A stretch of 49,586 nucleotides of DNA. Origin: Candidatus Altiarchaeales archaeon. GTDB taxonomy: Archaea > Altiarchaeota > Altiarchaeia > IMC4 > SCGC-AAA252-I15. Under the pieces are notes generated by a model. That model saw nothing but the letters and a program-made list of their open reading frames with translations, ran no database searches and was not told the origin of the DNA. The stretch spans positions 1 to 49,586 of the forward strand of contig WJJK01000045.1 of the NCBI GenBank assembly GCA_014729705.1, written 5' to 3'. Below, one piece after another: positions 1 through 49,586 of the stretch (positions within the stretch are counted from its first letter, which is position 1; each line of letters starts with the position of its first letter). The translations under genes were made by a program, and so were the position numbers.

Positions 1-2
1 AT

Positions 3-1061
3 TTGTCTGCAGATTTCATCTTCTGTGTTTCTCGTTTAGATGGAGCAGAAGGACCTCAAGGACCCCAAGGTCCTTCAGGGAGTACGGATAAGAAACAGTT
101 TCACGGTTATCTGGGATCCTCAAATGTAGCCTTGGGGGGCTCTTTTACCGCTATACCTTTGGACGTACAAGTGGTAGCTTCTGGATTCACACACAGCCCC
201 GGGGATGCAGCGGTTACTTTTGATACGGCGATGTTAGCTGACATAACCTATTACGCTGCTGTAGATAACGTTTCAGGTGGAAATAGAAGCGAATCATCTT
301 CTATTTTACAAGTGGATACTGGATCCGGGTTTTCCTCCGTAGAAGGAACTGAAGCCCCCATGTACCACCGAAACAGTTCCCAGGGAGCTACCAACGCTTG
401 CGTTCGTATCATCAGAGAATTCAACGTTGGAGATAAAGTTCGAATAGCCGCCAGAGAGGTTTCTGGGGGTAACACATTAGAAGCCATAGGTCAACAATGT
501 GGCTTAGTTATAGTGGATTCAAAGGCTTCTGGGTCTCAGGGACCCCAAGGAATACAAGGACCCATAGGTCCTCAAGGTCCTCAAGGTCAGCCCGGAAATC
601 CTGAGGCTTCTTTACAGGGTTCTTTCCCTATTCAGGTTGTTTCAGGTACAAACACTATAACCATCAATAGTCTGGGGATAGGCGGTGTGGAGTTTGCCAA
701 AGATGATACCACTTCTACCACCACTTCTACCTCTCCTACCAATAAACTTACTTTAACTACCAGCAATCTACAAGCAGGCACTTACCGCGTTGGTTGGTCT
801 TATGAATGGAATCGAGACAATAGTCTTTTTGGAGCCTCTACTTTTAATGCCAGAGTTCAGTTAGATAATAGCACAAACCTGGCTGAGCAAGAAGTAGGTT
901 TCGGAGGACTTCCGATTTCTTCTTTTATACCCGCTTCTGGATTTGATTATAGAACTCTTTCTGCGGGAGTTCATACTATAGATTTGGATTTCTGGGGCGA
1001 AACAACTGGAAATACTTCCCGTATCCGCAGAGCAAGACTTGAAATAATGAGGATAGCATAA
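3..1061 (+). CDS. collagen-like tail-fibre protein, probably 5'-truncated by the window edge; two stalk-plus-globular-head units
   Basis: The frame is open from the window edge. Gly-X-Y tracts GAEGPQGPQGPSGS and GSQGPQGIQGPIGPQGPQGQPGNP are each followed by a ~150-aa beta-rich globular segment. Confidence 0.75.
   Translation: MSADFIFCVSRLDGAEGPQGPQGPSGSTDKKQFHGYLGSSNVALGGSFTAIPLDVQVVASGFTHSPGDAAVTFDTAMLADITYYAAVDNVSGGNRSESSSILQVDTGSGFSSVEGTEAPMYHRNSSQGATNACVRIIREFNVGDKVRIAAREVSGGNTLEAIGQQCGLVIVDSKASGSQGPQGIQGPIGPQGPQGQPGNPEASLQGSFPIQVVSGTNTITINSLGIGGVEFAKDDTTSTTTSTSPTNKLTLTTSNLQAGTYRVGWSYEWNRDNSLFGASTFNARVQLDNSTNLAEQEVGFGGLPISSFIPASGFDYRTLSAGVHTIDLDFWGETTGNTSRIRRARLEIMRIA
42..80 (+). repeat. 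collagen-like Gly-X-Y triplet tract 1
   Basis: Codons gga gca gaa gga cct caa gga ccc caa ggt cct tca ggg encode GAEGPQGPQGPSG. Confidence 0.85.
531..602 (+). repeat. collagen-like Gly-X-Y triplet tract 2 (8 triplets)
   Basis: GSQGPQGIQGPIGPQGPQGQPGNP read in frame. Confidence 0.9.
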
Positions 1062-2077
1062 TGGTTTTACAGGGTTATTCATTTGACGTTTCCGAAAAAG
1101 AAATAAACCCCTCACAACTTACGGAAGAGATAAGGAACAGTGAGATCACAATCTCCGTGGACTCAAGTAAAATAGTAGAACTAGATCGCGGGTCTGTGCA
1201 GCTGACCGTTCTTTTTAAGTCTGAACTTTCGGACGAAGAAGAGTTAATCCTTAATCTTCTAGTTCAGGAACATCAGGCGGACTTTACACCCCCTTCTAAC
1301 ACTGTAATACTTGGACATCAGGTTAAAAGTACCGGAAAAGTAGTTCCAGGTCCCTTTACCTCTGATGGAAAGATGCGCATTCTTTCCAGCCATAAACCAG
1401 TTATTGACGGCAAAGAGTCTTATAACTACTTCGCTGGTAGCGGAGACGATGTAGATAAAGCAGAAATAGGCGGAGGACCACTATTCTCCATTGCGGCTTC
1501 CGGTTCAGGCTACTACACACAAGACGTCCGATTTTTAAACTCCCACCCAGAAGTACAAGAAGTAATCTGGTTGTACGGGGGCTCTATGTCCTGGGATGGC
1601 GCGGGATGGGGGGATAGTATGGATTTTGAAACTCGGGCGGATCCCACAACAGTAGTCCCACGAAGTGAGGCTGAAGGAATGGGGCTACCCGTTGATTACA
1701 ATTTAGATGGTACTAGAGTTTATTATGCGGGTCCGGGATCCGGCACTCATGCCCTGGGCAGCTTTCCGGTCTGGGTACCCAATTTTTCTGGTTCCGGTTA
1801 TTGGGATCTGGACAAAGAAACCATGACGCCCGTCCCCAATACTCAGGGGAAAGGTGCGCACGATTGGCATACAGAAGAGAAAAGTACCGGTTTCTTTCTT
1901 AAGAACGTTAGCATCTACAAAAACAGTTATAATCCTACGATCATTGACGCCACGGAGTCAATACCCTTGCCTTATGGTTGGTGGTTCAGATTGGGCTTAA
2001 ATGTGGTTTCTAATAACAACGTTAAAATCTGGGGATTTTTAAGATTGTACAGAGAAAGATTAGCCAACGATCGTTAA
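1061..2077 (+). CDS. hypothetical protein (fibre-associated by position only)
   Basis: 338-aa ORF whose start overlaps the upstream stop (TAATG). No motif recognised. Confidence 0.5.
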   Translation: MVLQGYSFDVSEKEINPSQLTEEIRNSEITISVDSSKIVELDRGSVQLTVLFKSELSDEEELILNLLVQEHQADFTPPSNTVILGHQVKSTGKVVPGPFTSDGKMRILSSHKPVIDGKESYNYFAGSGDDVDKAEIGGGPLFSIAASGSGYYTQDVRFLNSHPEVQEVIWLYGGSMSWDGAGWGDSMDFETRADPTTVVPRSEAEGMGLPVDYNLDGTRVYYAGPGSGTHALGSFPVWVPNFSGSGYWDLDKETMTPVPNTQGKGAHDWHTEEKSTGFFLKNVSIYKNSYNPTIIDATESIPLPYGWWFRLGLNVVSNNNVKIWGFLRLYRERLANDR

Positions 2078-2102
2078 ACTTATTTAATATTTTGGGGTTT
2101 CC

Positions 2103-2444
2103 ATGGCAAGACTTAACCATGAGGGCGGGTTACCAGAGTTAGTATCAGAAATAGGTTTTTCTTCTGTAAAGTATTTTGAGACCTCCGTTGGAAGTACTCC
2201 CTATACTTTGTCTATAGACCCACCAGCCAAAAGAATCATTTTGAGGAACACAAGTAGTAGTGATGATGTTTTTCTCCGGCTTGATGGAGAAGAAGCCAGT
2301 AATAATGTGGGTGCTCTACCGGGAGATAACATTAAGATCTCACCACAAGCTGTATTTAGTATAGATTACGACACTATAAGCACCTTATCCGTAGTAGCTT
2401 CTGGTACTGCTTCCGTGGAAGGTATTTTAGGATTTAAGGGTTAG
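2103..2444 (+). CDS. hypothetical protein
   Basis: 113-aa ORF on the coding strand. No motif recognised. Confidence 0.45.
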   Translation: MARLNHEGGLPELVSEIGFSSVKYFETSVGSTPYTLSIDPPAKRIILRNTSSSDDVFLRLDGEEASNNVGALPGDNIKISPQAVFSIDYDTISTLSVVASGTASVEGILGFKG

Positions 2445-2447
2445 GAT

Positions 2448-2476
2448 TTGTTATTATGCATTATTTACCGTATTAT
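2448..2476 (+). promoter_or_regulatory. sigma70-like promoter candidate
   Basis: TTGTTA (2448-2453), a 17-nt spacer, then TATTAT (2471-2476), lying in the gap upstream of the HNH gene. Confidence 0.35.
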
Positions 2477-2498
2477 TAAAACACAACGGAGGAAATAA

Positions 2499-3155
2499 AT
2501 GGGTAAACTTAACGGGGATACTCTGGTTTTAAACAGGAGCTGGATGGCTGTACAGATTTGTTCTGTAAAGAGAGCTATTTCCTTGCTTTACCAAGGGCAT
2601 GCCAGGGTAGTAGACACTGAGGACTTTAGAACCTACAACTTTGAGGACTGGTCAGAAGTTTCGCAGCAGTTAGTACAGGTAGACGAAAACGATTTTATCT
2701 GCTCTCCTACCTTGAGCATTCGCATTCCCCGTGTTATAGTTCTAATGCTTTACGACAGACTCCCTAAAAGGCATGTGCGTTTTAGTCGAAAGAACATCTT
2801 CGAGAGGGACAAGTGGCAGTGCCAGTACTGTGGTATAAAGCCTTCCAACAAGAAGGATGCGTTGTCTTGGATGAAATCTAATGTTCTAAATTTAGATCAT
2901 GTAGTACCAAGAGCACGGGGAGGAAAAACCACCTGGGAAAACGTAGTAGCTTCTTGCTATAAGTGCAACTCAAAAAAGGGAAGCAAGACCCTCAAGGAGC
3001 TTGGCTGGAAGCTTAAGAAAGAACCGAATAAGCCCAGATGGCACCCGACTCTAAACATTCCTCTCAAGGTAGTGCCCCACAAAGAGTGGGTGAGCTTCCT
3101 TGATCTGGCTTATTGGAACACAGAGCTCGAGAATGACAACGACAACATCGGCTAA
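2499..3155 (+). CDS. HNH endonuclease
   Basis: CQYCG...LNLDHVVPRARGGKTTWENVVASCYKCNSKKG is a classic HNH/zinc-finger core. AGGAAAT lies upstream of the ATG. Confidence 0.9.
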   Translation: MGKLNGDTLVLNRSWMAVQICSVKRAISLLYQGHARVVDTEDFRTYNFEDWSEVSQQLVQVDENDFICSPTLSIRIPRVIVLMLYDRLPKRHVRFSRKNIFERDKWQCQYCGIKPSNKKDALSWMKSNVLNLDHVVPRARGGKTTWENVVASCYKCNSKKGSKTLKELGWKLKKEPNKPRWHPTLNIPLKVVPHKEWVSFLDLAYWNTELENDNDNIG

Positions 3156-3495
3156 TCAGATTTTCAACTTTGTTAGGGGCGCCATTAGAGGCGCTTACGG
3201 ACAAGAAGAAATAAGAGGAAAGAGGATTTTGCTCCGGGGAATGAATACTCTGGGTCAGCAAATCCTAACGATGTTTTGTACAGATGAAGTGAGACTCTTC
3301 TTCACGGAGAAAAGTTTGGTCAACTATACGCGGGCGCACATGGTTTGCCCACAAGTTAGAACTTACACCAGACAAAAGATAGACATAACCATAGATTTGG
3401 AGGAGGGTTTTATTAGTGTTAAAGGCAAATCTTTTTCTATTGACAAAATAGGAGAAGATGCCTACAACCAGGGGATACACGAATACTATTTGTAG
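3100..3495 (+). CDS. hypothetical protein; start uncertain (TTG 3100 or ATG 3133)
   Basis: ORF overlapping the HNH 3' end. No motif recognised. Confidence 0.4.
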   Translation: MIWLIGTQSSRMTTTTSANQIFNFVRGAIRGAYGQEEIRGKRILLRGMNTLGQQILTMFCTDEVRLFFTEKSLVNYTRAHMVCPQVRTYTRQKIDITIDLEEGFISVKGKSFSIDKIGEDAYNQGIHEYYL

Positions 3496-3518
3496 AAGCG
3501 GGGAGACGGGGAGGATGA

Positions 3519-3794
3519 TTGTCATTTCTCGATCCCGTCAACCAGTTACAAATGCGAGCGGAGTTTATCCAGGGTATTATGGAGGTAGCCCGACTTTGCA
3601 ACTGGCCGGAAAAACAAGCGGAGGAACTCAGATCTCTTCTATTGGAAGAACTGGCTTCCATAGACAACTTTATGTATGAAGTTTACGAAAGCACCGAACA
3701 GCGTGACGTGGCTTTTGCTGTGTACGAAGCGCAAATGGAAAACCTTAGACGCTGGCTTAGCTTGATGTTGGGCATCAAGATTAAGTATGTTTAG
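3519..3794 (+). CDS. hypothetical helical protein
   Basis: TTG start with GGAGG 4 nt upstream. Its translation looks more protein-like than the overlapping 3458..3679 frame. Confidence 0.45.
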   Translation: MSFLDPVNQLQMRAEFIQGIMEVARLCNWPEKQAEELRSLLLEELASIDNFMYEVYESTEQRDVAFAVYEAQMENLRRWLSLMLGIKIKYV

Positions 3795-3803
3795 GAGAAA
3801 AAA

Positions 3804-4034
3804 GTGAGAGAAACTATAATAACCTCTATTCTTGTGCTTATAGTAGCTTCAGTTACATTAGCCGGGGGAGGTCCTCCTCCGCAGCAGCAGATGGGACCTC
3901 TTCAACCTAATGTAGTAGTTCAATCAGAGGGAGGAAACTTTGGAGCTTATGTAGGCGCAGCAGCCACTTTAGCTTCAGCCATAATCGGTTATCTTGGCGT
4001 CAGATACGGCAGGAAGAAGAAAAGCAAGGATTAA
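3804..4034 (+). CDS. small two-TM membrane protein (holin-like topology; function unproven)
   Basis: GTG start after AGGAGA. Hydrophobic segments IITSILVLIVASVTLAGG and FGAYVGAAATLASAIIGYLGV are followed by a basic tail RKKKSKD. Confidence 0.55.
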   Translation: MRETIITSILVLIVASVTLAGGGPPPQQQMGPLQPNVVVQSEGGNFGAYVGAAATLASAIIGYLGVRYGRKKKSKD

Positions 4035-4036
4035 AA

Positions 4037-4354
4037 ATGAAGGCAGTATTAGATATTTCTGATTTAGAGGAAATGACCAAAGAGCTTTTGGATCTAACTC
4101 CGGACGGATGGACAAGATCTATTTATTTTGACGTATCTAAGCTTTTAGAAGAAGTAGGAGAAGTAGCTGAAGCCTTAAATAAAAGCAAGTATACAGATGA
4201 GGATGTTGCAGACGAGATTACAGATGTTATAGTATGTTGTTTTGTTATAGCTTTAAAAAGAAAAATAGATCTAAATAGGGCTATGATAAACAAGCAAGAA
4301 AAAAGAGTAAAGAAACTTCTTAAGAGATTTCACGATAAAGAGTGCCCCAAGTAG
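4037..4354 (+). CDS. MazG-like nucleoside triphosphate pyrophosphohydrolase
   Basis: LLEEVGEVAEAL and VADEITDVIV match the EExxE / ExxD metal-binding helices of small phage MazG proteins. Confidence 0.6.
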   Translation: MKAVLDISDLEEMTKELLDLTPDGWTRSIYFDVSKLLEEVGEVAEALNKSKYTDEDVADEITDVIVCCFVIALKRKIDLNRAMINKQEKRVKKLLKRFHDKECPK

Positions 4355-4366
4355 AGGCACTCTTTT
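4340..4366 (+). terminator. intrinsic-terminator-like hairpin
   Basis: GAGTGCC (4340-4346) pairs with GGCACTC (4356-4362) and is followed by TTTT. It overlaps the MazG stop codon. Confidence 0.4.
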
Positions 4367-4448
4367 ACAAAAAAAATCCCCGATAACAAAATCTCTGCCT
4401 AAACAAAACGCGGGTGTTGCAGAGATCCCGTATGTAGAGGAGGAAGTT

Positions 4449-5189
4449 ATGATGGCTTATGATCGCCAGTTTGTGCTGGCAGTTCTACACAATGGTTCCC
4501 CCGTAAGGGAAATCAATGGCAAGGTAACGATACCTTTTCACTCTGAATACAAAATAAGACTTAAGAATAAGAACTCTGATCTACGTGCTAAAGCCTGTGT
4601 CTGGGTAGATGGAAGAAAAGTTTCTAACTTAGGGGATTTTATCCTCAACCCTGGGGAAACTTTAGATCTTGAAAGATTTCTAACCGAAAGCATGGAATCA
4701 GGAAGGCGGTTTAAGTTTGTACCCCTGTCAGATAGCAGAGTTAACGACCCAACAGATGAAGAGAACGGTATTATCAGAGTAGACTTTTATAGAGAAAAGG
4801 GATCCTTTAACTGGTTTAAGTTAAACTACAAGGACCCAGTATATCCTTTATATAAACTAAATATGGGACCCAACAGATCTAACGACTATTCTACTTTGAA
4901 ATACGGCACTATTGTAATTACAAACCTTTCCCAACAAGGAGCGACAGTAGAGGGAGGACGTTCTGATCAGAAGTTTATCAAGGGGTCTGATTTTGAAACC
5001 GACCTCTTCCCTATAACTTTGACCTTGAGAATACAAGCCCCAGAGGAAGACGATTTAAGAAAAACAAAAGGTCCCAAGAAGTCAACGCAAGTTCGCTTTT
5101 GTCCAAGGTGTGGAGCAAGAAGGATGCGTAAAGCCAAATTCTGCCATCGGTGTGGGGAACGTTATCCTAAACGTTTAGGTAAAACATAG
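4449..5189 (+). CDS. hypothetical protein with C-terminal double zinc ribbon
   Basis: C-terminus reads FCPRCGARRMRKAKFCHRCGERYP. The N-terminal domain was not recognised. Confidence 0.6.
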   Translation: MMAYDRQFVLAVLHNGSPVREINGKVTIPFHSEYKIRLKNKNSDLRAKACVWVDGRKVSNLGDFILNPGETLDLERFLTESMESGRRFKFVPLSDSRVNDPTDEENGIIRVDFYREKGSFNWFKLNYKDPVYPLYKLNMGPNRSNDYSTLKYGTIVITNLSQQGATVEGGRSDQKFIKGSDFETDLFPITLTLRIQAPEEDDLRKTKGPKKSTQVRFCPRCGARRMRKAKFCHRCGERYPKRLGKT

Positions 5190-5236
5190 TATTAAAATCC
5201 TATCCTCACATAGGGGGTAGGATACCAGGAGTTTTT

Positions 5237-5485
5237 ATGGAACCGTGGAAAGCTATTCTATGCGACAGTGAAGAATGCATGAGCCTAATGTTTATTCCAG
5301 AAAACATGAAGGCTAAGAACAATAGTCTTACCCCGGAAGCCGTAGAGAAGTTTAAGATCTACCCTGAAATAGATACCAACGAGTTAACCCAGTTTACTTG
5401 TCCTCGATGTGGTAAGGTCACTACCTGGGGAATAACCAGAAGAAATGTAGCAAAGCAACTTTACGAAAGGTACTCTAATGTATGA
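5237..5485 (+). CDS. small zinc-ribbon protein
   Basis: CDSEEC...CPRCG cysteine pairs in an 82-aa protein. Confidence 0.5.
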   Translation: MEPWKAILCDSEECMSLMFIPENMKAKNNSLTPEAVEKFKIYPEIDTNELTQFTCPRCGKVTTWGITRRNVAKQLYERYSNV

Positions 5486-6362
5486 AGATTTTATGACCTG
5501 GCTGATGACCGAAGGTACATGGCAACACAGCGCTTGGTTTGCGTATGTTACCTTCCACGACTTGATTCAGTGGGCTATAGTGAGTATACTTGGTTTGACT
5601 GCTTGGGGACAAAGAAAGCACAAGGAAAAGTTGAACGAGCTTGTTATAGAGTTGAAGGATGAACTACAGCATGTCCATGAAGAAATACATAACCACATTG
5701 ATGAGGATGCAGCCCTACACGCAGATTTAGGACAGGAAGGAAAGATGTCCGAAGGAAAGCCTCACAAAGAAGAAAGATTTCTCATAGAACCTCTGAGCAG
5801 AGATCATTTTCAGCAGGTGGTTGATTTAGGGAATAAAGTACACGGCGATAACTACCTATCCCTGAAAGACATGGATGAGATTTTGGAGATAAGCCAAAAG
5901 AACGGACGTAACGCCAGCTTTGTGGCTCTAACAGAAGACAGAGGATGTTTAGTAGGTTTCAGGTTGGCCTTCGCTCCGGGAAAATGGATAAACAGGTATT
6001 CCAAAAAGTTAAGCCCGAAACTTTGGCCTTTTCCTGCCGAAAAAATAGCTTACTTCAAATGTAATACTGTAGACGCAAGGTACCGTAGAAGAGGTATAGG
6101 AAAACAGCTGCTCTACAGATCTATACAGGAGTGCAAGAAACAAGGCGCTAAAGCGGGCATAGCCCACATCTGGGTAAATAGCCCTGGAAACAGCGCCTAC
6201 AACTATTTCACCCGTTCTGGAGGCAAGCCTCTGGTAATGTATCGTAACTACTGGGCAGAAGAATGGCGACAGAAAGGCGCAGGTTGCTCTGCTTGTGGTA
6301 AAGAATGTGGTTGCTCGGGTATAGAGATGATTTTAAAATTCTCTCACTTTAAGGAGATTTAG
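5478..6362 (+). CDS. GNAT-family N-acetyltransferase with an N-terminal membrane/coiled extension
   Basis: YRRRGIGKQLLYRSIQECKKQGA is the acetyl-CoA motif A (R/QxxGxG). A hydrophobic segment WAIVSILGLTAW lies near the N-terminus. Confidence 0.65.
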   Translation: MYEDFMTWLMTEGTWQHSAWFAYVTFHDLIQWAIVSILGLTAWGQRKHKEKLNELVIELKDELQHVHEEIHNHIDEDAALHADLGQEGKMSEGKPHKEERFLIEPLSRDHFQQVVDLGNKVHGDNYLSLKDMDEILEISQKNGRNASFVALTEDRGCLVGFRLAFAPGKWINRYSKKLSPKLWPFPAEKIAYFKCNTVDARYRRRGIGKQLLYRSIQECKKQGAKAGIAHIWVNSPGNSAYNYFTRSGGKPLVMYRNYWAEEWRQKGAGCSACGKECGCSGIEMILKFSHFKEI

Positions 6363-6656
6363 ATGTCCAAGAGATTAGAAGATGGTGTGTGGGTCGTAGT
6401 TTGTGATTGGGAGGACCCTAAAACAGGAGAAGGCTGTACCTTAGGAGTAGAAGGTAATCCCGCCATGTATGTTGACCCCGACGGAGGGCGTAATCCTAAA
6501 CTTCATTTCCAGTGTGGTAGACACCACGGGATAGTGAAGCAAGAAGAGAAACCTGAGTTCCAACTGCCTGAAGGACACAAGTTGAACCAGGAAGTAGTTT
6601 CCAGTGATGTAGATAAAACTCAAGTAGAAGAGGTAGAGGAAGATGAGCGAGAATAA
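6363..6656 (+). CDS. hypothetical protein
   Basis: 97-aa ORF immediately after the upstream stop. Acidic C-terminus. Confidence 0.45.
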   Translation: MSKRLEDGVWVVVCDWEDPKTGEGCTLGVEGNPAMYVDPDGGRNPKLHFQCGRHHGIVKQEEKPEFQLPEGHKLNQEVVSSDVDKTQVEEVEEDERE

Positions 6657-6933
6657 CCAGGAGGAAAAGTCCACCCTATCTTTCGGACAGTACACTATAG
6701 AACTTTCCAATGGACCCAGCATGGTATACAGAATAAATCAGGAGGGGCATAAGGAATGGATAGCGGCTTGTCCTGAACCAGAAACGGCTATGGCCGTAGT
6801 AGAAGGTATGGTACTAGTAGAAAACAAAAGGTTCTACTACCCAGACTCAAAACCAACCATAAATTTTGAGAATAGTAACGAACCAAAGCAGAATAAAGAA
6901 GTCCCCAAGTTTCTGCAAAGGAAGAGATCGTGA
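6643..6933 (+). CDS. hypothetical protein
   Basis: 96-aa ORF overlapping the upstream gene's end. Confidence 0.45.
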   Translation: MSENNQEEKSTLSFGQYTIELSNGPSMVYRINQEGHKEWIAACPEPETAMAVVEGMVLVENKRFYYPDSKPTINFENSNEPKQNKEVPKFLQRKRS

Positions 6934-7340
6934 AAATCGGAGAAGCTGTCCTGGAGATAGAGCACCTGGAGCAGCGCTTAGAAGTCCTACAAGCGCGTAT
7001 GCGCAACGATCATGGACAGGGACGACCCCTGACCTATCTTCTGGAAAAAGTAGAGAGCACAGCGAATAGGCTGCGTGATCTTCAAATAGCTACAGAGTGG
7101 ACTTACCAGAATGTGGTCATCAACAAAATGCCTTTGGGTTCCTATGCAGCAAAGAGGGAACAAATAGAAAGACTGCTTGAGATTTTAGAAAGCGTCGATT
7201 CTCCCGACTTGCGGGAGAAAATCGATGAGCTTCATGAAGCCAAAAAAGAAATCACACGTGTTATAAACACGGTGTACTGGACTTATGATTTGATGCTGCC
7301 GGAAGTAAAGGTACCAAATAAGTCCGAGGAGGAAAACTAA
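6930..7340 (+). CDS. hypothetical coiled-coil protein
   Basis: GTG start in a GTGA overlap with the upstream stop. Helical, heptad-like sequence. Confidence 0.45.
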   Translation: MKIGEAVLEIEHLEQRLEVLQARMRNDHGQGRPLTYLLEKVESTANRLRDLQIATEWTYQNVVINKMPLGSYAAKREQIERLLEILESVDSPDLREKIDELHEAKKEITRVINTVYWTYDLMLPEVKVPNKSEEEN

Positions 7341-7675
7341 TGGGTTTCTTCATCAGACCAAAGTCCTCTACTCGCGATAACGAGCAGGGACTTAATAACG
7401 TAGAAGCCGTCGGTGTGGTACAAGACTACGAAGACGAGTACATACCCACCAGCGGATTTGATCCAGCGGATAACACATCTGGCGCTCGCCACAACCGGGA
7501 CCCCAAGCGAAGAGAAGCCGCACCAGGCGCACCGTTGCCTACTGGTGCAAGACCTGCAGGAGCACCAGCCGGTGCCTCCGGAGGTGTTCGGGGTTGGAGA
7601 GGTGCTACTACCCGAAACGTTTCCAGCGGATTTGGTAAAGGTACTCGCGCAGGAAAGACTGGCGTTAGGAGATAG
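7340..7675 (+). CDS. hypothetical protein; the C-terminal half is G/A/P/R low-complexity and is double-open with frame 7413..7679
   Basis: TAATG-coupled start. See the finding on the two competing frames. Confidence 0.35.
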   Translation: MGFFIRPKSSTRDNEQGLNNVEAVGVVQDYEDEYIPTSGFDPADNTSGARHNRDPKRREAAPGAPLPTGARPAGAPAGASGGVRGWRGATTRNVSSGFGKGTRAGKTGVRR

Positions 7676-7678
7676 TTA

Positions 7679-7948
7679 ATGGGTGATTTTAGGATTGTTC
7701 AATGTTTCGGTGTAAAAAGACGTCCCGGTAAGCCAGCCAAGATCTGCCGAAGAAGGTTTATTTGGACAGCTGCAGATGCAGGACGGAATAACTTCGGTAG
7801 AAGAGGCACGCAGGCTTGCCCTCATTGTGGCACCCTTCCAGATTTTACACATCCTTATAATCGTTATTTGGGAGGCGAGCTTTCCTATGAACAAGCAGTG
7901 GGAATGATGCCCGAGTGGCAAGAAGAGAAAAAAAGATTAGGTAAATAA
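7679..7948 (+). CDS. small zinc-ribbon protein
   Basis: CRRR...CPHCG in an 89-aa protein. Confidence 0.45.
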   Translation: MGDFRIVQCFGVKRRPGKPAKICRRRFIWTAADAGRNNFGRRGTQACPHCGTLPDFTHPYNRYLGGELSYEQAVGMMPEWQEEKKRLGK

Positions 7949-7957
7949 AAAAACTTC

Positions 7958-7986
7958 TTGACAAACTCTGATTTTTATCTTATGTT
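7958..7986 (+). promoter_or_regulatory. sigma70-like promoter candidate upstream of thyA
   Basis: TTGACA (7958-7963), a 17-nt spacer, then TATGTT (7981-7986), in a 144-nt gap. Confidence 0.5.
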
Positions 7987-8092
7987 CTCAGGGACGAAAT
8001 CGGACAGGGTTTATTATAGATTTAGAAAGTATGAGAGTATAGGCCCTATATAGAAGTATAGAAATGCAGCGAACCAATGGGAGAGCTTTAAA

Positions 8093-8899
8093 ATGCGCCA
8101 ATATTTAGATTTACTTTCCTTTGTTCTTGAAAATGGTACTCAGAAGGAAGACCGCACGGGTACCGGAACAATCAGCCATTTTGGTTACCAGATGAGATTT
8201 GATTTGGGAGAAGGTTTCCCGCTGGTAACCACAAAGAAGATACATTTCAAAGCTGTTGTACATGAACTTCTATGGTTTTTGGCCGGAGATACAAACATCA
8301 AATACCTTCAAGACAACGGTGTCCGTATTTGGAACGAGTGGTCCACCGAAGACGGCCACGCCGGGCCAATTTATGGATGGCAGTGGCGCAACTTTGGTGC
8401 TGATTATAACGGACAAAGGTTGACTGGAGTAGACCAGATTGCTCAGGTAATCGAACAGATTCGAAATAACCCCGATTCTCGCAGGCACATTGTATCTGCT
8501 TGGAACCCTCAGCAAATAGATCAAATGTCTCTACCTCCCTGTCATACGCTATTCCAGTTCTACGTTGGTAGTGGTAAACTAAATTGTCAAATGTACCAAA
8601 GAAGCGCTGACGTTTTCCTTGGGGTCCCATTCAACATCGCTTCCTACGCCTTACTCACGCACATGGTGGCACAGGTTTGCGATTTAGATGTAGGTGATTT
8701 TGTTCACTCCTTTGGTGATGTTCACATTTATAACAATCATCTGGAACAAGTTAAGTTACAACTAACCCGAGAACCCAGACCTTTACCACGTATAAAACTT
8801 AATCCTGAAGTAAAAGATATAGACAAGTTTAAGTTCGAGGATGTAGAACTTGAAGGTTATGATCCTCATCCGCACATAAAAGGAAAGGTTTCCGTATGA
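8093..8899 (+). CDS. thyA: thymidylate synthase (ThyA type)
   Basis: MRQYLDLL...DRTGTGT...[11 protein letters not shown]...[21 protein letters not shown] are canonical ThyA blocks. At 268 aa the gene is uninterrupted. Confidence 0.97.
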
Positions 8900-9480
8900 T
8901 TATTTCTGTTATAGCTGCTTACACAAAGGACACAAAGGGAAGACAGATTATAGGTAAAGATAATAAGTTGCCATGGAGTATATCCCAAGATATGGCCTGG
9001 TTTAAGTCCTGCACTTCCGGACACGCAGTCCTAATGGGCAGAAAGACACACGAATCAATCGGAAGGGTTCTTCCTAAACGAGATAACATCATTTTAACCC
9101 ATGACAAGGATTATAGAGTTCCCGGGGCTTACGTTTTTAACGATCTCGAAGATGCCCTTCAGTTTGCTGCTCCTCGGGACTCAGAGCTTTTCGTTATAGG
9201 TGGGGAACAGATTTACCGCCAGGTTATAGATCGAGTGGATAGACTTTATCTCACCTGTATAGAGAAAAACCCAGGCTATGAAGGGGACACTTTCTTTCCT
9301 TCCTGGAACCAGACACATTTTAAGGTAATAGATAAACATGAAATAGAAGATCCTAAAAACGGGAAGGTTTCTTTCAAAGTTTACCACAGACATGTTTATC
9401 GACAGCCCAAGCACTTTAATGCTGATGTAGTAGCGGCTTATAGTTCAGATCCTCACAACCCTTATGCCCATGGAATCTAA
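8896..9480 (+). CDS. folA: dihydrofolate reductase with a ~30-aa C-terminal extension
   Basis: IGKDNKLPW...[12 protein letters not shown]...FVIGGEQIY are DHFR motifs. ATGA overlap with thyA. Confidence 0.9.
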
Positions 9481-9778
9481 TCGTTTCAGAGTAATAGTTA
9501 ATCAGGATAGCAAAGGTGAGATACTTTGCTTCTGTCCTTATGATGAGTACCTCAAGGGTCTTTGTGTTTGTAGGGAAAAGTACGACTGCCCGGAAGCTAT
9601 AATAGAGTTAACAGTCCTTCCTAACTCCCGTCCCTCTGACAAAGTAGTGGCGGCGGTTGAAAAAGGGAAGCGGGAAGTTAAATCCGCAGAACGTGAGATA
9701 AAGCGATCTGCGGATAGGATAAAGCAAGGCGTTAACCGTTTGGAGAGAGTAGCCGGTAAAAACCGATGGAGGATTTAA
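9464..9778 (+). CDS. hypothetical protein
   Basis: 104-aa ORF with Cys-rich N-terminal and basic C-terminal halves. Confidence 0.45.
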   Translation: MPMESNRFRVIVNQDSKGEILCFCPYDEYLKGLCVCREKYDCPEAIIELTVLPNSRPSDKVVAAVEKGKREVKSAEREIKRSADRIKQGVNRLERVAGKNRWRI

Positions 9779-9779
9779 G

Positions 9780-10382
9780 ATGTCGGAGATTTTGGGTTTT
9801 GGGTCTACGGCGCAGGTGGGTAAGGACACCGCTGCCAATCATTTAGAGGAAGTTTTTGGAGAAGCGAAGAGAGTGGCTTTTGCGGATAAGTTGAAGCAGG
9901 TAGCCATGCTTCTTTTTGGACTTTCTTATGAACAGTGTTACGGTCCAGTGGAAATCAAAGAGAAAGTGGACCCTCGCTATAACCTAACGCCGCGGGAGAT
10001 ACTTCAGGGTATTGGTGAAAACATGAGAAAGGTTTATGAAGATATCTGGATAGACACTGTTTTCAATACCACCATTCCTGATTTAGAACAGCAGGGTTAT
10101 AGTAAGTTTGTCATTTCGGATGTACGTTATCCTAATGAAGCAAGAAAAATAACAAAAGAAGGTGGCGCTGTAGTTCGTATTGATAGAGAAGGTTCTGGTG
10201 TTTCGGTAGGTAAGGGGCATTCTAGCGAGACAGCCATGGAGGATTACAAAGACTACACCGCTATTTTGAAAAACAACGGGACTCTGGAAGAGTTTTTTGC
10301 CAGCGTTGAGGCCCTAGTGGAGGAGCTCGGATGGCAAAAATTGAAAGAAGAGACGGAACAAGTACAGAAGGCAGAGGCTTAG
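9780..10382 (+). CDS. deoxynucleoside monophosphate kinase-like P-loop protein
   Basis: GFGSTAQVGKDTAA P-loop variant plus ISDVRYPNEA, as in phage dNMP kinases. It sits next to thyA and DHFR. Confidence 0.65.
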   Translation: MSEILGFGSTAQVGKDTAANHLEEVFGEAKRVAFADKLKQVAMLLFGLSYEQCYGPVEIKEKVDPRYNLTPREILQGIGENMRKVYEDIWIDTVFNTTIPDLEQQGYSKFVISDVRYPNEARKITKEGGAVVRIDREGSGVSVGKGHSSETAMEDYKDYTAILKNNGTLEEFFASVEALVEELGWQKLKEETEQVQKAEA

Positions 10383-11182
10383 GTCATTCCTTCGCTGCTG
10401 ATAATGTAGACAGGGGTGATCCCGAACTTAATCAGTTTATTAAGAGAAGGCCTACGTATCCCTGGGGAGACAACCCTCGCGGTAGAGAAATAGAGTTTCA
10501 AGATCAATCACAACCTAAAGAGAGAGAAACTTTTAGAGCTTATAGAGGACTTGTTCCTATTGAAGGTCAGGACCCTCTGAAGCCCAAGCAGGTTATTAGG
10601 GTTGGTAGCATCAAGGAGATTAGACCAGAACTTCCTAATCGAACTGTAGATACCGCCGCTCTGGATGCAGCAAAAGAGGCCGAGCGCCAAGCACTTCTTG
10701 CTGCTGATTTTGGGTCTCTCTTCCCGTCGGCGGAAATACTTTCCCCTTCCCCCGGAGCTACTTTTTCTCCCGGAGATCGTATCACGATCCGCGCCAAGGG
10801 AACTGACATTCGTGGTATTTATTCTTGCACCCTATTTGTTGACGGTAGCCCTGTTGATAGAAGAAACTTAGATCGAAGAGATCAGGACCACAACAAGAAG
10901 CAGGAGTTTATTTTCCTCTATGACGTCCCTGCTGATAGAGCTTTGGGCAGCATGGATATTATGATTAGAGTTTTTGACGTGGAATCTTCTGCCCAAGGTG
11001 TTATTGCTGACGATGCCATTAATGATTCTCCGGTACAGTTCAGAGGCGCAGTTGGGTCCCAGGACGGAAGAATAGGAAGAACAGGCTCTACTCCCAAAAC
11101 TAATCCCCAGTTGGAGATCGACCCTCACCAGTATCTTCGAACCCCAGAAGGTATTGCTACTATAACGGTAAACATAGTGTAA
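10331..11182 (+). CDS. hypothetical protein with an Ig-like central segment
   Basis: GGAGGAG lies 5 nt before the ATG. The gene overlaps the upstream one by 52 nt. SPGATFSPGDRITIRAKGTDIRGIYSCTLFVDG resembles a Big/Ig-like strand pattern. Confidence 0.5.
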   Translation: MAKIERRDGTSTEGRGLGHSFAADNVDRGDPELNQFIKRRPTYPWGDNPRGREIEFQDQSQPKERETFRAYRGLVPIEGQDPLKPKQVIRVGSIKEIRPELPNRTVDTAALDAAKEAERQALLAADFGSLFPSAEILSPSPGATFSPGDRITIRAKGTDIRGIYSCTLFVDGSPVDRRNLDRRDQDHNKKQEFIFLYDVPADRALGSMDIMIRVFDVESSAQGVIADDAINDSPVQFRGAVGSQDGRIGRTGSTPKTNPQLEIDPHQYLRTPEGIATITVNIV

Positions 11183-11191
11183 GGAGATTTT

Positions 11192-11698
11192 GTGCCTAAA
11201 AAGAATAACAAACCTTCAAAAAGTGTGAACATCGACGCTATCAAAAGAGATGCTTCAAAGTTGGGCAAGCAGCTATCTAAAGAAAACCCTGCCTCTTTTG
11301 GAAAAGAACTTTCTCCGGGCTCTGTGCGTCGGGAGTCTCCTTTAGAACAGGAGATAGGAAGTACCAAATACCGGGAGATGATCCACCAGCATAATAAGAA
11401 AAACGAGCACATTTTGGATAGGCTCCCCTTTACTTTTCCCAAGAAGAAAGTGGTACGTTCCCACCTGAATGTGGTTGTAGAGTGTGTTGAATGTGGTCAC
11501 CAAGCTGTAGCTAATGAGAATACCGTAGGTATTACTTGCCCTGAGTGCAAGGACTACTGCCGGGTTATCAACCCCGAGCGAGAGAAGCGTTATGGGGACG
11601 AGAGCGACAAAGTGGGTATTTTTGGTACTGCTTCAGACCTTTTGGAGCTTCGAGAAAAAAGACGTGCATCAGAAGATAATGGGAAAAAAGAACAATAA
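11192..11698 (+). CDS. zinc-ribbon protein
   Basis: GTG start after AAGGAG. Contains CVECG...CPECKDYC. Confidence 0.5.
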   Translation: MPKKNNKPSKSVNIDAIKRDASKLGKQLSKENPASFGKELSPGSVRRESPLEQEIGSTKYREMIHQHNKKNEHILDRLPFTFPKKKVVRSHLNVVVECVECGHQAVANENTVGITCPECKDYCRVINPEREKRYGDESDKVGIFGTASDLLELREKRRASEDNGKKEQ

Positions 11699-11700
11699 AC

Positions 11701-11729
11701 TTGATAAATTTGTGATTTTCCTTTATTAT
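11701..11729 (+). promoter_or_regulatory. sigma70-like promoter candidate upstream of the NusG-like gene
   Basis: TTGATA (11701-11706), a 17-nt spacer, then TATTAT (11724-11729). Confidence 0.5.
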
Positions 11730-11754
11730 TGTCTTGGAAGTCGAGGTGGTACTC

Positions 11755-12288
11755 ATGGGCGAAAATAAAAGTTGGTATGCTTGGGTCATTAAAAGGAACC
11801 GTCTGGATAATGTGGTTAAGTTTATCCGAGAGCAGGTTCCGGAAATAGATAAGTACTTCTACCCTCTGATTAAAAAGGAGTATCAAACAAAGCGGGGGGT
11901 TCGTGTTAAAGACCGTCCCCTTTATGAGGGCTACATCTTCTTACGCTATAATGATCATGATGTAGTCTTTCACAAGCTAAGTGCTTACCCTTTCGTGACT
12001 ACCTACGCGGGGCCTGTTTCTGAAGATGAAATTGAAAGAATGCAGGCCTCCCAAGGTAAGCTTCTCACCGAAATCAAAACCAGTAAATTTTCCGCCGGTG
12101 ATCCCGTAAACCTCCTGGACGGACCCTTTAAGGGGTTTGAGGGGGTAGTCGTAGAGACTCAAGGGGATGCCGTCAAGGTGAGAATAGACGCTCAGATCCT
12201 TGGTAAGGGCGTGGAAATGGCTTTCAACGAGGATGTATTAGAGCGTAAAACTGAGCTGCAAAATACTGAAGTGCAGGATATTGGATAA
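11755..12288 (+). CDS. NusG/Spt5-like transcription elongation factor (NGN + KOW)
   Basis: ATG 11755 follows GAGGTGG; the track starts the ORF earlier, at 11734. The NGN-like part reads SWYAWVIK...RPLYEGYIFLRY...AYPFVTTYAG. The KOW part reads FSAGDPVNLLDGPFKGFEGVVVE...VKVRI. Confidence 0.8.
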   Translation: MGENKSWYAWVIKRNRLDNVVKFIREQVPEIDKYFYPLIKKEYQTKRGVRVKDRPLYEGYIFLRYNDHDVVFHKLSAYPFVTTYAGPVSEDEIERMQASQGKLLTEIKTSKFSAGDPVNLLDGPFKGFEGVVVETQGDAVKVRIDAQILGKGVEMAFNEDVLERKTELQNTEVQDIG

Positions 12289-12294
12289 ATCTAA

Positions 12295-12783
12295 ATGCAA
12301 CGAGGGAGAAAGCCTGGCTATAAACACTCTGACGAGACCAAGGATAAAATACGACAAGGACGTCAGGGCAAAGGTCAGGACGAGGAAACGCGTTCTAAAA
12401 TAAGTAAATCTATGCGGGGAAGATCCAAGAACCCCGAGCACCGAGAGGCTCTCTCGGACAGCTTGCGCGACCTTGAACGAAAATGTATGCGTCGTTTCCT
12501 GGAACTCAAAGCAGAGTACCCCGGACACGAAGATTTTTTTGAAGCACATAAATCTGAAATCCTCTTTGCTATGCGCTCCATAAAGTCTGAGAAGGAGCTT
12601 AGGGACATTCGAAAGTACTTTGAAACGGTTCCTATAGAATATGCTCCGGAGAATGTTACCAGTTATCAGTATGCCAGCAGTTCGTGCTACGCACAAGAAG
12701 ATGCCATGATTGCCTTATTGGATGCTGCGTCTTTCCTGCGGAAGTTTAGAAGTACCAATACTGAAAATCCCACAATCCACTGA
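12295..12783 (+). CDS. NUMOD3-repeat DNA-binding protein with no recognisable nuclease domain
   Basis: Three tandem G(x)K/HSxETKxKI-type motifs: GYKHSDETKDKIRQGRQGK, GQDEETRSKISKSMRGR, SKNPEHREALSDS. Confidence 0.45.
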   Translation: MQRGRKPGYKHSDETKDKIRQGRQGKGQDEETRSKISKSMRGRSKNPEHREALSDSLRDLERKCMRRFLELKAEYPGHEDFFEAHKSEILFAMRSIKSEKELRDIRKYFETVPIEYAPENVTSYQYASSSCYAQEDAMIALLDAASFLRKFRSTNTENPTIH

Positions 12784-12832
12784 AAATAAAAGAAAAAGTC
12801 CTTTTTTAACTAACTTACCTGTTCTTTAATGA

Positions 12833-12866
12833 GGGGTGAACTGTCTATGGTTGTTCCCCTTTATTT
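12833..12866 (+). terminator. terminator-like imperfect hairpin plus T-rich tail
   Basis: GGGG..AAC / GTT..CCCC arms (12833-12859) followed by TTTATTT. Confidence 0.35.
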
Positions 12867-12884
12867 GTATGTTCGGGTTTCTAA

Positions 12885-13553
12885 ATGAGCAAAAAAACGG
12901 AAATCAACGAAAAAGATTTAGACAATAAGGCGGAAAAGGACCCTAAGTCCAAGCGCTGGAATAATGCCAATAGTCGTAAGAACCTGAAGCAGTACCAAAA
13001 AGATAAGAAAGAAGAGCCTGTAGTTCCCGAGGTTGTCTCTGAAGATGAGGAGGACAACACGCAGGCGCAAGCACTGGTTGTAGGTCGCAAGATAAGTCCT
13101 GATTTAGTAAAGAAACTCATGCCGCAGCGGGGAGTACTTACTGCAGCAGAAAAGAAAAGATTTAATGGTATTGTTATCACGTATTTGGCAGATTTTAAAA
13201 ACGAAGAACCAACAGCCGCAGACGTTGATGACATTTTCGAAATAGCCAAAAGCGACATTATGGAGACGCGCCTTTTGCAGGCGTCAAAAAGCGACCCTCA
13301 AGCTTTGGTTAGTATTTCTCAAGCTATTGAAAAGCTTAATAAGAGAAAGCAGCAGGCTAAAGAAAACCTGTCCAGCCGTCGAGTGGATCGCAAAGGAACG
13401 CGAGCTTCTGCTGACGTGAACATCATCGACCTTGTAGTTCAGTTTGATAGTCTCCGCAAGAATGAACAGAGAGACAAAATCGATGCTCTCATGGCCGAAG
13501 AGGACGAGACGTCGCAGAAGCTGCGGAAAGTCCTGGAAGACGACGGGTACTAA
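12885..13553 (+). CDS. putative small terminase subunit (by position)
   Basis: 222-aa basic/charged protein directly upstream of TerL and TAATG-coupled to it. Confidence 0.4.
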   Translation: MSKKTEINEKDLDNKAEKDPKSKRWNNANSRKNLKQYQKDKKEEPVVPEVVSEDEEDNTQAQALVVGRKISPDLVKKLMPQRGVLTAAEKKRFNGIVITYLADFKNEEPTAADVDDIFEIAKSDIMETRLLQASKSDPQALVSISQAIEKLNKRKQQAKENLSSRRVDRKGTRASADVNIIDLVVQFDSLRKNEQRDKIDALMAEEDETSQKLRKVLEDDGY

Positions 13554-16500
13554 TGCTAAAACAAGACGATCCCGAGTTTCTTTCTGCATCCGCAGAACTA
13601 ATACAATTCTATAGACAATACCCTGAAATAGCCGCAGAAGAACTTTTTGGAACTCCGCAGAAACCTTTTCGGTTATCCAACATCCAGAAAGTAGTCTTGC
13701 GGTCTATGTGGTTTAAGAACTACGTCATGGCTGTTATGTGCCGCGGCGCCGGAAAATGCGTAGGCAAGGATTCTTACATATTCACAGACCGTGGGATCTA
13801 TCGAATAAAGGACTTGATGGCAAAGACATCTGTCCTACAAGATGCTGATTTTTCTATATCTGATGGACAATCTCTGGCACCTGCACAAAAGGTTTACTAT
13901 GATGGTATTCAAACGGTCAATATTTTGGAAACATCATTGGGCTATTCTATAAATGTAACCGATGATCATCCATTACTCGTTATGGGTAGTTCTGGCAAGT
14001 TGGAGTGGAAGAAAGGCTGCGATATTTCAGAGAATGATTATGTGTGTATTTCACGAGGCGACAATGTTTGGTCTAACAAAACTTCTACTGGGCAACTAGC
14101 ATATTACTTAGGACTTTTAGTTGGTGATGGGTGTTTAACTCGACGGAACATTATATCTTTTTCTAGTGAAGATGATGAACTATTGTCTGAATTCTGCAGA
14201 CTTACTAAAGAAATATTTGGCTATGATGCCAAGATTAGTGCCCCGAAAGGTAAATGTCGTGAAGTTAGAATTTATTCTGTAAATATATGTGCGCAACTCT
14301 TAGGGTTAGGTTTAGATTATAGTAAAGCATCTGAAAAAAAGTTCCCCTCTTATTTATTAGATAAGGATAGAGATTCTATAATATCTTTTCTTCAAGGATT
14401 ATTTGATACCGATGGTACAGCAGATAGCAGAAGATTGGCAGTTTCTTTTTGTACATCTAGTGCCGAGCTGGCTGAGATTGTTCATTTATGTTTATTGAAT
14501 TTAGGTATAGTTTCCAGAAAAAGATTTAAGAAGAATAGTAAATCTGGTGCTTACATTATTGATTTATCAGGTAAGGATGCTGTCTTATTCAAAGAGATTG
14601 TTGGTTTTAGATTGGAACGTAAACAGAATATTCTCAAAGATAAATGTACGGATGTAAAAATAAACACCAATAAAGATGTTATTCCCCACCAACACGCACG
14701 TTTTTCCAGATTGTTTGCATCAACCTACGGTTTAATACCCAGAGAAAATCGACAACGCCTACATAAATACTCATGCTATTATGATATTTCCTATGAATCT
14801 TTGGACAGAACTTTATCCGATATAAACAAGAATGACGAAGATTTTTCATATTTACAAAAACTTCTAAAGTTAAATTATCGTTTTGATAAAATTGTGAAGA
14901 AGAGTCTTGCTGCGGAGGAAGTTTATGATCTTTGCATGCCGGAAGAAAATCAGCACGCATTTGTTTGTAATGGTTTTATTAACCATAATACTTTCTTATT
15001 AGGAACATTGGCGTGTCTAAAGGCTATGCTTTATCCAGGACACCGTGTTGGCCTTATTGCACCTACTTTCCGTCAGTCCAAGTTGATTTTTGACGAGTGT
15101 AATCGTATTTTTCAAAGGTCTCCTATACTACAGGATGCCTGTGAGAGAAAACCCACACAGCAGTCAGATAACTGCTACATAAGATTTAAATCAGTAGCCG
15201 GACAGCCTGGTTCTCTGGTTCAAGCTATTCCGTTAGGTGATGGTACCAAGATACGAGGTTCTCGTTTCTTTACCATTGTCTGCGACGAGTTTCCGCACAT
15301 TCCTGAAGAAATCTTCAATATGGTTATTCGTCCTATGGCCGCTACTGTTAGCGATCCCATGGAGAACGTAGAGCGTTTAGAGCAGCAGCGTGTTCTACTC
15401 GAAAAGGGACTTATAACAGAAGAGCAGCTGGAAGAGGAAACAAATGCTAACCAGATAATCATTACCTCGTCCGGCTATTTTACGTTCAACCACATGTATA
15501 CTTTGTATTGCGTCTACCGAGATGAGATGCTAAAAGGAAATCTAAAGTATGCTGCTTTCAGGGTTCCCTATACATTACTTCCTCCGGGATTTCTGGATGA
15601 GGATAACGTGGAAGCTGCCAAGAGGGAAATGTCCAGCCTTGAGTTTCGCATGGAATACGAGGCAGCTTTTATTCCGGATACGGATGCTTTCTACAAAGCT
15701 TCTCTTTTGGAGGCTTGTAGTAAGACAAGTTTCTCAACCCAGGTTGTGGGGGAGCCAGGAAAATCTTATTGTTTAGGTATAGACCCTGCTAGAAGTGAGG
15801 ACTCTTTTGCCCTAGTCGTAGTAGAAATCGGGCAGCCTGCTAAGGTAGTTCACGCTCTAGAAATCCACAAACAACCCTTCCCTAAGATGGCACAAACCAT
15901 TGAAGATCTTTGTACTGCTTTTAATGTTCAGCATATCTACATGGACTCCCAAGGAGGAGGTCATGCCATTAAAGACATTTTAGCAGAAAATCCTACCGGC
16001 AATCAATCTGGTCCCATCTTAGACCCCGAGGACGAAGTCCACCAGAGAAAATCAGGACGGCACATTCTAACTATGTGCAATTTTTCTACTGATTTTATTT
16101 CCGAATCTAACTACGCCGCTCTTAGGTTGTTGGAACACCGAGAGCTTCTATTTCCTAATGTTCCTAAGGATACCGAGCCCACTCCTGCGCAGGAAAGATC
16201 TTGGCAGACCATTCAGGATATGAAAACTCAAATGCAGACTATTGAGTTGAGTGAAACCCCTACAGGCAAGCAGCATTTTGATGTGCCCAAGGGAGGAGGT
16301 CACGGAAAGCAGAAGAAGGACTTGTATACAGCATTTATGTTGGCTGCACGTTGCGTCTATGACCTTGTGTGGTCCGAAGGTCTGCCCGATGAGATTCTGC
16401 ATCACGGTGGAGTGATGCAGCCCCGTAACAGAAATAGAAATGACAAAGAAATGGAAGACGCCTTTGGAGGCGAGATTCCTCAAGCCCTAAGAGATAAGAT

Positions 16501-16624
16501 AGAAATAGCTCAGGATCCGGAAGGTTTTAAAAGGAAGATGATTCACCAAGCCTTCCATGGAAGAAAGGTAATAACAAGCAGCGCTGCCTGTTTGACGCCC
16601 AAGCCTAAAAAGAAGGGGAAATAA
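13553..16624 (+). CDS. terL: terminase large subunit precursor containing a 411-aa intein
   Basis: The Walker A motif is split: CRGAGK | intein | TFLLGTLAC. Removing residues 69-479 restores GAGKT. The remaining 612 aa fits TerL in size and position. Confidence 0.85.
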   Translation: MLKQDDPEFLSASAELIQFYRQYPEIAAEELFGTPQKPFRLSNIQKVVLRSMWFKNYVMAVMCRGAGKCVGKDSYIFTDRGIYRIKDLMAKTSVLQDADFSISDGQSLAPAQKVYYDGIQTVNILETSLGYSINVTDDHPLLVMGSSGKLEWKKGCDISENDYVCISRGDNVWSNKTSTGQLAYYLGLLVGDGCLTRRNIISFSSEDDELLSEFCRLTKEIFGYDAKISAPKGKCREVRIYSVNICAQLLGLGLDYSKASEKKFPSYLLDKDRDSIISFLQGLFDTDGTADSRRLAVSFCTSSAELAEIVHLCLLNLGIVSRKRFKKNSKSGAYIIDLSGKDAVLFKEIVGFRLERKQNILKDKCTDVKINTNKDVIPHQHARFSRLFASTYGLIPRENRQRLHKYSCYYDISYESLDRTLSDINKNDEDFSYLQKLLKLNYRFDKIVKKSLAAEEVYDLCMPEENQHAFVCNGFINHNTFLLGTLACLKAMLYPGHRVGLIAPTFRQSKLIFDECNRIFQRSPILQDACERKPTQQSDNCYIRFKSVAGQPGSLVQAIPLGDGTKIRGSRFFTIVCDEFPHIPEEIFNMVIRPMAATVSDPMENVERLEQQRVLLEKGLITEEQLEEETNANQIIITSSGYFTFNHMYTLYCVYRDEMLKGNLKYAAFRVPYTLLPPGFLDEDNVEAAKREMSSLEFRMEYEAAFIPDTDAFYKASLLEACSKTSFSTQVVGEPGKSYCLGIDPARSEDSFALVVVEIGQPAKVVHALEIHKQPFPKMAQTIEDLCTAFNVQHIYMDSQGGGHAIKDILAENPTGNQSGPILDPEDEVHQRKSGRHILTMCNFSTDFISESNYAALRLLEHRELLFPNVPKDTEPTPAQERSWQTIQDMKTQMQTIELSETPTGKQHFDVPKGGGHGKQKKDLYTAFMLAARCVYDLVWSEGLPDEILHHGGVMQPRNRNRNDKEMEDAFGGEIPQALRDKIEIAQDPEGFKRKMIHQAFHGRKVITSSAACLTPKPKKKGK
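13757..14989 (+). mobile_element. LAGLIDADG-type intein in the TerL P-loop
   Basis: Starts at Cys (CVGKDSYIF), has a TDDH block B, LAYYLGLLVGDGCL and FLQGLFDTDGTA dodecapeptides, ends ...NGFINHN and is followed by a +1 Thr. Confidence 0.9.
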
Positions 16625-18511
16625 ATGGCGGACGACCTCAAAAAGCAGATTAATGAGAAGTTAGAACATGCCAAAATTCTCTCCCACGAAGAGGCCCGTC
16701 CTGGAGTTCACGAAATGGAGGTCGAGGTCGGCCCCGGTGGGAGATCTTTTCAGGATCTTGCCTACTTAAGCGGTGAAGATGGAGATCCTTCTCCTGTGAA
16801 GTTCTGGGAAGGGGGCCGTAACATCTCCCGCGATTGGCTTCGTCGCGTCGATTTAGATTTGCTCATTGGTAAGCCTCAGGTAGTTCAGGCTCGCCCGGAG
16901 CAGCTCTATGACAATGCTCTTAACACCTATCATTCGCAAGGAATGGTTGGTACCATAATAGATACTCTTACAAACTTTGCTTCCAAGGGATTTAAAAACG
17001 ACATAGATGACGAGGAGATTAAGTTATTCTACGATACTTGGGTCAGAGAAATAGGTTTCCAAGAAGTAGTAGAAAAAATCTTTTTTGATTTCTTTAGGGT
17101 AGGTACGGTCACTACTTTTAAAATCGTAGGTAAGTTTGATCCGAAACTAAGACCTGAAGATTTTGATAGAACTGTAAAAAATGCTTCCGCAAAAGCTCAG
17201 TTTAAAACCAACGCAGAAATGCAGCAGTTGATGGCTTATAGAGATTGGGCAGCCGCAAAAAAGGTTTGGTCTAAATCTTATGTGCCCCTTCACTATACTA
17301 TTTTAGATCCTCGTTTGGTTACTCACGAAGGGCCGCTTCTCTTTGATCAGACGCAGACTTTTCTGAAGCCAGAAGCTTTCAAGGAAATGAGAGACATTCT
17401 GAAAAAACCTGCTAGCCAGCGCCCTAAGGAAAAGCAAGAGGTTATAAGGAAACTTCCTACTGAGTTTGTAGAACAGATAAAAAAGAATAAACCTGTAAGG
17501 CTTCCCCAGGAGTTGGTAGGTAGGTGTGATTATAGAAGGCAAGACTACGAGCGTTATGCTAAGCCAAAGATTGCTCGTCTTTTGGATGACATTCGCTACA
17601 AGGAAGAACTAAAGAAGGCTGATTTTTCCACTCTGGACGGAATCACAAACTATATCCTCAAGATTACTATTGGAAATGACGACCACCCAGTCACGGATCA
17701 ATCTCAGCTAGAGGCGGTTGCTAAACTTTTTGATACCTCAAGTAAAAGTTTCGACATTGTTTGGAACCACACACTCCAGGTAGAGAAGATCACCTTTCCT
17801 GAAATAGATACGATTTTAGGACAGAATAAGTTTGCCCAGGTAAATGACGATTTGAGTCAAGCTTTCGGTGTAACCCGAGCACTTCTTGATGGACAGGTAA
17901 GCGGTAATGCTAAAGCCATAGAAGCAGCCACTAAAGCTTTTGCCGAAGAAATAAACTATGCTCGACGCTGCATAAAGCGGTGGATAGATCGTGAATACGA
18001 GGAAATAGCTCTGGCTATGGGCTTCACTCGTTATCCTAAAGTACGCTTCGACGAGAATACTCTCAAGGATGAGATCATGCTTATGAGTGTTGTTCAGGGT
18101 ATGATAGACAGGCGCATTATCTCCTACGAGACCGGTATCGAGAAGTTAGGCTTTGACTTTGGTAATGAGCTGTCGAACATGATGCAGGAGCATCCTATGG
18201 TTCAGGCAGGTGTTCTTGGTGTTATCGGTTCTCCTTATAATCCTAAGGCTCTTCCTCCGGAAAATCCTCCGGCCGAAAAGGACACCACCAAGGATGGTAA
18301 GGAAACTACTCTTACACAAGATGATTTGGAAGAGTTCAGAAAGAACATGGAGCAACAACTACAAGGTCTTAAAGATAACATACAGGAAGTTCAAAGAACT
18401 CCCAAGGGAACTCCAAGCGAGGGCCGGCCTCGAAAGGGCCGGGGAAAGCCTCGTCAGAAATCCACAAAACCCAACACTAGGCCACGCAAGCCAAATAAAC
18501 AATCTACGTAA
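16625..18511 (+). CDS. portal protein (by position and size)
   Basis: 628 aa with a TAAATG junction after TerL and a basic C-terminal tail. No motif verified. Confidence 0.6.
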   Translation: MADDLKKQINEKLEHAKILSHEEARPGVHEMEVEVGPGGRSFQDLAYLSGEDGDPSPVKFWEGGRNISRDWLRRVDLDLLIGKPQVVQARPEQLYDNALNTYHSQGMVGTIIDTLTNFASKGFKNDIDDEEIKLFYDTWVREIGFQEVVEKIFFDFFRVGTVTTFKIVGKFDPKLRPEDFDRTVKNASAKAQFKTNAEMQQLMAYRDWAAAKKVWSKSYVPLHYTILDPRLVTHEGPLLFDQTQTFLKPEAFKEMRDILKKPASQRPKEKQEVIRKLPTEFVEQIKKNKPVRLPQELVGRCDYRRQDYERYAKPKIARLLDDIRYKEELKKADFSTLDGITNYILKITIGNDDHPVTDQSQLEAVAKLFDTSSKSFDIVWNHTLQVEKITFPEIDTILGQNKFAQVNDDLSQAFGVTRALLDGQVSGNAKAIEAATKAFAEEINYARRCIKRWIDREYEEIALAMGFTRYPKVRFDENTLKDEIMLMSVVQGMIDRRIISYETGIEKLGFDFGNELSNMMQEHPMVQAGVLGVIGSPYNPKALPPENPPAEKDTTKDGKETTLTQDDLEEFRKNMEQQLQGLKDNIQEVQRTPKGTPSEGRPRKGRGKPRQKSTKPNTRPRKPNKQST

Positions 18512-18527
18512 GGAGGGATAGCAATCC

Positions 18528-21164
18528 ATGGTAGATAACAAAAACGTAGAGGAGGGAACCGATAAAGTTTCCGCCCGCGACCTTCTCAAGGAAATGAGAG
18601 AGTTCGCTATCACTGTAGGTGAAGAATGTCCCGAAGGGCATCGAAGAGACCCCAGCAGCGGTCGCTGCCTGCCTATCGGCAGTACAGATCACACTGCCTT
18701 TACTCGAAGCCTCAACGATGATCAAGGTGATGAGTGGAGAGGTCTTGTCGATAAGGACAACGAGACTTTTGATAACGAAGAAAATGTAGCAGATAGAGAG
18801 TCTGCTTCTAATACAGAGAAAGCAGTCGATGCTGATCTGATGGACGAACCTGAAAGTTGTGCCCACGGTACGACTTTTTCTTTTGTTCAAAGAAAATGCG
18901 TTTCTCCTGAGGAGGCTGAAGCTGAAAATAACGATGACAAGGCCATGACCGCCTCTGATGAGTACATTCTTGAGGACGCTAAGAACGGACACGAAGAGGT
19001 TGTTTCTAAGGATCCCCGCGGACGAAGAGATCCAGTGGGGTTTGATTGTCCTCCTAATCAGTTCTTTGACTTCAAGAGGCGTGAATGTATTCCACTCAAC
19101 AAAGATACCGTAATGGCTTCTATCGCTTCTGGTGGCCTGAAGGAAGAAGCTTTTCATGGTGTGGCTTGGACCTCTCCGGATCCTGTTGATGGCCACCGCC
19201 ACGCGGTTACTGTTGATATGGAAGGAAGTGGTAGAACTTCCGTGGCTGTTGGTGGAATCATGGAGCGTTATCCGCACAGCCATGATGTGGAAGATTTCGA
19301 GGTTATTCCCCACGAAGAAGGTGACTACACTTCCCGCCACCCCGGCGGTGTTAATCCTATGGCAGATACTTATGAGATGGAAGCAATGCCTTTGGTAGGT
19401 TCGGAAAGCAAGTTGATGACTGATGCGGAATACGCGGCTGACGAGAAGGAAGCCAAGAGGTCTGATCTTCCAGATGATGCTTTTGGTGTTCCCGAGGATA
19501 GGAAGTTCCCCCTCGATACTTGCGACCGTGTAAGAAACGCAATGGCTCGTTTTAACCAAGCCAAGGGGCTTTCTGCTTCTGATAAGAAGGATCTTAAGAG
19601 AAACATTCTTGAGCGTGCTCTTGAATGTAAGATAGACGTCGAGGAGTTCAAGAACGTAGGTCCTGATGTAGGAGAAGAGACCATCAGAAAGATCGAGAAG
19701 AAAGTAAACGGCTCTTCTGAGGAAGGAAAGAAACTTTCTACCAAGAAGAGGAAGGGGCTCCCTGCGAGCGCCTTTGGTGTTCCTGGAAAGAGAAAGTTCC
19801 CTCTCGATACCTGCAACAGAGTTCGTAATGCAATGGCTCGATTCAATCAGGCCAAGGGACTTACTTCCAGCGAGAAAGCGACTCTACGCCGAAAGATTAT
19901 GGCCAGAGCTAAGAGTTGTGGTATTAAGGTAGACGAGTTTGCCAAGGCTACTACCGCTGAGGATTTTGAAAAGGTTTTCGCTCAGCTTATTGTTCCTTTC
20001 CAGAGGGAAAAGGCTAAGCGCTTGGATGCCTACCACGCCGATAAGGCCAAGGATAAAAAAGGACCTTGCCCTCCAGGGATGGAATGGGATCCAAAGACTA
20101 AGCGCTGCATTAAGATGAAGGCTTTCTATGATAAGGTAGTCGACAAGGCCAGCCACCAGGAAATCATTTCCAAGGACCCTGCTGGTAGAAGAGATACCGA
20201 GGGCTTCCAGTGCCCAGACGGATGGTTCTTCGATTTTAAGAACAGAAAGTGCATCCCTCTTGACCCAGAAGAAAAGAGAAACTTCCAGCCTGGTGATACC
20301 ACTAAGGCCGCGGAAGAAGACGCTGCCAAGAGGGATCTTGCTCCCTCCCCTAAGGGTAAGCCTGCCCGACTTCCTCAAGATTGTCCAAAGGGAACTATTT
20401 GGGATCCTAGGCTCAGGAAGTGTCGTCCATTAGATCCTCCGGACGGTGCGCAACCTCCTCGTGGTAAAGCCTCTGATGATGAGGGCTCTACCAATCCCAA
20501 CGGCCCTGGCAAAGAGAAAGACACTAAGGGTTGCCTGCCTTTCCAGGTTTGGAACCCAAAGACTCAAAAGTGTGAGACGCGAAAGAAGCAGTTCAAAGGA
20601 AAGTCAGATTCTGAGAAGGCTGTTAACGCTCAGCCCAGCAATAGAGAAGGACTGGTTGGAGCCCCAGCCGGCAAAGTAAAGCATGCTACGGATTGTCCTC
20701 CTGGAACTATTTGGGACGGAAAGAACAGGCTTTGCAGGCCGCTGGACTCTATGGACAAGAGTCGTCCTGACGGAAACAGCCCCCAGAATCCGCAGAACTT
20801 TGCTACAGTAGAGGATGTTGTAGAGAACATGTCCTTGGCAAAGCTCATAGCTCACCTGGATCAGATCATCAGAGAAGAGGTTCAGGATACTCGAAAGGAG
20901 AAAGCCAAGGTAGCTGCTAAGGATCTTCCCAACGAGGCCTTCCCGCCTTCCTTGGTAGGCTCTACTCGCCGAAGTCTCATGCACCACTCTCCTGATGTAA
21001 CCGATCCTTATGACACCGGTACTGTGGATGTTGCCCGCCTTCGCAATGCCCTTGCTCGCGTGAATAAGATAAGTGGTTATTCGGAAAGGGCTGTTGATGA
21101 GGCTTATGATCATCTTCTATTCCATGCCCGAGAGGTTGTCGCCCAGCATTTGGGAAAAAAGTAA
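18528..21164 (+). CDS. head-module protein with 8 Cys-pair modules and a duplicated FPLDTC..RVRNAMARFNQ module
   Basis: 878 aa. Contains repeats of the form CPxGxxWDxxxxxCxPLD and two ~63-aa tandem copies. Confidence 0.7.
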   Translation: MVDNKNVEEGTDKVSARDLLKEMREFAITVGEECPEGHRRDPSSGRCLPIGSTDHTAFTRSLNDDQGDEWRGLVDKDNETFDNEENVADRESASNTEKAVDADLMDEPESCAHGTTFSFVQRKCVSPEEAEAENNDDKAMTASDEYILEDAKNGHEEVVSKDPRGRRDPVGFDCPPNQFFDFKRRECIPLNKDTVMASIASGGLKEEAFHGVAWTSPDPVDGHRHAVTVDMEGSGRTSVAVGGIMERYPHSHDVEDFEVIPHEEGDYTSRHPGGVNPMADTYEMEAMPLVGSESKLMTDAEYAADEKEAKRSDLPDDAFGVPEDRKFPLDTCDRVRNAMARFNQAKGLSASDKKDLKRNILERALECKIDVEEFKNVGPDVGEETIRKIEKKVNGSSEEGKKLSTKKRKGLPASAFGVPGKRKFPLDTCNRVRNAMARFNQAKGLTSSEKATLRRKIMARAKSCGIKVDEFAKATTAEDFEKVFAQLIVPFQREKAKRLDAYHADKAKDKKGPCPPGMEWDPKTKRCIKMKAFYDKVVDKASHQEIISKDPAGRRDTEGFQCPDGWFFDFKNRKCIPLDPEEKRNFQPGDTTKAAEEDAAKRDLAPSPKGKPARLPQDCPKGTIWDPRLRKCRPLDPPDGAQPPRGKASDDEGSTNPNGPGKEKDTKGCLPFQVWNPKTQKCETRKKQFKGKSDSEKAVNAQPSNREGLVGAPAGKVKHATDCPPGTIWDGKNRLCRPLDSMDKSRPDGNSPQNPQNFATVEDVVENMSLAKLIAHLDQIIREEVQDTRKEKAKVAAKDLPNEAFPPSLVGSTRRSLMHHSPDVTDPYDTGTVDVARLRNALARVNKISGYSERAVDEAYDHLLFHAREVVAQHLGKK

Positions 21165-21215
21165 GCGGGTGGAAGAATCATAGTCAGATTACTGACCCCA
21201 GAAAGTTCCACCCGC
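21155..21215 (+). promoter_or_regulatory. candidate -1 programmed frameshift signal (A_AAA_AAG plus stem-loop)
   Basis: The slippery heptamer 21155-21161 is in the zero frame, immediately before the TAA. A perfect 10-bp stem pairs GCGGGTGGAA (21165-21174) with TTCCACCCGC (21206-21215). Confidence 0.55.
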
Positions 21216-21589
21216 AGTGCAGACCAGAGGAGGTATTTGATCCGGACGCCGGAGCCTGTGTTCCTATAACCAATGTTAAGGGGGCGGACCCCGTGGGTAC
21301 TTTGGAATGTCCAGAGGGGTTTGTTTTAGATGAACGCCTTGGTCTTTGTGCTCCCGAAAATCCCACTATCCAGGCATCGTACAAAAAACCCAAAAAGAGT
21401 AAAAATAAAAAGACTTCTGCAATCGATCTTTTGCGGCAGGTCAGAAAAAATGCACAGCAAAAGTTTTCCGGCAAAATGGAGAAATGTATCCAGGATGTAA
21501 AGGCGGATCTTCGTAAGGATGATCGTCTTGACGAGTCCACCGTGAAAAGTCGAGCCATAGCCATTTGTCGTAGTCAGTTAGGAGAATAA
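21161..21589 (+). CDS. -1-frame continuation of the 878-aa protein (the track lists only 21293..21589 from a GTG)
   Basis: The frame is open from 21161 with no start codon before 21293. It still encodes two more Cys-pair modules, CRPEEVFDPDAGACVP and CPEGFVLDERLGLCAP. Confidence 0.55.
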   Translation, partial: VSGWKNHSQITDPRKFHPQCRPEEVFDPDAGACVPITNVKGADPVGTLECPEGFVLDERLGLCAPENPTIQASYKKPKKSKNKKTSAIDLLRQVRKNAQQKFSGKMEKCIQDVKADLRKDDRLDESTVKSRAIAICRSQLGE

Positions 21590-21591
21590 TC

Positions 21592-22110
21592 ATGCGTAAG
21601 ATTAAGAGAACACAGTATAAGGACAAGGCTTTCCATCTTCCTGATAACGAGAGGGAGGCTGTTGCTCGCGGATTGTTCCACTTAGTAGCTGATACTTTTG
21701 CCATGGCCATAAAGGGTTACCATTTCCATTGGAATGTTGTATCTCCTATTTTTGAAGATCTTCACGAGATGTTCCAGGAAGATTATGAACAAATTTTGGG
21801 GCATGCTGATTTGCAAGCCGAAAGAATAAGGGCACTTGGATTTTCGGTTCCCGGTAGCCTTTCTTCGTTCTCCTCTGAGAGTAGTATTATGGACCAGAAT
21901 GGACTTCCAGACTGGAGGTTTATGGTAGAGGAATGGATTAGAGATCACGTACACATGGCTCGAGAGGCCAGGCAGGTGCAAAGCGTGGCCGAAGCTGCTG
22001 GAGACCAGAACACTTTAGCCATGTTAGATAGCGTTATTCTTTTCCACGATAAAAGGGCTTGGATGTTTAGAAGTGTAGTCCAAATGAGTCCTGATAGATT
22101 TCCGAGGTAA
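21592..22110 (+). CDS. dps: Dps-family ferritin-like protein
   Basis: HFHWNVVSPIFEDLHEMFQEDYEQILGHADLQAERIRALG and AGDQNTLAMLDSVILFHDKRAWMF match the Dps ferroxidase and helix pattern. Confidence 0.8.
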   Translation: MRKIKRTQYKDKAFHLPDNEREAVARGLFHLVADTFAMAIKGYHFHWNVVSPIFEDLHEMFQEDYEQILGHADLQAERIRALGFSVPGSLSSFSSESSIMDQNGLPDWRFMVEEWIRDHVHMAREARQVQSVAEAAGDQNTLAMLDSVILFHDKRAWMFRSVVQMSPDRFPR

Positions 22111-22136
22111 AACTATGATGGAGGCAGCTTCTAAAA

Positions 22137-22415
22137 ATGTGGGAGTTCTTCTCGGCAGTATTCCAACAAACAGGAATCTTAGGGCTATCTTGTGTAGTCG
22201 AAGCTGCAGTTATAGCTTACTTAGTTAGGCTTTACCGTCAAAAAGACAATCAAGCGGATGCACTGAACAAGCGTCTTTTCGAAATGTCTGAGAAAAGACT
22301 GAAAGACGTGGTAGAAGAGAGAGAAAAATACGAGGACTTATCTCAGGATCTAAACAAATCTATAAATCTTCTTATAAAAGTCTTTCGGAAGAAGAACGGT
22401 ATTAATGGGGATTAG
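22137..22415 (+). CDS. small membrane-anchored coiled-coil protein
   Basis: N-terminal hydrophobic segment GILGLSCVVEAAVIAYLV followed by a charged helix. Confidence 0.45.
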   Translation: MWEFFSAVFQQTGILGLSCVVEAAVIAYLVRLYRQKDNQADALNKRLFEMSEKRLKDVVEEREKYEDLSQDLNKSINLLIKVFRKKNGINGD

Positions 22416-22427
22416 AAGGAGTTATTC

Positions 22428-22634
22428 ATGCCGGCACTACCAAAGGAGGTAGAAACTTCCATGAATATTATCGAAAAAAACGAGAGATTAGTAGAGCAAG
22501 AAAAGATTAGAGGTCTTTTCTGTGTCCAAACTATGAAGCAAGCCATCGAGGATCTAAACGAAGCTCTTGAAGAAGACTTGGAAAACTCAGAAGAGAAAAC
22601 CGCCCCGGCTGAAGCCGGGATGGGAGGAAAATAA
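22428..22634 (+). CDS. small acidic protein
   Basis: 68 aa, with AAGGAG upstream. Confidence 0.4.
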   Translation: MPALPKEVETSMNIIEKNERLVEQEKIRGLFCVQTMKQAIEDLNEALEEDLENSEEKTAPAEAGMGGK

Positions 22635-24067
22635 TGACTACCGAAGATAACAAGATCAGACTCTATGCCCCGATAGAAGTTGAGGAGCAAGTAGAGAAAT
22701 CTGCCCAGGAGAAGGCTTCTTTTCTAACCTTCCCAGAGGAAAAGCAGCAAGATCTGCAATACATCAGATCCTGCCTGGTTTCAGCAGGAACCAATAAAAA
22801 CGGAGCCCACTTTCTACCTTCGGAAATGATGCAAGCCCACAACACCGTAGTTAACAAGGCTATAGACATCGAGCATGAAGAGGAAAGAGTAATAGGTCAT
22901 ATTTACGATTGTGCCTATTTGTTCAAGGATGGTAGTCAGTTTGATCCTCTTAAGATTATGGCAGAGTACGAAGAGGCCCAGCAGGATCTCGACGATTTGG
23001 ACATCGACATAGCGATAGCCGGCGTTATTCATAAGATGCGTTTCCCAGATTATGCTGAAGAAATCTCCAATGGTGAGTGGAAAGTAAGCATGGAGTGTTT
23101 CTTCAAAGATTTTGACATCAAGATTGGTAGTACTATCATCACCCGCGACGAGGCCCAGGCTTTGGGTTACGATCCCAATCAGCTTATCGGAGGTTTCGTT
23201 AAAGTGGTTGCAGGCCAGAAGGCTTTAGGCAAGCACATGGTGGCTCGCGTTTTGCGCAACATCACCTTTAGCGGTATGGGTATTGTTAAGAATCCCGCTA
23301 ACCCTCACTCTATTATCATGGAGACCGCGTCTCACCGTGAGCTCATGGAAAAGGGTGAGCAAGTAGTAGACCTGGAACAGGTCGACAATGTGCGTGGCCA
23401 TCAAGTAGTCCTGTCCGAAAAGGCCGGGGAAGAAACCCAGGTTGACAAGGAGGAAAAAGTGGCAGATAATTTAGTAGAACTAAATCTTGCTTCTGAAGAA
23501 GCGTCTGAAGAGAAGCCCAAGCTTTATGTAGAGCTGGACAAAGAAACTGGTGGGATAAAGAGAGTTCTCACCGTAAGTCCCAATCAGGAAGTCGCTGCCC
23601 GCTGGAACGGAGGAGGTCTTCCCGGCCCTGGCAGTGTTTCTACCCAGGTAGACAGTATTTGTAAGAGCTTCAAGAAGAGAGTAACCAAGTTTAATGCTCT
23701 CGATCAGTCTGAAGCTGTTGTGGTTCATGAACACTGGTGCGCTCTTTTTGAAGAGCCTTGCCCCGTAATCGGAGCCTCTGCTAAAGCCCCTGAGTGTTTG
23801 AGGAACCAGAGAAACTCGGTTACCCGGGATCCCGAAAGTACAACCATCACCAAGACCGTGCGTGAGCACGTAGATGACGGTCCTGGAAATACTTTTACCA
23901 CCACCCTGCAGCAGCAGTGGACTCCTTCCTCTCCTCGTGCTACTGCTTCTGAAAATTCTATGACCGAACGCAAGGAGCAGATAGCGCGGCTTCGAGAAGA
24001 TGCCGAATCCCTACGAAACTCTATCAGAGATTTTGTAGTGGATGATGAAAAAAAAAGTTCAAAGTAG
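22634..24067 (+). CDS. putative prohead protease / scaffold-like protein
   Basis: Lies between portal and capsid. GTNKNGAHFLPSEMM...AIDIEHEE..VIGHI resembles the NxNGxxF...H block of T4 gp21-type prohead proteases, recalled from memory. Confidence 0.4.
   Translation: MTTEDNKIRLYAPIEVEEQVEKSAQEKASFLTFPEEKQQDLQYIRSCLVSAGTNKNGAHFLPSEMMQAHNTVVNKAIDIEHEEERVIGHIYDCAYLFKDGSQFDPLKIMAEYEEAQQDLDDLDIDIAIAGVIHKMRFPDYAEEISNGEWKVSMECFFKDFDIKIGSTIITRDEAQALGYDPNQLIGGFVKVVAGQKALGKHMVARVLRNITFSGMGIVKNPANPHSIIMETASHRELMEKGEQVVDLEQVDNVRGHQVVLSEKAGEETQVDKEEKVADNLVELNLASEEASEEKPKLYVELDKETGGIKRVLTVSPNQEVAARWNGGGLPGPGSVSTQVDSICKSFKKRVTKFNALDQSEAVVVHEHWCALFEEPCPVIGASAKAPECLRNQRNSVTRDPESTTITKTVREHVDDGPGNTFTTTLQQQWTPSSPRATASENSMTERKEQIARLREDAESLRNSIRDFVVDDEKKSSK
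24048..24056 (+). promoter_or_regulatory. A9 slippery run (candidate -1 frameshift or transcriptional slippage site)
   Basis: The sequence gaAAAAAAAAAgt places A_AAA_AAA in the zero frame, 3 codons before the TAG. Confidence 0.5.
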
Positions 24068-24384
24068 TTAGTAGGTCCATCGAGGCTTCTTCCGTTATTA
24101 CTGATGAGGAAGTAGAGAGATTTAAACATAAAATTGACGCTTTTAAGAGGGCCCAGTCCCTTAACCCTTCCGCTGATCGCCAGAAGACTTCCGGCTTTCT
24201 CCTTTTAATAGGTTCCGCCCCTCGTATTGTAGAGGGCGGAGAGGATCGCGAGCACGCGATAGAGAAAGCTGTGGAAATCATTAACGAGCAGGACACCGTG
24301 GTTTTTCTCTCCAAAGCGGTGTTCGACATTGGCCAATCCAAGATTACCAAAGATCAGCTGATTTTTACAAGAGAGACTGTATAA
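24055..24384 (+). CDS. -1-frame 109-codon extension of the 477-aa protein (not in the ORF track)
   Basis: The frame is open over 24049-24381 with no ATG/GTG/TTG before 24271. It fills an otherwise empty 330-nt gap and ends in TAA just before the next gene's AGGAGG. Confidence 0.5.
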   Translation, partial: KFKVVSRSIEASSVITDEEVERFKHKIDAFKRAQSLNPSADRQKTSGFLLLIGSAPRIVEGGEDREHAIEKAVEIINEQDTVVFLSKAVFDIGQSKITKDQLIFTRETV

Positions 24385-24396
24385 GGAGGAAACAAC

Positions 24397-24597
24397 ATGG
24401 CAAAGCCAGATCTTCAGGGTGTTAGAGTTACTCCTGCTGGAGAACTTCGCCGAGACGACGGTAAACTCGGCCTCGCCCTCGCCTTTGATAACCTGCTTAC
24501 TGCTGAGGGCCCTCTTGATGCTACCGCCAGTGGCGTTCCTGTAGGAGGCCTTTATGTCGATTCCACTACAAGCGGAATCGCAGTTCGCCTGAGTTAA
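24397..24597 (+). CDS. small head-module protein
   Basis: 66 aa, with a strong TAAGGAGGA SD. Confidence 0.5.
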   Translation: MAKPDLQGVRVTPAGELRRDDGKLGLALAFDNLLTAEGPLDATASGVPVGGLYVDSTTSGIAVRLS

Positions 24598-24751
24598 GTT
24601 TATTTTAGTTTTAGGTTTTTGGTGACCGGATTAAAACCAAGGAAACGGAGTAGATGAGAGGAAGCGTGACACAAAGAGCACGCAGTGATAAGGTTGCGTT
24701 GGGGGACGTCAACTTTGTCCGACATAACCCTAAAAAGGAGGAAGAGCGACC

Positions 24752-25657
24752 ATGAACAAAGTATTGGAGATGACTCCTGAAGAGTTCAGCGCTGCTGTCC
24801 AGGATAAGGTCGATGAGATCCTTTCCTCGAAAGAGGAGGCTCAGGCCAGACAGGAAGCAGAGGAAGCTCTCGCCGAGGCAAAGTCCACTTTTGAAAAGCT
24901 CCGCGCGGCCCTTGAGGCAAAGGACGCAAAGATCGCTGAGTATGAAGAGGCCCTTGCTAATCTTGACAACTACAACCCGTCTGACGGGGAAGTTGCTGCT
25001 AATGAGAGAGTTGTTGAACTCGAAGAGCTTGTAAACACTTACAAGCATCGCGCAGAGGTGGCTGAGGCCGCCCTGGATACGCTCGCTCGAGAAGAGACTG
25101 CCGCCAGCCGTATGTCCGAGCTGGAGGAGGCAGGCGTCGCTCTTGAGGACGAAGAGGCCGAGCGACAGTACGCTAAGGTCCGAGACCTCTCTGACGAAGA
25201 CTTTGAGTCTTATAAGAGCGAGCTCATTGCTCTAAGAAGTAAGTACGCATCCTCTTCCGCAGAAGCAGGAGAAGACTCCGAGGTAGCTGAGCTTTCAGAC
25301 GAAGAAGTTCGAATGATTGCCCAGAGCCTTGGTTGTGATCCACAAGACGCAAAGTGCGTATCTATGGTACGCGAGGTAGCTGAGAAGATGGCCGAAGTTT
25401 CTCGAAATCGAAAGGCCCCTGCTGATTCCCAGGAAAAGGCAGAGCAGCCCGAAGATACCGAGGAGAAGGCTAAGGAAGAGAAAGTAGAGGAGCCCCAGAA
25501 AGAAAAGGCTTCTGTAAGAAAAACTCTTTCCCTCGGCGAGGCTATCAGCAAGTCTATGGATCAGGAGATTCGAGTTAACGCCAATCTCCGAGATCAAGCC
25601 ACCCAAGCATGGGAACAATACTACGCTGAGAGGCGTGGTGAAACTAAATCCGAATAA
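24752..25657 (+). CDS. scaffolding protein (acidic coiled coil)
   Basis: 301 aa, E/A/K-rich and heptad-like, located directly upstream of the decoration and capsid genes. AAAGGAGGA SD. Confidence 0.6.
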   Translation: MNKVLEMTPEEFSAAVQDKVDEILSSKEEAQARQEAEEALAEAKSTFEKLRAALEAKDAKIAEYEEALANLDNYNPSDGEVAANERVVELEELVNTYKHRAEVAEAALDTLAREETAASRMSELEEAGVALEDEEAERQYAKVRDLSDEDFESYKSELIALRSKYASSSAEAGEDSEVAELSDEEVRMIAQSLGCDPQDAKCVSMVREVAEKMAEVSRNRKAPADSQEKAEQPEDTEEKAKEEKVEEPQKEKASVRKTLSLGEAISKSMDQEIRVNANLRDQATQAWEQYYAERRGETKSE

Positions 25658-25671
25658 GGAGGACATGAGAC

Positions 25672-26142
25672 ATGGTATTCATTCCACGAGACCCTGTAGT
25701 CCAGAATCAGTTCCTTGTACATGATTCATCCAAGGGAACTACTGCGACCGCTGGTGCCGCTGTCTCTCTTTCTGCGAGTGAGAAGGTTGAAACCGTAAGT
25801 GGTTCTAACACCAAGCCTTACGGCTTCCTCATGCAGAATGTAAAGGCTGAGTCTTCCGCACATCCGACTGGTTTCCAACTCCCAGGCGATCTGGGTAGTT
25901 CCGATGCCTTCACGGGTGATCCGGTTGGTGTTGCTCACCTTGGTCTGTATGACACAACTCACTACGACACCACTCAGACTTATACTGCCGGAGATCAACT
26001 CCAGGTAGCTGCCGACGGAAAGGTAACCCCTTCCGGTTCCGGTAACGAGCTCCACAGCGACGTAGTTGCTGTTGCTCAGAATACCCTTGATTCTAACGCC
26101 GTATCGGCTGGTAGGAATCTAAGGATTAAGCTTCTTATATAA
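25672..26142 (+). CDS. head decoration/cement-like protein
   Basis: 156-aa beta-rich protein immediately upstream of the major capsid gene. Confidence 0.45.
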   Translation: MVFIPRDPVVQNQFLVHDSSKGTTATAGAAVSLSASEKVETVSGSNTKPYGFLMQNVKAESSAHPTGFQLPGDLGSSDAFTGDPVGVAHLGLYDTTHYDTTQTYTAGDQLQVAADGKVTPSGSGNELHSDVVAVAQNTLDSNAVSAGRNLRIKLLI

Positions 26143-26165
26143 ACCCAAAGGAGGAAAAATCTATC

Positions 26166-27233
26166 ATGGATAGAACAAAGCTACAAGAGCTCTTCAAGGC
26201 AACTGCGGCTATCGACACTCCTGAGGGTGTTGAAGCATATAAGGCCTTCGCGCAGGCTTTGACTGTACCTATTCTCCAGGAGATTCGCGATGCTTCGATC
26301 ATGCGTCAGCTGTTCGCTGTTGAGCGTCTTGCCCCTGGTGCGCAGGCAGTCTACCCAGTTGCCGATGACTTCGACATCCCGGTATTCGTTCTTCCGGGAC
26401 TCGGATACATCGCGCAGAACTTCGTTGAGGGTGTAGGTGAGGAAGTGTACGTACCTACTTTCTCCATCTCCGTTTCCGCGGACTGGAAGGTAACTTACGC
26501 ACGCGATTCCCGAATCGACATCCCTGAGCGCTCCGCACGAAACGCCGCTCGTGCTATTGCTGACTACGAAGAGGAGTCCGGTTGGCGAGTAATCGTTCCC
26601 GGTGCTACTACTAACTTCGCTGGTCAGGGCCTACTTGGTCCACGCAATGCTCCGATTTATCAGGTACCTACCGGCCAGACCGGTGAGAAGTTCCTCTCCA
26701 AGGAACTCCTAAACCTGATGATGGTTGGTATGAAGAGGGTACGCCGCTCTTTGACCGATCTTTACATTTCCCCTGAGGATGCCGCTGACATTCGTGAGTG
26801 GACTGATACTCAGGTTGATCCTATTACCCGACGCGAGATCTTCACCGCTTCCGGTATGGGACGCATCTGGAACATCAATCTTCACGAGGTATTCCAGCTC
26901 GGTGCTACTGGTCGATACAACATCAACCAGAACGGTGCTCAGTTCGGAGTATTCCAGGTTGATGGCTCTGGTGACTTCAACGACTATACTCCAACCAACG
27001 TTAACACTGTGGATGCTAACGGAAACGTTACTGCCGCAGGTGAGACTCAGGTCTACGGATTTGACCTCTCCGTTAACGACTCTCTGGTTATGCCTGTCCG
27101 CAAGGAGTTCGAGGCTCACGACGATCCTACTCTCCTTCGACAGCAGAAGCAGGGATTCTTCGGTTGGGAAGAGGTTGGTTTCGCCCTACTCGATTCCCGT
27201 ATGGTACAGATGGGTGTTATCGATCGTTCTTAA
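26166..27233 (+). CDS. major capsid protein (HK97-fold expected)
   Basis: 355 aa with a strong AAAGGAGGA SD, lying after the scaffold and decoration genes and followed by a large hairpin. Confidence 0.7.
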   Translation: MDRTKLQELFKATAAIDTPEGVEAYKAFAQALTVPILQEIRDASIMRQLFAVERLAPGAQAVYPVADDFDIPVFVLPGLGYIAQNFVEGVGEEVYVPTFSISVSADWKVTYARDSRIDIPERSARNAARAIADYEEESGWRVIVPGATTNFAGQGLLGPRNAPIYQVPTGQTGEKFLSKELLNLMMVGMKRVRRSLTDLYISPEDAADIREWTDTQVDPITRREIFTASGMGRIWNINLHEVFQLGATGRYNINQNGAQFGVFQVDGSGDFNDYTPTNVNTVDANGNVTAAGETQVYGFDLSVNDSLVMPVRKEFEAHDDPTLLRQQKQGFFGWEEVGFALLDSRMVQMGVIDRS

Positions 27234-27247
27234 TCGTTGTTCTATTT

Positions 27248-27281
27248 CCCAGAGGGAGGGGCAACGCCCCTCCCTCTTGGG
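27248..27281 (+). terminator. 15-bp GC-rich hairpin after the capsid gene (no U-tract)
   Basis: CCCAGAGGGAGGGGC aac GCCCCTCCCTC(T)TGGG. Confidence 0.55.
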
Positions 27282-27318
27282 AGCCAGGATTGTAGATTCT
27301 ATAACGGGGGAAAGATAG

Positions 27319-30300
27319 TTGCCCAAACCAAACGCACTTCCTACTTATTCAAAGGATAACGTACTTTATGCCGATGAGGGGCTTTCTGATCTAACCCCCG
27401 TCGGTGTTATTATTTCAAGTGGTACGTTGATTAGCGGTGCATTGACTTTCGGCTCTTTGGTCGGAGACATTGACACTGCTAATGGTGCGTTCTCTGAGAC
27501 CTTAACTGTTTCCGGTATACCGGTAGACATCTCTGCTGGTGGTGGTCCTGGAGCGGGAGTTTCTTCTCTGAATAGTCAGCAAGGCGCTATAACCTTGCAA
27601 GGTCAAGGCGGGACTACTATTACTACCGTCGGCCAAACTATAACTATTTCTGGAGCCACAGGTGGAGGAAGCAATGACCACTCTGCCTTGAATAACTTGG
27701 ACTTTGCAAGTTCAGGACACACTGGTTTTGCGTCCGAAGCGGCGCTAACAACCACCAGCGGACATCTACAAAATCAGATTGATGGTATAGATGATCATCC
27801 CCGCTACACAGACGCAGAAGCAGTTTCTGGCACAGAGGCTGCACGGGTCACCCTTTCAGGGCACCTACAGTCGGAAATAGATCTAAACGCTTCTGCTATT
27901 CTGCAACTTGACGGTGAGGTTGGGGCTCTCGATTCCGAACTGGTTACGGTTAGTGGTCATCTACAGGATCAGATAGATAATCTGCCAGCATCTTCGGGTA
28001 CAGCAGCTTCCGTTAATGCGCTTCAGGGTAGTGATGGTATAACCGTAATCTCCGGTTCTAATGTAGATACTATCCAGGGTTTCCGTCCTGAGTTTATTGC
28101 AGCTTCAGGTTCTCTACAAACACAAATAGATTCAATAGATACAGGAAGTTCTACAGGCGGCAAAGCTCTTGTAGGCTCTGATGGCATTACGGTAGTTTCT
28201 GGGTCTAACCAAGTAGATATTCAAGGTTTCCGTGGAGAATTTGTGAGTGCTTCGGGGACCTTACAGTCCCAGATAGATAGTAACAGTTCTGCGACTTCAA
28301 TCAACACCTCTAACATTGCAGATAATACCTCGCAGATACTTACTACTTCAGGGCATCTTCAAAACCAAATAGATTCTATCCAAATAGACGAACTTGAGCC
28401 TGCTATCGTGGGTCAAGACGGCATAACGGTAACCAGCGGCACTAACACGACTCTTACCGGGTTTAGGCCCGAATTTGTTGCAGCATCTGGGTCTCTTCAG
28501 TCCCAGATAGATTCCCTTGGGGCATCTGAGTTAGATACTGCTATAGTTGGTTCAGACGGTATAGCTGTAGTCTCGGGTTCTAACGAAGTAGAAATACAAG
28601 GTTTTCGAAATGAATTTGTAGCCTCTTCTGGTAGTTTACAAAACCAGATTGATAATCTGGATGACATTTATGCTACCGATGCCGAACTTGTATCTGTTTC
28701 TGGGCATCTCCAATCTCAAATAACAGGATCAAGTGATTTACAATCAGCTTATGATGCTGGGGACGGGATAATCACTACCAGCAGCGGCAAGCCCGCGGAG
28801 CTGGATGGCACCGGAGAGTTGGTTGCTGTCACTGGGACCTTCACTCAGGGCTTAACTATTGGTTCTACTTCCGTTGACATCTATGAGAACTCAATCACAA
28901 TAGATGGGGACAGAGTAGTAGTTGAACCTGATTTCGTCTCTGCTTCAGGGTATTTGGACAGTCGTATTACCTCCATGGATCCTAATGGTATTAGTTTCAA
29001 AGGGGCTATTGTTTCTAAAACTAACAACCAGAATCTCCCCAGCGGCGCTAATACCCCTGTTAACTTTCAGTCTGTACAGTATGATCATGGGGGTTGGTTT
29101 GACGCTTCTCAGCCAACCCGTTTCACGGTACCTTCGGGTGTTTCCCGGGTAGTAGTTTTTGCTAATGTTAGCTTGGAAAATAGTGGGGCTACGGGTAAGC
29201 AGCAGGTTAAGATTACCCGTAATGATCAATTTGGGCAGCCCGGATTTCCTATTGCAGGACACGCTCAGGAGACCAGCTCGTCAGATGATCTTTATAATGT
29301 TTGCACTGCCCCGATAGAAGTAACTCCCGGTGACTACTTTGAAGTTCAGGTATTTCATAATCAAGGGGCGGGGATCGATGTTTTTGGGACAGGAAATACC
29401 TGGTTTGGTATTGCCGCAGACAGGACTGGGTTTGAGATTCCTCTGGTTGGTGCTGGCAACGTAACCGTAGTTTCAGGTACTGACGTTATCACTATTTCTG
29501 GCAGCGGTTCTGGAGGAGGTGATCTAACCGATGCCATCGTGGGTGCCGGTGGAAACACCGTCATCTCTGGTTCCAACACAGTCACTGTATCTGGATTCCG
29601 CGATGAGTTTGTGTTGGCTTCTGGCTCTCTACAAGGCCAACTAGACTCTCACACGGGCGATGCAACGCTTCACTTCACTGAAGCCAGCATCGACCACACG
29701 AACATTCAGAACGTAGGTAGTAATACCCACGCCCAGATTGATTCGCACATCTCTGATAGCACCATTCACTTCACCGAAGGCTCTATCGACCACGACAACA
29801 TCCAGAACAACGGGTCGAACAGCCACGCGGAGATCGATACACACCTCGCGGCTCTGGCCACCAGCGGAACTACTAATGCTTCTAACCTTTCCTCACACAC
29901 CGGGGACTCCACCATCCACTTCACCGAAGGTTCCATCGACCATGGCTCTATCTCCGGGCTTGGGGATGACGACCATACCCAGTACACGCGCGCGGATGGA
30001 ACTCGGGCGTTTACTGGTGACCAGAGTTTCGGAAGTAACAACATTACCGATGTGGACACTCTTTATGCCACTCTTATCAGCGGCTCTGAAGATGCCACCC
30101 TGGGAGACGCGGGTTTCGAGGGAGACGGGGTAGTAATCGATGGTACTCTAAGACGCTCAGTTCTGAAGTCCTCGGACATAGGAAGCAACCGTCTGATTTT
30201 GATACACAAGCATAGGCACGATACAACCTTCCCTCCAGCAGAAGCATTCTCCCGCTCTAATACAGACGACAATTCTCACGCTGCGGTGACTAACGGGCAA

Positions 30301-32844
30301 GCCCTTGGCCGGGTTTACTACACCGGTTATGCAGACACTGGTTACGAAGTCGCCGGAATGACCGAAGTTACGGTAGATGATAGCGGTGCTATTTCAGATT
30401 CGTCGATGCCCGGTGTCTTCAACGTCCGGCTGAACGATAACGGTAGTGCTGCCGTAAATCCTCCTGTTGTTGTCTCCGTTTCTGGTAGTGGAGGTATGGG
30501 TGTTGCCGGCGGGATTACTGCCCAGTCAGCGAACATCGGAACCGGTACCTTCACCGAATCTCTGACCATCTCTGGTGTTGCTGTCGACATCGCAAGTGGA
30601 GACGTCACGGACTACGGAGCGACTGGAGATGGCGTAACAGACGATACAGCAGCCATCCAGGCCGCTATGGACGCAGGGGGCGTTATAGTTGTACCATCGG
30701 GTGTATATTCTATAAATCAGGTAGATGTTACTTCCAAGGTAGACGTACGCGCATCTTCAGGGGCCGTCTTCCGGCAGCGCAGCACTGGAGATGAGAACAT
30801 CGCTTGTATCCGGTTTACCACAGGCTCGGACGGCTCGACGTGGGACGGAGGACAGTTCGACGGTGACGCCAGTACCCATGCTTCCAGCTACACGGGCAGC
30901 ACCGAGACCAACAAGCGCGTGTGGACTGGCATTCGGGTGGACGGGGCACCCGCGAATCTCCGCTTCCGCAACATCCACATGTACGACTTCCTGATGAGCG
31001 GCTTCTGGCACCAGAACGCTAACCAGACAGTGTGGGAGAACATTCTTATCGAGCGGTGCGGGAAGGCATTTATTTGTCAGAGAAACGATAGCGGAAGACT
31101 TGCCAACATCGTCTGCCACGAGATTCAAAACCGTAATAAAGCCATCTTCCAACACGCGATTGAGATTCGCGATGCCACCAATCTCACCGTGCTCGACATC
31201 GTCGTCACCGACTTCCAGCCGGACAACGCTGGTGTGGAGCCCACTCCCGGTGCGATTGCGTTCGAGCGGATGCGAGGTATGACTGCAGTCGGCCTCTCCG
31301 CCGACGGGTTTTCCGGGTCGGGCAAAGCAGGCATCGGATTCATTATCGACACCCTCGAGAAATCGAGCGTGACCGGCTTGCTGTGCCGGGACGGTTACGA
31401 GTCGGCTGCAACGGTCAACACATGCTGGGATTCCGCCATCGACCACTTCCACTTTGATCTGGCCTACGAGGACACCATCGGAGGAGGTGCCGAGGGAATC
31501 CGGATTCGAGGAGGAGGGCTCTTCCCGGCTATCGGAGACGGCACTGTGTCTGAGAACGCGAGGGCCAACGAGGGATGTAGGAATTTGCGTCTGTCGAATG
31601 GTCTCGTTATGCGTGCCGTGGGGCAGGGCTACCTGGTGCAGTCAGGGTTTGTGCAGTTCGTCAACTGTCACGCTCTGGGAAACACGCTGCACGGGTTCCA
31701 AAGCAATGAGAACTTGACGGGTGTGGGGACTTTCTCTGGCGGCAGTGCCGTCCCAGTAACTAACGTAGATTTACTGGGATGTTCAGCCACTTATAATGGG
31801 CTTACAGGCTTCTTTGTAGAAGAAGGCGCAAGTATGCAAATCATCGGAGGTTCCTATTCCAATAATGGTAGTGACACCACCGGAGGAAACCAGAGAGCCG
31901 GGATTAGATTACAAAATGCCTCTAAAATTCGCATCGTGGACGCAGATCTGGGCGACACCCAGGACTGGGCGACTAAGAGCCCCGGAGCCTCGTTCGAGCC
32001 TGGCAGCACCACCAACAACCAATTTGATTTGAGTTTGGTAGACCCCAGCTTTGTGCAGGTTGGCCAGTATCTGGTGCTCAAGAATGCCGATGGTTCTGGA
32101 GACGTGACGGCTAAAGTAATAGATAAGCGCAGAGATGACATTACGGTGGAGACATCAAGTCCAGTAACTTTCTCTGCTACGGGCAACACTTCTGCCCTAA
32201 CAGGCACTATTTCTACCACCGGCGTAACGGTTAATGGGACATCGACCGCCTTTCTAACTGAATTAACCGGAAGGACTTATATTGTCAACGGCGGCAACTA
32301 TCGACGTGTGATTCGGGTTAACTCAGACACTAGTGCCGTCATCGAAGAGGCGTTTCCGTCCGACCTGTCCGGTGCCAGCGTCTCCAAGCTGGAGATTGAC
32401 GTGGACCCCTCTTCTAACAATCGCCAGCAATTTGGGATTAGGATGGAAACTGCTGCTTCGGGGATTTATGTGCGGGGTTTGTATGGGGAGGTTTCTAACA
32501 CTTTCTGGAACTTCGCTGCTACCGCAGACCAGGGACTTGAGGCTGGGTCGGAGGTGCTCGGAACTGTAAGGCAGGTAGCCTCCGCTTCTTCGATGTCTGT
32601 GCCTAAAATACAGAACGGTTTTTTCCGGGTTACTGGAACCAACTCAATACAAACTATCCCTGCCCATCCTGAAGGGTCTCAGATTACTCTGTTGTTTAAT
32701 TCTACTGCTGATGTTGAACATAATGCCGGTAACATTTTGCTCCAGGGTGCCTCAGACTGGACCACTATATCCACCAACGATACTCTCACGCTCATAAGCG
32801 ATGGTGTGAACTGGGTTGAGGTGGGACGTTCCGACAATTCTTAG
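27319..32844 (+). CDS. giant mosaic fibre/tailspike protein (repeat stalk, C1q-like domain, His-repeat segment, pectate-lyase-like beta-helix)
   Basis: TTG start. About 10 SG[HS]LQxQID repeats. DVTDYGATGDGVTDDTAAIQAAMDAGGVIVVPSGVYSI is the typical N-cap of right-handed beta-helix depolymerases. Confidence 0.8.
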   Translation: MPKPNALPTYSKDNVLYADEGLSDLTPVGVIISSGTLISGALTFGSLVGDIDTANGAFSETLTVSGIPVDISAGGGPGAGVSSLNSQQGAITLQGQGGTTITTVGQTITISGATGGGSNDHSALNNLDFASSGHTGFASEAALTTTSGHLQNQIDGIDDHPRYTDAEAVSGTEAARVTLSGHLQSEIDLNASAILQLDGEVGALDSELVTVSGHLQDQIDNLPASSGTAASVNALQGSDGITVISGSNVDTIQGFRPEFIAASGSLQTQIDSIDTGSSTGGKALVGSDGITVVSGSNQVDIQGFRGEFVSASGTLQSQIDSNSSATSINTSNIADNTSQILTTSGHLQNQIDSIQIDELEPAIVGQDGITVTSGTNTTLTGFRPEFVAASGSLQSQIDSLGASELDTAIVGSDGIAVVSGSNEVEIQGFRNEFVASSGSLQNQIDNLDDIYATDAELVSVSGHLQSQITGSSDLQSAYDAGDGIITTSSGKPAELDGTGELVAVTGTFTQGLTIGSTSVDIYENSITIDGDRVVVEPDFVSASGYLDSRITSMDPNGISFKGAIVSKTNNQNLPSGANTPVNFQSVQYDHGGWFDASQPTRFTVPSGVSRVVVFANVSLENSGATGKQQVKITRNDQFGQPGFPIAGHAQETSSSDDLYNVCTAPIEVTPGDYFEVQVFHNQGAGIDVFGTGNTWFGIAADRTGFEIPLVGAGNVTVVSGTDVITISGSGSGGGDLTDAIVGAGGNTVISGSNTVTVSGFRDEFVLASGSLQGQLDSHTGDATLHFTEASIDHTNIQNVGSNTHAQIDSHISDSTIHFTEGSIDHDNIQNNGSNSHAEIDTHLAALATSGTTNASNLSSHTGDSTIHFTEGSIDHGSISGLGDDDHTQYTRADGTRAFTGDQSFGSNNITDVDTLYATLISGSEDATLGDAGFEGDGVVIDGTLRRSVLKSSDIGSNRLILIHKHRHDTTFPPAEAFSRSNTDDNSHAAVTNGQALGRVYYTGYADTGYEVAGMTEVTVDDSGAISDSSMPGVFNVRLNDNGSAAVNPPVVVSVSGSGGMGVAGGITAQSANIGTGTFTESLTISGVAVDIASGDVTDYGATGDGVTDDTAAIQAAMDAGGVIVVPSGVYSINQVDVTSKVDVRASSGAVFRQRSTGDENIACIRFTTGSDGSTWDGGQFDGDASTHASSYTGSTETNKRVWTGIRVDGAPANLRFRNIHMYDFLMSGFWHQNANQTVWENILIERCGKAFICQRNDSGRLANIVCHEIQNRNKAIFQHAIEIRDATNLTVLDIVVTDFQPDNAGVEPTPGAIAFERMRGMTAVGLSADGFSGSGKAGIGFIIDTLEKSSVTGLLCRDGYESAATVNTCWDSAIDHFHFDLAYEDTIGGGAEGIRIRGGGLFPAIGDGTVSENARANEGCRNLRLSNGLVMRAVGQGYLVQSGFVQFVNCHALGNTLHGFQSNENLTGVGTFSGGSAVPVTNVDLLGCSATYNGLTGFFVEEGASMQIIGGSYSNNGSDTTGGNQRAGIRLQNASKIRIVDADLGDTQDWATKSPGASFEPGSTTNNQFDLSLVDPSFVQVGQYLVLKNADGSGDVTAKVIDKRRDDITVETSSPVTFSATGNTSALTGTISTTGVTVNGTSTAFLTELTGRTYIVNGGNYRRVIRVNSDTSAVIEEAFPSDLSGASVSKLEIDVDPSSNNRQQFGIRMETAASGIYVRGLYGEVSNTFWNFAATADQGLEAGSEVLGTVRQVASASSMSVPKIQNGFFRVTGTNSIQTIPAHPEGSQITLLFNSTADVEHNAGNILLQGASDWTTISTNDTLTLISDGVNWVEVGRSDNS

Positions 32845-32853
32845 TAGTTGCTT

Positions 32854-32893
32854 CTGTTCTCGGTTGCAGTTATTGAGAACAGTTGTTATTATT
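32854..32893 (+). terminator. intrinsic terminator
   Basis: CTGTTCTC (32854-32861) pairs with GAGAACAG (32875-32882), followed by TTGTTATTATT. Confidence 0.6.
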
Positions 32894-33183
32894 ATATTGA
32901 TAAATTTCTTGTGGGGCATAAGAGCAAGGAGATAAACTACGGTAAAAGAATACCTTGTAGTTACAAGTGGAGGTCCTTTAAATCAGGACCAACTAAAACG
33001 GGCGCGCCGGTAATGATTGGCTATTAGAGCGGTTCATTCAATCTGAAGATGGCTTAGTCTGGTATCATATTTTCCATAAGGGTTCAGGGGTTTAATCATC
33101 GCCAGGGAGTGGTTTAGTCCTAGGCAGAAACTGAAGTCTCCCCGCTTCATACCACTCTCTGGCCCAAGGTTAGGAGATTTATT

Positions 33184-33528
33184 ATGGCATTCTATTTGTT
33201 TGTACTTTTGGTTGTAAGTTTTGCTGTTGAGGCATTAACAGAAATAGTAATCAAGTCTGAGGTCTTTCGTCCCTTTAGGGAGCTTATTTTCAAGTTAGGG
33301 CCCTTTTTCCAAAAGCTGTTTACTTGCGGCTATTGTTTTTCTGTGTGGGTGGCTCTGGCGGCTGTGTCCGCCGTGCCAGATCTTGTATTGCCATTATCAG
33401 GTGTTTTTGGTGTCAACATGCTGCTAACTATTTTGGTGGTACACCGACTTTCCAATGTAATACACAACGTTATCGATAAGTGGACAGATAAGTACTACAG
33501 TATGTCTCATGTAAATAGTGGAGATTAG
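33184..33528 (+). CDS. multi-pass membrane protein (DUF1360-like TCGYCFSVW motif)
   Basis: Three hydrophobic segments. FTCGYCFSVWVALAAV resembles the DUF1360 signature, recalled from memory. Confidence 0.6.
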   Translation: MAFYLFVLLVVSFAVEALTEIVIKSEVFRPFRELIFKLGPFFQKLFTCGYCFSVWVALAAVSAVPDLVLPLSGVFGVNMLLTILVVHRLSNVIHNVIDKWTDKYYSMSHVNSGD

Positions 33529-33549
33529 GTTTAAGGAAAGGAGTTAATC

Positions 33550-34134
33550 GTGGAAGGTTTTATACGGAATGAAACAGGAAGGGCAGTTTTCAAGCTTCAA
33601 AGACCTCTTCCTCCCGGATCTGTTCTTAAGTTGGAGGATGCCTACATGATTGTAGGTGAAAAGAGTGGGAAAAATAGAGGCATGGCCTTTGTTAAGTGGC
33701 TCAAAGAAAACGTTTTTCGGGAAGAAGGCTGGGTTTTCTACAAGGAAGAAGGAGTTCCTTACTCCGTTGGTTCTCAGGCTAAAAAAGCCCGTAAAGTGAA
33801 CTCTTCCAGAGTAGAGAAGTCTGTTTCAGAAGAAGAAAAGGTGGACGGTGTTGCTGCTGGTGGTGAGCCTGTAGAAGAAGCCTCTCCTAAAAAGGAGCGC
33901 GTGTCTCCTTCCCGGGGCGCAGGCCGTAGATTAGTTAGAAAGAACAAGAAGATCTCTAAGAACAATAACACCGCTGCTTCCATAATCGATGCCGATGCTG
34001 CGCAGGCCCGTCGTATCGTTAGCAAAGTAAAGGACCGGTCAGTTCTCAAGAAGGCTCTCGCTCTGAGCAACCATTTCGCAAATAAGGAAGAGCATCGTCG
34101 CTTGATTCAGAGGAGACTCGAAGAAGTTTACTAA
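33550..34134 (+). CDS. hypothetical basic protein
   Basis: GTG start after AAAGGAG. 194 aa. Confidence 0.45.
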   Translation: MEGFIRNETGRAVFKLQRPLPPGSVLKLEDAYMIVGEKSGKNRGMAFVKWLKENVFREEGWVFYKEEGVPYSVGSQAKKARKVNSSRVEKSVSEEEKVDGVAAGGEPVEEASPKKERVSPSRGAGRRLVRKNKKISKNNNTAASIIDADAAQARRIVSKVKDRSVLKKALALSNHFANKEEHRRLIQRRLEEVY

Positions 34135-34152
34135 AGGAGGAATTTCGTATAA

Positions 34153-35109
34153 ATGTCAGTCCTCAAGCCTATCATTGATAGCATTGTCAATGGTACTTTG
34201 ACGATTACTGCAACGTCACCCTCGGCCGTGGGGACGATGTTTGATAAGATTCAGATCTTTAGGGCTACTTCTGTAAATGGTCCCTTCAGTCTTATAGCCA
34301 CTATAGATTTTTCTTCTCCTGCAGCCTACTGTGATTTAACCAGTACTCCTAAACTTTATTACAAAGCTCAGTATTACAATAGTACCACTATGGTTTCCAG
34401 TACGTTTTCTGATGTGGCACAGGAAACTGGTGTATTCTCCGAGTATAGCGTACCGGAAAGCACGGCTACCTATCCGCCAGAGTTGGCTCTTTCTGACAAC
34501 GATAGGGAAATCGTTGAGTCTATAAGGATAACCGTAGGAGATAGCGGTCTGATAGAGCGGGATCTTTACGATTCTTCTGACCCGCAGTCGGCAGCTGCTT
34601 GCGCTGCTAATATAGACCCAGCTGGTTGTACTTGGGAGTTAACAGAATGGAAAGGTTGGCCACAAAAGGTAGTTCTTAATGGGGAAGAGAAGACCAACAT
34701 CAACGACCCTCAGGTACTTGGTTATCGCTACCTTGTTTTTAGTGGTTCTGGGCCGTGTATTACAGGCTCTTTAGACGTTTTCTATAACCACTTCCGCTTC
34801 TCCGATCGTGAGATTTTATTGGCTTACGATCGGGCCAGAAATCTTTTGATTACTTGTGGTTTGCCGGAATCTAAGGTTACGACAGAGATGCGTATAATGC
34901 AGGCTGCCATTCTTCTTCTTGAAGGAGAGATTAGGGAGCTGTCTCAAAATGCGTTCCGCATTGTGGATGGAGATACTACCTATGATAATAGTGCTACCAT
35001 TCGTTCCCGAACTACTGATTTGGAGGACCTCAAGAGAAAGATTGACAGACTGATTGAATGTGCTCGCTATGAAGCGGCGTACGACATCCAAGGTTGTAGG
35101 ATAGACTAA
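34153..35109 (+). CDS. hypothetical virion-module protein
   Basis: 318 aa, with an AAAGGAGGA SD. Confidence 0.5.
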   Translation: MSVLKPIIDSIVNGTLTITATSPSAVGTMFDKIQIFRATSVNGPFSLIATIDFSSPAAYCDLTSTPKLYYKAQYYNSTTMVSSTFSDVAQETGVFSEYSVPESTATYPPELALSDNDREIVESIRITVGDSGLIERDLYDSSDPQSAAACAANIDPAGCTWELTEWKGWPQKVVLNGEEKTNINDPQVLGYRYLVFSGSGPCITGSLDVFYNHFRFSDREILLAYDRARNLLITCGLPESKVTTEMRIMQAAILLLEGEIRELSQNAFRIVDGDTTYDNSATIRSRTTDLEDLKRKIDRLIECARYEAAYDIQGCRID

Positions 35110-36866
35110 TGCCCAAAAAACTGGTCACCAACAAAATGAAGAAGGACTATAAAAGGCTGATGTCTCAGCTTGTTAGAGATCTTTCCCAGGAGCTGGTAAT
35201 AGTTCAGGAAAGTCCTATGTTTGTAGATTGTCCTAACTGTTTTGAAGCAGGAACCCTTATAGAGACACCTTTTGGAATGAAGAAGATAGAAGACTTCCAA
35301 CCAGGGGATTATATTTTGGACGGCAATGCAGAGCCTCGACTTGTGGATAAAGTATTTCATAGACATACTGACGCATCTTTCACGTCCATTTTTACACACG
35401 GTAACAATGTGGGGTTGACAGCCACTTCCAATCACCACTTAATGGTACATGAAAACAGGGGCACAGCCTACCATCCCATTTTAGGTGGGTCGAAAGAAAA
35501 AGAGATAGGTAACATACAAAAAGGCGATATAGTTTCTAAAGCGATCAGAAAACTACCCCAAGAGCCTTTAGAAAAGCTATGGGTTGATTGGAAAACAAAT
35601 ACACATGGACCTAAAAAAGTTTTGCCAGAAATCTTGGAAGTTACCGATGATTTCTTATTTGCTGTGGGTTTGTATTTGTCCGAAGGCGTTACAAGCAAAA
35701 GCCGAATAGTAAGTTACTGTCTTAATGACTTGGAAGAAGAAATAGGTCATAAAGTTTGTGCGTATTGGAAATCGGTTGCAGAATGTAACTACACGATGTG
35801 TACTAGAGGAGGGGGTAGGAATAGGATTTTTGAGATATATAGTTCTTATTTGGCTGATCTATTAGATAGTTGGTGTGGACACGGCGCGCAAAATAAAAAA
35901 ATACCCACCTCCTTGTATTACAGGTTGAATGCCCGTCAAACTTTAGTGTTGTTGTTTGGTTTGTTTGTCGGCGCTGGTCATTATGAAAAACAATATGATA
36001 GTGTGGTATTTAGTACTATTTCTAAATCGTTGGCATATCAAGTTTACAATCTACTTCTATCTTGTGGATTCGGTGCCAGTATACTTTCTCAGCCTAGTAA
36101 GGTGGGATCGGACGGCATTTTTAGACAAGAATCGTTCGTAGTTAGATATTGGACAAATAAAGATAAGGCACAAAGAGGGACAATAAGAACTGAGGATAGA
36201 ATCTATCAGGTAGTAAAATCTGTAGCGCACAGTCATAAATCAGTACCTGTTTGGAATCTAGAGGTTCAAACCGAACACAGTTATATTGCAGATGGCTTTA
36301 GTGTACAGAACTGCATATGGGATTCTGTTAATAAAAAATCCTCTAATGTCTTTGATGGTTCTTTTACGTCCGCAACTACTATTTTTTCTGGTACCAGTGA
36401 GGAGCGGGTTATAAATCCTATATCTTTCACTGTTGGACGTTGTCCTGTTTGTATAGGTGAAGGTCAGATTTTTACCAACAAAGAAATCTGCATTCCTGCT
36501 ATGATAAATTTTTTCTCTGGAACCGGCATGCGCCGTGGTTTATTTATGAGCACTGCTGCAGGTAAGGAAGGGATGAACTTGGTGGTGGTTAAGACTCTCG
36601 CCTGCCACTATGAACTTTTACAGAACAATGAAACTTTTTTTATTCATAACAATGTTAAATGTGTGAAGTTCAAGCCTCCTTTCCTAAGAGGGTTGGGTGG
36701 AGAAGAGACTGTTTGTGAGACTATTCTTCAGACTGCCGACGAAGGACAAAGGACTTCTGGTAAGTTTGGTGGTGGAGACAAGTTAAGTCGAGATGATGAT
36801 CCAAGAAAGAGGATAAGAGGTCCTTCTGATATTCTGGATCAGAGAGGTAAACTGAGAGGTAGGTAA
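35109..36866 (+). CDS. virion-module zinc-knuckle protein precursor containing a 358-aa intein
   Basis: Layout is ...FVDCPN | CFEAGTLIE...GFSVQN | CIWDS.... The 227-aa extein carries CPNC and CPVC pairs. Confidence 0.75.
   Translation: MPKKLVTNKMKKDYKRLMSQLVRDLSQELVIVQESPMFVDCPNCFEAGTLIETPFGMKKIEDFQPGDYILDGNAEPRLVDKVFHRHTDASFTSIFTHGNNVGLTATSNHHLMVHENRGTAYHPILGGSKEKEIGNIQKGDIVSKAIRKLPQEPLEKLWVDWKTNTHGPKKVLPEILEVTDDFLFAVGLYLSEGVTSKSRIVSYCLNDLEEEIGHKVCAYWKSVAECNYTMCTRGGGRNRIFEIYSSYLADLLDSWCGHGAQNKKIPTSLYYRLNARQTLVLLFGLFVGAGHYEKQYDSVVFSTISKSLAYQVYNLLLSCGFGASILSQPSKVGSDGIFRQESFVVRYWTNKDKAQRGTIRTEDRIYQVVKSVAHSHKSVPVWNLEVQTEHSYIADGFSVQNCIWDSVNKKSSNVFDGSFTSATTIFSGTSEERVINPISFTVGRCPVCIGEGQIFTNKEICIPAMINFFSGTGMRRGLFMSTAAGKEGMNLVVVKTLACHYELLQNNETFFIHNNVKCVKFKPPFLRGLGGEETVCETILQTADEGQRTSGKFGGGDKLSRDDDPRKRIRGPSDILDQRGKLRGR
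35238..36311 (+). mobile_element. intein with a (possibly degenerate) LAGLIDADG domain
   Basis: Starts with Cys1 (CFEAGTLI), has a TSNH block B, motifs FLFAVGLYLSEG and LLFGLFVGAGH, ends VWNLEVQTEHSYIADGFSVQN and is followed by a +1 Cys. Confidence 0.8.
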
Positions 36867-37525
36867 TGAGTTTCAAGGTAAACGTAAAGTTAGACGTTCC
36901 TTCTCTTAAGAAAGCCATCGAGAAAAAACAGAAGCTTGTTAGAGATAACATCGTTACCGTGATCCGAACCGAGGCCATCCCCCATCTAATAGATCTTATT
37001 ATGCAAGGGTATGATGATTTAAGCGACAGGGCTGATCAGCTTCCCGAAGACCCTACCAATCCTGCTAACTGGAGAACAGAGTTTCGCAACAAACTTGAGC
37101 GGGACTTTGAACAGAACTTGATTTTCTCTGACAACAGGATTATTGTTCGTTTAGGTGACAAGGAGTTTATGGGCTACGACAGTAGTGGGCGCGCCCCGGA
37201 AGGAAACGAGCCCCTTGTATGGTTAGTTTACTATATAGAAGGTCTCGCTGGAGATTGGGGATTCATTACTCCAGAGCTCTATGAAGAACTTAGAGGTAGA
37301 GGTTCTTACGAGGCGGACTGGGGCCGTTTTGGACAGGGATTTCTCATTAGTCGCCAGCAGTTTGAAGATGAGGGTTGGAGTGATTTGATTTCCTTTGATT
37401 CTATTAGACATCCTTTCTCTGGATTTTCTCCTGTAGACATTTTTACCGAAGCCCTACGGGAGTTTACTTTTAGAAGGTTTGTAGAGAAGGCTATCAAGGC
37501 CGCTGCTGAAGGGAGGAAGCTATGA
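36866..37525 (+). CDS. hypothetical virion-module protein
   Basis: 219 aa, TAATG-coupled. Confidence 0.5.
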   Translation: MSFKVNVKLDVPSLKKAIEKKQKLVRDNIVTVIRTEAIPHLIDLIMQGYDDLSDRADQLPEDPTNPANWRTEFRNKLERDFEQNLIFSDNRIIVRLGDKEFMGYDSSGRAPEGNEPLVWLVYYIEGLAGDWGFITPELYEELRGRGSYEADWGRFGQGFLISRQQFEDEGWSDLISFDSIRHPFSGFSPVDIFTEALREFTFRRFVEKAIKAAAEGRKL

Positions 37526-38364
37526 CCGTAACCTTAGCCAGAATGGAGGATATGAGTATCCAACACTGGCTTAAGCACGTCCTTCTTCCCTTGAAATGGG
37601 TTGAGAAAGTGGTTAATGCTCCACTTACTTTTAACCCCGATAAAAATCGTTTTGAGGCTCAGATAGTTTGGCTTCCAAATTTTTTAGATGAGGGACGGGG
37701 TTGGGTAATCTTTGAGCCCCAGGGAGTGAACTCCTGTGTCGTTAATAACATACCTGCTACCGAGCAAACAAGCCGGGTAACGGTATACAATCAATCAGGT
37801 TCAGAAATAGATCGTAGCCACTACACTATTAACTATGCGGACGGTGCTATAATAGCCAGTGGTGGAAATACTACTCCAGACGGTACTCCTACTACCATTG
37901 ATTTTACCCAGCACTACGTTTCTGTTGTAGACGGCTGGCCGGGGGTAGACCCTCCTGCTGCCCCTCTGGTGGCAGTAGAGATGGGTCCCTACAGAAAGGA
38001 CCCTCTTCAGTTGGGTCCTGGAAGAATAGCCAAGAGGAATGTATCTGTACACGTATTTGCCACGTCGAGCGCAGAGAGGGATGATCTGACTGAGTTCCTT
38101 TATGATGCGTTTTATAATCGACACCTTCCCGTTTTTGACTTTAGAAAAGGGGAGCCACTTAAATACGATGGAACTTATAACAGCGATTGGTCTGGGGATC
38201 TCCTGAAACTTAACAATAATGATGATGCTCTTTTCTATTTTAGAGATGTTCGAGCTGAGCCCATTAGTGTTAGAAAAGAATGGGGAGACCTGAACATGTG
38301 GAGATCTAAGGTTTCCTTTATCGCTGAATCCTACCGACAGGGCTTGGATTTCAACGCCCTGTAG
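37522..38364 (+). CDS. hypothetical virion-module protein
   Basis: 280 aa with an ATGA overlap. Confidence 0.5.
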   Translation: MTVTLARMEDMSIQHWLKHVLLPLKWVEKVVNAPLTFNPDKNRFEAQIVWLPNFLDEGRGWVIFEPQGVNSCVVNNIPATEQTSRVTVYNQSGSEIDRSHYTINYADGAIIASGGNTTPDGTPTTIDFTQHYVSVVDGWPGVDPPAAPLVAVEMGPYRKDPLQLGPGRIAKRNVSVHVFATSSAERDDLTEFLYDAFYNRHLPVFDFRKGEPLKYDGTYNSDWSGDLLKLNNNDDALFYFRDVRAEPISVRKEWGDLNMWRSKVSFIAESYRQGLDFNAL

Positions 38365-38368
38365 CAAG

Positions 38369-38384
38369 GGGTGCTGCCGCACCC
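38369..38384 (+). terminator. short GC hairpin after gene 37522..38364
   Basis: GGGTGC tgcc GCACCC, with no U-tract. Confidence 0.3.
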
Positions 38385-38489
38385 AGGCACGGTACAGGAC
38401 TTTCCTCCAAAGTTGCCTCACTTTGGTAGGCACCGCACATTTCCCCCAATGTTGCGAAAATCAAAACTCGTAAAGGAGGAAGACCTGAA

Positions 38490-40367
38490 ATGGCAAGACG
38501 TAACCGAATTATCTACCCAAGCAATTCGGTTTGGGCAAACGGTAATGTGCTGTATCGGGTACAGACCTTCGGTTCAACCACCGCGTTTAACACCGAAGAC
38601 GTCTTCGAACTTGGTCAGCTAAAGGTTATTGACGTTGTGGATGACTCCCCAACGGTTACCGTAACCATTGAAACTGGCGAGTTCGGCTCTCTATCCAACC
38701 TTTACCATCTGTCTAACCTTGAGTTTGATAGCGTTATTTCCAATGACGCTGTTGCTGCTTCTGGTCACTTGACTGTGGTAAGTGGACTTGGAGATGATGC
38801 AGTTAACATTGCACACTACCACGGTGTAGCCCTGACTGACTTCGGTCTTTCTGGATGCGAGACTGGTTCGGCTGTTGAGATTTGGGCGCCCATTCAGAAT
38901 GAGTGCTCTCTCGGTACCGACAATGACGAGATTGATCAGACTATGTATCTGCCACGAGTGTTCGTCAACTCTATTGAGTGGACCTACTCCGCAGGTGCTA
39001 ACGCGGCTGAAAACTTCGGTGCAGAAACCGATGCTAAGTTCTGGTTTACAAATGATGGTAGGTTTATCTCTAATGAGGAGTTCGTATACACTTCTTCCCC
39101 ACCAGAAACTGACACCAACACAGGTGTAACTGGTGGTACCGGATTTAAGGTTGACGCTTCCGAGACCTCGGTTTACCTTGGTCTGGATCAGAATGCTGCT
39201 ACTGCCGAGCTTGTTTCTACTCGCTCTACCGGTCAGCTTGCGTTCTTACGCTTTGACGTGTTCGGTACTCCTTCAGTAAGGTACTACAACCGATCTACCA
39301 AGACTTCTTTTGAGGTCCCGGTAGAGGCTGGTACCGCTGCTAAGGCAGGTACTTACGTATACGACAGTACTGACAACCAGCTCTATGAGCCAACTGACTT
39401 GACCACCAACAACGAGCTTCTTGGTGAGGCTAAGGCAGATGGCGACATTCTGTTCGTTGTCTACGCTGCTAATCACTACGCCCGCCGATGGGAAGATCTT
39501 GATTCCACCACTCAGACTGACCGTGGTGGTGCTAAGAGCACTTCCAAGATGGCTACGCGTCGTGACGCAGAGTACTTTGCTCCGATTGAGATTGATCCAG
39601 GTGATAAGCCCGAAGACGTCGGCGCTGTTCGTCAGGGTCAGATCGAGATCTACCTCGTTGATAAGGACGTTCTACCGCCCGACTTCAATCTCGACAATGA
39701 GCTTGCTCTTAGAGTAACTTCCGTAACTATTACGGCAGATCTTACTCGTGAGCCGCTCTTTGAGCTCTCGCACCTTCGACCTTACGACCGATCGTTGACT
39801 TTCCCGATTCCATTCACAGTAACTGTTGAGACAACCGCATCCGATCTTACCGAGTATGCAACCTTCGCTTCCAAGAAGCAGGGAGTTGCAATCGATTTGA
39901 CCACGGATGAGGTTTCCATCTACGACTTCATGTCCGCTAATGAAAGACTCGACCTTGTCGTGCTCATTTATCAGCAGACAGATGAGGAAGCAGGTGGTGT
40001 AGGTTCTCAGCGAAGAGTGGTAACTCGAGAGATGGTTGGTGATGAATACTATCAGAGAGGACAGAGGTTCATCTATTACGATGGCACCACTTCCGATCCT
40101 GATACTGGTATCAACTACGGTACTAGCATCCCGGTTTCTCCAACAAAGGATAACACTCACCGCGAGCGACCTCTTAAGACCGTTATTGCGAAGGATCTGC
40201 GAATCACTGACGAAGCGTACAACCTCACCCTTGGTGAGAACGCTACTCAGACATACGGTTTCCGAGGTACCAACCGAGTCTTCGCCGTTCTTGGTGAAGT
40301 CGATACTGGTGACCTTGTTGCCGATCCTGGATTCCAGGTCAATCCGGACGCTCCACGAATCTTCTAA
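38490..40367 (+). CDS. major tail structural protein (sheath-like by size and position; family not verified)
   Basis: 625 aa. It has its own 125-nt upstream gap, a strong AAGGAGGA SD, and is followed by two tandem hairpins. Confidence 0.45.
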   Translation: MARRNRIIYPSNSVWANGNVLYRVQTFGSTTAFNTEDVFELGQLKVIDVVDDSPTVTVTIETGEFGSLSNLYHLSNLEFDSVISNDAVAASGHLTVVSGLGDDAVNIAHYHGVALTDFGLSGCETGSAVEIWAPIQNECSLGTDNDEIDQTMYLPRVFVNSIEWTYSAGANAAENFGAETDAKFWFTNDGRFISNEEFVYTSSPPETDTNTGVTGGTGFKVDASETSVYLGLDQNAATAELVSTRSTGQLAFLRFDVFGTPSVRYYNRSTKTSFEVPVEAGTAAKAGTYVYDSTDNQLYEPTDLTTNNELLGEAKADGDILFVVYAANHYARRWEDLDSTTQTDRGGAKSTSKMATRRDAEYFAPIEIDPGDKPEDVGAVRQGQIEIYLVDKDVLPPDFNLDNELALRVTSVTITADLTREPLFELSHLRPYDRSLTFPIPFTVTVETTASDLTEYATFASKKQGVAIDLTTDEVSIYDFMSANERLDLVVLIYQQTDEEAGGVGSQRRVVTREMVGDEYYQRGQRFIYYDGTTSDPDTGINYGTSIPVSPTKDNTHRERPLKTVIAKDLRITDEAYNLTLGENATQTYGFRGTNRVFAVLGEVDTGDLVADPGFQVNPDAPRIF

Positions 40368-40380
40368 AGGTCGATTTTCT

Positions 40381-40432
40381 GCTGTCCCGGGTCCCGCCCG
40401 GGGCAGCAACAAGTTCCTCCGTCTTTCGGAGG
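40381..40432 (+). terminator. two tandem GC-rich hairpins
   Basis: GCTGTCCCGGG tcccg CCCGGGGCAGC (11 bp including one G-U pair), then CCTCCG tcttt CGGAGG. Confidence 0.5.
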
Positions 40433-40469
40433 GGTAAGGAATGAGTTTAAGGGAAAGGAGATTATTCTC

Positions 40470-40748
40470 ATGGTTTCCAGGGAAGAAAAGTCCCTGGGTA
40501 AATCCCAGGAAAAGCTCAAGAGAGATGTGGAGAGAAGCGTCCTCAAGAGCGCTGATGAGATCCTGAACATTGCTGAAGTCGCAATAGCTGATTCCCAGCG
40601 GTACAGGGCTTTTAGATCTAAGGTTCTTCGTTCAGTCAATGACGCTGTTCGGGAAGTTAAGAAGAACCTTGATCTTCATTACAAGGTGGTGTACGTGCCT
40701 ACTAACGAAGACGTTATAGAGGTACAGCAGCCAAGAGTTAGAAGTTAG
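40470..40748 (+). CDS. hypothetical small helical protein
   Basis: 92 aa, with an AAAGGAG SD. Confidence 0.45.
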   Translation: MVSREEKSLGKSQEKLKRDVERSVLKSADEILNIAEVAIADSQRYRAFRSKVLRSVNDAVREVKKNLDLHYKVVYVPTNEDVIEVQQPRVRS

Positions 40749-40769
40749 GCAAAGGATAAGGAGACATAA

Positions 40770-41639
40770 ATGGCAACCGCAAAGGACGTCAAGGACGTGC
40801 TGGATACACGTCGCGAGTTTACTCTTGAAAACCCTGACGGAGAAACTGAAAGTTATTTTATTGCCCAGCCGAGCGCTGCGGACATAAGAAAAGCAGATTG
40901 GCAATACTCCAAGGTTTATAACCAGGCTATTGTTGATGGTTTTTTAACTCAATCCCAGATGTTGGAAGTTCTTAAGGACAAGGGTATTCTTTCCGAGGAG
41001 TACACCGAGCAGCTTGAGAGCGTGAGAATCAATCTGGCAGCAGAACTTTTTAAGCTTGAAAATCTCGGAAATGAAACCCCCGATGATGACCGTGAAGCTG
41101 TTGCTATGGAAGTGGCGCGCTTAAGAGATCAGCTCTTCCGGCTAAATCAGCAAGTTAACGGTCCTATGGGGAATACCTGTGAGAACTTAGCCGAAGATGC
41201 CCGAACCGAGTTTCTAACCAGTAGGGTAGTTCAGAAGCAAGATGGATCTCGTCTGTGGGAAACCTTTGATGATTATCAGAACGAAGAAAACTCCGGTTTA
41301 TCTGTTAAGGCTCGTTTTGAAGTTATGCTTTGGATGCAGGGACTTGAAAGCAACTTCATGGAAAATACTCCAGAGCAATCTACTCTCAGGGAAGTAGCCC
41401 AAAAGAGATTAGACAACGCCCTTGAAGAGGCCAGAAAATCTGCTTTGGAACAGTCTGAGAAAGAAGAAAAGGAAAAGCGGTCCGGAGAAGATTCCGAGAA
41501 AACCAAGGCTGAGAAGAAGGCTCCACGAAAGAAGAAGACTCCTAAAAAGAAGGCTTCCTCCTCCAAGAAAGAGGAGAGTTCTCCTGCTCCCAAGAGACGA
41601 AGAGGTCGTCCTCGAAAGGATGAGAAGAAGGAAGAATAA
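40770..41639 (+). CDS. chaperone-slot protein A with a Lys-rich tail and AT-hook-like RRGRPRK
   Basis: 289 aa and a paralogue of the next gene (both share W[EK]TFDD[YF]xNE). Tail reads KKAPRKKKTPKKK...KRRRGRPRKDEKK. Confidence 0.5.
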   Translation: MATAKDVKDVLDTRREFTLENPDGETESYFIAQPSAADIRKADWQYSKVYNQAIVDGFLTQSQMLEVLKDKGILSEEYTEQLESVRINLAAELFKLENLGNETPDDDREAVAMEVARLRDQLFRLNQQVNGPMGNTCENLAEDARTEFLTSRVVQKQDGSRLWETFDDYQNEENSGLSVKARFEVMLWMQGLESNFMENTPEQSTLREVAQKRLDNALEEARKSALEQSEKEEKEKRSGEDSEKTKAEKKAPRKKKTPKKKASSSKKEESSPAPKRRRGRPRKDEKKEE

Positions 41640-42781
41640 TGTCTGAAGAGGGGACTTCTGGGGAGAAGATAAGTCTTTCTTTTCAAGAAGTGGAATCTCT
41701 ACTGGATTCTGTTCTTAATAACCAAAGACTCCAGCAAATAGACTTACCTGATGGCTCTCCGAGATTTGTTGTTTTTTGTTTTCCGACTGGCCCAGAACTT
41801 TTGGCTGCTCGCTATACGAGGGACAAGACTTTGGCGGAGGCGGCAGCCGAGGGTTTGCCCACCATAGAAGAAATGGATAGGCAGATACAAGAGAGGGGTT
41901 TACTTGAAGACGTAGACCAGAGTATAAAGGATTTGGAAGAACGTCTTGAAGGACAAAGGGCCATTCTTAACAAGACACAAATACCGGGGCGTAGATCGGC
42001 CGTAGAAGAAGTTATTAGCAAGATACAGAGTGATCTTTATGGCCTTAGATCTAAGAAAGAGTCCTATTACTATTTAACCCAGGAAAGAAAAGCCGATGAA
42101 GTTTCTTACAGATACTTAGCCTGGGCATCTACTTATTCTATTGAGGGTGGTAAGTATTGGAAGACCTTTGACGATTTTGAGAATGAGACAGACATTTATT
42201 TTCAAACTGAAGTTCTTGGGCATTTTGCTAAATTTAACTCAGGTCTTCCTGCCAAAAAGGTCCGTTACCTAGCCCGACATAATCTTTGGCGCATACGTTT
42301 CGTAGCAGCCACCAAAACGGGGGCGGGACCGTCCCTGTTTTGTCGTAGATTTAATGATTTGACTCCAGACCAACTTGGCCTCCTATACTGGAGTAACTAT
42401 TATCAATCCATTTACGAAATGCTTCCGGATGATCAACCTGATCAAGAGATCATCGAGGACGACGAGAAGCTTGATAAGTACATGGAGGATTATTTCAAGC
42501 AAAAGGAGGCGGAGAGGAAAGAAGGAAAGGCTGAAAAGAGGAGCGATGTCTCTGGACATCCTAAGGGTTATAAGCCCAAGCTTAACGCTTGGGAGCGAGG
42601 AGAGGAGCTAATCATTACCCCTTCCCACCCAGAATACCAAAGTCTGGCATACACCGAGAAAAGAATAAACGCCCCTGAGGGCACTTCTGAGGTAGAAGTT
42701 ATTTCTCCTAATAGTAGGAGGGCCAGGAACAGAAGAGCCCAGGCGCGAAGCCAGTCCAGTATGCGTGGAAGGAAACGATAA
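41639..42781 (+). CDS. chaperone-slot protein B (paralogue of A) with an Arg-rich tail
   Basis: 380 aa, TAATG-coupled. Shares the PDG...G(L/F)(P/L)T and WKTFDDFENE blocks. Tail reads RRARNRRAQARSQSSMRGRKR. Confidence 0.5.
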   Translation: MSEEGTSGEKISLSFQEVESLLDSVLNNQRLQQIDLPDGSPRFVVFCFPTGPELLAARYTRDKTLAEAAAEGLPTIEEMDRQIQERGLLEDVDQSIKDLEERLEGQRAILNKTQIPGRRSAVEEVISKIQSDLYGLRSKKESYYYLTQERKADEVSYRYLAWASTYSIEGGKYWKTFDDFENETDIYFQTEVLGHFAKFNSGLPAKKVRYLARHNLWRIRFVAATKTGAGPSLFCRRFNDLTPDQLGLLYWSNYYQSIYEMLPDDQPDQEIIEDDEKLDKYMEDYFKQKEAERKEGKAEKRSDVSGHPKGYKPKLNAWERGEELIITPSHPEYQSLAYTEKRINAPEGTSEVEVISPNSRRARNRRAQARSQSSMRGRKR

Positions 42782-42804
42782 TCCTACGGCGGAGGAAAAG
42801 GTAG

Positions 42805-45800
42805 TTGGTAGAAGAGAGCTTCAAGCTTAATCTAAATATAGAACTTGATGAAAGTGGCCTTGCGGGACTTCAAAAGCAGATAGAAAGAAGTGTAAATAAA
42901 GCTTTCTCTGATGCTTTTAGAAAGGTCAAGTTGCCTACGCCCGGCGCTACAGGAGGTGGCGCTGGTCCTACTCCGGCAACTGCACGAAGTGCCCGTGAGG
43001 CTATTTCTGTATCTGGGCAAGATCTTGGAAAGAGTGTCCAGCAAGCTTTGAGAGGCGAGCTACGCGGATTCGAAGCTGCTGCTAAACGTATGGAACAGGC
43101 GGTAGACAGATTGGCGCGCGTCATGGGAGGAGGACGCGGAGGCGGAGCTGCTTCTGGAGGCCCTTCCAGAAGACAACAACAGGTTGAGGAAGTTTTTAGG
43201 GCCCGCGTTGGTCGTATATCCGAGATGCGAGGGAGGCAAAGAACTGCCCGAGAAGCTGGAACTCCTGCCGGAGAACGAGAAGCCGAGCGCCTTGAGGTGG
43301 AGATAGCCAGAGAAAAGAAAAAGGCTTTTAGAACAGCACAGAGACGCCAGCGCCTCCAGGAACAGTCTGCTAAGGCGGCCGAAAGAACTGCCAAGTCTGA
43401 GGAAGACCTAGCCCGCTCCACAGAGAAGCTGGCGGCTGCACGTCGGAGAGAGGCTGCTGCTACCGAAAGCAGAGGGCGTCAAGGTGCCGGTCCTTCCGGC
43501 CCTGCCCCTACACGTGGAAGAGAACAGGTAGCTTCCCGGCAAGTAGGTGCTTCCAATCAACAGACAGGTGCTAATATAGATGTCACCCGACGTTCGGGTT
43601 CTCAAAGGACCGCCGGATCCACTGGAGAAATTGTAACCGATGCCCCTCGTATTCGCGATAACAGAGTAGGTACTGTACAGGATAGGCCTCAGTTTAGAAA
43701 GGAAGCACAAGAAAGAGAGAGGGCCAGGGCCGGAGCCGGTGCGGAATATATAAAGAGTGCTCAGGCTACCTCCGAACGGGTTGCTGCAAGCATAGGAAAG
43801 CTTGAAGCGGCTATTAGAACTATGCCTCAGTTTAGGGATGTTGATCTTTCCAAGGCTCTTGGGCTGCCAGGCAAGGAGTCCCTTGGTGTTGGTAGAGGAG
43901 CAGCTGCCACCGTTAAGCTTCCTTCTGGAGAAGAGAGGGTTATACGCCAGGCAGTTAATATTCTATCAGATGAGATGGGCAAAGTTTCTGTTGAGGCTGG
44001 GGACGTAATCTCCAAGCGTATTGACAAATTGCTTTCCAGTGAAGCTATGAGTAAGATAGGTAAGACAGCCCGTTTCCGACCTGAGCGCGCCGAAAATATG
44101 CTCAGGGCGGAAATAGGCAAGATATTTGAAGCTCCTAAGCTTGAATCTACTAAGGTAATGGGCGGTTTTGCTACAGCCGGACAGTCCCATATGACTTTCA
44201 AGCCTACAGAAGAACAGCGCAAAAGAATAGCATCCAAGGCCCCTGGGGCAGAGCAGATAGCAGAGGCTATGGTAGTTCTGCAGGAAATGTCCAGGGAATC
44301 CGAATCCTTCAAAAAGGCAGGGCTTGAGGTTGTACATGTTTTGGGTATGGCGGAGCAGGACGCTGCTGCAATGGCAGATTCTATCGAAGCTTTTGCTAAG
44401 GGAGCTTCTGATAGTATAGAGGGAATTGTTCAGACAAGAAATCTGGCGGCTATGGGTGTTGGTGGTGCCGGAACTATGAGACAAGCACGTTCCTTCCTTG
44501 TTACCCAAACACAAGAGATGGTAGGGGGAGAGGAACCCAAGATTAAGGGAATAGGAGAAGAAGCAGCATACGCTGGTGATATTTTTGGAAAGAGAGCGGT
44601 AAAGCATCTCAAAACTGCTGTTGTTTCTGCGGACCTTATGCCCGAGCTTAAGGAAGATCAGTTCCTACTGGACAAAAAAGCAGCAGAACAGATGGGTATG
44701 ATAGAGAAAAAGAGTAAGCTTGTTAAAGATGTTGGTGAGGACATAGTTCCTGGTATGAAGTTGCAACATAAGCAGGTACTGGGGGCTGATGTAAAGGGTA
44801 GAGCTGTAGAGTTTGACCTTAAAGGGGCTGAGGCCGAGGTTAAGAGAGTAGAAAAAGTCATAAAGAATGGTGTTGAGGCTTGGAAGATTCATTATGAAGA
44901 GCTCAACCAGATGGTTACGGGTGGTAAGATGACCACCCGCGCCGGCGGTAAGGGTATAGTACGAGTTGAGGAGGATATTGCCGGTAAATACGGTCTTCCT
45001 AAGGGAACTCAAGTGGCTATGTCGGCTGAAGGTATGGCCAAGAGAGGCGATTTAAGGAGCATGATTGAGATGCATGCTTCTAACATTTCTGAGGCTACTA
45101 CTAAGTCAGGACAAGAAGTGGCTGACATGATAGTAGATAGAATGAAGCACGGTTCTGATTATATGGGAGAAACCATTGATCAGGCCATAAAGAACGTCGC
45201 GTCTGAGTTAGGTATTAAGGGCTATACTGGTGCAGAGGTTATGCGGGAAGGTCCTCTGGCTAAGGGCAAGGGAGGCGAAGCGGCAGTTATGACCGGTGAG
45301 CTGGCTTGGATGCGCCTGGCAAAGGAGGGACAGAGAGGTCCGGCCCCTGTGGACCCTCGTTTCTTGGATAAGCCCGCCCAACAGGCCATGGAGCAGCGCG
45401 CCGAAACTGTTGCCCAGTCCAAAGCCATGCAGAGTGAGATGTCAAAGGTTATAGAAAGTAACTACGAGTACGTAGCTACCTTGCAGTCTATTGCTGGCGC
45501 TACGGACGAGGTCACAGAAGGTTTGAAGGAAGTCAAGCCGGAGAGATTCAAAGGACTCACTGGCGGAATGATGGATCCTTCTACACTTAAGGGAACCCTC
45601 TTAGATCCTGATCTTGCCGAGCCCCTAAAGGTTATGTTGCCCAAGAGGGGTGGCGGTGAGGAGGCTATGCGCTTGCCCTCTATGGGAAGGGGTCTGGGTA
45701 AGCGTGATTATTTTGAGACTGAACTAGGTCAGGTGGGTGCCAGTGACATAACTAAACTTTATGATAAAATAATCCAGCAAGCCAAACAAATAAGAGTGGC

Positions 45801-48800
45801 TACTGGACAAGTAGACATTACCGAGGATGCTGAGGCTTATGGAGAGGCAGCTCAAATAACTTCCAGGGCCATGAAGGACCAGATACAAACGATCTATAAG
45901 TTGGGTTCTAAAACTGAAGAAGGTAAGGCGGCGATGAAAGAGTTCATCGATTCCTTTATGCCTTTAATAAAGCAGCTTGAAGGACCTGCAGGTATTGAGT
46001 ATCAGAAGGTAAAGAAGACAGGAGAAAGGGAAACAGTTGCTTATCAAGGTACCGCAGAAGAGTACGTACAGAGCCGTAAAACTCTTGAACAAAAGATGTT
46101 CGGTATTCAGGACTTGCTGTCTGAAAGATCGGCCCGCCGGGCCAAAGTAAGTCCTCAGAGCGCTTGGGGTAGGCAGGGTTATGTCGCAACCGAAAACGTA
46201 CCTCGCGCAGGTGCTATGTTTGATCCTAAAAATGCAGAAGTACTTAGAAAGTCTATGGATCTTTTGGGAGTATCCTTAGAGGAGGATGCGGAGCATGTTG
46301 ACAAGCTTCATGACAGGTTAGAGAGGCTTAAGTCAATACTTGTAGAGACTCTGTCCATGGCAGGTGTAGGAACCGCGGGCGGACGCCCTGCTTCCGAGTC
46401 TTTGCGCCCCTACGCTCAGGCCATGGGGGGCGGTATAGCTGAGGCACCTATGGGGGTCGCTACAGAGTTTAGAACAGATATATCTGCTTCTCTTGCGAAG
46501 GCTAAAGAAAGATTAGAGCAGCTGGCTGATTCTGGTAAGAACGTAGATCAGGCCCTTGCGGCGGTGGAGAGGATTTCTGCCCTCCAGACTGATGTGGAAG
46601 GTTTGCCTCGCGACGCTGTTATGTTGAGTGAGACAGATTATGAAAATCTCAAGCAGTCTATTATGAAGCGGCAGCGAATAGGCGAAGCTGAAGCCACCAA
46701 GAGAATGGAAAGAGGTGTTTCTCTGCGCTACCCAGTGACTGGTGGTCAGAGTATGCAGGCAGTTAAGATTCTAAAAGATACAATGGGTAAGCTACCGGAA
46801 GGTAAGATTGGCGTTGCAGGACCTCCTGCCGGAGAACCTGAGGACATTGAAAAGGTCACAGGTCAACTTAGTGAGTTTAGAGCTTCCCTTGCCAAGGTTA
46901 TAGAGGATAATAAGGGTTTCGGTGCTGAAGCGGATCAAGCACGCTCTGAAATAGCCGAACTGGATCCAGTTATAGAGGGACTTCGACAGTCTTTCCTTAG
47001 CGCTACTCAGAATCTTGATTTCGACGGAGACAAGATTGCTGTATTTGGAGCGCTGACAGAGGAGGCATCGAAGTCTCTTCGTACGTTCACTGAAGTTGCT
47101 ATGAGAGGAGGAATGTCCTTTGAAAACATAATGAGTACTATTTTGACTGCTTCCAAGGGCAAGCCTGGCGGAGGAATGGGAGGTGTCGAAGAATACGCTC
47201 AGTTGTTCGGCCAGGTTGCTAAGGGCAGGACTGGTAAGTACCGTCAAGCAGTTATGGCTCCTGACACTACAGAGACTACGCGTTTTGAGTCCACAGCCCA
47301 CACAGCCGGAAAGTTGTCCGTTAGTTTGCTCACTGATGCCTTCAATAAGCTTCAGATGTCTATTCTAGGGGGAGCTGAGCAGACCGGAGACGCGATGTCT
47401 ACTGCGGTAGAGCGTATAATGTTGTTTATTAACAAATCCCTGGCACAAAAGCACGGCGGTGGGGGAGCCGGCGGGGCTGACCCTATGGAATTTATAGAGT
47501 CCTTCCGTAGAGGACCTGAAGGTCTTAAGGAAATCTTTTCCGGTATGGATGAGATGGGAGATGATATCTACGGAGAGCTCGGTAAGTTCAACAAAGAATA
47601 TCGTGAGCGTATGTACAACATGCTCATCGCTCAACCAAGAGATACTGTTCAAGAGTTAGCTAAGCAAGCTGGGGTTTTGGAGAGCGAAGCGGACCTAACT
47701 CCGGAAACTTTTATACCTGTTATAAAGGACATGGTTAATGAGCTGGACCTAAAGGGACAGTTTAAGCGTATGTGGGAAATGCTTGAAGACAACATGAAGC
47801 AATCTCTTATGAAGGAGGGTATGTCTGCGGAAGAAGTATCTGCCAAGATGAGGGATATGCTTACAAAGCCTACCAAACAGACTGGTAAACCGGCAGGACT
47901 GGATCTAAATAGACTGATGAAGAACATGTTCCCGGAGTACAGGGCTACCCGAAAGGTAGGGGTAAGGGAGATGGAGGGAGAATCTCCTATGGGTAAAGCC
48001 CAACAAGTACTTAAGATGTTGGGGCTTCATGTGGCCGAGAGAATAGAAGAGACAGAGGAATACTTTGATGAAGACGTAATACAAGGGGCAGCAGTACAAC
48101 TTATATCTAAGATTCATTCTTTCTTAGAGTCTGTTTCTGATCAGTTTGAGATATCTACCACTGCTGAGTTTGCCCAGAGACTCGGAAGAACTCCCGAACA
48201 AGCTGCTGGAGTAAGAGGTCAGTACATTAGAGGAAAGGGCGATGAGCCTGGTAAGATAATGCTTTCCGAGGAGAAAATTTTCAAGCCCCTTATAGAGGCC
48301 ATTGCTACCTTGGATAGGGTCGCTAAGGGAGAGATACCTCCAACAGTTGAAGCTTTCCAAAGCCTTGGTGAGGCTTTGTCTAGGTTTGCTTCTACCATGT
48401 CCCACGAAGGTATCCATAAGGCCGCAGACCAGTTCCCTGAAGTTATACAAAATCTGGTCCGACGTATAACTTCCTCAAGTGGTGATCTAAGCCAGCACTC
48501 GGGAGCTATTTATGAAGCCTTAAGTAAGCTTTCCAATGTGGCTAAACTTAGAGGTAAGTTTGAGCAGGTTTCCAAGGCCCAGAAGGGAGGTGCTACTGAG
48601 TTTGCAGGGATGCCTATAAAGGAGGCCAAGCAGGAGATAGGTCGTCGTTTGGCCAGAGTTTCTACAGAGGAGTTAGTCGCTCACCTGGCCGATCGCCAGA
48701 AGTGGCAAAAGGTATTTGGTCACCTTCCAGAAACTGTACAGCAAGCAGCCAGGGATGCATTTGAAGAACTCTCCCAGTCTGCACCTGACATTGTAAAGCC

Positions 48801-49586
48801 TGTTCAGAATTGGTCAAATGAAATTCTATCTTCTCTTGTTGAAATAATGACTTCTACTTTCCAAGGACAAGGTGTGGGGGCTGCCAGAGAGGCTGCCCAG
48901 CAGAGAAGAGATGCCTTGGAGTCGGGGGAGCCTTACCCCGGTAGAGAAAGATTCCATCAAATGCGCGAAGTTTTGGGTAAGGGAGAAGAAACCCTGGCAT
49001 ATGGTAGAAGAACCCATGGACTTGCTCCTTTTCAGAAAGCAGAAGGAAGAGTTGGTATAGGTGGTCGCCTCGAAATAGGAGGGGAGCAGGTAGTAGGTCA
49101 GATAGGTGCCCAGGTACGCAATCTTTTGGAGAGCGCTCTTAGAGGAGGAGCATTTGATGATCCTGGTGCTGCAGCTGAGTTGGAGAAAGATTTTAAAGCC
49201 GCTGCCCGTCAGTACTATGAGGCTTTGAAGGGCCTTGGTAGGGATCAGTTTAGCGGAAACGCTTGGAAGGAATACAACAAGGTTCTTCTCGAGTTCCAGG
49301 CAGCTGAGGCGCAGTCTCTTATAAACAAAGCGCGCCAGATGGAAGAGCAGATTTCAGAAATGAGAAAGGCAGGTCAGACTGACATGCCTGAGTTCCGCGA
49401 TCTGCTGGATAGATTTAATGAAACGGTTCAAGAACTTTTCCGTTCCTACGAGAAGAACATTAAGTTAGGAGGCAAAGGAAGAGGTACTGCCTCCGGACTG
49501 GCCGTTACCCCGGACCAGCTAATCTCTGAACCGGCATTGGAGATGGGTGTTAAGCCTACGGGCGCACAATATCAGCAAGTAATGCA
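42805..49586 (+). CDS. giant virion-module protein (>2,260 aa, 3'-open) containing RpoB-like and RpoC-like double-psi beta-barrel motifs: candidate single-chain RNA polymerase
   Basis: Hand translation of frame 1 is open from TTG 42805 to the window end, with GGAGG at 42791-42795 and an in-frame TAG at 42802-42804. GGKMTTRAGGKGIV lies at 44920-44961, RYPVTGGQSMQAV at 46726-46764 and NLDFDGDKIAVF at 47011-47046. The ORF is absent from the supplied track. Confidence 0.8.
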   Translation, partial: MVEESFKLNLNIELDESGLAGLQKQIERSVNKAFSDAFRKVKLPTPGATGGGAGPTPATARSAREAISVSGQDLGKSVQQALRGELRGFEAAAKRMEQAVDRLARVMGGGRGGGAASGGPSRRQQQVEEVFRARVGRISEMRGRQRTAREAGTPAGEREAERLEVEIAREKKKAFRTAQRRQRLQEQSAKAAERTAKSEEDLARSTEKLAAARRREAAATESRGRQGAGPSGPAPTRGREQVASRQVGASNQQTGANIDVTRRSGSQRTAGSTGEIVTDAPRIRDNRVGTVQDRPQFRKEAQERERARAGAGAEYIKSAQATSERVAASIGKLEAAIRTMPQFRDVDLSKALGLPGKESLGVGRGAAATVKLPSGEERVIRQAVNILSDEMGKVSVEAGDVISKRIDKLLSSEAMSKIGKTARFRPERAENMLRAEIGKIFEAPKLESTKVMGGFATAGQSHMTFKPTEEQRKRIASKAPGAEQIAEAMVVLQEMSRESESFKKAGLEVVHVLGMAEQDAAAMADSIEAFAKGASDSIEGIVQTRNLAAMGVGGAGTMRQARSFLVTQTQEMVGGEEPKIKGIGEEAAYAGDIFGKRAVKHLKTAVVSADLMPELKEDQFLLDKKAAEQMGMIEKKSKLVKDVGEDIVPGMKLQHKQVLGADVKGRAVEFDLKGAEAEVKRVEKVIKNGVEAWKIHYEELNQMVTGGKMTTRAGGKGIVRVEEDIAGKYGLPKGTQVAMSAEGMAKRGDLRSMIEMHASNISEATTKSGQEVADMIVDRMKHGSDYMGETIDQAIKNVASELGIKGYTGAEVMREGPLAKGKGGEAAVMTGELAWMRLAKEGQRGPAPVDPRFLDKPAQQAMEQRAETVAQSKAMQSEMSKVIESNYEYVATLQSIAGATDEVTEGLKEVKPERFKGLTGGMMDPSTLKGTLLDPDLAEPLKVMLPKRGGGEEAMRLPSMGRGLGKRDYFETELGQVGASDITKLYDKIIQQAKQIRVATGQVDITEDAEAYGEAAQITSRAMKDQIQTIYKLGSKTEEGKAAMKEFIDSFMPLIKQLEGPAGIEYQKVKKTGERETVAYQGTAEEYVQSRKTLEQKMFGIQDLLSERSARRAKVSPQSAWGRQGYVATENVPRAGAMFDPKNAEVLRKSMDLLGVSLEEDAEHVDKLHDRLERLKSILVETLSMAGVGTAGGRPASESLRPYAQAMGGGIAEAPMGVATEFRTDISASLAKAKERLEQLADSGKNVDQALAAVERISALQTDVEGLPRDAVMLSETDYENLKQSIMKRQRIGEAEATKRMERGVSLRYPVTGGQSMQAVKILKDTMGKLPEGKIGVAGPPAGEPEDIEKVTGQLSEFRASLAKVIEDNKGFGAEADQARSEIAELDPVIEGLRQSFLSATQNLDFDGDKIAVFGALTEEASKSLRTFTEVAMRGGMSFENIMSTILTASKGKPGGGMGGVEEYAQLFGQVAKGRTGKYRQAVMAPDTTETTRFESTAHTAGKLSVSLLTDAFNKLQMSILGGAEQTGDAMSTAVERIMLFINKSLAQKHGGGGAGGADPMEFIESFRRGPEGLKEIFSGMDEMGDDIYGELGKFNKEYRERMYNMLIAQPRDTVQELAKQAGVLESEADLTPETFIPVIKDMVNELDLKGQFKRMWEMLEDNMKQSLMKEGMSAEEVSAKMRDMLTKPTKQTGKPAGLDLNRLMKNMFPEYRATRKVGVREMEGESPMGKAQQVLKMLGLHVAERIEETEEYFDEDVIQGAAVQLISKIHSFLESVSDQFEISTTAEFAQRLGRTPEQAAGVRGQYIRGKGDEPGKIMLSEEKIFKPLIEAIATLDRVAKGEIPPTVEAFQSLGEALSRFASTMSHEGIHKAADQFPEVIQNLVRRITSSSGDLSQHSGAIYEALSKLSNVAKLRGKFEQVSKAQKGGATEFAGMPIKEAKQEIGRRLARVSTEELVAHLADRQKWQKVFGHLPETVQQAARDAFEELSQSAPDIVKPVQNWSNEILSSLVEIMTSTFQGQGVGAAREAAQQRRDALESGEPYPGRERFHQMREVLGKGEETLAYGRRTHGLAPFQKAEGRVGIGGRLEIGGEQVVGQIGAQVRNLLESALRGGAFDDPGAAAELEKDFKAAARQYYEALKGLGRDQFSGNAWKEYNKVLLEFQAAEAQSLINKARQMEEQISEMRKAGQTDMPEFRDLLDRFNETVQELFRSYEKNIKLGGKGRGTASGLAVTPDQLISEPALEMGVKPTGAQYQQVM

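Follow-up and report, generated by a model that had tools for sequence, protein, structure and literature searches.

The window analysed here, a 49,586-nt stretch of DNA, carries genes for a terminase, a portal and a major head protein upstream of a giant ORF that runs to its last base (Table 1), and the contig is that of a tailed phage, despite its Candidatus Altiarchaeales MAG label. Directly before the giant gene stand four conserved genes (625, 92, 289 and 380 aa), which adjoin it in all loci with their order kept, at identities of 43–84% in loci of the same family (family 1) and of 33–54% in those of a second giant family (family 2). None of the four receives a name from PHROGs, Pfam, NCBIfam or PDB; they are presumed to be tail genes or assembly chaperones. 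A repeated promoter-like motif and a second polymerase gene were sought within the window, and neither was found.

A continuous giant gene and its start

From the machine translation, it is clear that the frame from 42805 to 49584 comprises 2,260 codons with no stop, and thus contains none of the in-frame stops that the preliminary description, which proposed one continuous coding frame here from a reading by hand, had named as the finding that would overturn it. On function, that description had gone no further than to point to virion proteomics. The translation starts with (L/M)VEESFKLNLNIELDESGLAGLQKQIERSV and its last residues are KPTGAQYQQVM, in exact agreement with the hand-read termini. 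The remaining five frames hold 35–203 stops over the same stretch, and the probability of 2,260 stop-free codons at the base composition of the window is 10^-57.6 (about 1e-58). The ORF was missing from the supplied ORF list because the frame runs off the window end, a listing artefact, just as had been supposed.

The TTG start codon (42805–42807), the TAG directly before it (42802–42804) and the GGAGG 9 nt upstream had likewise been picked out correctly. The same start and the same length are found in NCBI entry MBD3260378.1 (P0001; 100% identity and coverage), which is labelled as a partial hypothetical protein within a Candidatus Altiarchaeales MAG. The non-ATG start, the Shine-Dalgarno sequence and the N-terminal peptide are common to 20 related loci, where the upstream motif GGAGG(A)AA(A/C)GG is also kept before the orthologous gene; every family-1 locus starts with TTG or GTG, and none with ATG. 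The 42805 ORF is a real gene.

A HMMER search of a 1.8-billion-protein library gave 47 matches, about 20 of them full-length giants (about 20 representatives have 4,000–5,300 aa), and 33 metagenome loci were found. The full-length relatives (3,769–5,285 aa; of metagenome origin, many from deep-sea sediment) continue past the portion seen in the window with a PF10145 tape-measure domain, followed by a hydrophobic segment and then a long tail. PF10145 is detected above the Pfam cut-off in both P0002 (3,769 aa, E 2e-25) and P0003 (4,653 aa, E 1.5e-23), and the hydrophobic segment lies at aa ~2,500–3,000 in all full-length members examined except one. Window residues 1–2260 align end to end with residues 1–2301 of P0003 at 53% identity, which places the true C-terminus an estimated ~2,350 residues (~7 kb) past the window end; the BLASTP alignment with P0002 begins at aa 235 and is gapped across the low-complexity stretch. 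All full-length loci agree with this long architecture, as do the six family members that were scanned or are on record (P0002, P0003). As judged from these alignments, the window ORF encodes the front half of a tail tape-measure protein, ~4,000–5,000 aa long, that is fused to an RNA polymerase. Since the window ends ~300 residues before the expected tape-measure domain, the case for a fusion in this phage itself is built on orthologues that share its gene neighbourhood.

Table 1. Positions of the giant gene, its upstream neighbours and its internal features in the window
Feature	Position	Strand	Remarks
Four conserved genes directly before the giant gene	38490..42781	+	Synteny
Shine-Dalgarno GGAGG	42791..42795	+	Start codon 9 nt downstream
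Giant ORF	42805..49586	+	3' end open; 2,260 whole codons, the last ending at 49584, and 2 further bases
TTG start and conserved N-terminal peptide (L/V)VEExFK(I/L)x(I/L)x(L/V)E...	42805..42909	+	Kept in all family-1 loci
Ala/Arg/Gly/Glu-rich low-complexity stretch, aa 41-330	42925..43794	+	Composition; poorly conserved
Polymerase core (predicted), aa 532-1713	44398..47943	+	Beta-like barrel, long connector, beta'-like barrel, downstream helices
Beta-type double-psi barrel signature T705-G-G-K708-M-T-T-R-A-G-G-K716-G	44917..44955	+	Pattern TGxKx5GxKG
R-x-P strand of the beta'-like barrel, L-R1308-Y-P1310-V-T-G-G-Q-S	46723..46752	+	Predicted beta-strand
Metal-binding loop of the beta'-like barrel, N-L-D1405-F-D1407-G-D1409	47011..47031	+	Conservation
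Conserved helices downstream of the metal loop (K1503, D1511, N1514 ... I1542, N1543, L1546, K1549-H-G1551)	47302..47469	+	Long predicted helices
HExxH module, aa 1757-2156	48073..49272	+	Confidently predicted sheet-plus-helix domain
HExxH motif H1867-E-G-I-H1871	48403..48417	+	Invariant
Glu pair E1955-E1956	48667..48672	+	Helix ~85 residues past HExxH; invariant or near-invariant

The two-barrel core and the HExxH module

Sequence motifs and a structural model indicate that residues ~530–1,715 form an RNA polymerase of predicted activity with two barrels on a single chain. In the beta-type signature, T705, G706, K708, G714 and K716 are invariant or almost so in 19 family members, the spacing of 8 residues between K708 and K716 matches the two lysines of E. 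coli beta GDKMAGRHGNKG, and hhalign pairs the signature with K(I/F)(T/S)N(M/L)HGNKG of PF00562-positive proteins. In the beta'-like barrel, R1308, P1310, T1312, G1313 and S1316 are near-invariant across the family, and the gap of 94 residues from P1310 to D1405 fits the filter [RK]xPx{20,100}DxDxD taken from Chaban et al. (2024). All members whose sequence spans the region have the N-x-D-x-D-G-D loop at the matching position (as NLDHDGD in locus L008), and the NLDFDGD-type motif is unique to the giant ORF among window ORFs of at least 150 aa. The helices that follow the loop may form the bridge helix and trigger loop. The stretch of ~590 residues that links the two barrels, the connector, is predicted to be folded.

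The AlphaFold model of the core, computed with no templates, has a pLDDT of 68 and a pTM of 0.42, with the metal loop below 50. Using this model, Foldseek returned 393 PDB matches at E ≤ 0.001, the best of them (E ~1e-8) to Rpb2/beta, and the best 50 of the 393 are all second-largest RNA polymerase subunits (Pol I, II, III, archaea, vaccinia, ASFV); a Foldseek search against a viral library agrees, pointing to RNA polymerase second-largest subunits. The TM-scores of 0.14–0.18 are low because the alignment is limited to the barrel region (~350 columns).

The HExxH module follows the polymerase directly, and its H, E and H are invariant in 19 of 19 family members, as they are in additional metagenome loci long enough to include them. 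Its AlphaFold model (pLDDT 83.4, pTM 0.64) found no match in the PDB by Foldseek (best E 0.33), and the module gave no match to Pfam or the PDB by sequence. The pair E1955-E1956, located in predicted helix 182–206 of the model, is a candidate third metal ligand.

Related polymerases and the gp96 precedent

Among detectable relatives, the nearest to the polymerase module in sequence are stand-alone single-chain two-barrel polymerases (P0038, P0040, P0043, P0047; loci L032–L036), uncharacterised metagenome proteins of ~1,000–1,160 aa. The family profile reaches such ~1,100-aa proteins at E 2.6e-7 to 4.7e-4 in the 1.8 billion proteins, and the Pfam thresholds are exceeded by three of the four tested for Rpb2_6 and by two of the four for Rpb1_2. 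By hhalign, the beta-like barrel matches them at 99.2% (E 2.8e-19, 371 columns), and a merged profile from NLDFDGD through QKHG at 96% (E 3.8e-9, 150 columns). They share the barrel order, K...GNKG, NLDFDGD and the QKHG motif, but have a shorter connector and neither a tape-measure part nor an HExxH module; a comparison with 50,697 phage genomes gave no match to them. The second giant family (P0033, 5,013 aa; loci L026–L031, at least 4,800–5,800 aa) shares homology with the window family over the polymerase (hhalign 100%, E 9e-46, 898 columns); it follows the same upstream gene block, and its long C-terminal part contains a hydrophobic segment. It is, however, only ~18% identical, its DxDGD loop lies deeper (aa 1,526–2,450), its N-terminus is unlike, and the HExxH motif is absent.

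The catalytic signatures and the best structural matches of the first barrel liken the core to multisubunit beta (Rpb2) and beta' (Rpb1), whereas here a single chain carries both barrels with no other subunits, most peripheral domains are absent or replaced, and identity is 12–16%. By description, crAss-like phi14:2 gp66 (PDB 6VR4) and Neurospora QDE-1 (PDB 2J7N) can be set beside it as single-chain two-barrel polymerases, but both are absent from the best 50 of the 393 structural matches. Like the present protein, gp66 is giant, and it is delivered from the virion (PMC10770324), but it is not part of a tape-measure protein.

The sole characterised precedent, and the only experimentally shown fusion of a tape measure with an RNA polymerase, is Thermus phage P23-45 gp96 (PHROG 23188), a tape-measure protein of 5,002 aa whose N-terminal part is a two-barrel polymerase. 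This polymerase has been shown to be active, to occur in virions and, early in infection, to bind the phage DNA at the pre-early genes (Chaban et al. 2024, Nat Commun 15:317, PMC10770324). The two proteins are alike in giant size (~3,800–5,300 aa here), tape-measure position, an N-terminal single-chain polymerase in which the beta-like barrel comes first and the beta'-like one second, a DFDGD loop, a C-terminal tape-measure part with membrane segments, and a metallopeptidase-type element somewhere in the protein. They differ in that DFDGD lies at residue 1405 here and at 779 in gp96, that the connector, ~590 residues long and predicted to be folded here, corresponds to ~66 disordered residues in the clamp-less gp96, and that an invariant HExxH module directly follows the polymerase here. 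The nearest relatives here are beta/beta'-like enzymes that pass Pfam Rpb2/Rpb1 models, whereas gp96 has been placed in a phage/plasmid/QDE-1 clade (PMC10770324); and the present family comes from sediment and other environmental metagenomes rather than from a thermophile isolate. Similarity to gp96, sought by PHROGs, tblastn, blastp, a PDB profile search and hhalign (0.4–1.5%), was found for neither half, and the window copy has diverged too far to be recognisable as a gp96 relative.

Weighing the readings

That the open frame is a product of chance or assembly has its absence from the supplied track as its sole point, and this virtually impossible reading is refuted by the open-frame statistics, the homologues and the metagenome loci, with the conserved start also against it. 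A giant polymerase stored in the capsid and ejected from there, like that of phi14:2 gp66 or N4 and with no tape-measure part, would suit a window that ends ahead of any tape-measure domain, and in crAss-like and N4-like phages, too, virion polymerases are joined to large proteins whose function is unknown (Chaban et al.). We regard it as very unlikely, since the end-to-end alignment is with a protein, P0003, that runs on into PF10145, the relatives all fit the long architecture, and synteny of the upstream genes holds in every locus.

The polymerase-like region could also be a degenerate relic that serves as bulk or assembly scaffold in the tape measure without transcription, consistent with the low model confidence of the metal loop, the lack of a promoter motif in the window, and the great sequence distance of the family from any tested enzyme. 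A relic would, however, be expected to lose its catalytic residues, yet the three Asp, both Lys and R-x-P stay fixed while overall identity falls to 28–43% in family 1 and to ~18% against family 2, which makes this explanation unlikely. An RNA-dependent RNA polymerase (QDE-1-like) or a DNA polymerase or primase (archaeal PolD-like) would share the two-barrel core, and sequence cannot reveal the substrate; we nevertheless give this hardly any credence, since the best 50 of the 393 structural matches are all subunits of DNA-dependent RNA polymerases, the nearest sequence relatives pass Rpb2_6 and Rpb1_2, and the phage genome is DNA, with a DNA packaging terminase. The N-x-D-F-D-G-D loop, moreover, is the established beta' form of the motif in RNA polymerases.

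Taken together with the observed homology, architecture, catalytic-residue conservation and gene position, we consider it likely that the whole is the tape-measure protein of an uncultivated tailed phage, with an N-terminal peptide, a low-complexity stretch, a two-barrel RNA polymerase (aa ~530–1,715) and an HExxH module (aa ~1,760–2,160), which past the window end would continue with a tape-measure domain, then a hydrophobic segment of membrane type, and finally an extended C-terminal region that presumably acts as the length ruler. By analogy with gp96, a few copies of the giant protein would be assembled into the tail and, at infection, ejected into the host envelope; the polymerase part would then transcribe the first-entering phage genes from presumed promoters without the host enzyme. 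The long folded connector would add bulk to the enzyme in comparison with gp96, which is flat and clamp-less, and would make passage through a tail tube harder to picture. On this reading, the seemingly "empty" last 6.8 kb of the contig is probably the opening 2,260 codons of the gene for a giant, polymerase-bearing tape-measure protein.

An open-ended giant gene on a tailed-phage contig

Machine translation of the frame starting at 42805 gives 2,260 codons, the last complete one ending at 49584, and no in-frame stop is found between 42805 and 49584, in agreement with the preliminary description, which had claimed an uninterrupted ORF here and whose translation matches the machine version at both ends. 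The in-frame TAG (42802-42804), the TTG start (42805-42807) and the GGAGG (42791-42795) nine bases upstream, all reported there, were likewise found in the sequence. The remaining five frames carry 35-203 stops each across 42805-49584; at a random-codon stop frequency of 5.7% (window base composition), the chance of 2,260 stop-free codons is 10^-57.6, and the open frames next in length run to 1,841 and 1,052 codons in this window. Since the ORF lister skips frames that run off the end of its source, the region after 42781 appears free of ORFs, which bears out the presumption that the gene was missing from the ORF track for want of a stop inside the window; the short antisense ORFs listed in 42805-49586 are shadows of the giant gene.

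The NCBI entry MBD3260378.1 is the exact 2,260-aa product of this ORF (the window protein). Its orthologues in 20 related loci all begin with TTG or GTG and none with ATG, and both a GGAGG-type Shine-Dalgarno sequence ~9 nt before the start and the N-terminal peptide (L/V)VEExFK(I/L) are conserved. The giant ORF is a real gene, and the original observation and its interpretation are correct. A strong GGAGGAAAAGG Shine-Dalgarno sequence is conserved before the TTG or GTG start at 42805 and in metagenome loci L001 and L003-L024, all of family 1 (the window protein and its close relatives), where the non-ATG start may hold down translation of a low-copy giant protein. When the window protein was searched directly against Pfam, PHROGs, NCBIfam, sequences of the PDB and 50,697 phage genomes, no significant match emerged; its Dps/ferritin and anticodon-binding matches (E 0.002-0.3) were discarded as noise.

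The contig is that of a tailed phage, with the structural genes listed in the table. Among sequenced phages, the sole match of the major head protein is the head protein of Bacillus phage G, at 24% identity. The label Candidatus Altiarchaeales, which belongs to the metagenome-assembled genome under which the contig is deposited, could be either a metagenome-binning artefact or a hint about the host; since the gene content is that of a phage and the head protein matches only phage G, the label probably reflects metagenome binning and not content.

Coordinates of the main features (nucleotides of the window, or residues of the named full-length relatives)
Feature	Position	Strand	Size or score
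Large terminase	13553-16624	+	1,023 aa
Portal	16625-18511		
Major head protein	26166-27233		
Block of four genes	38490-42781	+	order same and 43-84% identity in every family-1 locus
PF10145 (PhageMin_Tail, phage minor tail / tape-measure domain) in P0002	aa 2,370-2,561		E 2e-25, well over Pfam threshold
PF10145 in P0003	aa 2,577-2,772		E 1.5e-23, well over Pfam threshold

Several other genes of the contig deserve mention. The terminase match is limited to aa 480-929, while the N-terminal part (60-490) matches helicase/endonuclease PHROGs, an unusual fusion or insertion. After the portal, 18528-21164 (+; 878 aa) contains DUF6582 twice (96-nt repeat at 19479 and 19770) along with a match to chitin-binding peritrophin-A. 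Directly past the major head protein, 27319-32844 (+; 1,841 aa) has at least 6 internal repeats at 140-250 nt spacing (families D1, D2 and D4) as well as a domain resembling pectate lyase at aa 1,096-1,134; it probably encodes a fibre or depolymerase, for which a place between head and tail genes is odd. The ORF at 35109-36866 (+; 585 aa) shows Hint, intein-splicing and LAGLIDADG matches; because its orthologues in eight other loci match only ~185 aa, the window copy probably carries a ~400-aa intein, the host protein of which is probably a small structural protein. Nearer the left end lie an HNH endonuclease at 2499-3155 and a nucleotide-metabolism cluster at 8093-10382 (+) that encodes dihydrofolate reductase, a dNMP kinase and thymidylate synthase (E 3e-125). 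The window opens with an ORF whose Gly-X-Y repeats resemble collagen (3-1061, +; family D6, CTCAAGGACCCCAAGG). Rfam and tRNA scans were empty.

Two RNA polymerase barrels and an HExxH module

In the E. coli beta subunit, the barrel motif GDKMAGRHGNKG contains two conserved lysines, K1065 and K1073, 8 residues apart. The window protein has T705-G-G-K708-M-T-T-R-A-G-G-K716-G, which we took as a presumed counterpart, serving as a lead only, and the K708/K716 spacing is the same 8 residues; N-L-D1405-F-D-G-D1409, presumably equivalent to the beta' metal loop NADFDGD, was a further lead. Across 19 full-length members (28-43% identity), T705, G706, K708, G714 and K716 in the first signature and R1308, P1310, T1312, G1313, N1403, D1405, D1407, G1408 and D1409 in the second are invariant or nearly so, and the three metal-loop aspartates are also kept in metagenome loci (for example, NLDHDGD in L008, the 104-kb contig SDBV01000079.1). 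With R1308-Y-P1310 followed by 94 residues and then D1405, the window protein passes the filter of Chaban et al. for such enzymes, [RK]xPx{20,100}DxDxD (PMC10770324).

The family profile also matches stand-alone proteins of ~1,000-1,160 aa among 1.84 billion representatives (E 2.6e-7 to 4.7e-4). Three of the four scanned (P0038, P0040 and P0043) have Rpb2 domain 6 (PF00562) above the Pfam threshold, P0047 being below it, and in P0040 and P0043 Rpb1 domain 2 is above threshold too and follows Rpb2 domain 6 on a single chain. Compared with these stand-alone polymerases by hhalign, the first barrel region aligned at 99.2% (E 2.8e-19, 371 columns) and the stretch that begins at the metal loop and takes in a shared QKHG motif at 96% (E 3.8e-9, 150 columns, 30 sequences merged); an earlier comparison of the C-terminal half with 12 sequences was weak (50%, E 1.6e-4) and became convincing only after the 30 were merged. 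Long conserved helices at aa 1,489-1,549, a candidate bridge helix/trigger loop, align with the stand-alone polymerases through the same motif. Stand-alone single-chain beta/beta'-like polymerases of ~1,100 aa (these four proteins and loci L032-L036) occur on contigs of up to 124 kb and have no match in the 50,697 sequenced phage genomes.

A template-free AlphaFold2 model of aa 532-1,713, built from a 12-sequence alignment, has a mean pLDDT of 68 and a pTM of 0.42. Foldseek found 393 PDB matches for it at E <= 0.001, the best 50 of which are all second-largest subunits, from RNA polymerases I/II/III and the archaeal, vaccinia and ASFV enzymes (E ~1e-8), and in the viral structure library it matched beta subunits of giant viruses, poxviruses and jumbo phages. 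Near the second signature the predicted order is an R-x-P strand, two strands, a helical hairpin, the metal loop and a strand, which would fit a beta'-type barrel with an insertion. The viral library also returned a gut "minor tail protein" (BFVD A0A8S5SD80_1, Siphoviridae sp. ctnpt50; 1,166 columns, E 4.5e-6), which, going by the modelled fold, may be another tape-measure-fused polymerase under a generic name.

Taken together, the beta-type barrel with two lysines is present by motif, hhalign and Foldseek, and the beta'-type barrel with its [RK]xP and DxDxD loop by motif, conservation, strand pattern and hhalign. The window protein contains both RNA polymerase barrels, with strongly conserved catalytic residues; its homology to polymerases is extremely likely, and the predicted enzyme is likely to be catalytically active.

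About 150 residues past the polymerase core lies H1867-E-G-I-H1871, an HExxH motif whose H, E and H are invariant in 19/19 members, and ~85 residues beyond it a Glu-Glu pair (E1955/E1956) is conserved. The module (aa 1,757-2,156) is modelled at a pLDDT of 83.4 as a three-stranded sheet followed by helices, with the HExxH on a long helix (92-120 of the model) and the Glu-Glu pair, the putative third metal ligand, on a later helix, a predicted layout reminiscent of a minimal gluzincin. Pfam gave no significant family for the module (best Tox-MPTase2, E 0.086, in 3/16 members), a PDB sequence search gave no match, and neither did Foldseek against the PDB (best E 0.33), though the pLDDT is 83. Neither a recognisable zincin fold nor a family profile was found, and since Pfam, PDB sequences and solved structures yielded no match, we call it an HExxH module of unknown family and assign it to no peptidase family. 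Hypothetically, it could act as a protease that releases the polymerase, processes the tape measure or attacks the cell envelope.

Full-length relatives and the tape-measure half

A word-indexed search of 5.8 billion proteins found one relative only, P0002 (3,769 aa, 36% identity). Searching 1.84 billion cluster representatives with a profile yielded 47 proteins, ~20 of them full-length giants of 4,000-5,300 aa that cover all 1,186 profile columns, and a metagenome scan added 33 loci. Scans of IMG/VR and GTDB genomes with a few peptide patterns gave no relatives, probably because so few patterns were used. Deep-sea sediment metagenomes (assemblies SDBT, SDBU and SDBV; Backstrom et al. 2019, PMC6401483) account for many of the loci.

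In the closest relative, P0003 (4,653 aa), residues 1-2,301 align with window protein residues 1-2,260 at 53% identity; as the alignment stops at 2,301 of 4,653, ~2,350 residues are missing from the window copy. The tape-measure domain PF10145 lies beyond this point in both P0002 and P0003 (see table) and is absent from the 2,260 residues of the window, whose end corresponds to P0003 residue 2,301, before the domain. A hydrophobic segment at aa ~2,500-3,000 occurs in all full-length relatives examined but one, and none is seen within the window part. The full-length orthologues thus join an N-terminal two-barrel polymerase and a C-terminal tape measure on one polypeptide, with which the window copy is collinear. 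As far as these alignments tell, the giant ORF codes for the N-terminal half of a protein whose orthologues are tape measures, and we are highly confident that the fusion is present in this phage.

The position of the gene would suit a tape-measure gene: it lies downstream of the terminase, portal and major head protein genes, behind a strictly syntenic block of four genes without named members. Searches of PHROGs, Pfam, NCBIfam and the PDB for a name for these four (tail sheath, tube, chaperones) gave nothing. The best conserved of them is 38490-40367 (+; 625 aa), at 70-84% across family-1 loci and ~40% in family 2. Two others, 40770-41639 and 41639-42781 (+), are present in all loci and are weak mutual paralogues (18-22% identity, E ~3e-4 through the L001 orthologues); they might encode chaperones of tail assembly, or tube paralogues.

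The giants of a second family (P0033, 5,013 aa, and loci L026-L031, at least 4,800-5,800 aa) are homologous over the polymerase (hhalign 100%, E 9e-46, 898 columns) and have the same gene block upstream of them (29-54% identity), but they lack the HExxH, differ at the N-terminus and carry the polymerase signatures further from it. Given this polymerase homology and the shared gene block, the fusion is old and widespread within one broad phage lineage.

Relation to the P23-45 virion polymerase

A full-text literature search found a sole paper describing a polymerase-tape-measure fusion, that on gp96, the tail tape-measure protein of Thermus phage P23-45 with an N-terminal virion RNA polymerase (Chaban et al. 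2024, PMC10770324). This protein has 5,002 residues, a minimal active fragment at 327-1,124 and DFDGD at 779-783; its polymerase, flat and lacking a clamp, has a disordered connector of 66 residues and has been placed with phage, plasmid and QDE-1 enzymes (PMC10770324). It is found in virions within the full-length protein and binds DNA over the pre-early genes, among them the gene of a second, non-virion polymerase (PMC10770324). In the 49.6-kb window, from an incomplete genome, no second ORF with DxDGD was found and no repeated intergenic (promoter-like) motif either, all repeats being inside coding regions.

The window family shares with gp96 the N-terminal polymerase and the C-terminal tape measure, at a gene position that would suit a tape measure. 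The connector between K716 and R1308, in contrast, measures ~590 residues, against ~66 disordered ones in gp96, and a large part is predicted to form folded helices and strands (pLDDT 70-88 in the AlphaFold2 model), so that the window protein does not have the flat, clamp-less form with a short disordered connector. By our own estimate, the connector is about as large as the C-terminus of beta and the N-terminus of beta' taken together in cellular enzymes. The nearest relatives of the window polymerase are beta/beta'-like enzymes, whereas gp96 groups with the phage/plasmid/QDE-1 enzymes. No sequence test places the window protein in the gp96 sequence family (PHROG 23188): phrog_23188 comes up at E = 0 for the N-terminus of gp96, and the window protein matches nothing in PHROGs, phrog_23188 included; tblastn against phages, blastp and a PDB profile search gave no link, and hhalign between gp96 and the window family reached only 0.4-1.5%. 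The stand-alone polymerases show a weak link to the second gp96 barrel (89%, E 2.4e-6), as expected from the shared core. The window protein is a sequence-divergent variant of the recently discovered polymerase-tape-measure kind with an extra conserved module, and not a new principle.

By analogy with gp96, a few copies of the giant protein would be built into the tail and ejected at infection, and the polymerase part would then transcribe the first-entering genes; such virion delivery with early transcription seems reasonably probable. A further reading, which we regard as rather unlikely, is that the fusion arose at least twice, a sediment lineage having joined a large-connector beta/beta'-like polymerase, unrelated to that of gp96, to a tape measure and added a new-fold HExxH protease that frees the polymerase or opens the envelope after ejection; its more extreme version takes the host to be an archaeon, as the label of the metagenome-assembled genome suggests. 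If the fusion did arise at least twice, it would be a recurrent, widespread phage route to starting transcription without the host enzyme.

The only studied tape-measure-fused polymerase is that of gp96 and its close Thermus relatives, which could pass for an oddity of thermophile phages. The same architecture is now seen in a large, diverse and uncultivated phage lineage (47 cluster representatives and 33 metagenome loci in two deeply split families), many members of which come from deep-sea sediment assemblies; their polymerase is nearer to cellular beta/beta' than to gp96 and keeps a large connector, and the invariant HExxH module is a confidently folding domain without resemblance to any solved structure. 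Genes of the family have been deposited as "minor tail protein" or "hypothetical protein" (the latter here, in an archaeal metagenome-assembled genome), and at contig ends such giant genes escape ORF callers in which open-ended frames are discarded. These findings suggest that the polymerase-tape-measure principle is widespread, and the fusion may have arisen more than once. They bear on how often phages bring their own first-round transcription into the cell, on how a tail can store a bulky enzyme and let it pass, and on whether such fusions evolved repeatedly.

Follow-up and report, generated by a model that had tools for sequence, protein, structure and literature searches.

In phage P23-45 a virion RNA polymerase, gp96 (PDB 8H2M/8H2N), is fused to the tape measure protein, and both its activity and its presence in the virion have been demonstrated (Chaban et al. 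2024, PMC10770324). Experimental proof of a tape-measure-fused polymerase exists for P23-45 only and the arrangement is inferred for three close relatives, all of these being Thermus phages (PMC10770324). A metagenomic siphovirus with polymerases, BK033905, is listed by Chaban et al. (PMC10770324). Our search of the literature found no further paper on a fusion of polymerase and tape measure, and a publication on large phages from aquatic habitats (PMC12619734) proved unrelated. Single-chain, two-barrel enzymes in which the beta-like barrel comes first, as in the family described here, are also represented by gp66 of phi14:2, a crAss-like phage, and by QDE-1 of Neurospora (PDB 6VR4, 2J7N). The first of these is a very large virion-packaged protein that is ejected into the host, but it is not a tape measure protein. 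In cellular RNA polymerases (RNAPs), beta/Rpb2 is a separate subunit.

Here we describe a locus that we compare with these systems. It lies in the window, by which we mean the whole stretch of DNA analysed, 49,586 nucleotides of contig WJJK01000045.1 from a Candidatus Altiarchaeales assembly (GCA_014729705.1). In our view it is highly probable that the module at positions 44422-45204 belongs to an RNA polymerase with two barrels in a single polypeptide, of which it forms the beta/Rpb2-like half. The polymerase would be embedded in a giant tail tape measure protein, at residues ~540-1720 (Table 1).

Table 1. Features of the giant ORF, with positions in the window and residues counted from its start codon
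Feature	Residues	Positions	Strand	Remarks
Giant ORF	at least 2260 aa	42805..49584	+	opens at TTG 42805; cut by the window end
Beta/Rpb2-like module	540-800	44422..45204	+	predicted hybrid-binding-type region and DPBB-B; holds the whole of 44446-45075
Upstream conserved block	548-592	44446..44580	+	GGAG.MR.ARSF ... GGE.P.I.G.GE..AY; beta equivalent ambiguous
DPBB-B, N-terminal half	599-640	44599..44724	+	LKTAVV...PELKEDQFLLDKKAAE; invariant E617-D618 at 44653-44658
Beta-rich insertion, ~60 residues	641-701	44725..44907	+	position of the flap/wall domain of cellular beta/Rpb2
DPBB-B, C-terminal half	702-765	44908..45099	+	TG-G-K708-MTTRA-G-G-K716-G-IVRVE ... GTQVAMSAEGMAK-R747-G
Structured connector, ~490 residues	801-1294	45205..46686	+	predicted mixed alpha/beta; between the barrels
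Beta-prime-like DPBB-A	1295-1420	46687..47064	+	R1308-Y-P-V-T-G ... GKIGVAG ... NLDFDGD; NLDFDGD 1403-1409 at 47011-47031
Candidate bridge helix and candidate trigger loop	1489-1521 and 1529-1570	47269..47514	+	GKLSVSLLTDAFNK; INKSLAQKHGGGG
HExxH (HEGIH)	1867-1871	48403..48417	+	H1867, E1868 and H1871 invariant; downstream of the polymerase module

The giant ORF and its homologues

The ORF has GGAGGAAAAGG and an in-frame TAG upstream of its start, its N-terminus agrees with the family consensus MVEExFKIGI, and no stop codon occurs between the start and the last codon of the window. It follows genes for the terminase, the portal and other structural proteins. The stretch 44446-45075, which the earlier note had singled out as an RpoB-type barrel, is in frame with the ORF, and its translation gives exactly the peptide that had been quoted; the numbering of that peptide as residues 706-770 needs correction, since it spans residues 706-757 and H757 ends at position 45075. 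Cysteines are wholly absent, so zinc-binding elements are absent as well. The polymerase region is preceded by an N-terminal region of ~520 residues. Searches with the whole ORF of Pfam, PHROGs and PDB sequences returned nothing relevant, Pfam gave nothing usable on the N-terminal region, the connector or the HExxH region, and a scan for DxDxD among the window ORFs of at least 150 aa did not find a second, gp64-like polymerase.

A word-indexed protein search recovered one homologue only, while an exhaustive search recovered a family of 27 representative clusters at E<1e-30, drawn from several metagenome sources, most of them 4000-5300 aa long and carried on contigs of up to 296 kb. The contig of ~296 kb is Ga0248485_1000019 (JGI 3300022719). 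The homologue P0003 (4653 aa) is 56% identical to the ORF overall and 64% identical over residues 520-1719, and its residues 2370-3100 match PF10145 and PHROG tape-measure families. In both P0003 and P0004, the polymerase region and the PF10145/PHROG tape-measure families lie in one chain, the latter ~650-820 residues downstream, and two homologues are named TP901-family tape measure proteins in IMG. The polymerase region and the tape measure core are thus fused in the full-length homologues. The window ends at residue 2260 of the ORF, short of the core, so that we infer the same fusion for the window copy from these homologues, given the 56% identity over the whole length; the window ORF would then form the N-terminal half of a ~4650-aa tail tape measure protein with an embedded RNA polymerase. 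A tblastn search of 50,697 phage records gave no match, and no cultured relative was found among them. Three points had escaped the earlier note: the tape measure identity of the ORF, the published precedent of P23-45 gp96 (PMC10770324) and the invariant pair E617-D618.

The beta/Rpb2-like half

The E. coli beta strings that the earlier note had used for comparison proved correct, the upstream string starting at rpoB residue 679 and the lysine string at 1063. Within the lysine motif GGKMTTRAGGKG (residues 706-717) and the sequence that follows it, the resemblance to beta that had been proposed holds in part: across 18 homologues, whose identity is 26-64%, G706, K708, G714, K716 and R747 do not vary, but R712, E755 and H757, which correspond to beta R1069, E1114 and H1116 and of which the last two form the E-x-H motif, are not conserved in the family. 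The C-terminal half of DPBB-B aligns with E. coli beta 1049-1117, placing K708 on K1065, K716 on K1073 and R747 on R1106. The RpoB-type motif match exceeds chance: when the ORF was shuffled 20,000 times, the pattern G.KM..R.G.KG[VI][IV] never occurred, and 0.075% of the shuffles contained the looser G.K...R.G.KG.

The N-terminal half of DPBB-B shows a strand-strand-helix-strand pattern in both of our structural models, and hhalign sets its E617/D618 on E813/D814 of E. coli beta, in NFEDSILV (P=0.0032); the same pair is aligned with LEDAIVISE of the AR9 beta-like protein when the family HMM is compared with PDB sequences. Between the two halves, the insertion is modelled with strands at positions 119-122, 128-130, 137-148 and 151-161 of the sub-model. 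In cellular beta/Rpb2, the insertion at the flap position is ~230 residues long. Upstream of the barrel a conserved block is indeed present, as the earlier note had claimed, with G575 and P578 invariant and G554 and R562 nearly invariant in the family alignment, but the equation of its MRQA with MQRQA of beta is unproven. MRQA (residues 558-561) is retained in three sequences only, namely the window ORF and its two closest relatives, and hhalign prefers to place ARSFQ on TRSNQ of beta (P=0.0032) over MRQA on MQRQA (P=0.55).

Might the RpoB-like motif have arisen by coincidence, and might too shallow an alignment have produced a spurious predicted fold? Every sequence-based score is individually non-significant, and both AlphaFold models rest on an alignment of only 18 sequences. 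The highest-ranking Pfam family for the window sequence is PF00562 (RNA_pol_Rpb2_6), which aligns residues 675-771 with profile positions 189-288 at 14.1 bits and E 0.026, below the 23.4-bit gathering threshold, and only 3 of the 18 members match it. Against proteobacterial beta and beta-prime profiles built from 58 genomes, hhalign ranked the right segments highest, for beta at a non-significant P=0.077. No sequence-only comparison with RNA polymerases passed its significance threshold, phmmer with residues 520-800 and with the DFDGD region found no polymerase in the PDB, and the full-length family HMM retrieved coiled-coil noise only from the same database. However, the family HMM of residues 540-800 had ten matches among PDB sequences and all ten are RNAP beta chains, none being from a non-polymerase family, at sub-threshold E values of 0.26-1.3, in line with the assignment that the earlier note had proposed for this segment. 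These alignments are in the expected register, with K708, K716 and R747 on the lysines and the arginine of beta.

The fold predictions point the same way. Residues 540-800 modelled alone (AF2, pLDDT 81, pTM 0.67) gave 176 Foldseek matches in the PDB at E<=1e-3, the best 50 of which, at E 2.6e-8 to 9e-6 and probability 1.00, are without exception second-largest RNAP subunits. A 1200-residue model (pLDDT 83, pTM 0.71) gave 394 such matches, the best 50 all Rpb2-type (E~1e-8, probability 1.00, 312-399 aligned columns). Identity to these Rpb2/beta structures is 10-18%, and the top matches in BFVD are viral Rpb2-type subunits. As modelled, residues 540-800 have a beta/Rpb2-like fold, and beta/Rpb2 subunits are the best structural match of the prediction. 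Against a chance resemblance stand these two independent models, the absence of the motif from the shuffles together with its invariance in the family, the invariant ED, a beta hallmark that played no part in finding the region and yet lies at the right place, and the RxP and DFDGD motifs downstream in the same ORF; we regard coincidence or artefact as extremely improbable. A location of the real DPBB-B closer to DFDGD was considered and rejected, since residues 540-800 give the Rpb2 matches again when modelled by themselves.

Alternatively, the module could be a two-barrel enzyme with another activity, such as a DNA polymerase resembling PolD, a primase-like enzyme, or a polymerase of the QDE-1/RDR type that copies RNA into RNA. 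Both the two-barrel core and the order of beta-like before beta-prime-like barrel are common to QDE-1, the RDRs and PolD (PMC10770324), and the sequence does not reveal which template is used or which product is made. Yet the best 50 PDB matches of both models are second subunits of DNA-dependent multisubunit RNAPs, with QDE-1, RDRs and PolD absent among them. Furthermore, the DFDGD with its glycine is canonical, as are the beta-type GxKx5GxKG and the ED, and an activity of another kind appears improbable to us.

The connector, the beta-prime-like half and the HExxH site

Most of the connector that follows the beta-like half is predicted with pLDDT 80-92 in the 1200-residue model, and it may serve as a clamp. 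The beta-like and beta-prime-like motif sets are ~690 residues apart, a spacing that is conserved across the family and lies far above that of any characterised single-chain RNAP. In DPBB-A, residues R1308, P1310, T1312, G1313, S1316, G1333, N1403, D1405, D1407, G1408 and D1409 are invariant, and the barrel carries an insertion of ~55 residues in the form of a helical hairpin (1345-1401). Comparison by hhalign sets the NLDFDGD region on E. coli beta-prime 455-483 (P=7.6e-4 to 8e-5). Chaban et al. filtered for an [RK]xP 20-100 residues before DxDxD (Supplementary Data 4, PMC10770324), and the ORF has this arrangement, R1308-Y-P1310 being followed by D1405 after 94 residues. PF00623 is the commonest Pfam family among the members, although sub-threshold (E 0.021, 4 of 18 members only). 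The best fold match to DPBB-A among the matches listed is a fragment of ASFV RPB1 in BFVD (E 0.078), and none of the matches listed demonstrates DPBB-A; an HMM of residues 1295-1570 drew mainly coiled-coil and dynamin noise from the PDB, with RPB1 at E 0.92. The proposal that one chain carries both barrels, beta-like and then beta-prime-like, is nonetheless borne out by the Rpb2-only fold matches, the invariant K708/K716 and the invariant NLDFDGD downstream of them.

Beyond DPBB-A, residues 1489-1521 are modelled as a 33-residue helix and residues 1529-1570 as a helix, a glycine loop (pLDDT<50) and a second helix, which makes these segments candidates for the bridge helix and the trigger loop, respectively. 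K1503, N1543 and L1546 are invariant in this region, and D1511, N1514, K1549 and G1551 nearly so. Restricted hhalign runs against beta-prime gave no sequence support for a bridge helix or trigger loop, nor is there a fold match listed for either. The HExxH further downstream is possibly a metallopeptidase site.

With both motif sets in view, one may ask whether the module is a degenerate, catalytically dead relic that now serves the tape measure protein as a structural or length-determining part. It sits within a structural protein, its sequence similarity to active RNAPs is very low, and the residues at the positions of beta R1069 and of E-x-H are not conserved. A relic would, however, be expected to lose its catalytic residues, which disfavours this reading, as the three Asp, both Lys, the ED, R747 and the RxP are invariant at 26-64% identity amid variable surroundings; in addition, the analogous module of gp96 is active (PMC10770324). 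A dead relic is therefore quite improbable.

Proposed function and comparison with known polymerases

An embedded polymerase, the reading that we prefer, has behind it the fold of residues 540-800, the invariant catalytic-type residues, the two motif sets in one ORF and the tape measure fusion in the homologues. In such an enzyme, DPBB-B would contribute E617/D618, K708, K716 and R747 to the lining of the active site, where they would touch the 3' end of the RNA and the incoming NTP. The catalytic Mg2+ would be bound by D1405/D1407/D1409 of DPBB-A, beyond which the long helix would serve as bridge helix and the glycine-tipped helical hairpin as trigger loop. The two barrels would pack into one active site; the pTM of 0.71 over 1200 residues is only compatible with a single compact assembly. 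As part of the tape measure protein, the polymerase would be expected to be assembled inside the tail tube and, at infection, to be ejected along with the tape measure into the cell, where it could transcribe the first phage genes without the host RNA polymerase. Enzymatic activity, a location in the virion and this timing of transcription are suggested for the window polymerase by analogy with P23-45 gp96.

Like the window family, gp96 is a single chain with DPBB-B before DPBB-A (DFDGD), N-terminal to the tape measure core; the proteins are of ~4000-5300 aa, their genes lie in the tail module after the terminase, portal and head genes, and they share the presumed role of a polymerase delivered with the tape measure for first-gene transcription. 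In sequence, by contrast, no similarity is detectable, either by tblastn on the phage collection, which holds P23-45, or by hhalign of the family profile with gp96 residues 1-1300 as a single sequence (probability 1.2%), and 8H2M and 8H2N are not among the best 50 fold matches of either model. The gp96 polymerase begins near residue 1 and that of the window after ~520 residues. In gp96, the connector is a disordered segment of 67 residues in a clampless, flat enzyme (PMC10770324), whereas that of the window family is predicted to be structured and is ~490 residues long. Two features of the window DPBB-B are missing from gp96, the GxKx5GxKG that is canonical in cellular enzymes and the insertion at the flap position, gp96 having only ~22 residues between its ED and GLKG where the window ORF has the insertion of ~60. 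The invariant HExxH of the window family has no counterpart in gp96.

With E. coli RpoB and PF00562, the window module shares the ED (E813/D814), the GxKx5GxKG (K1065, K1073), R1106 and the flap-position insertion. The gp66 of phi14:2 differs in having DFDID (Ile or Val at position 4) and a connector of ~140 residues, as against DFDGD and ~490 in the window family, and neither gp66 nor QDE-1 is among the best 50 structural matches of either model. The 'minor tail protein' of Siphoviridae sp. ctnpt50 (UniProt A0A8S5SD80, BFVD segment 1) has a structure, known from prediction only, that matches the whole 1200-residue module along 1183 aligned columns at 9% identity (TMq 0.38, E 1.2e-7), and is probably a further tail-protein-fused polymerase.

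On the evolutionary side, it is conceivable, if rather doubtful, that this fusion of a cellular-type beta/beta-prime core to a tape measure arose independently or diverged at a very early date, so defining an uncultured lineage of large phages in which a clamp-like connector is kept and release or activation depends on the invariant HExxH. The host of this lineage could be archaeal, because the contig was binned with an Altiarchaeales MAG.

The design of a polymerase fused to the tape measure is now found in a metagenomic family of large phages without detectable similarity to gp96, and its 27 clusters on contigs of up to 296 kb suggest that delivery of a polymerase through the tail tube is commoner than known. 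Proteins of this kind currently carry no annotation beyond 'hypothetical protein' or 'TP901 family tape measure protein', names that, if our prediction is right, overlook a transcription enzyme. The family offers a second and very different test case, in which a long and apparently structured connector contrasts with a flat enzyme that has no clamp; the case bears on how a polymerase module of ~130 kDa passes through, or is stored in, the tail tube, and the canonical cellular motifs of its beta-like half should be useful for placing single-chain phage polymerases relative to the cellular enzymes. If the independent or very ancient origin considered above is right, phages would have turned repeatedly to a tail tube loaded with a transcription enzyme as a route to host-independent early transcription, and the arrangement would not be an oddity of Thermus phages.

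The giant ORF and its phage context

The giant ORF at the end of the window begins with TTG, downstream of GGAGGAAAAGG and an in-frame TAG, and runs for at least 2260 aa, staying open to the window's final codon, where it is cut by the window end. The segment in which the earlier note had placed an RpoB-type barrel is in frame with it, in a single reading frame, and the quoted peptide is its exact translation; the C-terminal peptide, said to reach residue 770, ends at H757. Cysteine is absent from the 2260 residues read, which excludes from them any zinc-binding elements of the kind seen in the beta-prime clamp.

The whole ORF returned nothing relevant from Pfam, PHROGs or PDB sequences, phmmer with either sub-region (residues 520-800 or the DFDGD region) found no polymerase, tblastn against 50,697 phage records gave no match, and a word-indexed protein search gave a single one, a 40%-identical fragment. 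An exhaustive search of 1.84 billion representatives yielded 33 proteins, most spanning 4000-5300 aa, and E is below 1e-30 for 27 of the 33. In full-length homologues, the stretch from about residue 2150 to 3100 matches Pfam PhageMin_Tail and several PHROG families of tail length tape measure proteins; in IMG, two of these homologues are listed as TP901-family tape measure proteins. The window comes from the genome of a tailed phage: terminase, portal and further structural genes precede the giant ORF, whose neighbouring genes are syntenic in related contigs. The homologues' tape measure families and this structural-gene context together identify the giant ORF as the N-terminal half of a tape measure protein into which a two-barrel RNA polymerase is built.

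The NCBI entry of the product is MBD3260378.1 ('hypothetical protein GF334_01650, partial'), and its 49,586-bp contig has been binned as Candidatus Altiarchaeales archaeon; as the genes are those of a tailed phage, the contig either was binned wrongly or hints at a host among the archaea. Homologous tape-measure-polymerase genes lie on contigs of up to 296 kb, including JGI 3300022719 Ga0248485_1000019 (295,848 bp) and Logan SRR14954404 (58,498 bp), and the window's upstream gene order (about 219, 280, 630, 290 and 360-380 aa) is shared. The lineage may be one of large or jumbo phages. Within the window, no tRNA genes were detected.

Features of the window and of the giant ORF
Feature	Window position	Residues of giant ORF
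HNH endonuclease	2499-3155	
GNAT acetyltransferase	5478-6362	
Nucleotide-metabolism cluster (thymidylate synthase, dihydrofolate reductase, dNMP-kinase-like gene)	8093-10382	
Large terminase with intein and LAGLIDADG endonuclease	13553-16624	
878-aa ORF after the portal gene, DUF6582 and chitin-binding-type (CBM_14) signal	18528-21164	
1841-aa ORF, pectate-lyase-like in part (possible fibre or depolymerase)	27319-32844	
Second Hint and LAGLIDADG intein, in 585-aa ORF of tail region	35109-36866	
Giant ORF	42805-49584 (+)	
Segment noted for an RpoB-type barrel	44446-45075 (+)	
MRQA		558-561
GGKMTTRAGGKG		706-717
Helical hairpin, GKIGVAG to NLDFDGD	46837-47007	1345-1401
NLDFDGD		1403-1409
HEGIH (HExxH)	48403-48417	1867-1871

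The beta-like module

The fold carries the identification of the beta/Rpb2-like double-psi beta-barrel (DPBB-B). Residues 520-1719, modelled by AlphaFold2 without templates (mean pLDDT 83, pTM 0.71), gave 394 Foldseek matches in the PDB at E<=1e-3, and the best 50 of them are second-largest RNA polymerase subunits only (Rpb2, RPC2, RPA135, archaeal B and vaccinia Rpo132; E~1e-8, 312-399 aligned columns). A separate model of residues 540-800 alone (pLDDT 81, pTM 0.67) gave 176 such matches, with a best E of 2.6e-8, and here the best 50 are Rpb2-type or bacterial beta chains only (208-334 aligned columns, TM-score on query 0.28-0.48). Since the smaller model repeats the Rpb2/beta matches, the beta-like module lies inside the segment noted. 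Both models predict strand-strand-helix-strand at 604-640, a beta-rich insertion at 641-701 and strand-strand-helix-strand-helix at 707-764, a predicted order that fits a split double-psi barrel.

Sequence comparison offers weak evidence that agrees with the fold. For the window sequence, Pfam ranks RNA_pol_Rpb2_6 first, at 14.1 bits and below the 23.4 cut-off, and a profile of 540-800 matched ten PDB sequences at E<=10, all of them RNAP beta chains: the AR9 non-virion beta-like subunit (E 0.26), mycobacterial beta at residues 858-932 (E 0.34) and Thermus beta at residues 821-887 (E 1.0-1.3). These alignments pair GsKlttraGiKG with the beta lysine motif and R747 with the PRRM arginine, and they set the ED pair of the giant ORF on LEDA of the AR9 subunit. 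The strict lysine motif arose in none of 20,000 ORF shuffles, and a looser form in 0.075%. Against proteobacterial beta and beta-prime profiles built from 58 genomes, the best local profile-profile alignment pairs ORF residues 692-758 with residues 1049-1117 of E. coli beta (P=0.077; K708=K1065, G714=G1071, K716=K1073, R747=R1106).

Across 16-18 aligned sequences that share 26-64% identity with the query, E617, D618, G706, K708, G714, K716 and R747 are invariant on this side. The two lysines of the motif proposed as shared with E. coli beta, whose quoted strings are correct (rpoB positions 679 and 1063), hold in family and alignment; its R712 and E-x-H (E755, H757) are variable. For the N-terminal half, the alignment of ORF 540-645 on beta 660-840 (P=0.0032) sets LKTAxV..PE.xEDQxL on E. 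coli beta, so that E617/D618 equal E813/D814, the ED hallmark of beta, which the earlier note did not contain. The upstream block likened to beta is indeed conserved, being kept at G554, R562, G575 and P578, and the structural alignments have sufficient length to cover it. Its proposed register, MRQA on MQRQA, is less favoured, appearing as a second alternative only (P=0.55): the alignment with P=0.0032 sets ARSFQ on beta TRSNQ. MRQA occurs in three sequences only, the giant ORF and its two closest relatives.

The beta-prime-like barrel

The barrel with DFDGD (DPBB-A) has R1308, P1310, T1312, G1313, S1316, G1333, N1403, D1405, D1407, G1408 and D1409 invariant in the same alignments. R1308-x-P1310 is followed after 94 residues by DFDGD, which matches [RK]xPx{20,100}DxDxD, a published filter for two-barrel polymerases, and the strands of the model run in the expected pattern. 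For NLDFDGDkiavf...ea, the alignment to E. coli beta-prime NADFDGDQMAVHVPLTLEA has P=7.6e-4 to 8e-5; GVSLRYPVTGGQSMQAVKI on beta-prime is the top alignment, yet non-significant. At the level of HMMER the evidence is poor: PF00623 is matched by 4 of 18 members, down to E 0.021, and RPB1 lies at E 0.92 among noise. No beta-prime chain is among the 50 fold matches listed, and the best beta-prime-type fold match is an ASFV RPB1 fragment in the BFVD structure database (E 0.078). From model and conservation only, a helix of 33 residues at 1489-1521 is a plausible bridge helix, and two helices joined by a glycine loop at 1529-1570 are a plausible trigger loop. G-x-K-x5-G-x-K-G and NLDFDGD are kept family-wide, with a spacing of about 690 residues in all full-length members. 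The main reading of the earlier note, an RpoB-type barrel and a DFDGD barrel in one chain, is supported by fold searches and conservation of catalytic-type residues.

The helical hairpin within DPBB-A, about 55 residues, keeps its length family-wide. In the 40%-identical homologue (L001, 1880-2010) a frame change breaks the ORF within this barrel, just after GKIGVAG and before NLDFDGD; it is most likely an assembly indel and not a real split into two subunits.

Relation to known polymerases

Thermus phage P23-45 gp96 is a 5002-residue tape measure protein whose N-terminal part is an active virion-borne polymerase for pre-early genes (PMC10770324), so the design of tape measure plus polymerase is already known; in the literature searched, such a fusion is described for P23-45 and relatives only. 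The family of the giant ORF is distinct from gp96, to which neither tblastn nor profile alignment detects sequence similarity. Its polymerase starts after about 520 residues, whereas that of gp96 starts near residue 1; about 490 structured residues connect its barrels, against 67 disordered ones in clampless gp96; and gp96 lacks its canonical GxKx5GxKG, its flap-position insertion and its invariant HExxH after the polymerase module. This last motif, HEGIH, lies about 150 residues past the module in a region that has no Pfam match, and may belong to a metallopeptidase processing the fusion or the cell wall. CrAss-like phage phi14:2 gp66 and Neurospora QDE-1 also differ, having DFDID and a connector of about 140 residues.

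By analogy, the function would most likely be that of a polymerase fused to the tape measure and delivered at infection. Over the whole module, the top BFVD match is the predicted structure of A0A8S5SD80_1, a 'Minor tail protein' of the uncultured Siphoviridae sp. ctnpt50 (1183 columns, 9% identity), which may represent another tail-protein-fused polymerase family, and the match hints at more tail-fused polymerases.

Follow-up and report, generated by a model that had tools for sequence, protein, structure and literature searches.

The window (the whole stretch of 49,586 nt that was analysed) ends in a giant ORF which starts at a TTG codon behind a ribosome-binding site and has no stop before the contig end (Table 1). 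Terminase, portal and major head genes lie upstream, and the closest relatives of the portal are from long-tailed Bacillus siphophages. The V-E-E-x-F-K N-terminus of the ORF is kept in homologues P0002 and P0003. Residues 1-2301 of P0003 (4,653 aa) are collinear with the ORF at 53% identity. Under the overall explanation developed below, which is considered probable, the ORF in the window would be the 5' part (6.8 kb) of a phage gene of ~14 kb for a tail tape measure. A large part of the ORF is helical and compositionally biased, which results in spurious coiled-coil matches. Tail tube, sheath and chaperone genes are not recognisable in the window and tRNA genes are absent from it. The 49.6 kb, which belong to an incomplete genome, contain neither another ORF with DxDGD nor an A3-like gene (A3 is a family of stand-alone relatives, see below), and no second polymerase gene occurs in the window or at two related loci. 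A motif search of the 49.6 kb gave Shine-Dalgarno sequences and coding repeats only, with no repeated promoter-like motif.

Table 1. Positions of the giant ORF and of its observed and predicted features in the window (residues numbered from TTG 42805).
Feature	Position (nt)	Strand	Basis or remark
GGAGG ribosome-binding site	42792..42796	+	8 nt ahead of TTG 42805
Giant ORF	42805..49586	+	TTG start; codons 1-2,260 for a protein of ~4,600 aa, no stop before contig end
RNA polymerase core as modelled, aa 541-1740	44425..48024	+	AlphaFold2 and Foldseek
Beta-subunit-type double-psi barrel, aa 632-750, VTGGKMTTRAGGKGIV...AKRG	44698..45054	+	Invariants; hhalign to A3
K708; K716; R747	44926-44928; 44950-44952; 45043-45045	+	Aligned to E. 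coli beta K1065, K1073, R1106
~540-aa structured connector between barrels, aa 751-1295	45055..46689	+	Model pLDDT per block mostly 70-94, helices and strands
Beta'-type double-psi barrel, aa 1296-1420	46690..47064	+	Family invariants; hhalign to A3 and E. coli beta'
R1308-Y-P1310	46726..46734	+	Aligned to beta' R425-A-P427; R and P invariant in family
52-aa helical-hairpin insertion inside beta'-type barrel, aa 1341-1392	46825..46980	+	Whole family and P0035
N1403-L-D1405-F-D1407-G-D1409, predicted Mg2+-binding loop	47011..47031	+	Aligned to beta' N458/D460/D462/D464
Candidate bridge helix, 33 residues, aa 1489-1521	47269..47367	+	Model secondary structure; invariant K1503; GKLSVGLLTDxFN motif
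Candidate trigger loop, helix-loop-helix, aa 1529-1568, INKSLAQKHGGGG motif	47389..47508	+	Model; QKHG common to A3 family
H1867-E-G-I-H1871, invariant HExxH	48403..48417	+	Family conservation
Invariant E1956	48670-48672	+	Family conservation

The ORF encodes NLDFDGDKIAV at nt 47011-47043, and the in-frame translation of nt 46726-47090 reads RYPVTGGQSMQAVKILKDTMGKLPEGKIGVAGPPAGEP...SATQNLDFDGDKIAVFGALTEEASKSLRTF. A preliminary description of this DNA had interpreted the segment as an RpoC-type catalytic barrel with an aspartate triad. It placed DFDGD at nt 47017-47031 as D1405/D1407/D1409, numbered from TTG 42805, and translation agrees (codons GAT TTC GAC GGA GAC). The E. coli beta' sequence that it quoted is exact and corresponds to rpoC 418-478. 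The extra stretch between the EGK strand and DFDGD, which it estimated at ~60 aa, is 52 aa long. Of the pattern that it considered to be shared with beta', R-x-P and N-x-D-x-D-G-D are invariant in the family; however, Q-A and L-T-x-E-A are not conserved across the family, therefore these two matches are coincidental. In 19 giant homologues, which have 25-60% identity over aa 1231-1830, neither N-x-D-[FIL]-D-G-D nor R-x-P-x-T-G-x-x-S varies. The conserved positions of the barrel are R1308, P1310, T1312, G1313, S1316, G1333, N1403, D1405, D1407, G1408 and D1409.

The match is beyond chance; the preliminary description had called a chance match unlikely. The expected count of NxDFDGD is 9e-6 for a protein of equal length and composition, and the motif is kept in every full-length homologue. 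The looser pattern D[hydrophobic]DGD was found in 0.5% of 20,000 shuffles. The ORF also passes the published filter [RK]xPx{20,100}DxDxD, with 94 residues from P1310 to D1405.

When the barrel was aligned with the Rpb1_2-matching region of A3, hhalign gave a probability of 70.7% (27 columns) with the insertion and 91.5% (E 8.6e-7, 68 columns) with the insertion spliced out. The spliced barrel also aligns with residues 418-478 of E. coli RpoC (p 2.4e-4, 41% identity, 58 columns), but its direct score against Pfam PF00623 (RNA_pol_Rpb1_2) is 12.8-15 bits, below the cut-off of 25.3. The alignment of P0035 runs across the insertion, which forms two helices in the AlphaFold2 model (aa 1345-1368 and 1374-1397). 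In the same model, of pLDDT 85, DFDGD is located in a loop with a beta-strand straight after it (model residues 865-875) and not in a helix, contrary to the all-helical fold that the preliminary description had named as an argument against its own reading. An isolated sub-model of aa 1231-1830 had a pLDDT of 69 and folded less well than this stretch did within the full model. The top Foldseek matches of this sub-model are mostly beta' chains, at a non-significant E of 0.4-2, and a profile of the beta' half gave only spurious matches to designed helical repeats in the PDB. The invariant residues and the hhalign alignments support the proposal that the segment is the beta'-type catalytic barrel of a two-barrel RNA polymerase (RNAP). 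Since no direct fold match is significant, the assignment is based on profile-profile comparison, conservation and collinearity.

A beta-type barrel is located 690 aa ahead of the beta'-type barrel. It has the beta signature T-G-x-K-x-T-T-x-x-G-x-K-G, and K708, K716 and R747 are invariant in the family. Against E. coli RpoB, the hhalign alignment falls on residues 1058-1131. This barrel is the source of the strongest structural matches. Both barrels are homologous to RNAP barrels and have conserved catalytic residues. The preliminary description did not report the beta-type partner together with this segment.

An exhaustive profile search resulted in 41 proteins, and was needed because a word-indexed protein search gave only one homologue. 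About 20 of the 41 are 4,000-5,285 aa long and align over the whole 985-column core, and the full-length collinear homologues span 3,769-5,285 aa. Even among homologues of 25-43% overall identity, no change is seen in the three aspartates, N1403, R1308, R747 or the two barrel lysines. The search also recovered distant proteins of ~1,000 aa. Among these stand-alone proteins, P0032, P0034 and P0037 pass the gathering score of Pfam RNA_pol_Rpb2_6 (PF00562), P0034 by 0.2 bit only. P0034 and P0037 also pass RNA_pol_Rpb1_2 (PF00623), of which P0032 is short by 0.7 bit. The profile of the stand-alone group (A3) matches bacterial and archaeal beta subunits in the PDB (E 1e-4), and hhalign joins the giant family to A3 with a probability of 99.3% (E 2e-20, 489 columns). 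The 2,260-aa ORF has no relevant match in Pfam, PHROGs, NCBIfam or the PDB sequences, nor by tblastn in 50,697 phage records, and one pattern scan each of viral contigs and of genome contigs gave no relatives. Since the Pfam thresholds are not reached, the homology of the ORF to RNAPs is visible only by profile-profile comparison and structure.

The AlphaFold2 model of aa 541-1740 has a mean pLDDT of 85.1 and a pTM of 0.76. Foldseek of this core against the PDB gave 404 matches at E<=1e-3, with RNAP second-largest subunits (Rpb2/beta/RpoB) in each of the first 50 places, at E ~1e-8. In BFVD, the matches include RNAP beta subunits of giant viruses and, over 1,182 aligned columns, an uncultured siphovirus protein named 'Minor tail protein'. 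The connector between the barrels sits where the clamp-forming connector of other two-barrel RNAPs sits, and may have a corresponding function. After the barrels, the model has a 33-residue helix followed by a helix-loop-helix which contains the QKHGGGG motif. These elements are candidates for the bridge helix (aa 1489-1521) and trigger loop (aa 1529-1568), respectively. This stretch aligns to A3 at a probability of only 41.6% and has no direct match to a known bridge helix, and the His of QKHG is not invariant across the family.

The full-length homologues also have tape measure domains. PF10145 is present in P0002, P0003 and P0014, and TIGR01760, a tape measure equivalog-domain model, matches residues 2536-2875 of P0003 (340 residues) with 145 bits (cut-off 28.8). 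Behind the tape measure domain, the full-length homologue has a hydrophobic segment. Three members are named 'TP901 family phage tail tape measure protein' in IMG. These domain matches place a polymerase and a TP901-type tape measure domain in one polypeptide in full-length homologues. Since the ORF is cut at aa 2260 and the domain would be beyond the window end, the tape measure part of the window copy is predicted from homologues which are 36-53% identical. The invariant HExxH between the polymerase and tape measure parts is possibly a zinc-peptidase site; its region has no credible match to Pfam or PDB profiles. The preliminary description mentioned neither the tape measure identity of the gene nor the published precedent in phage P23-45.

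The explanation judged probable is that residues ~540-1750 form a single-chain two-barrel RNAP which is fused to the tape measure protein (TMP), delivered by the virion, and transcribes the first phage genes. The beta-like barrel (K708, K716, R747) would face the beta'-like barrel (R1308, N1403, D1405, D1407, D1409) to make one active site, in which the D1405/D1407/D1409 triad would hold the catalytic Mg2+. The long helix and the helix-loop-helix after the barrels would take the bridge-helix and trigger-loop positions. A TMP fills the tail tube and would exit the virion first at infection. Because it is covalently joined to the TMP, the polymerase would arrive in the host cytoplasm or envelope along with the phage DNA end that enters first, and at this site would transcribe the pre-early phage genes without the host polymerase, as has been shown experimentally for P23-45 gp96. 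The polymerase probably travels inside the virus particle and is injected so that viral transcription can begin. For the protein encoded here, catalytic activity, synthesis of RNA from a DNA template, virion localisation and a role in early transcription are presumed. However, a folded polymerase of more than 1,200 aa with a large connector would be difficult to fit in the tail-tube lumen.

A more specific version of the fused polymerase is put forward only tentatively. The fusion may have arisen independently (convergently) among phages that are not related to the Thermus Oshimaviruses, in a widespread unannotated clade of ~20 environmental clusters at 50% identity. If a full-size connector or clamp is kept, the polymerase would be threaded through the tail unfolded, and the HExxH site would free it from the tape measure after ejection.

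Other explanations accept the polymerase fold and differ in its function. It is unlikely that the protein is a two-barrel polymerase which copies RNA (QDE-1-like) or makes primers or DNA (PolD-like), with priming of replication of the incoming genome as one possible use. QDE-1 RNA-dependent RNA polymerases (RdRPs) and archaeal PolD have the two-barrel fold in common, the sequence tests used here do not discriminate template or product, and QDE-1 (2j7n) is among the weak sub-model matches (E 0.97, probability 0.02, non-significant). Every significant structural or profile match, however, is to beta subunits of DNA-dependent RNAPs or to Pfam RNAP families, and DNA-dependent RNA synthesis is also the activity of the sole characterised TMP fusion. 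Neither the ORF nor its profile matched a polymerase among the PDB sequences, hence there was no match to QDE-1 (2J7N), PolD or crAss-like gp66 (6VR4); the preliminary description had suggested phi14:2 gp66 and QDE-1 as comparisons. A polymerase-derived domain could also have been retained as an inactive relic that only gives the tape measure structure or sets its length. The absence of a Pfam match above threshold and the variable His of QKHG would fit such a relic, and activity is predicted from sequence. The invariance of the catalytic residues of both barrels at such low overall identity suggests selection on catalysis and not on bulk, which makes a relic very improbable.

The tape measure assignment has a rival of its own, in which the protein is an internal, ejected giant virion protein of the crAss-like or N4-like type and incidentally has a PhageMin_Tail-like segment. 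The window is without recognisable tail tube, sheath or chaperone genes, and the giant vRNAP-containing proteins found in crAss-like and N4-like phages do not act as tape measures. The TIGR01760 score in P0003, the closest full-length homologue, is far above the cut-off and is followed by the hydrophobic segment, and the portal relatives belong to long-tailed siphophages; such a protein is therefore quite unlikely. That DFDGD arose by chance in a giant helical protein of low complexity can be dismissed almost entirely. The helical, biased composition and the spurious coiled-coil matches are what such a motif would be expected to come with, but it is already refuted by the expected count, the family-wide motif, the second barrel and the significant fold and profile matches.

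The demonstrated cases of a TMP-fused virion RNAP are confined to P23-45 and close relatives from Thermus (PMC10770324), and the arrangement might have been peculiar to thermophilic phages whose tails are extreme. The same predicted architecture is found here from sequence-unrelated parts in ~20 divergent metagenomic lineages, where it is annotated only as 'hypothetical' or 'tape measure protein'. This recurrence suggests that phages have repeatedly adopted polymerase injection on the tape measure to transcribe early genes independently of the host. The family would also provide a second, structurally different test case for the storage and tail-tube passage of a >130-kDa enzyme. Its proteins are candidate compact single-chain RNAPs, and the invariant residues are ready targets for mutagenesis.

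The closest detectable relatives of the polymerase module are the stand-alone RNAPs of A3 (P0032, P0034, P0037 and P0039), which are ~1,000-1,160 aa long, phage-encoded and known from metagenomes. They have the N-terminal domain, the beta-like barrel and the beta'-like barrel in the same order and share NLDFDGD and QKHG with the giant family. Unlike the giant family, they have no tape measure fusion, are without the 52-aa insertion and have a shorter connector. P0034 and P0037 are above both Pfam RNAP thresholds and P0032 above Rpb2_6 only, whereas the giant family is above none. The neighbours of P0034 are phage nucleotide-metabolism and helicase genes, and this phage has no other genes in common with the window.

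Cellular RNAPs (E. coli RpoB/RpoC; Rpb2/Rpb1) have both double-psi barrels, and the module here has equivalents of K1065/K1073/R1106 and R425/N458/D460/D462/D464. In contrast to the cellular enzymes, it is one polypeptide with the order beta then beta', and it has no other detectable beta/beta' domains or small subunits. The identity to cellular RNAP is confined to the barrel cores. The two-barrel architecture is also found in gp66 from phi14:2, a crAss-like phage, and in QDE-1, and QDE-1 RdRPs and PolD have been described as having the same two-barrel fold (PMC10770324). Like N4 vRNAP, gp66 is a virion-packaged polymerase inside a giant protein and is injected for early transcription (PMC10770324), but gp66 is not a tape measure. 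N4 vRNAP is a functional analogue with a T7-like right-hand polymerase and not two barrels.

The nearest precedent in architecture is gp96 of Thermus phage P23-45, a virion-borne, TMP-fused RNAP which is active in vitro and transcribes the pre-early genes (Chaban et al. 2024, Nat Commun, PMC10770324; PDB 8H2M/8H2N). Homologues of gp96 are found in phages P74-26, G20c and TSP4 (PMC10770324). As in gp96, a giant ORF of 4,000-5,300 aa occupies the tape measure position in the structural module of a tailed phage, and at the N-terminus a single-chain two-barrel RNAP that contains a DFDGD loop precedes a tape measure region with hydrophobic segments. The annotation of gp96 includes a metallopeptidase domain, and the family here has an invariant HExxH between or after the modules; gp96 itself has no HExxH. 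The two are not detectably related in sequence. BLASTP of P0003 against gp96 gave a best E of 0.49, and hhalign of the family against gp96 residues 1-1300 gave 0.2% (4.8% and 0.2% for the barrels only). The other structural genes are also unrelated to those of P23-45. The polymerase module of ~1,200 aa is larger than that of gp96 (~800 aa). Its connector of ~540 aa is predicted by the model to be folded, whereas that of gp96 (residues 613-679) is short and disordered with no clamp, and gp96 is regarded as flat and lacking a clamp so as to fit the tail-tube lumen (PMC10770324). The near-canonical GxKxTTxxGxKG of the beta-like barrel and the helical insertion of the beta'-like barrel are further differences from gp96. 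With the 'Cyano_RUMTOR_01356' RNAP family, which is listed for uncultured siphoviruses (Chaban et al. Supplementary Data 4, PMC10770324), outside this comparison, the family appears to be an unannotated variant of the known TMP-fused RNAP arrangement that is set apart from gp96 by its sequence.

The last gene of the window encodes a predicted RNA polymerase (RNAP) with two homologous barrels in which all catalytic residues are conserved, and in its full-length homologues this polymerase is fused to a tape measure protein. The preliminary description had proposed one RpoC-type catalytic barrel in this giant ORF. The peptide quoted for it is the exact in-frame translation of 46726-47090, the codons GAT TTC GAC GGA GAC at 47017-47031 encode DFDGD, and the numbering D1405/D1407/D1409 is right for a frame that begins at TTG 42805 and remains open for 2,260 codons to the window end. 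A GGAGG ends 8 nt before this start. The E. coli beta' string given for comparison is identical to that of rpoC. A chance origin of the motif is excluded, as NxDFDGD is expected 9e-6 times at the size and composition of the giant ORF; when the residues of the protein were shuffled 20,000 times, 0.5% of the shuffles contained a D-[hydrophobic]-D-G-D. The extra segment within the barrel is 52 aa long (1341-1392) and not ~60 aa. The likeness to beta' in 'Q-A' and 'L-T-x-E-A' is coincidental, since neither is conserved among homologues; the invariant residues are R1308, P1310, T1312, G1313, S1316, G1333, N1403, D1405, D1407, G1408 and D1409. An antisense 169-aa ORF (46792-47301, minus strand) overlaps the catalytic barrel and is almost certainly spurious because the plus-strand reading frame is conserved. 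Residues 1-400 of the giant ORF (42805-44000) are poorly conserved except for the first ~50, and this N-terminal part is R/A/E/G-rich, charged and low-complexity in appearance.

The giant ORF alone has no relevant match in Pfam, PHROGs, NCBIfam, PDB sequences or 50,697 phage genomes. A word-indexed protein search returned its own NCBI record (MBD3260378.1), annotated 'hypothetical protein, partial' in a MAG that was binned as Candidatus Altiarchaeales, and one homologue, P0002 (3,769 aa), which is 36% identical over 2,059 aa, retains NLDIDGDK and contains the tape measure domain PhageMin_Tail at 2370-2561. An exhaustive profile search with the core (aa 540-1520) and P0002 resulted in 41 proteins among 1.84 billion representatives, about 20 of which are 4,000-5,285 aa long and cover the whole core with residues ~430-1520. 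Every full-length family member contains [NA]-[LAM]-D-[FIL]-D-G-D, and nearly all have T-G-x-K-x-T-T-x-x-G-x-K-G ~690 residues upstream of it. In the window protein the upstream motif reads VTGGKMTTRAGGKGIV...AKRG and is a beta-subunit barrel signature; the E. coli beta counterpart is GDKMAGRHGNKGV...PSRMN, with K1065, K1073 and R1106.

The family is tied to known RNAPs by weaker matches of the same search, the stand-alone phage-encoded proteins P0032, P0034, P0037 and P0039 (~1,000-1,160 aa), each of which has both motifs. The gathering score of RNA_pol_Rpb2_6 (23.4 bits) is passed by P0032 (28.5), P0034 (23.6) and P0037 (32.3), and that of RNA_pol_Rpb1_2 (25.3 bits) by P0034 (32.7) and P0037 (26.8), with P0032 just under at 24.6. 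In the PDB, a profile of the four matches beta subunits of bacteria and archaea (E 1e-4) and, at a weak level, the crystal chains 8H2M/8H2N of the P23-45 'tape tail measure protein'. In profile-profile comparison the giant family matches this profile at 99.3% (E 2e-20) over 489 columns covering the N-terminal domain and the beta-like barrel. The beta'-type barrel scores 70.7% over 27 columns, confined to the DFDGD flank, when the insertion is kept, and 91.5% (E 8.6e-7, 68 columns) when aa 1341-1392 are spliced out; the spliced alignment runs from the R-x-P strand to beyond DFDGD, on the Rpb1_2-matching stretch of P0032. Against single E. coli sequences, the spliced beta'-type profile falls on residues 418-478 of the 1,407 of RpoC (p 2.4e-4, 41% identity) and the beta-like profile on RpoB 1058-1131. 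In a Pfam scan of the spliced barrels PF00623 is the sole relevant match, under threshold at 12.8-15 bits. The RpoC-type reading is supported by profile-profile comparison, conservation and collinearity and extended by a second barrel and the tape measure identity, and the nearest relatives of the window polymerase are stand-alone phage RNAPs. The neighbors of the P0034 gene are nucleotide-metabolism and helicase genes.

A separate metagenomic group of 970-1,600 aa (P0035 at L005 67-4851, P0040 and P0042) has the motif QQKLDFDGDxIxxH. Its alignment to window 46720-47079 (33% identity) runs through the 52-aa helical insertion, which therefore predates the tape measure family. In P0035 just 145 aa separate the DFDGD from the C-terminus.

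An AlphaFold2 model of aa 541-1740 from a 24-sequence family alignment has a mean pLDDT of 85.1 and a pTM of 0.76. Foldseek gives 404 PDB matches at E<=1e-3; the top 50 are all RNAP second-largest subunits of bacterial, archaeal, eukaryotic or poxviral origin (E ~1e-8 over ~360 columns). DFDGD (model residues 865-869) lies in a loop, with a short helix before and a beta-strand after it, and is not buried in a helix of an all-helical fold, which the preliminary description had named as one outcome against its reading. The 52-aa insertion is modelled as a helical hairpin. Further on, the model has a 33-residue helix with invariant K1503 (aa 1489-1521) and then a helix-loop-helix with QKHGGGG, and these would occupy the places of the bridge helix and trigger loop. 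A separate model of aa 1231-1830 is poorer (pLDDT 69); beta' chains dominate its Foldseek list, but at E 0.4-2, which is consistent with the beta' assignment and not significant alone. In BFVD the best matches to the polymerase model are giant-virus RNAP beta subunits. The model also aligns over 1,182 columns to A0A8S5SD80_1, annotated as 'Minor tail protein' in uncultured Siphoviridae sp. ctnpt50, and over 1,429 columns to A0A7R7G2L5_2, an unnamed viral protein. Fusions like that of the window may already be in UniProt, unrecognized.

The giant ORF aligns collinearly, at 53% identity, with residues 1-2301 of the full-length homologue P0003 (4,653 aa). P0003 has PF10145 at 2577-2772 and, with 145 bits against a cut-off of 28.8, TIGR01760 'tape_meas_TP901' at 2536-2875; a hydrophobic segment comes next. 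PF10145 is also found in P0014 and P0002, three members are named 'TP901 family phage tail tape measure protein' in IMG, and the two genes 5' of the giant ORF are kept in the P0002 and P0003 loci. The part within the window is therefore the N-terminal half of a tape measure protein, which bears the polymerase, and the tape measure domain of this copy would lie beyond the contig end. The three upstream genes (38490-42781) are 81%, 70% and 53% identical to the P0002 locus (L001 1-3019), whereas identity to P0002 drops to 36% in the giant ORF, which thus evolves much faster than these neighbors. The window is a tailed-phage contig, and its Candidatus Altiarchaeales archaeon label is probably a binning artefact. 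The contig has the content of a tailed virus, its ribosome-binding sites are GGAGG, and it lacks tRNA genes.

Features of the phage contig
Feature	Coordinates	Observations
Nucleotide-metabolism cluster	8093-10382	Thymidylate synthase ThyA (417 bits), dihydrofolate reductase DHFR, dNMP kinase
Terminase	13553-16624	Unusually long (1,023 aa); helicase and endonuclease PHROG matches in N-terminal half, terminase matches mostly in C-terminal half
Portal	16625-18511	Nearest relatives in Bacillus siphophages (24% identity)
878-aa ORF after portal gene	18528-21164	Chitin-binding CBM_14 match, two DUF6582 copies; 96-nt repeat at 19479-19574 and 19770-19865
Major head protein	26166-27233	
1,841-aa ORF	27319-32844	Probably fibre or depolymerase; pectate-lyase-like domain; six ~42-nt coding repeats (27841-29646, peptide EFV.ASGSLQ.QID)
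585-aa ORF in structural module	35109-36866	Looks like an intein-type insert; Hint, intein-splicing and LAGLIDADG matches
Giant ORF	42805-49586	Last gene of window

Between the polymerase and tape measure parts, an HExxH site (H1867, E1868, H1871; 48403-48417) and a downstream E1956 (48670-48672) are invariant in 19 of 19 aligned family members. Profile comparison with Pfam and the PDB gave no support for a peptidase fold in this region, and a weak Tox-MPTase2 match occurs in only 3 of 14 members (E 0.03). The site (aa 1867-1871 and E1956) is a candidate either for a cell-wall peptidase or for release of the polymerase.

The closest precedent is gp96 of Thermus phage P23-45, a 5,002-aa tape measure protein in which residues 327-1124 form a two-barrel RNAP with DFDGD at 779-783 (Chaban et al. 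2024, PMC10770324). It is found in virions, is active in vitro, and binds the pre-early genes, which it transcribes; among these genes is that of a second, non-virion RNAP (PMC10770324). Supplementary Data 4 of the same paper includes uncultured siphoviruses that carry two single-subunit RNAPs of the in-house family 'Cyano_RUMTOR_01356' (PMC10770324). The architecture seen in the window is therefore of an already known kind. By this precedent and tape measure biology, the giant protein would be built into the tail lumen and leave first at infection, placing the polymerase, along with the leading end of the DNA, at or inside the envelope, where it would produce the first transcripts without host RNAP.

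Judged by sequence, the window protein is outside the gp96 family. BLASTP of P0003 against gp96 found nothing, hhalign of the giant family against gp96 gave only 0.2-4.8%, and the remaining structural proteins of the window have no match in P23-45. The structure of gp96 has no clamp, is flat and joins its barrels through a short, disordered connector, features that are proposed to permit passage through the tail (PMC10770324). In contrast, the window polymerase is ~1.5 times as large and is predicted to have a confidently folded connector of ~540 aa and a barrel insertion; the HExxH that is invariant in its family is absent from gp96. The window protein belongs to a family of two-barrel RNAPs fused to tape measure proteins that is unrelated to gp96 in sequence, unannotated and apparently widespread. 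Although the concept was published in 2024, this family extends it beyond Thermus phages and provides a structurally distinct test case for how a large, probably non-flat polymerase would fit in the tail.
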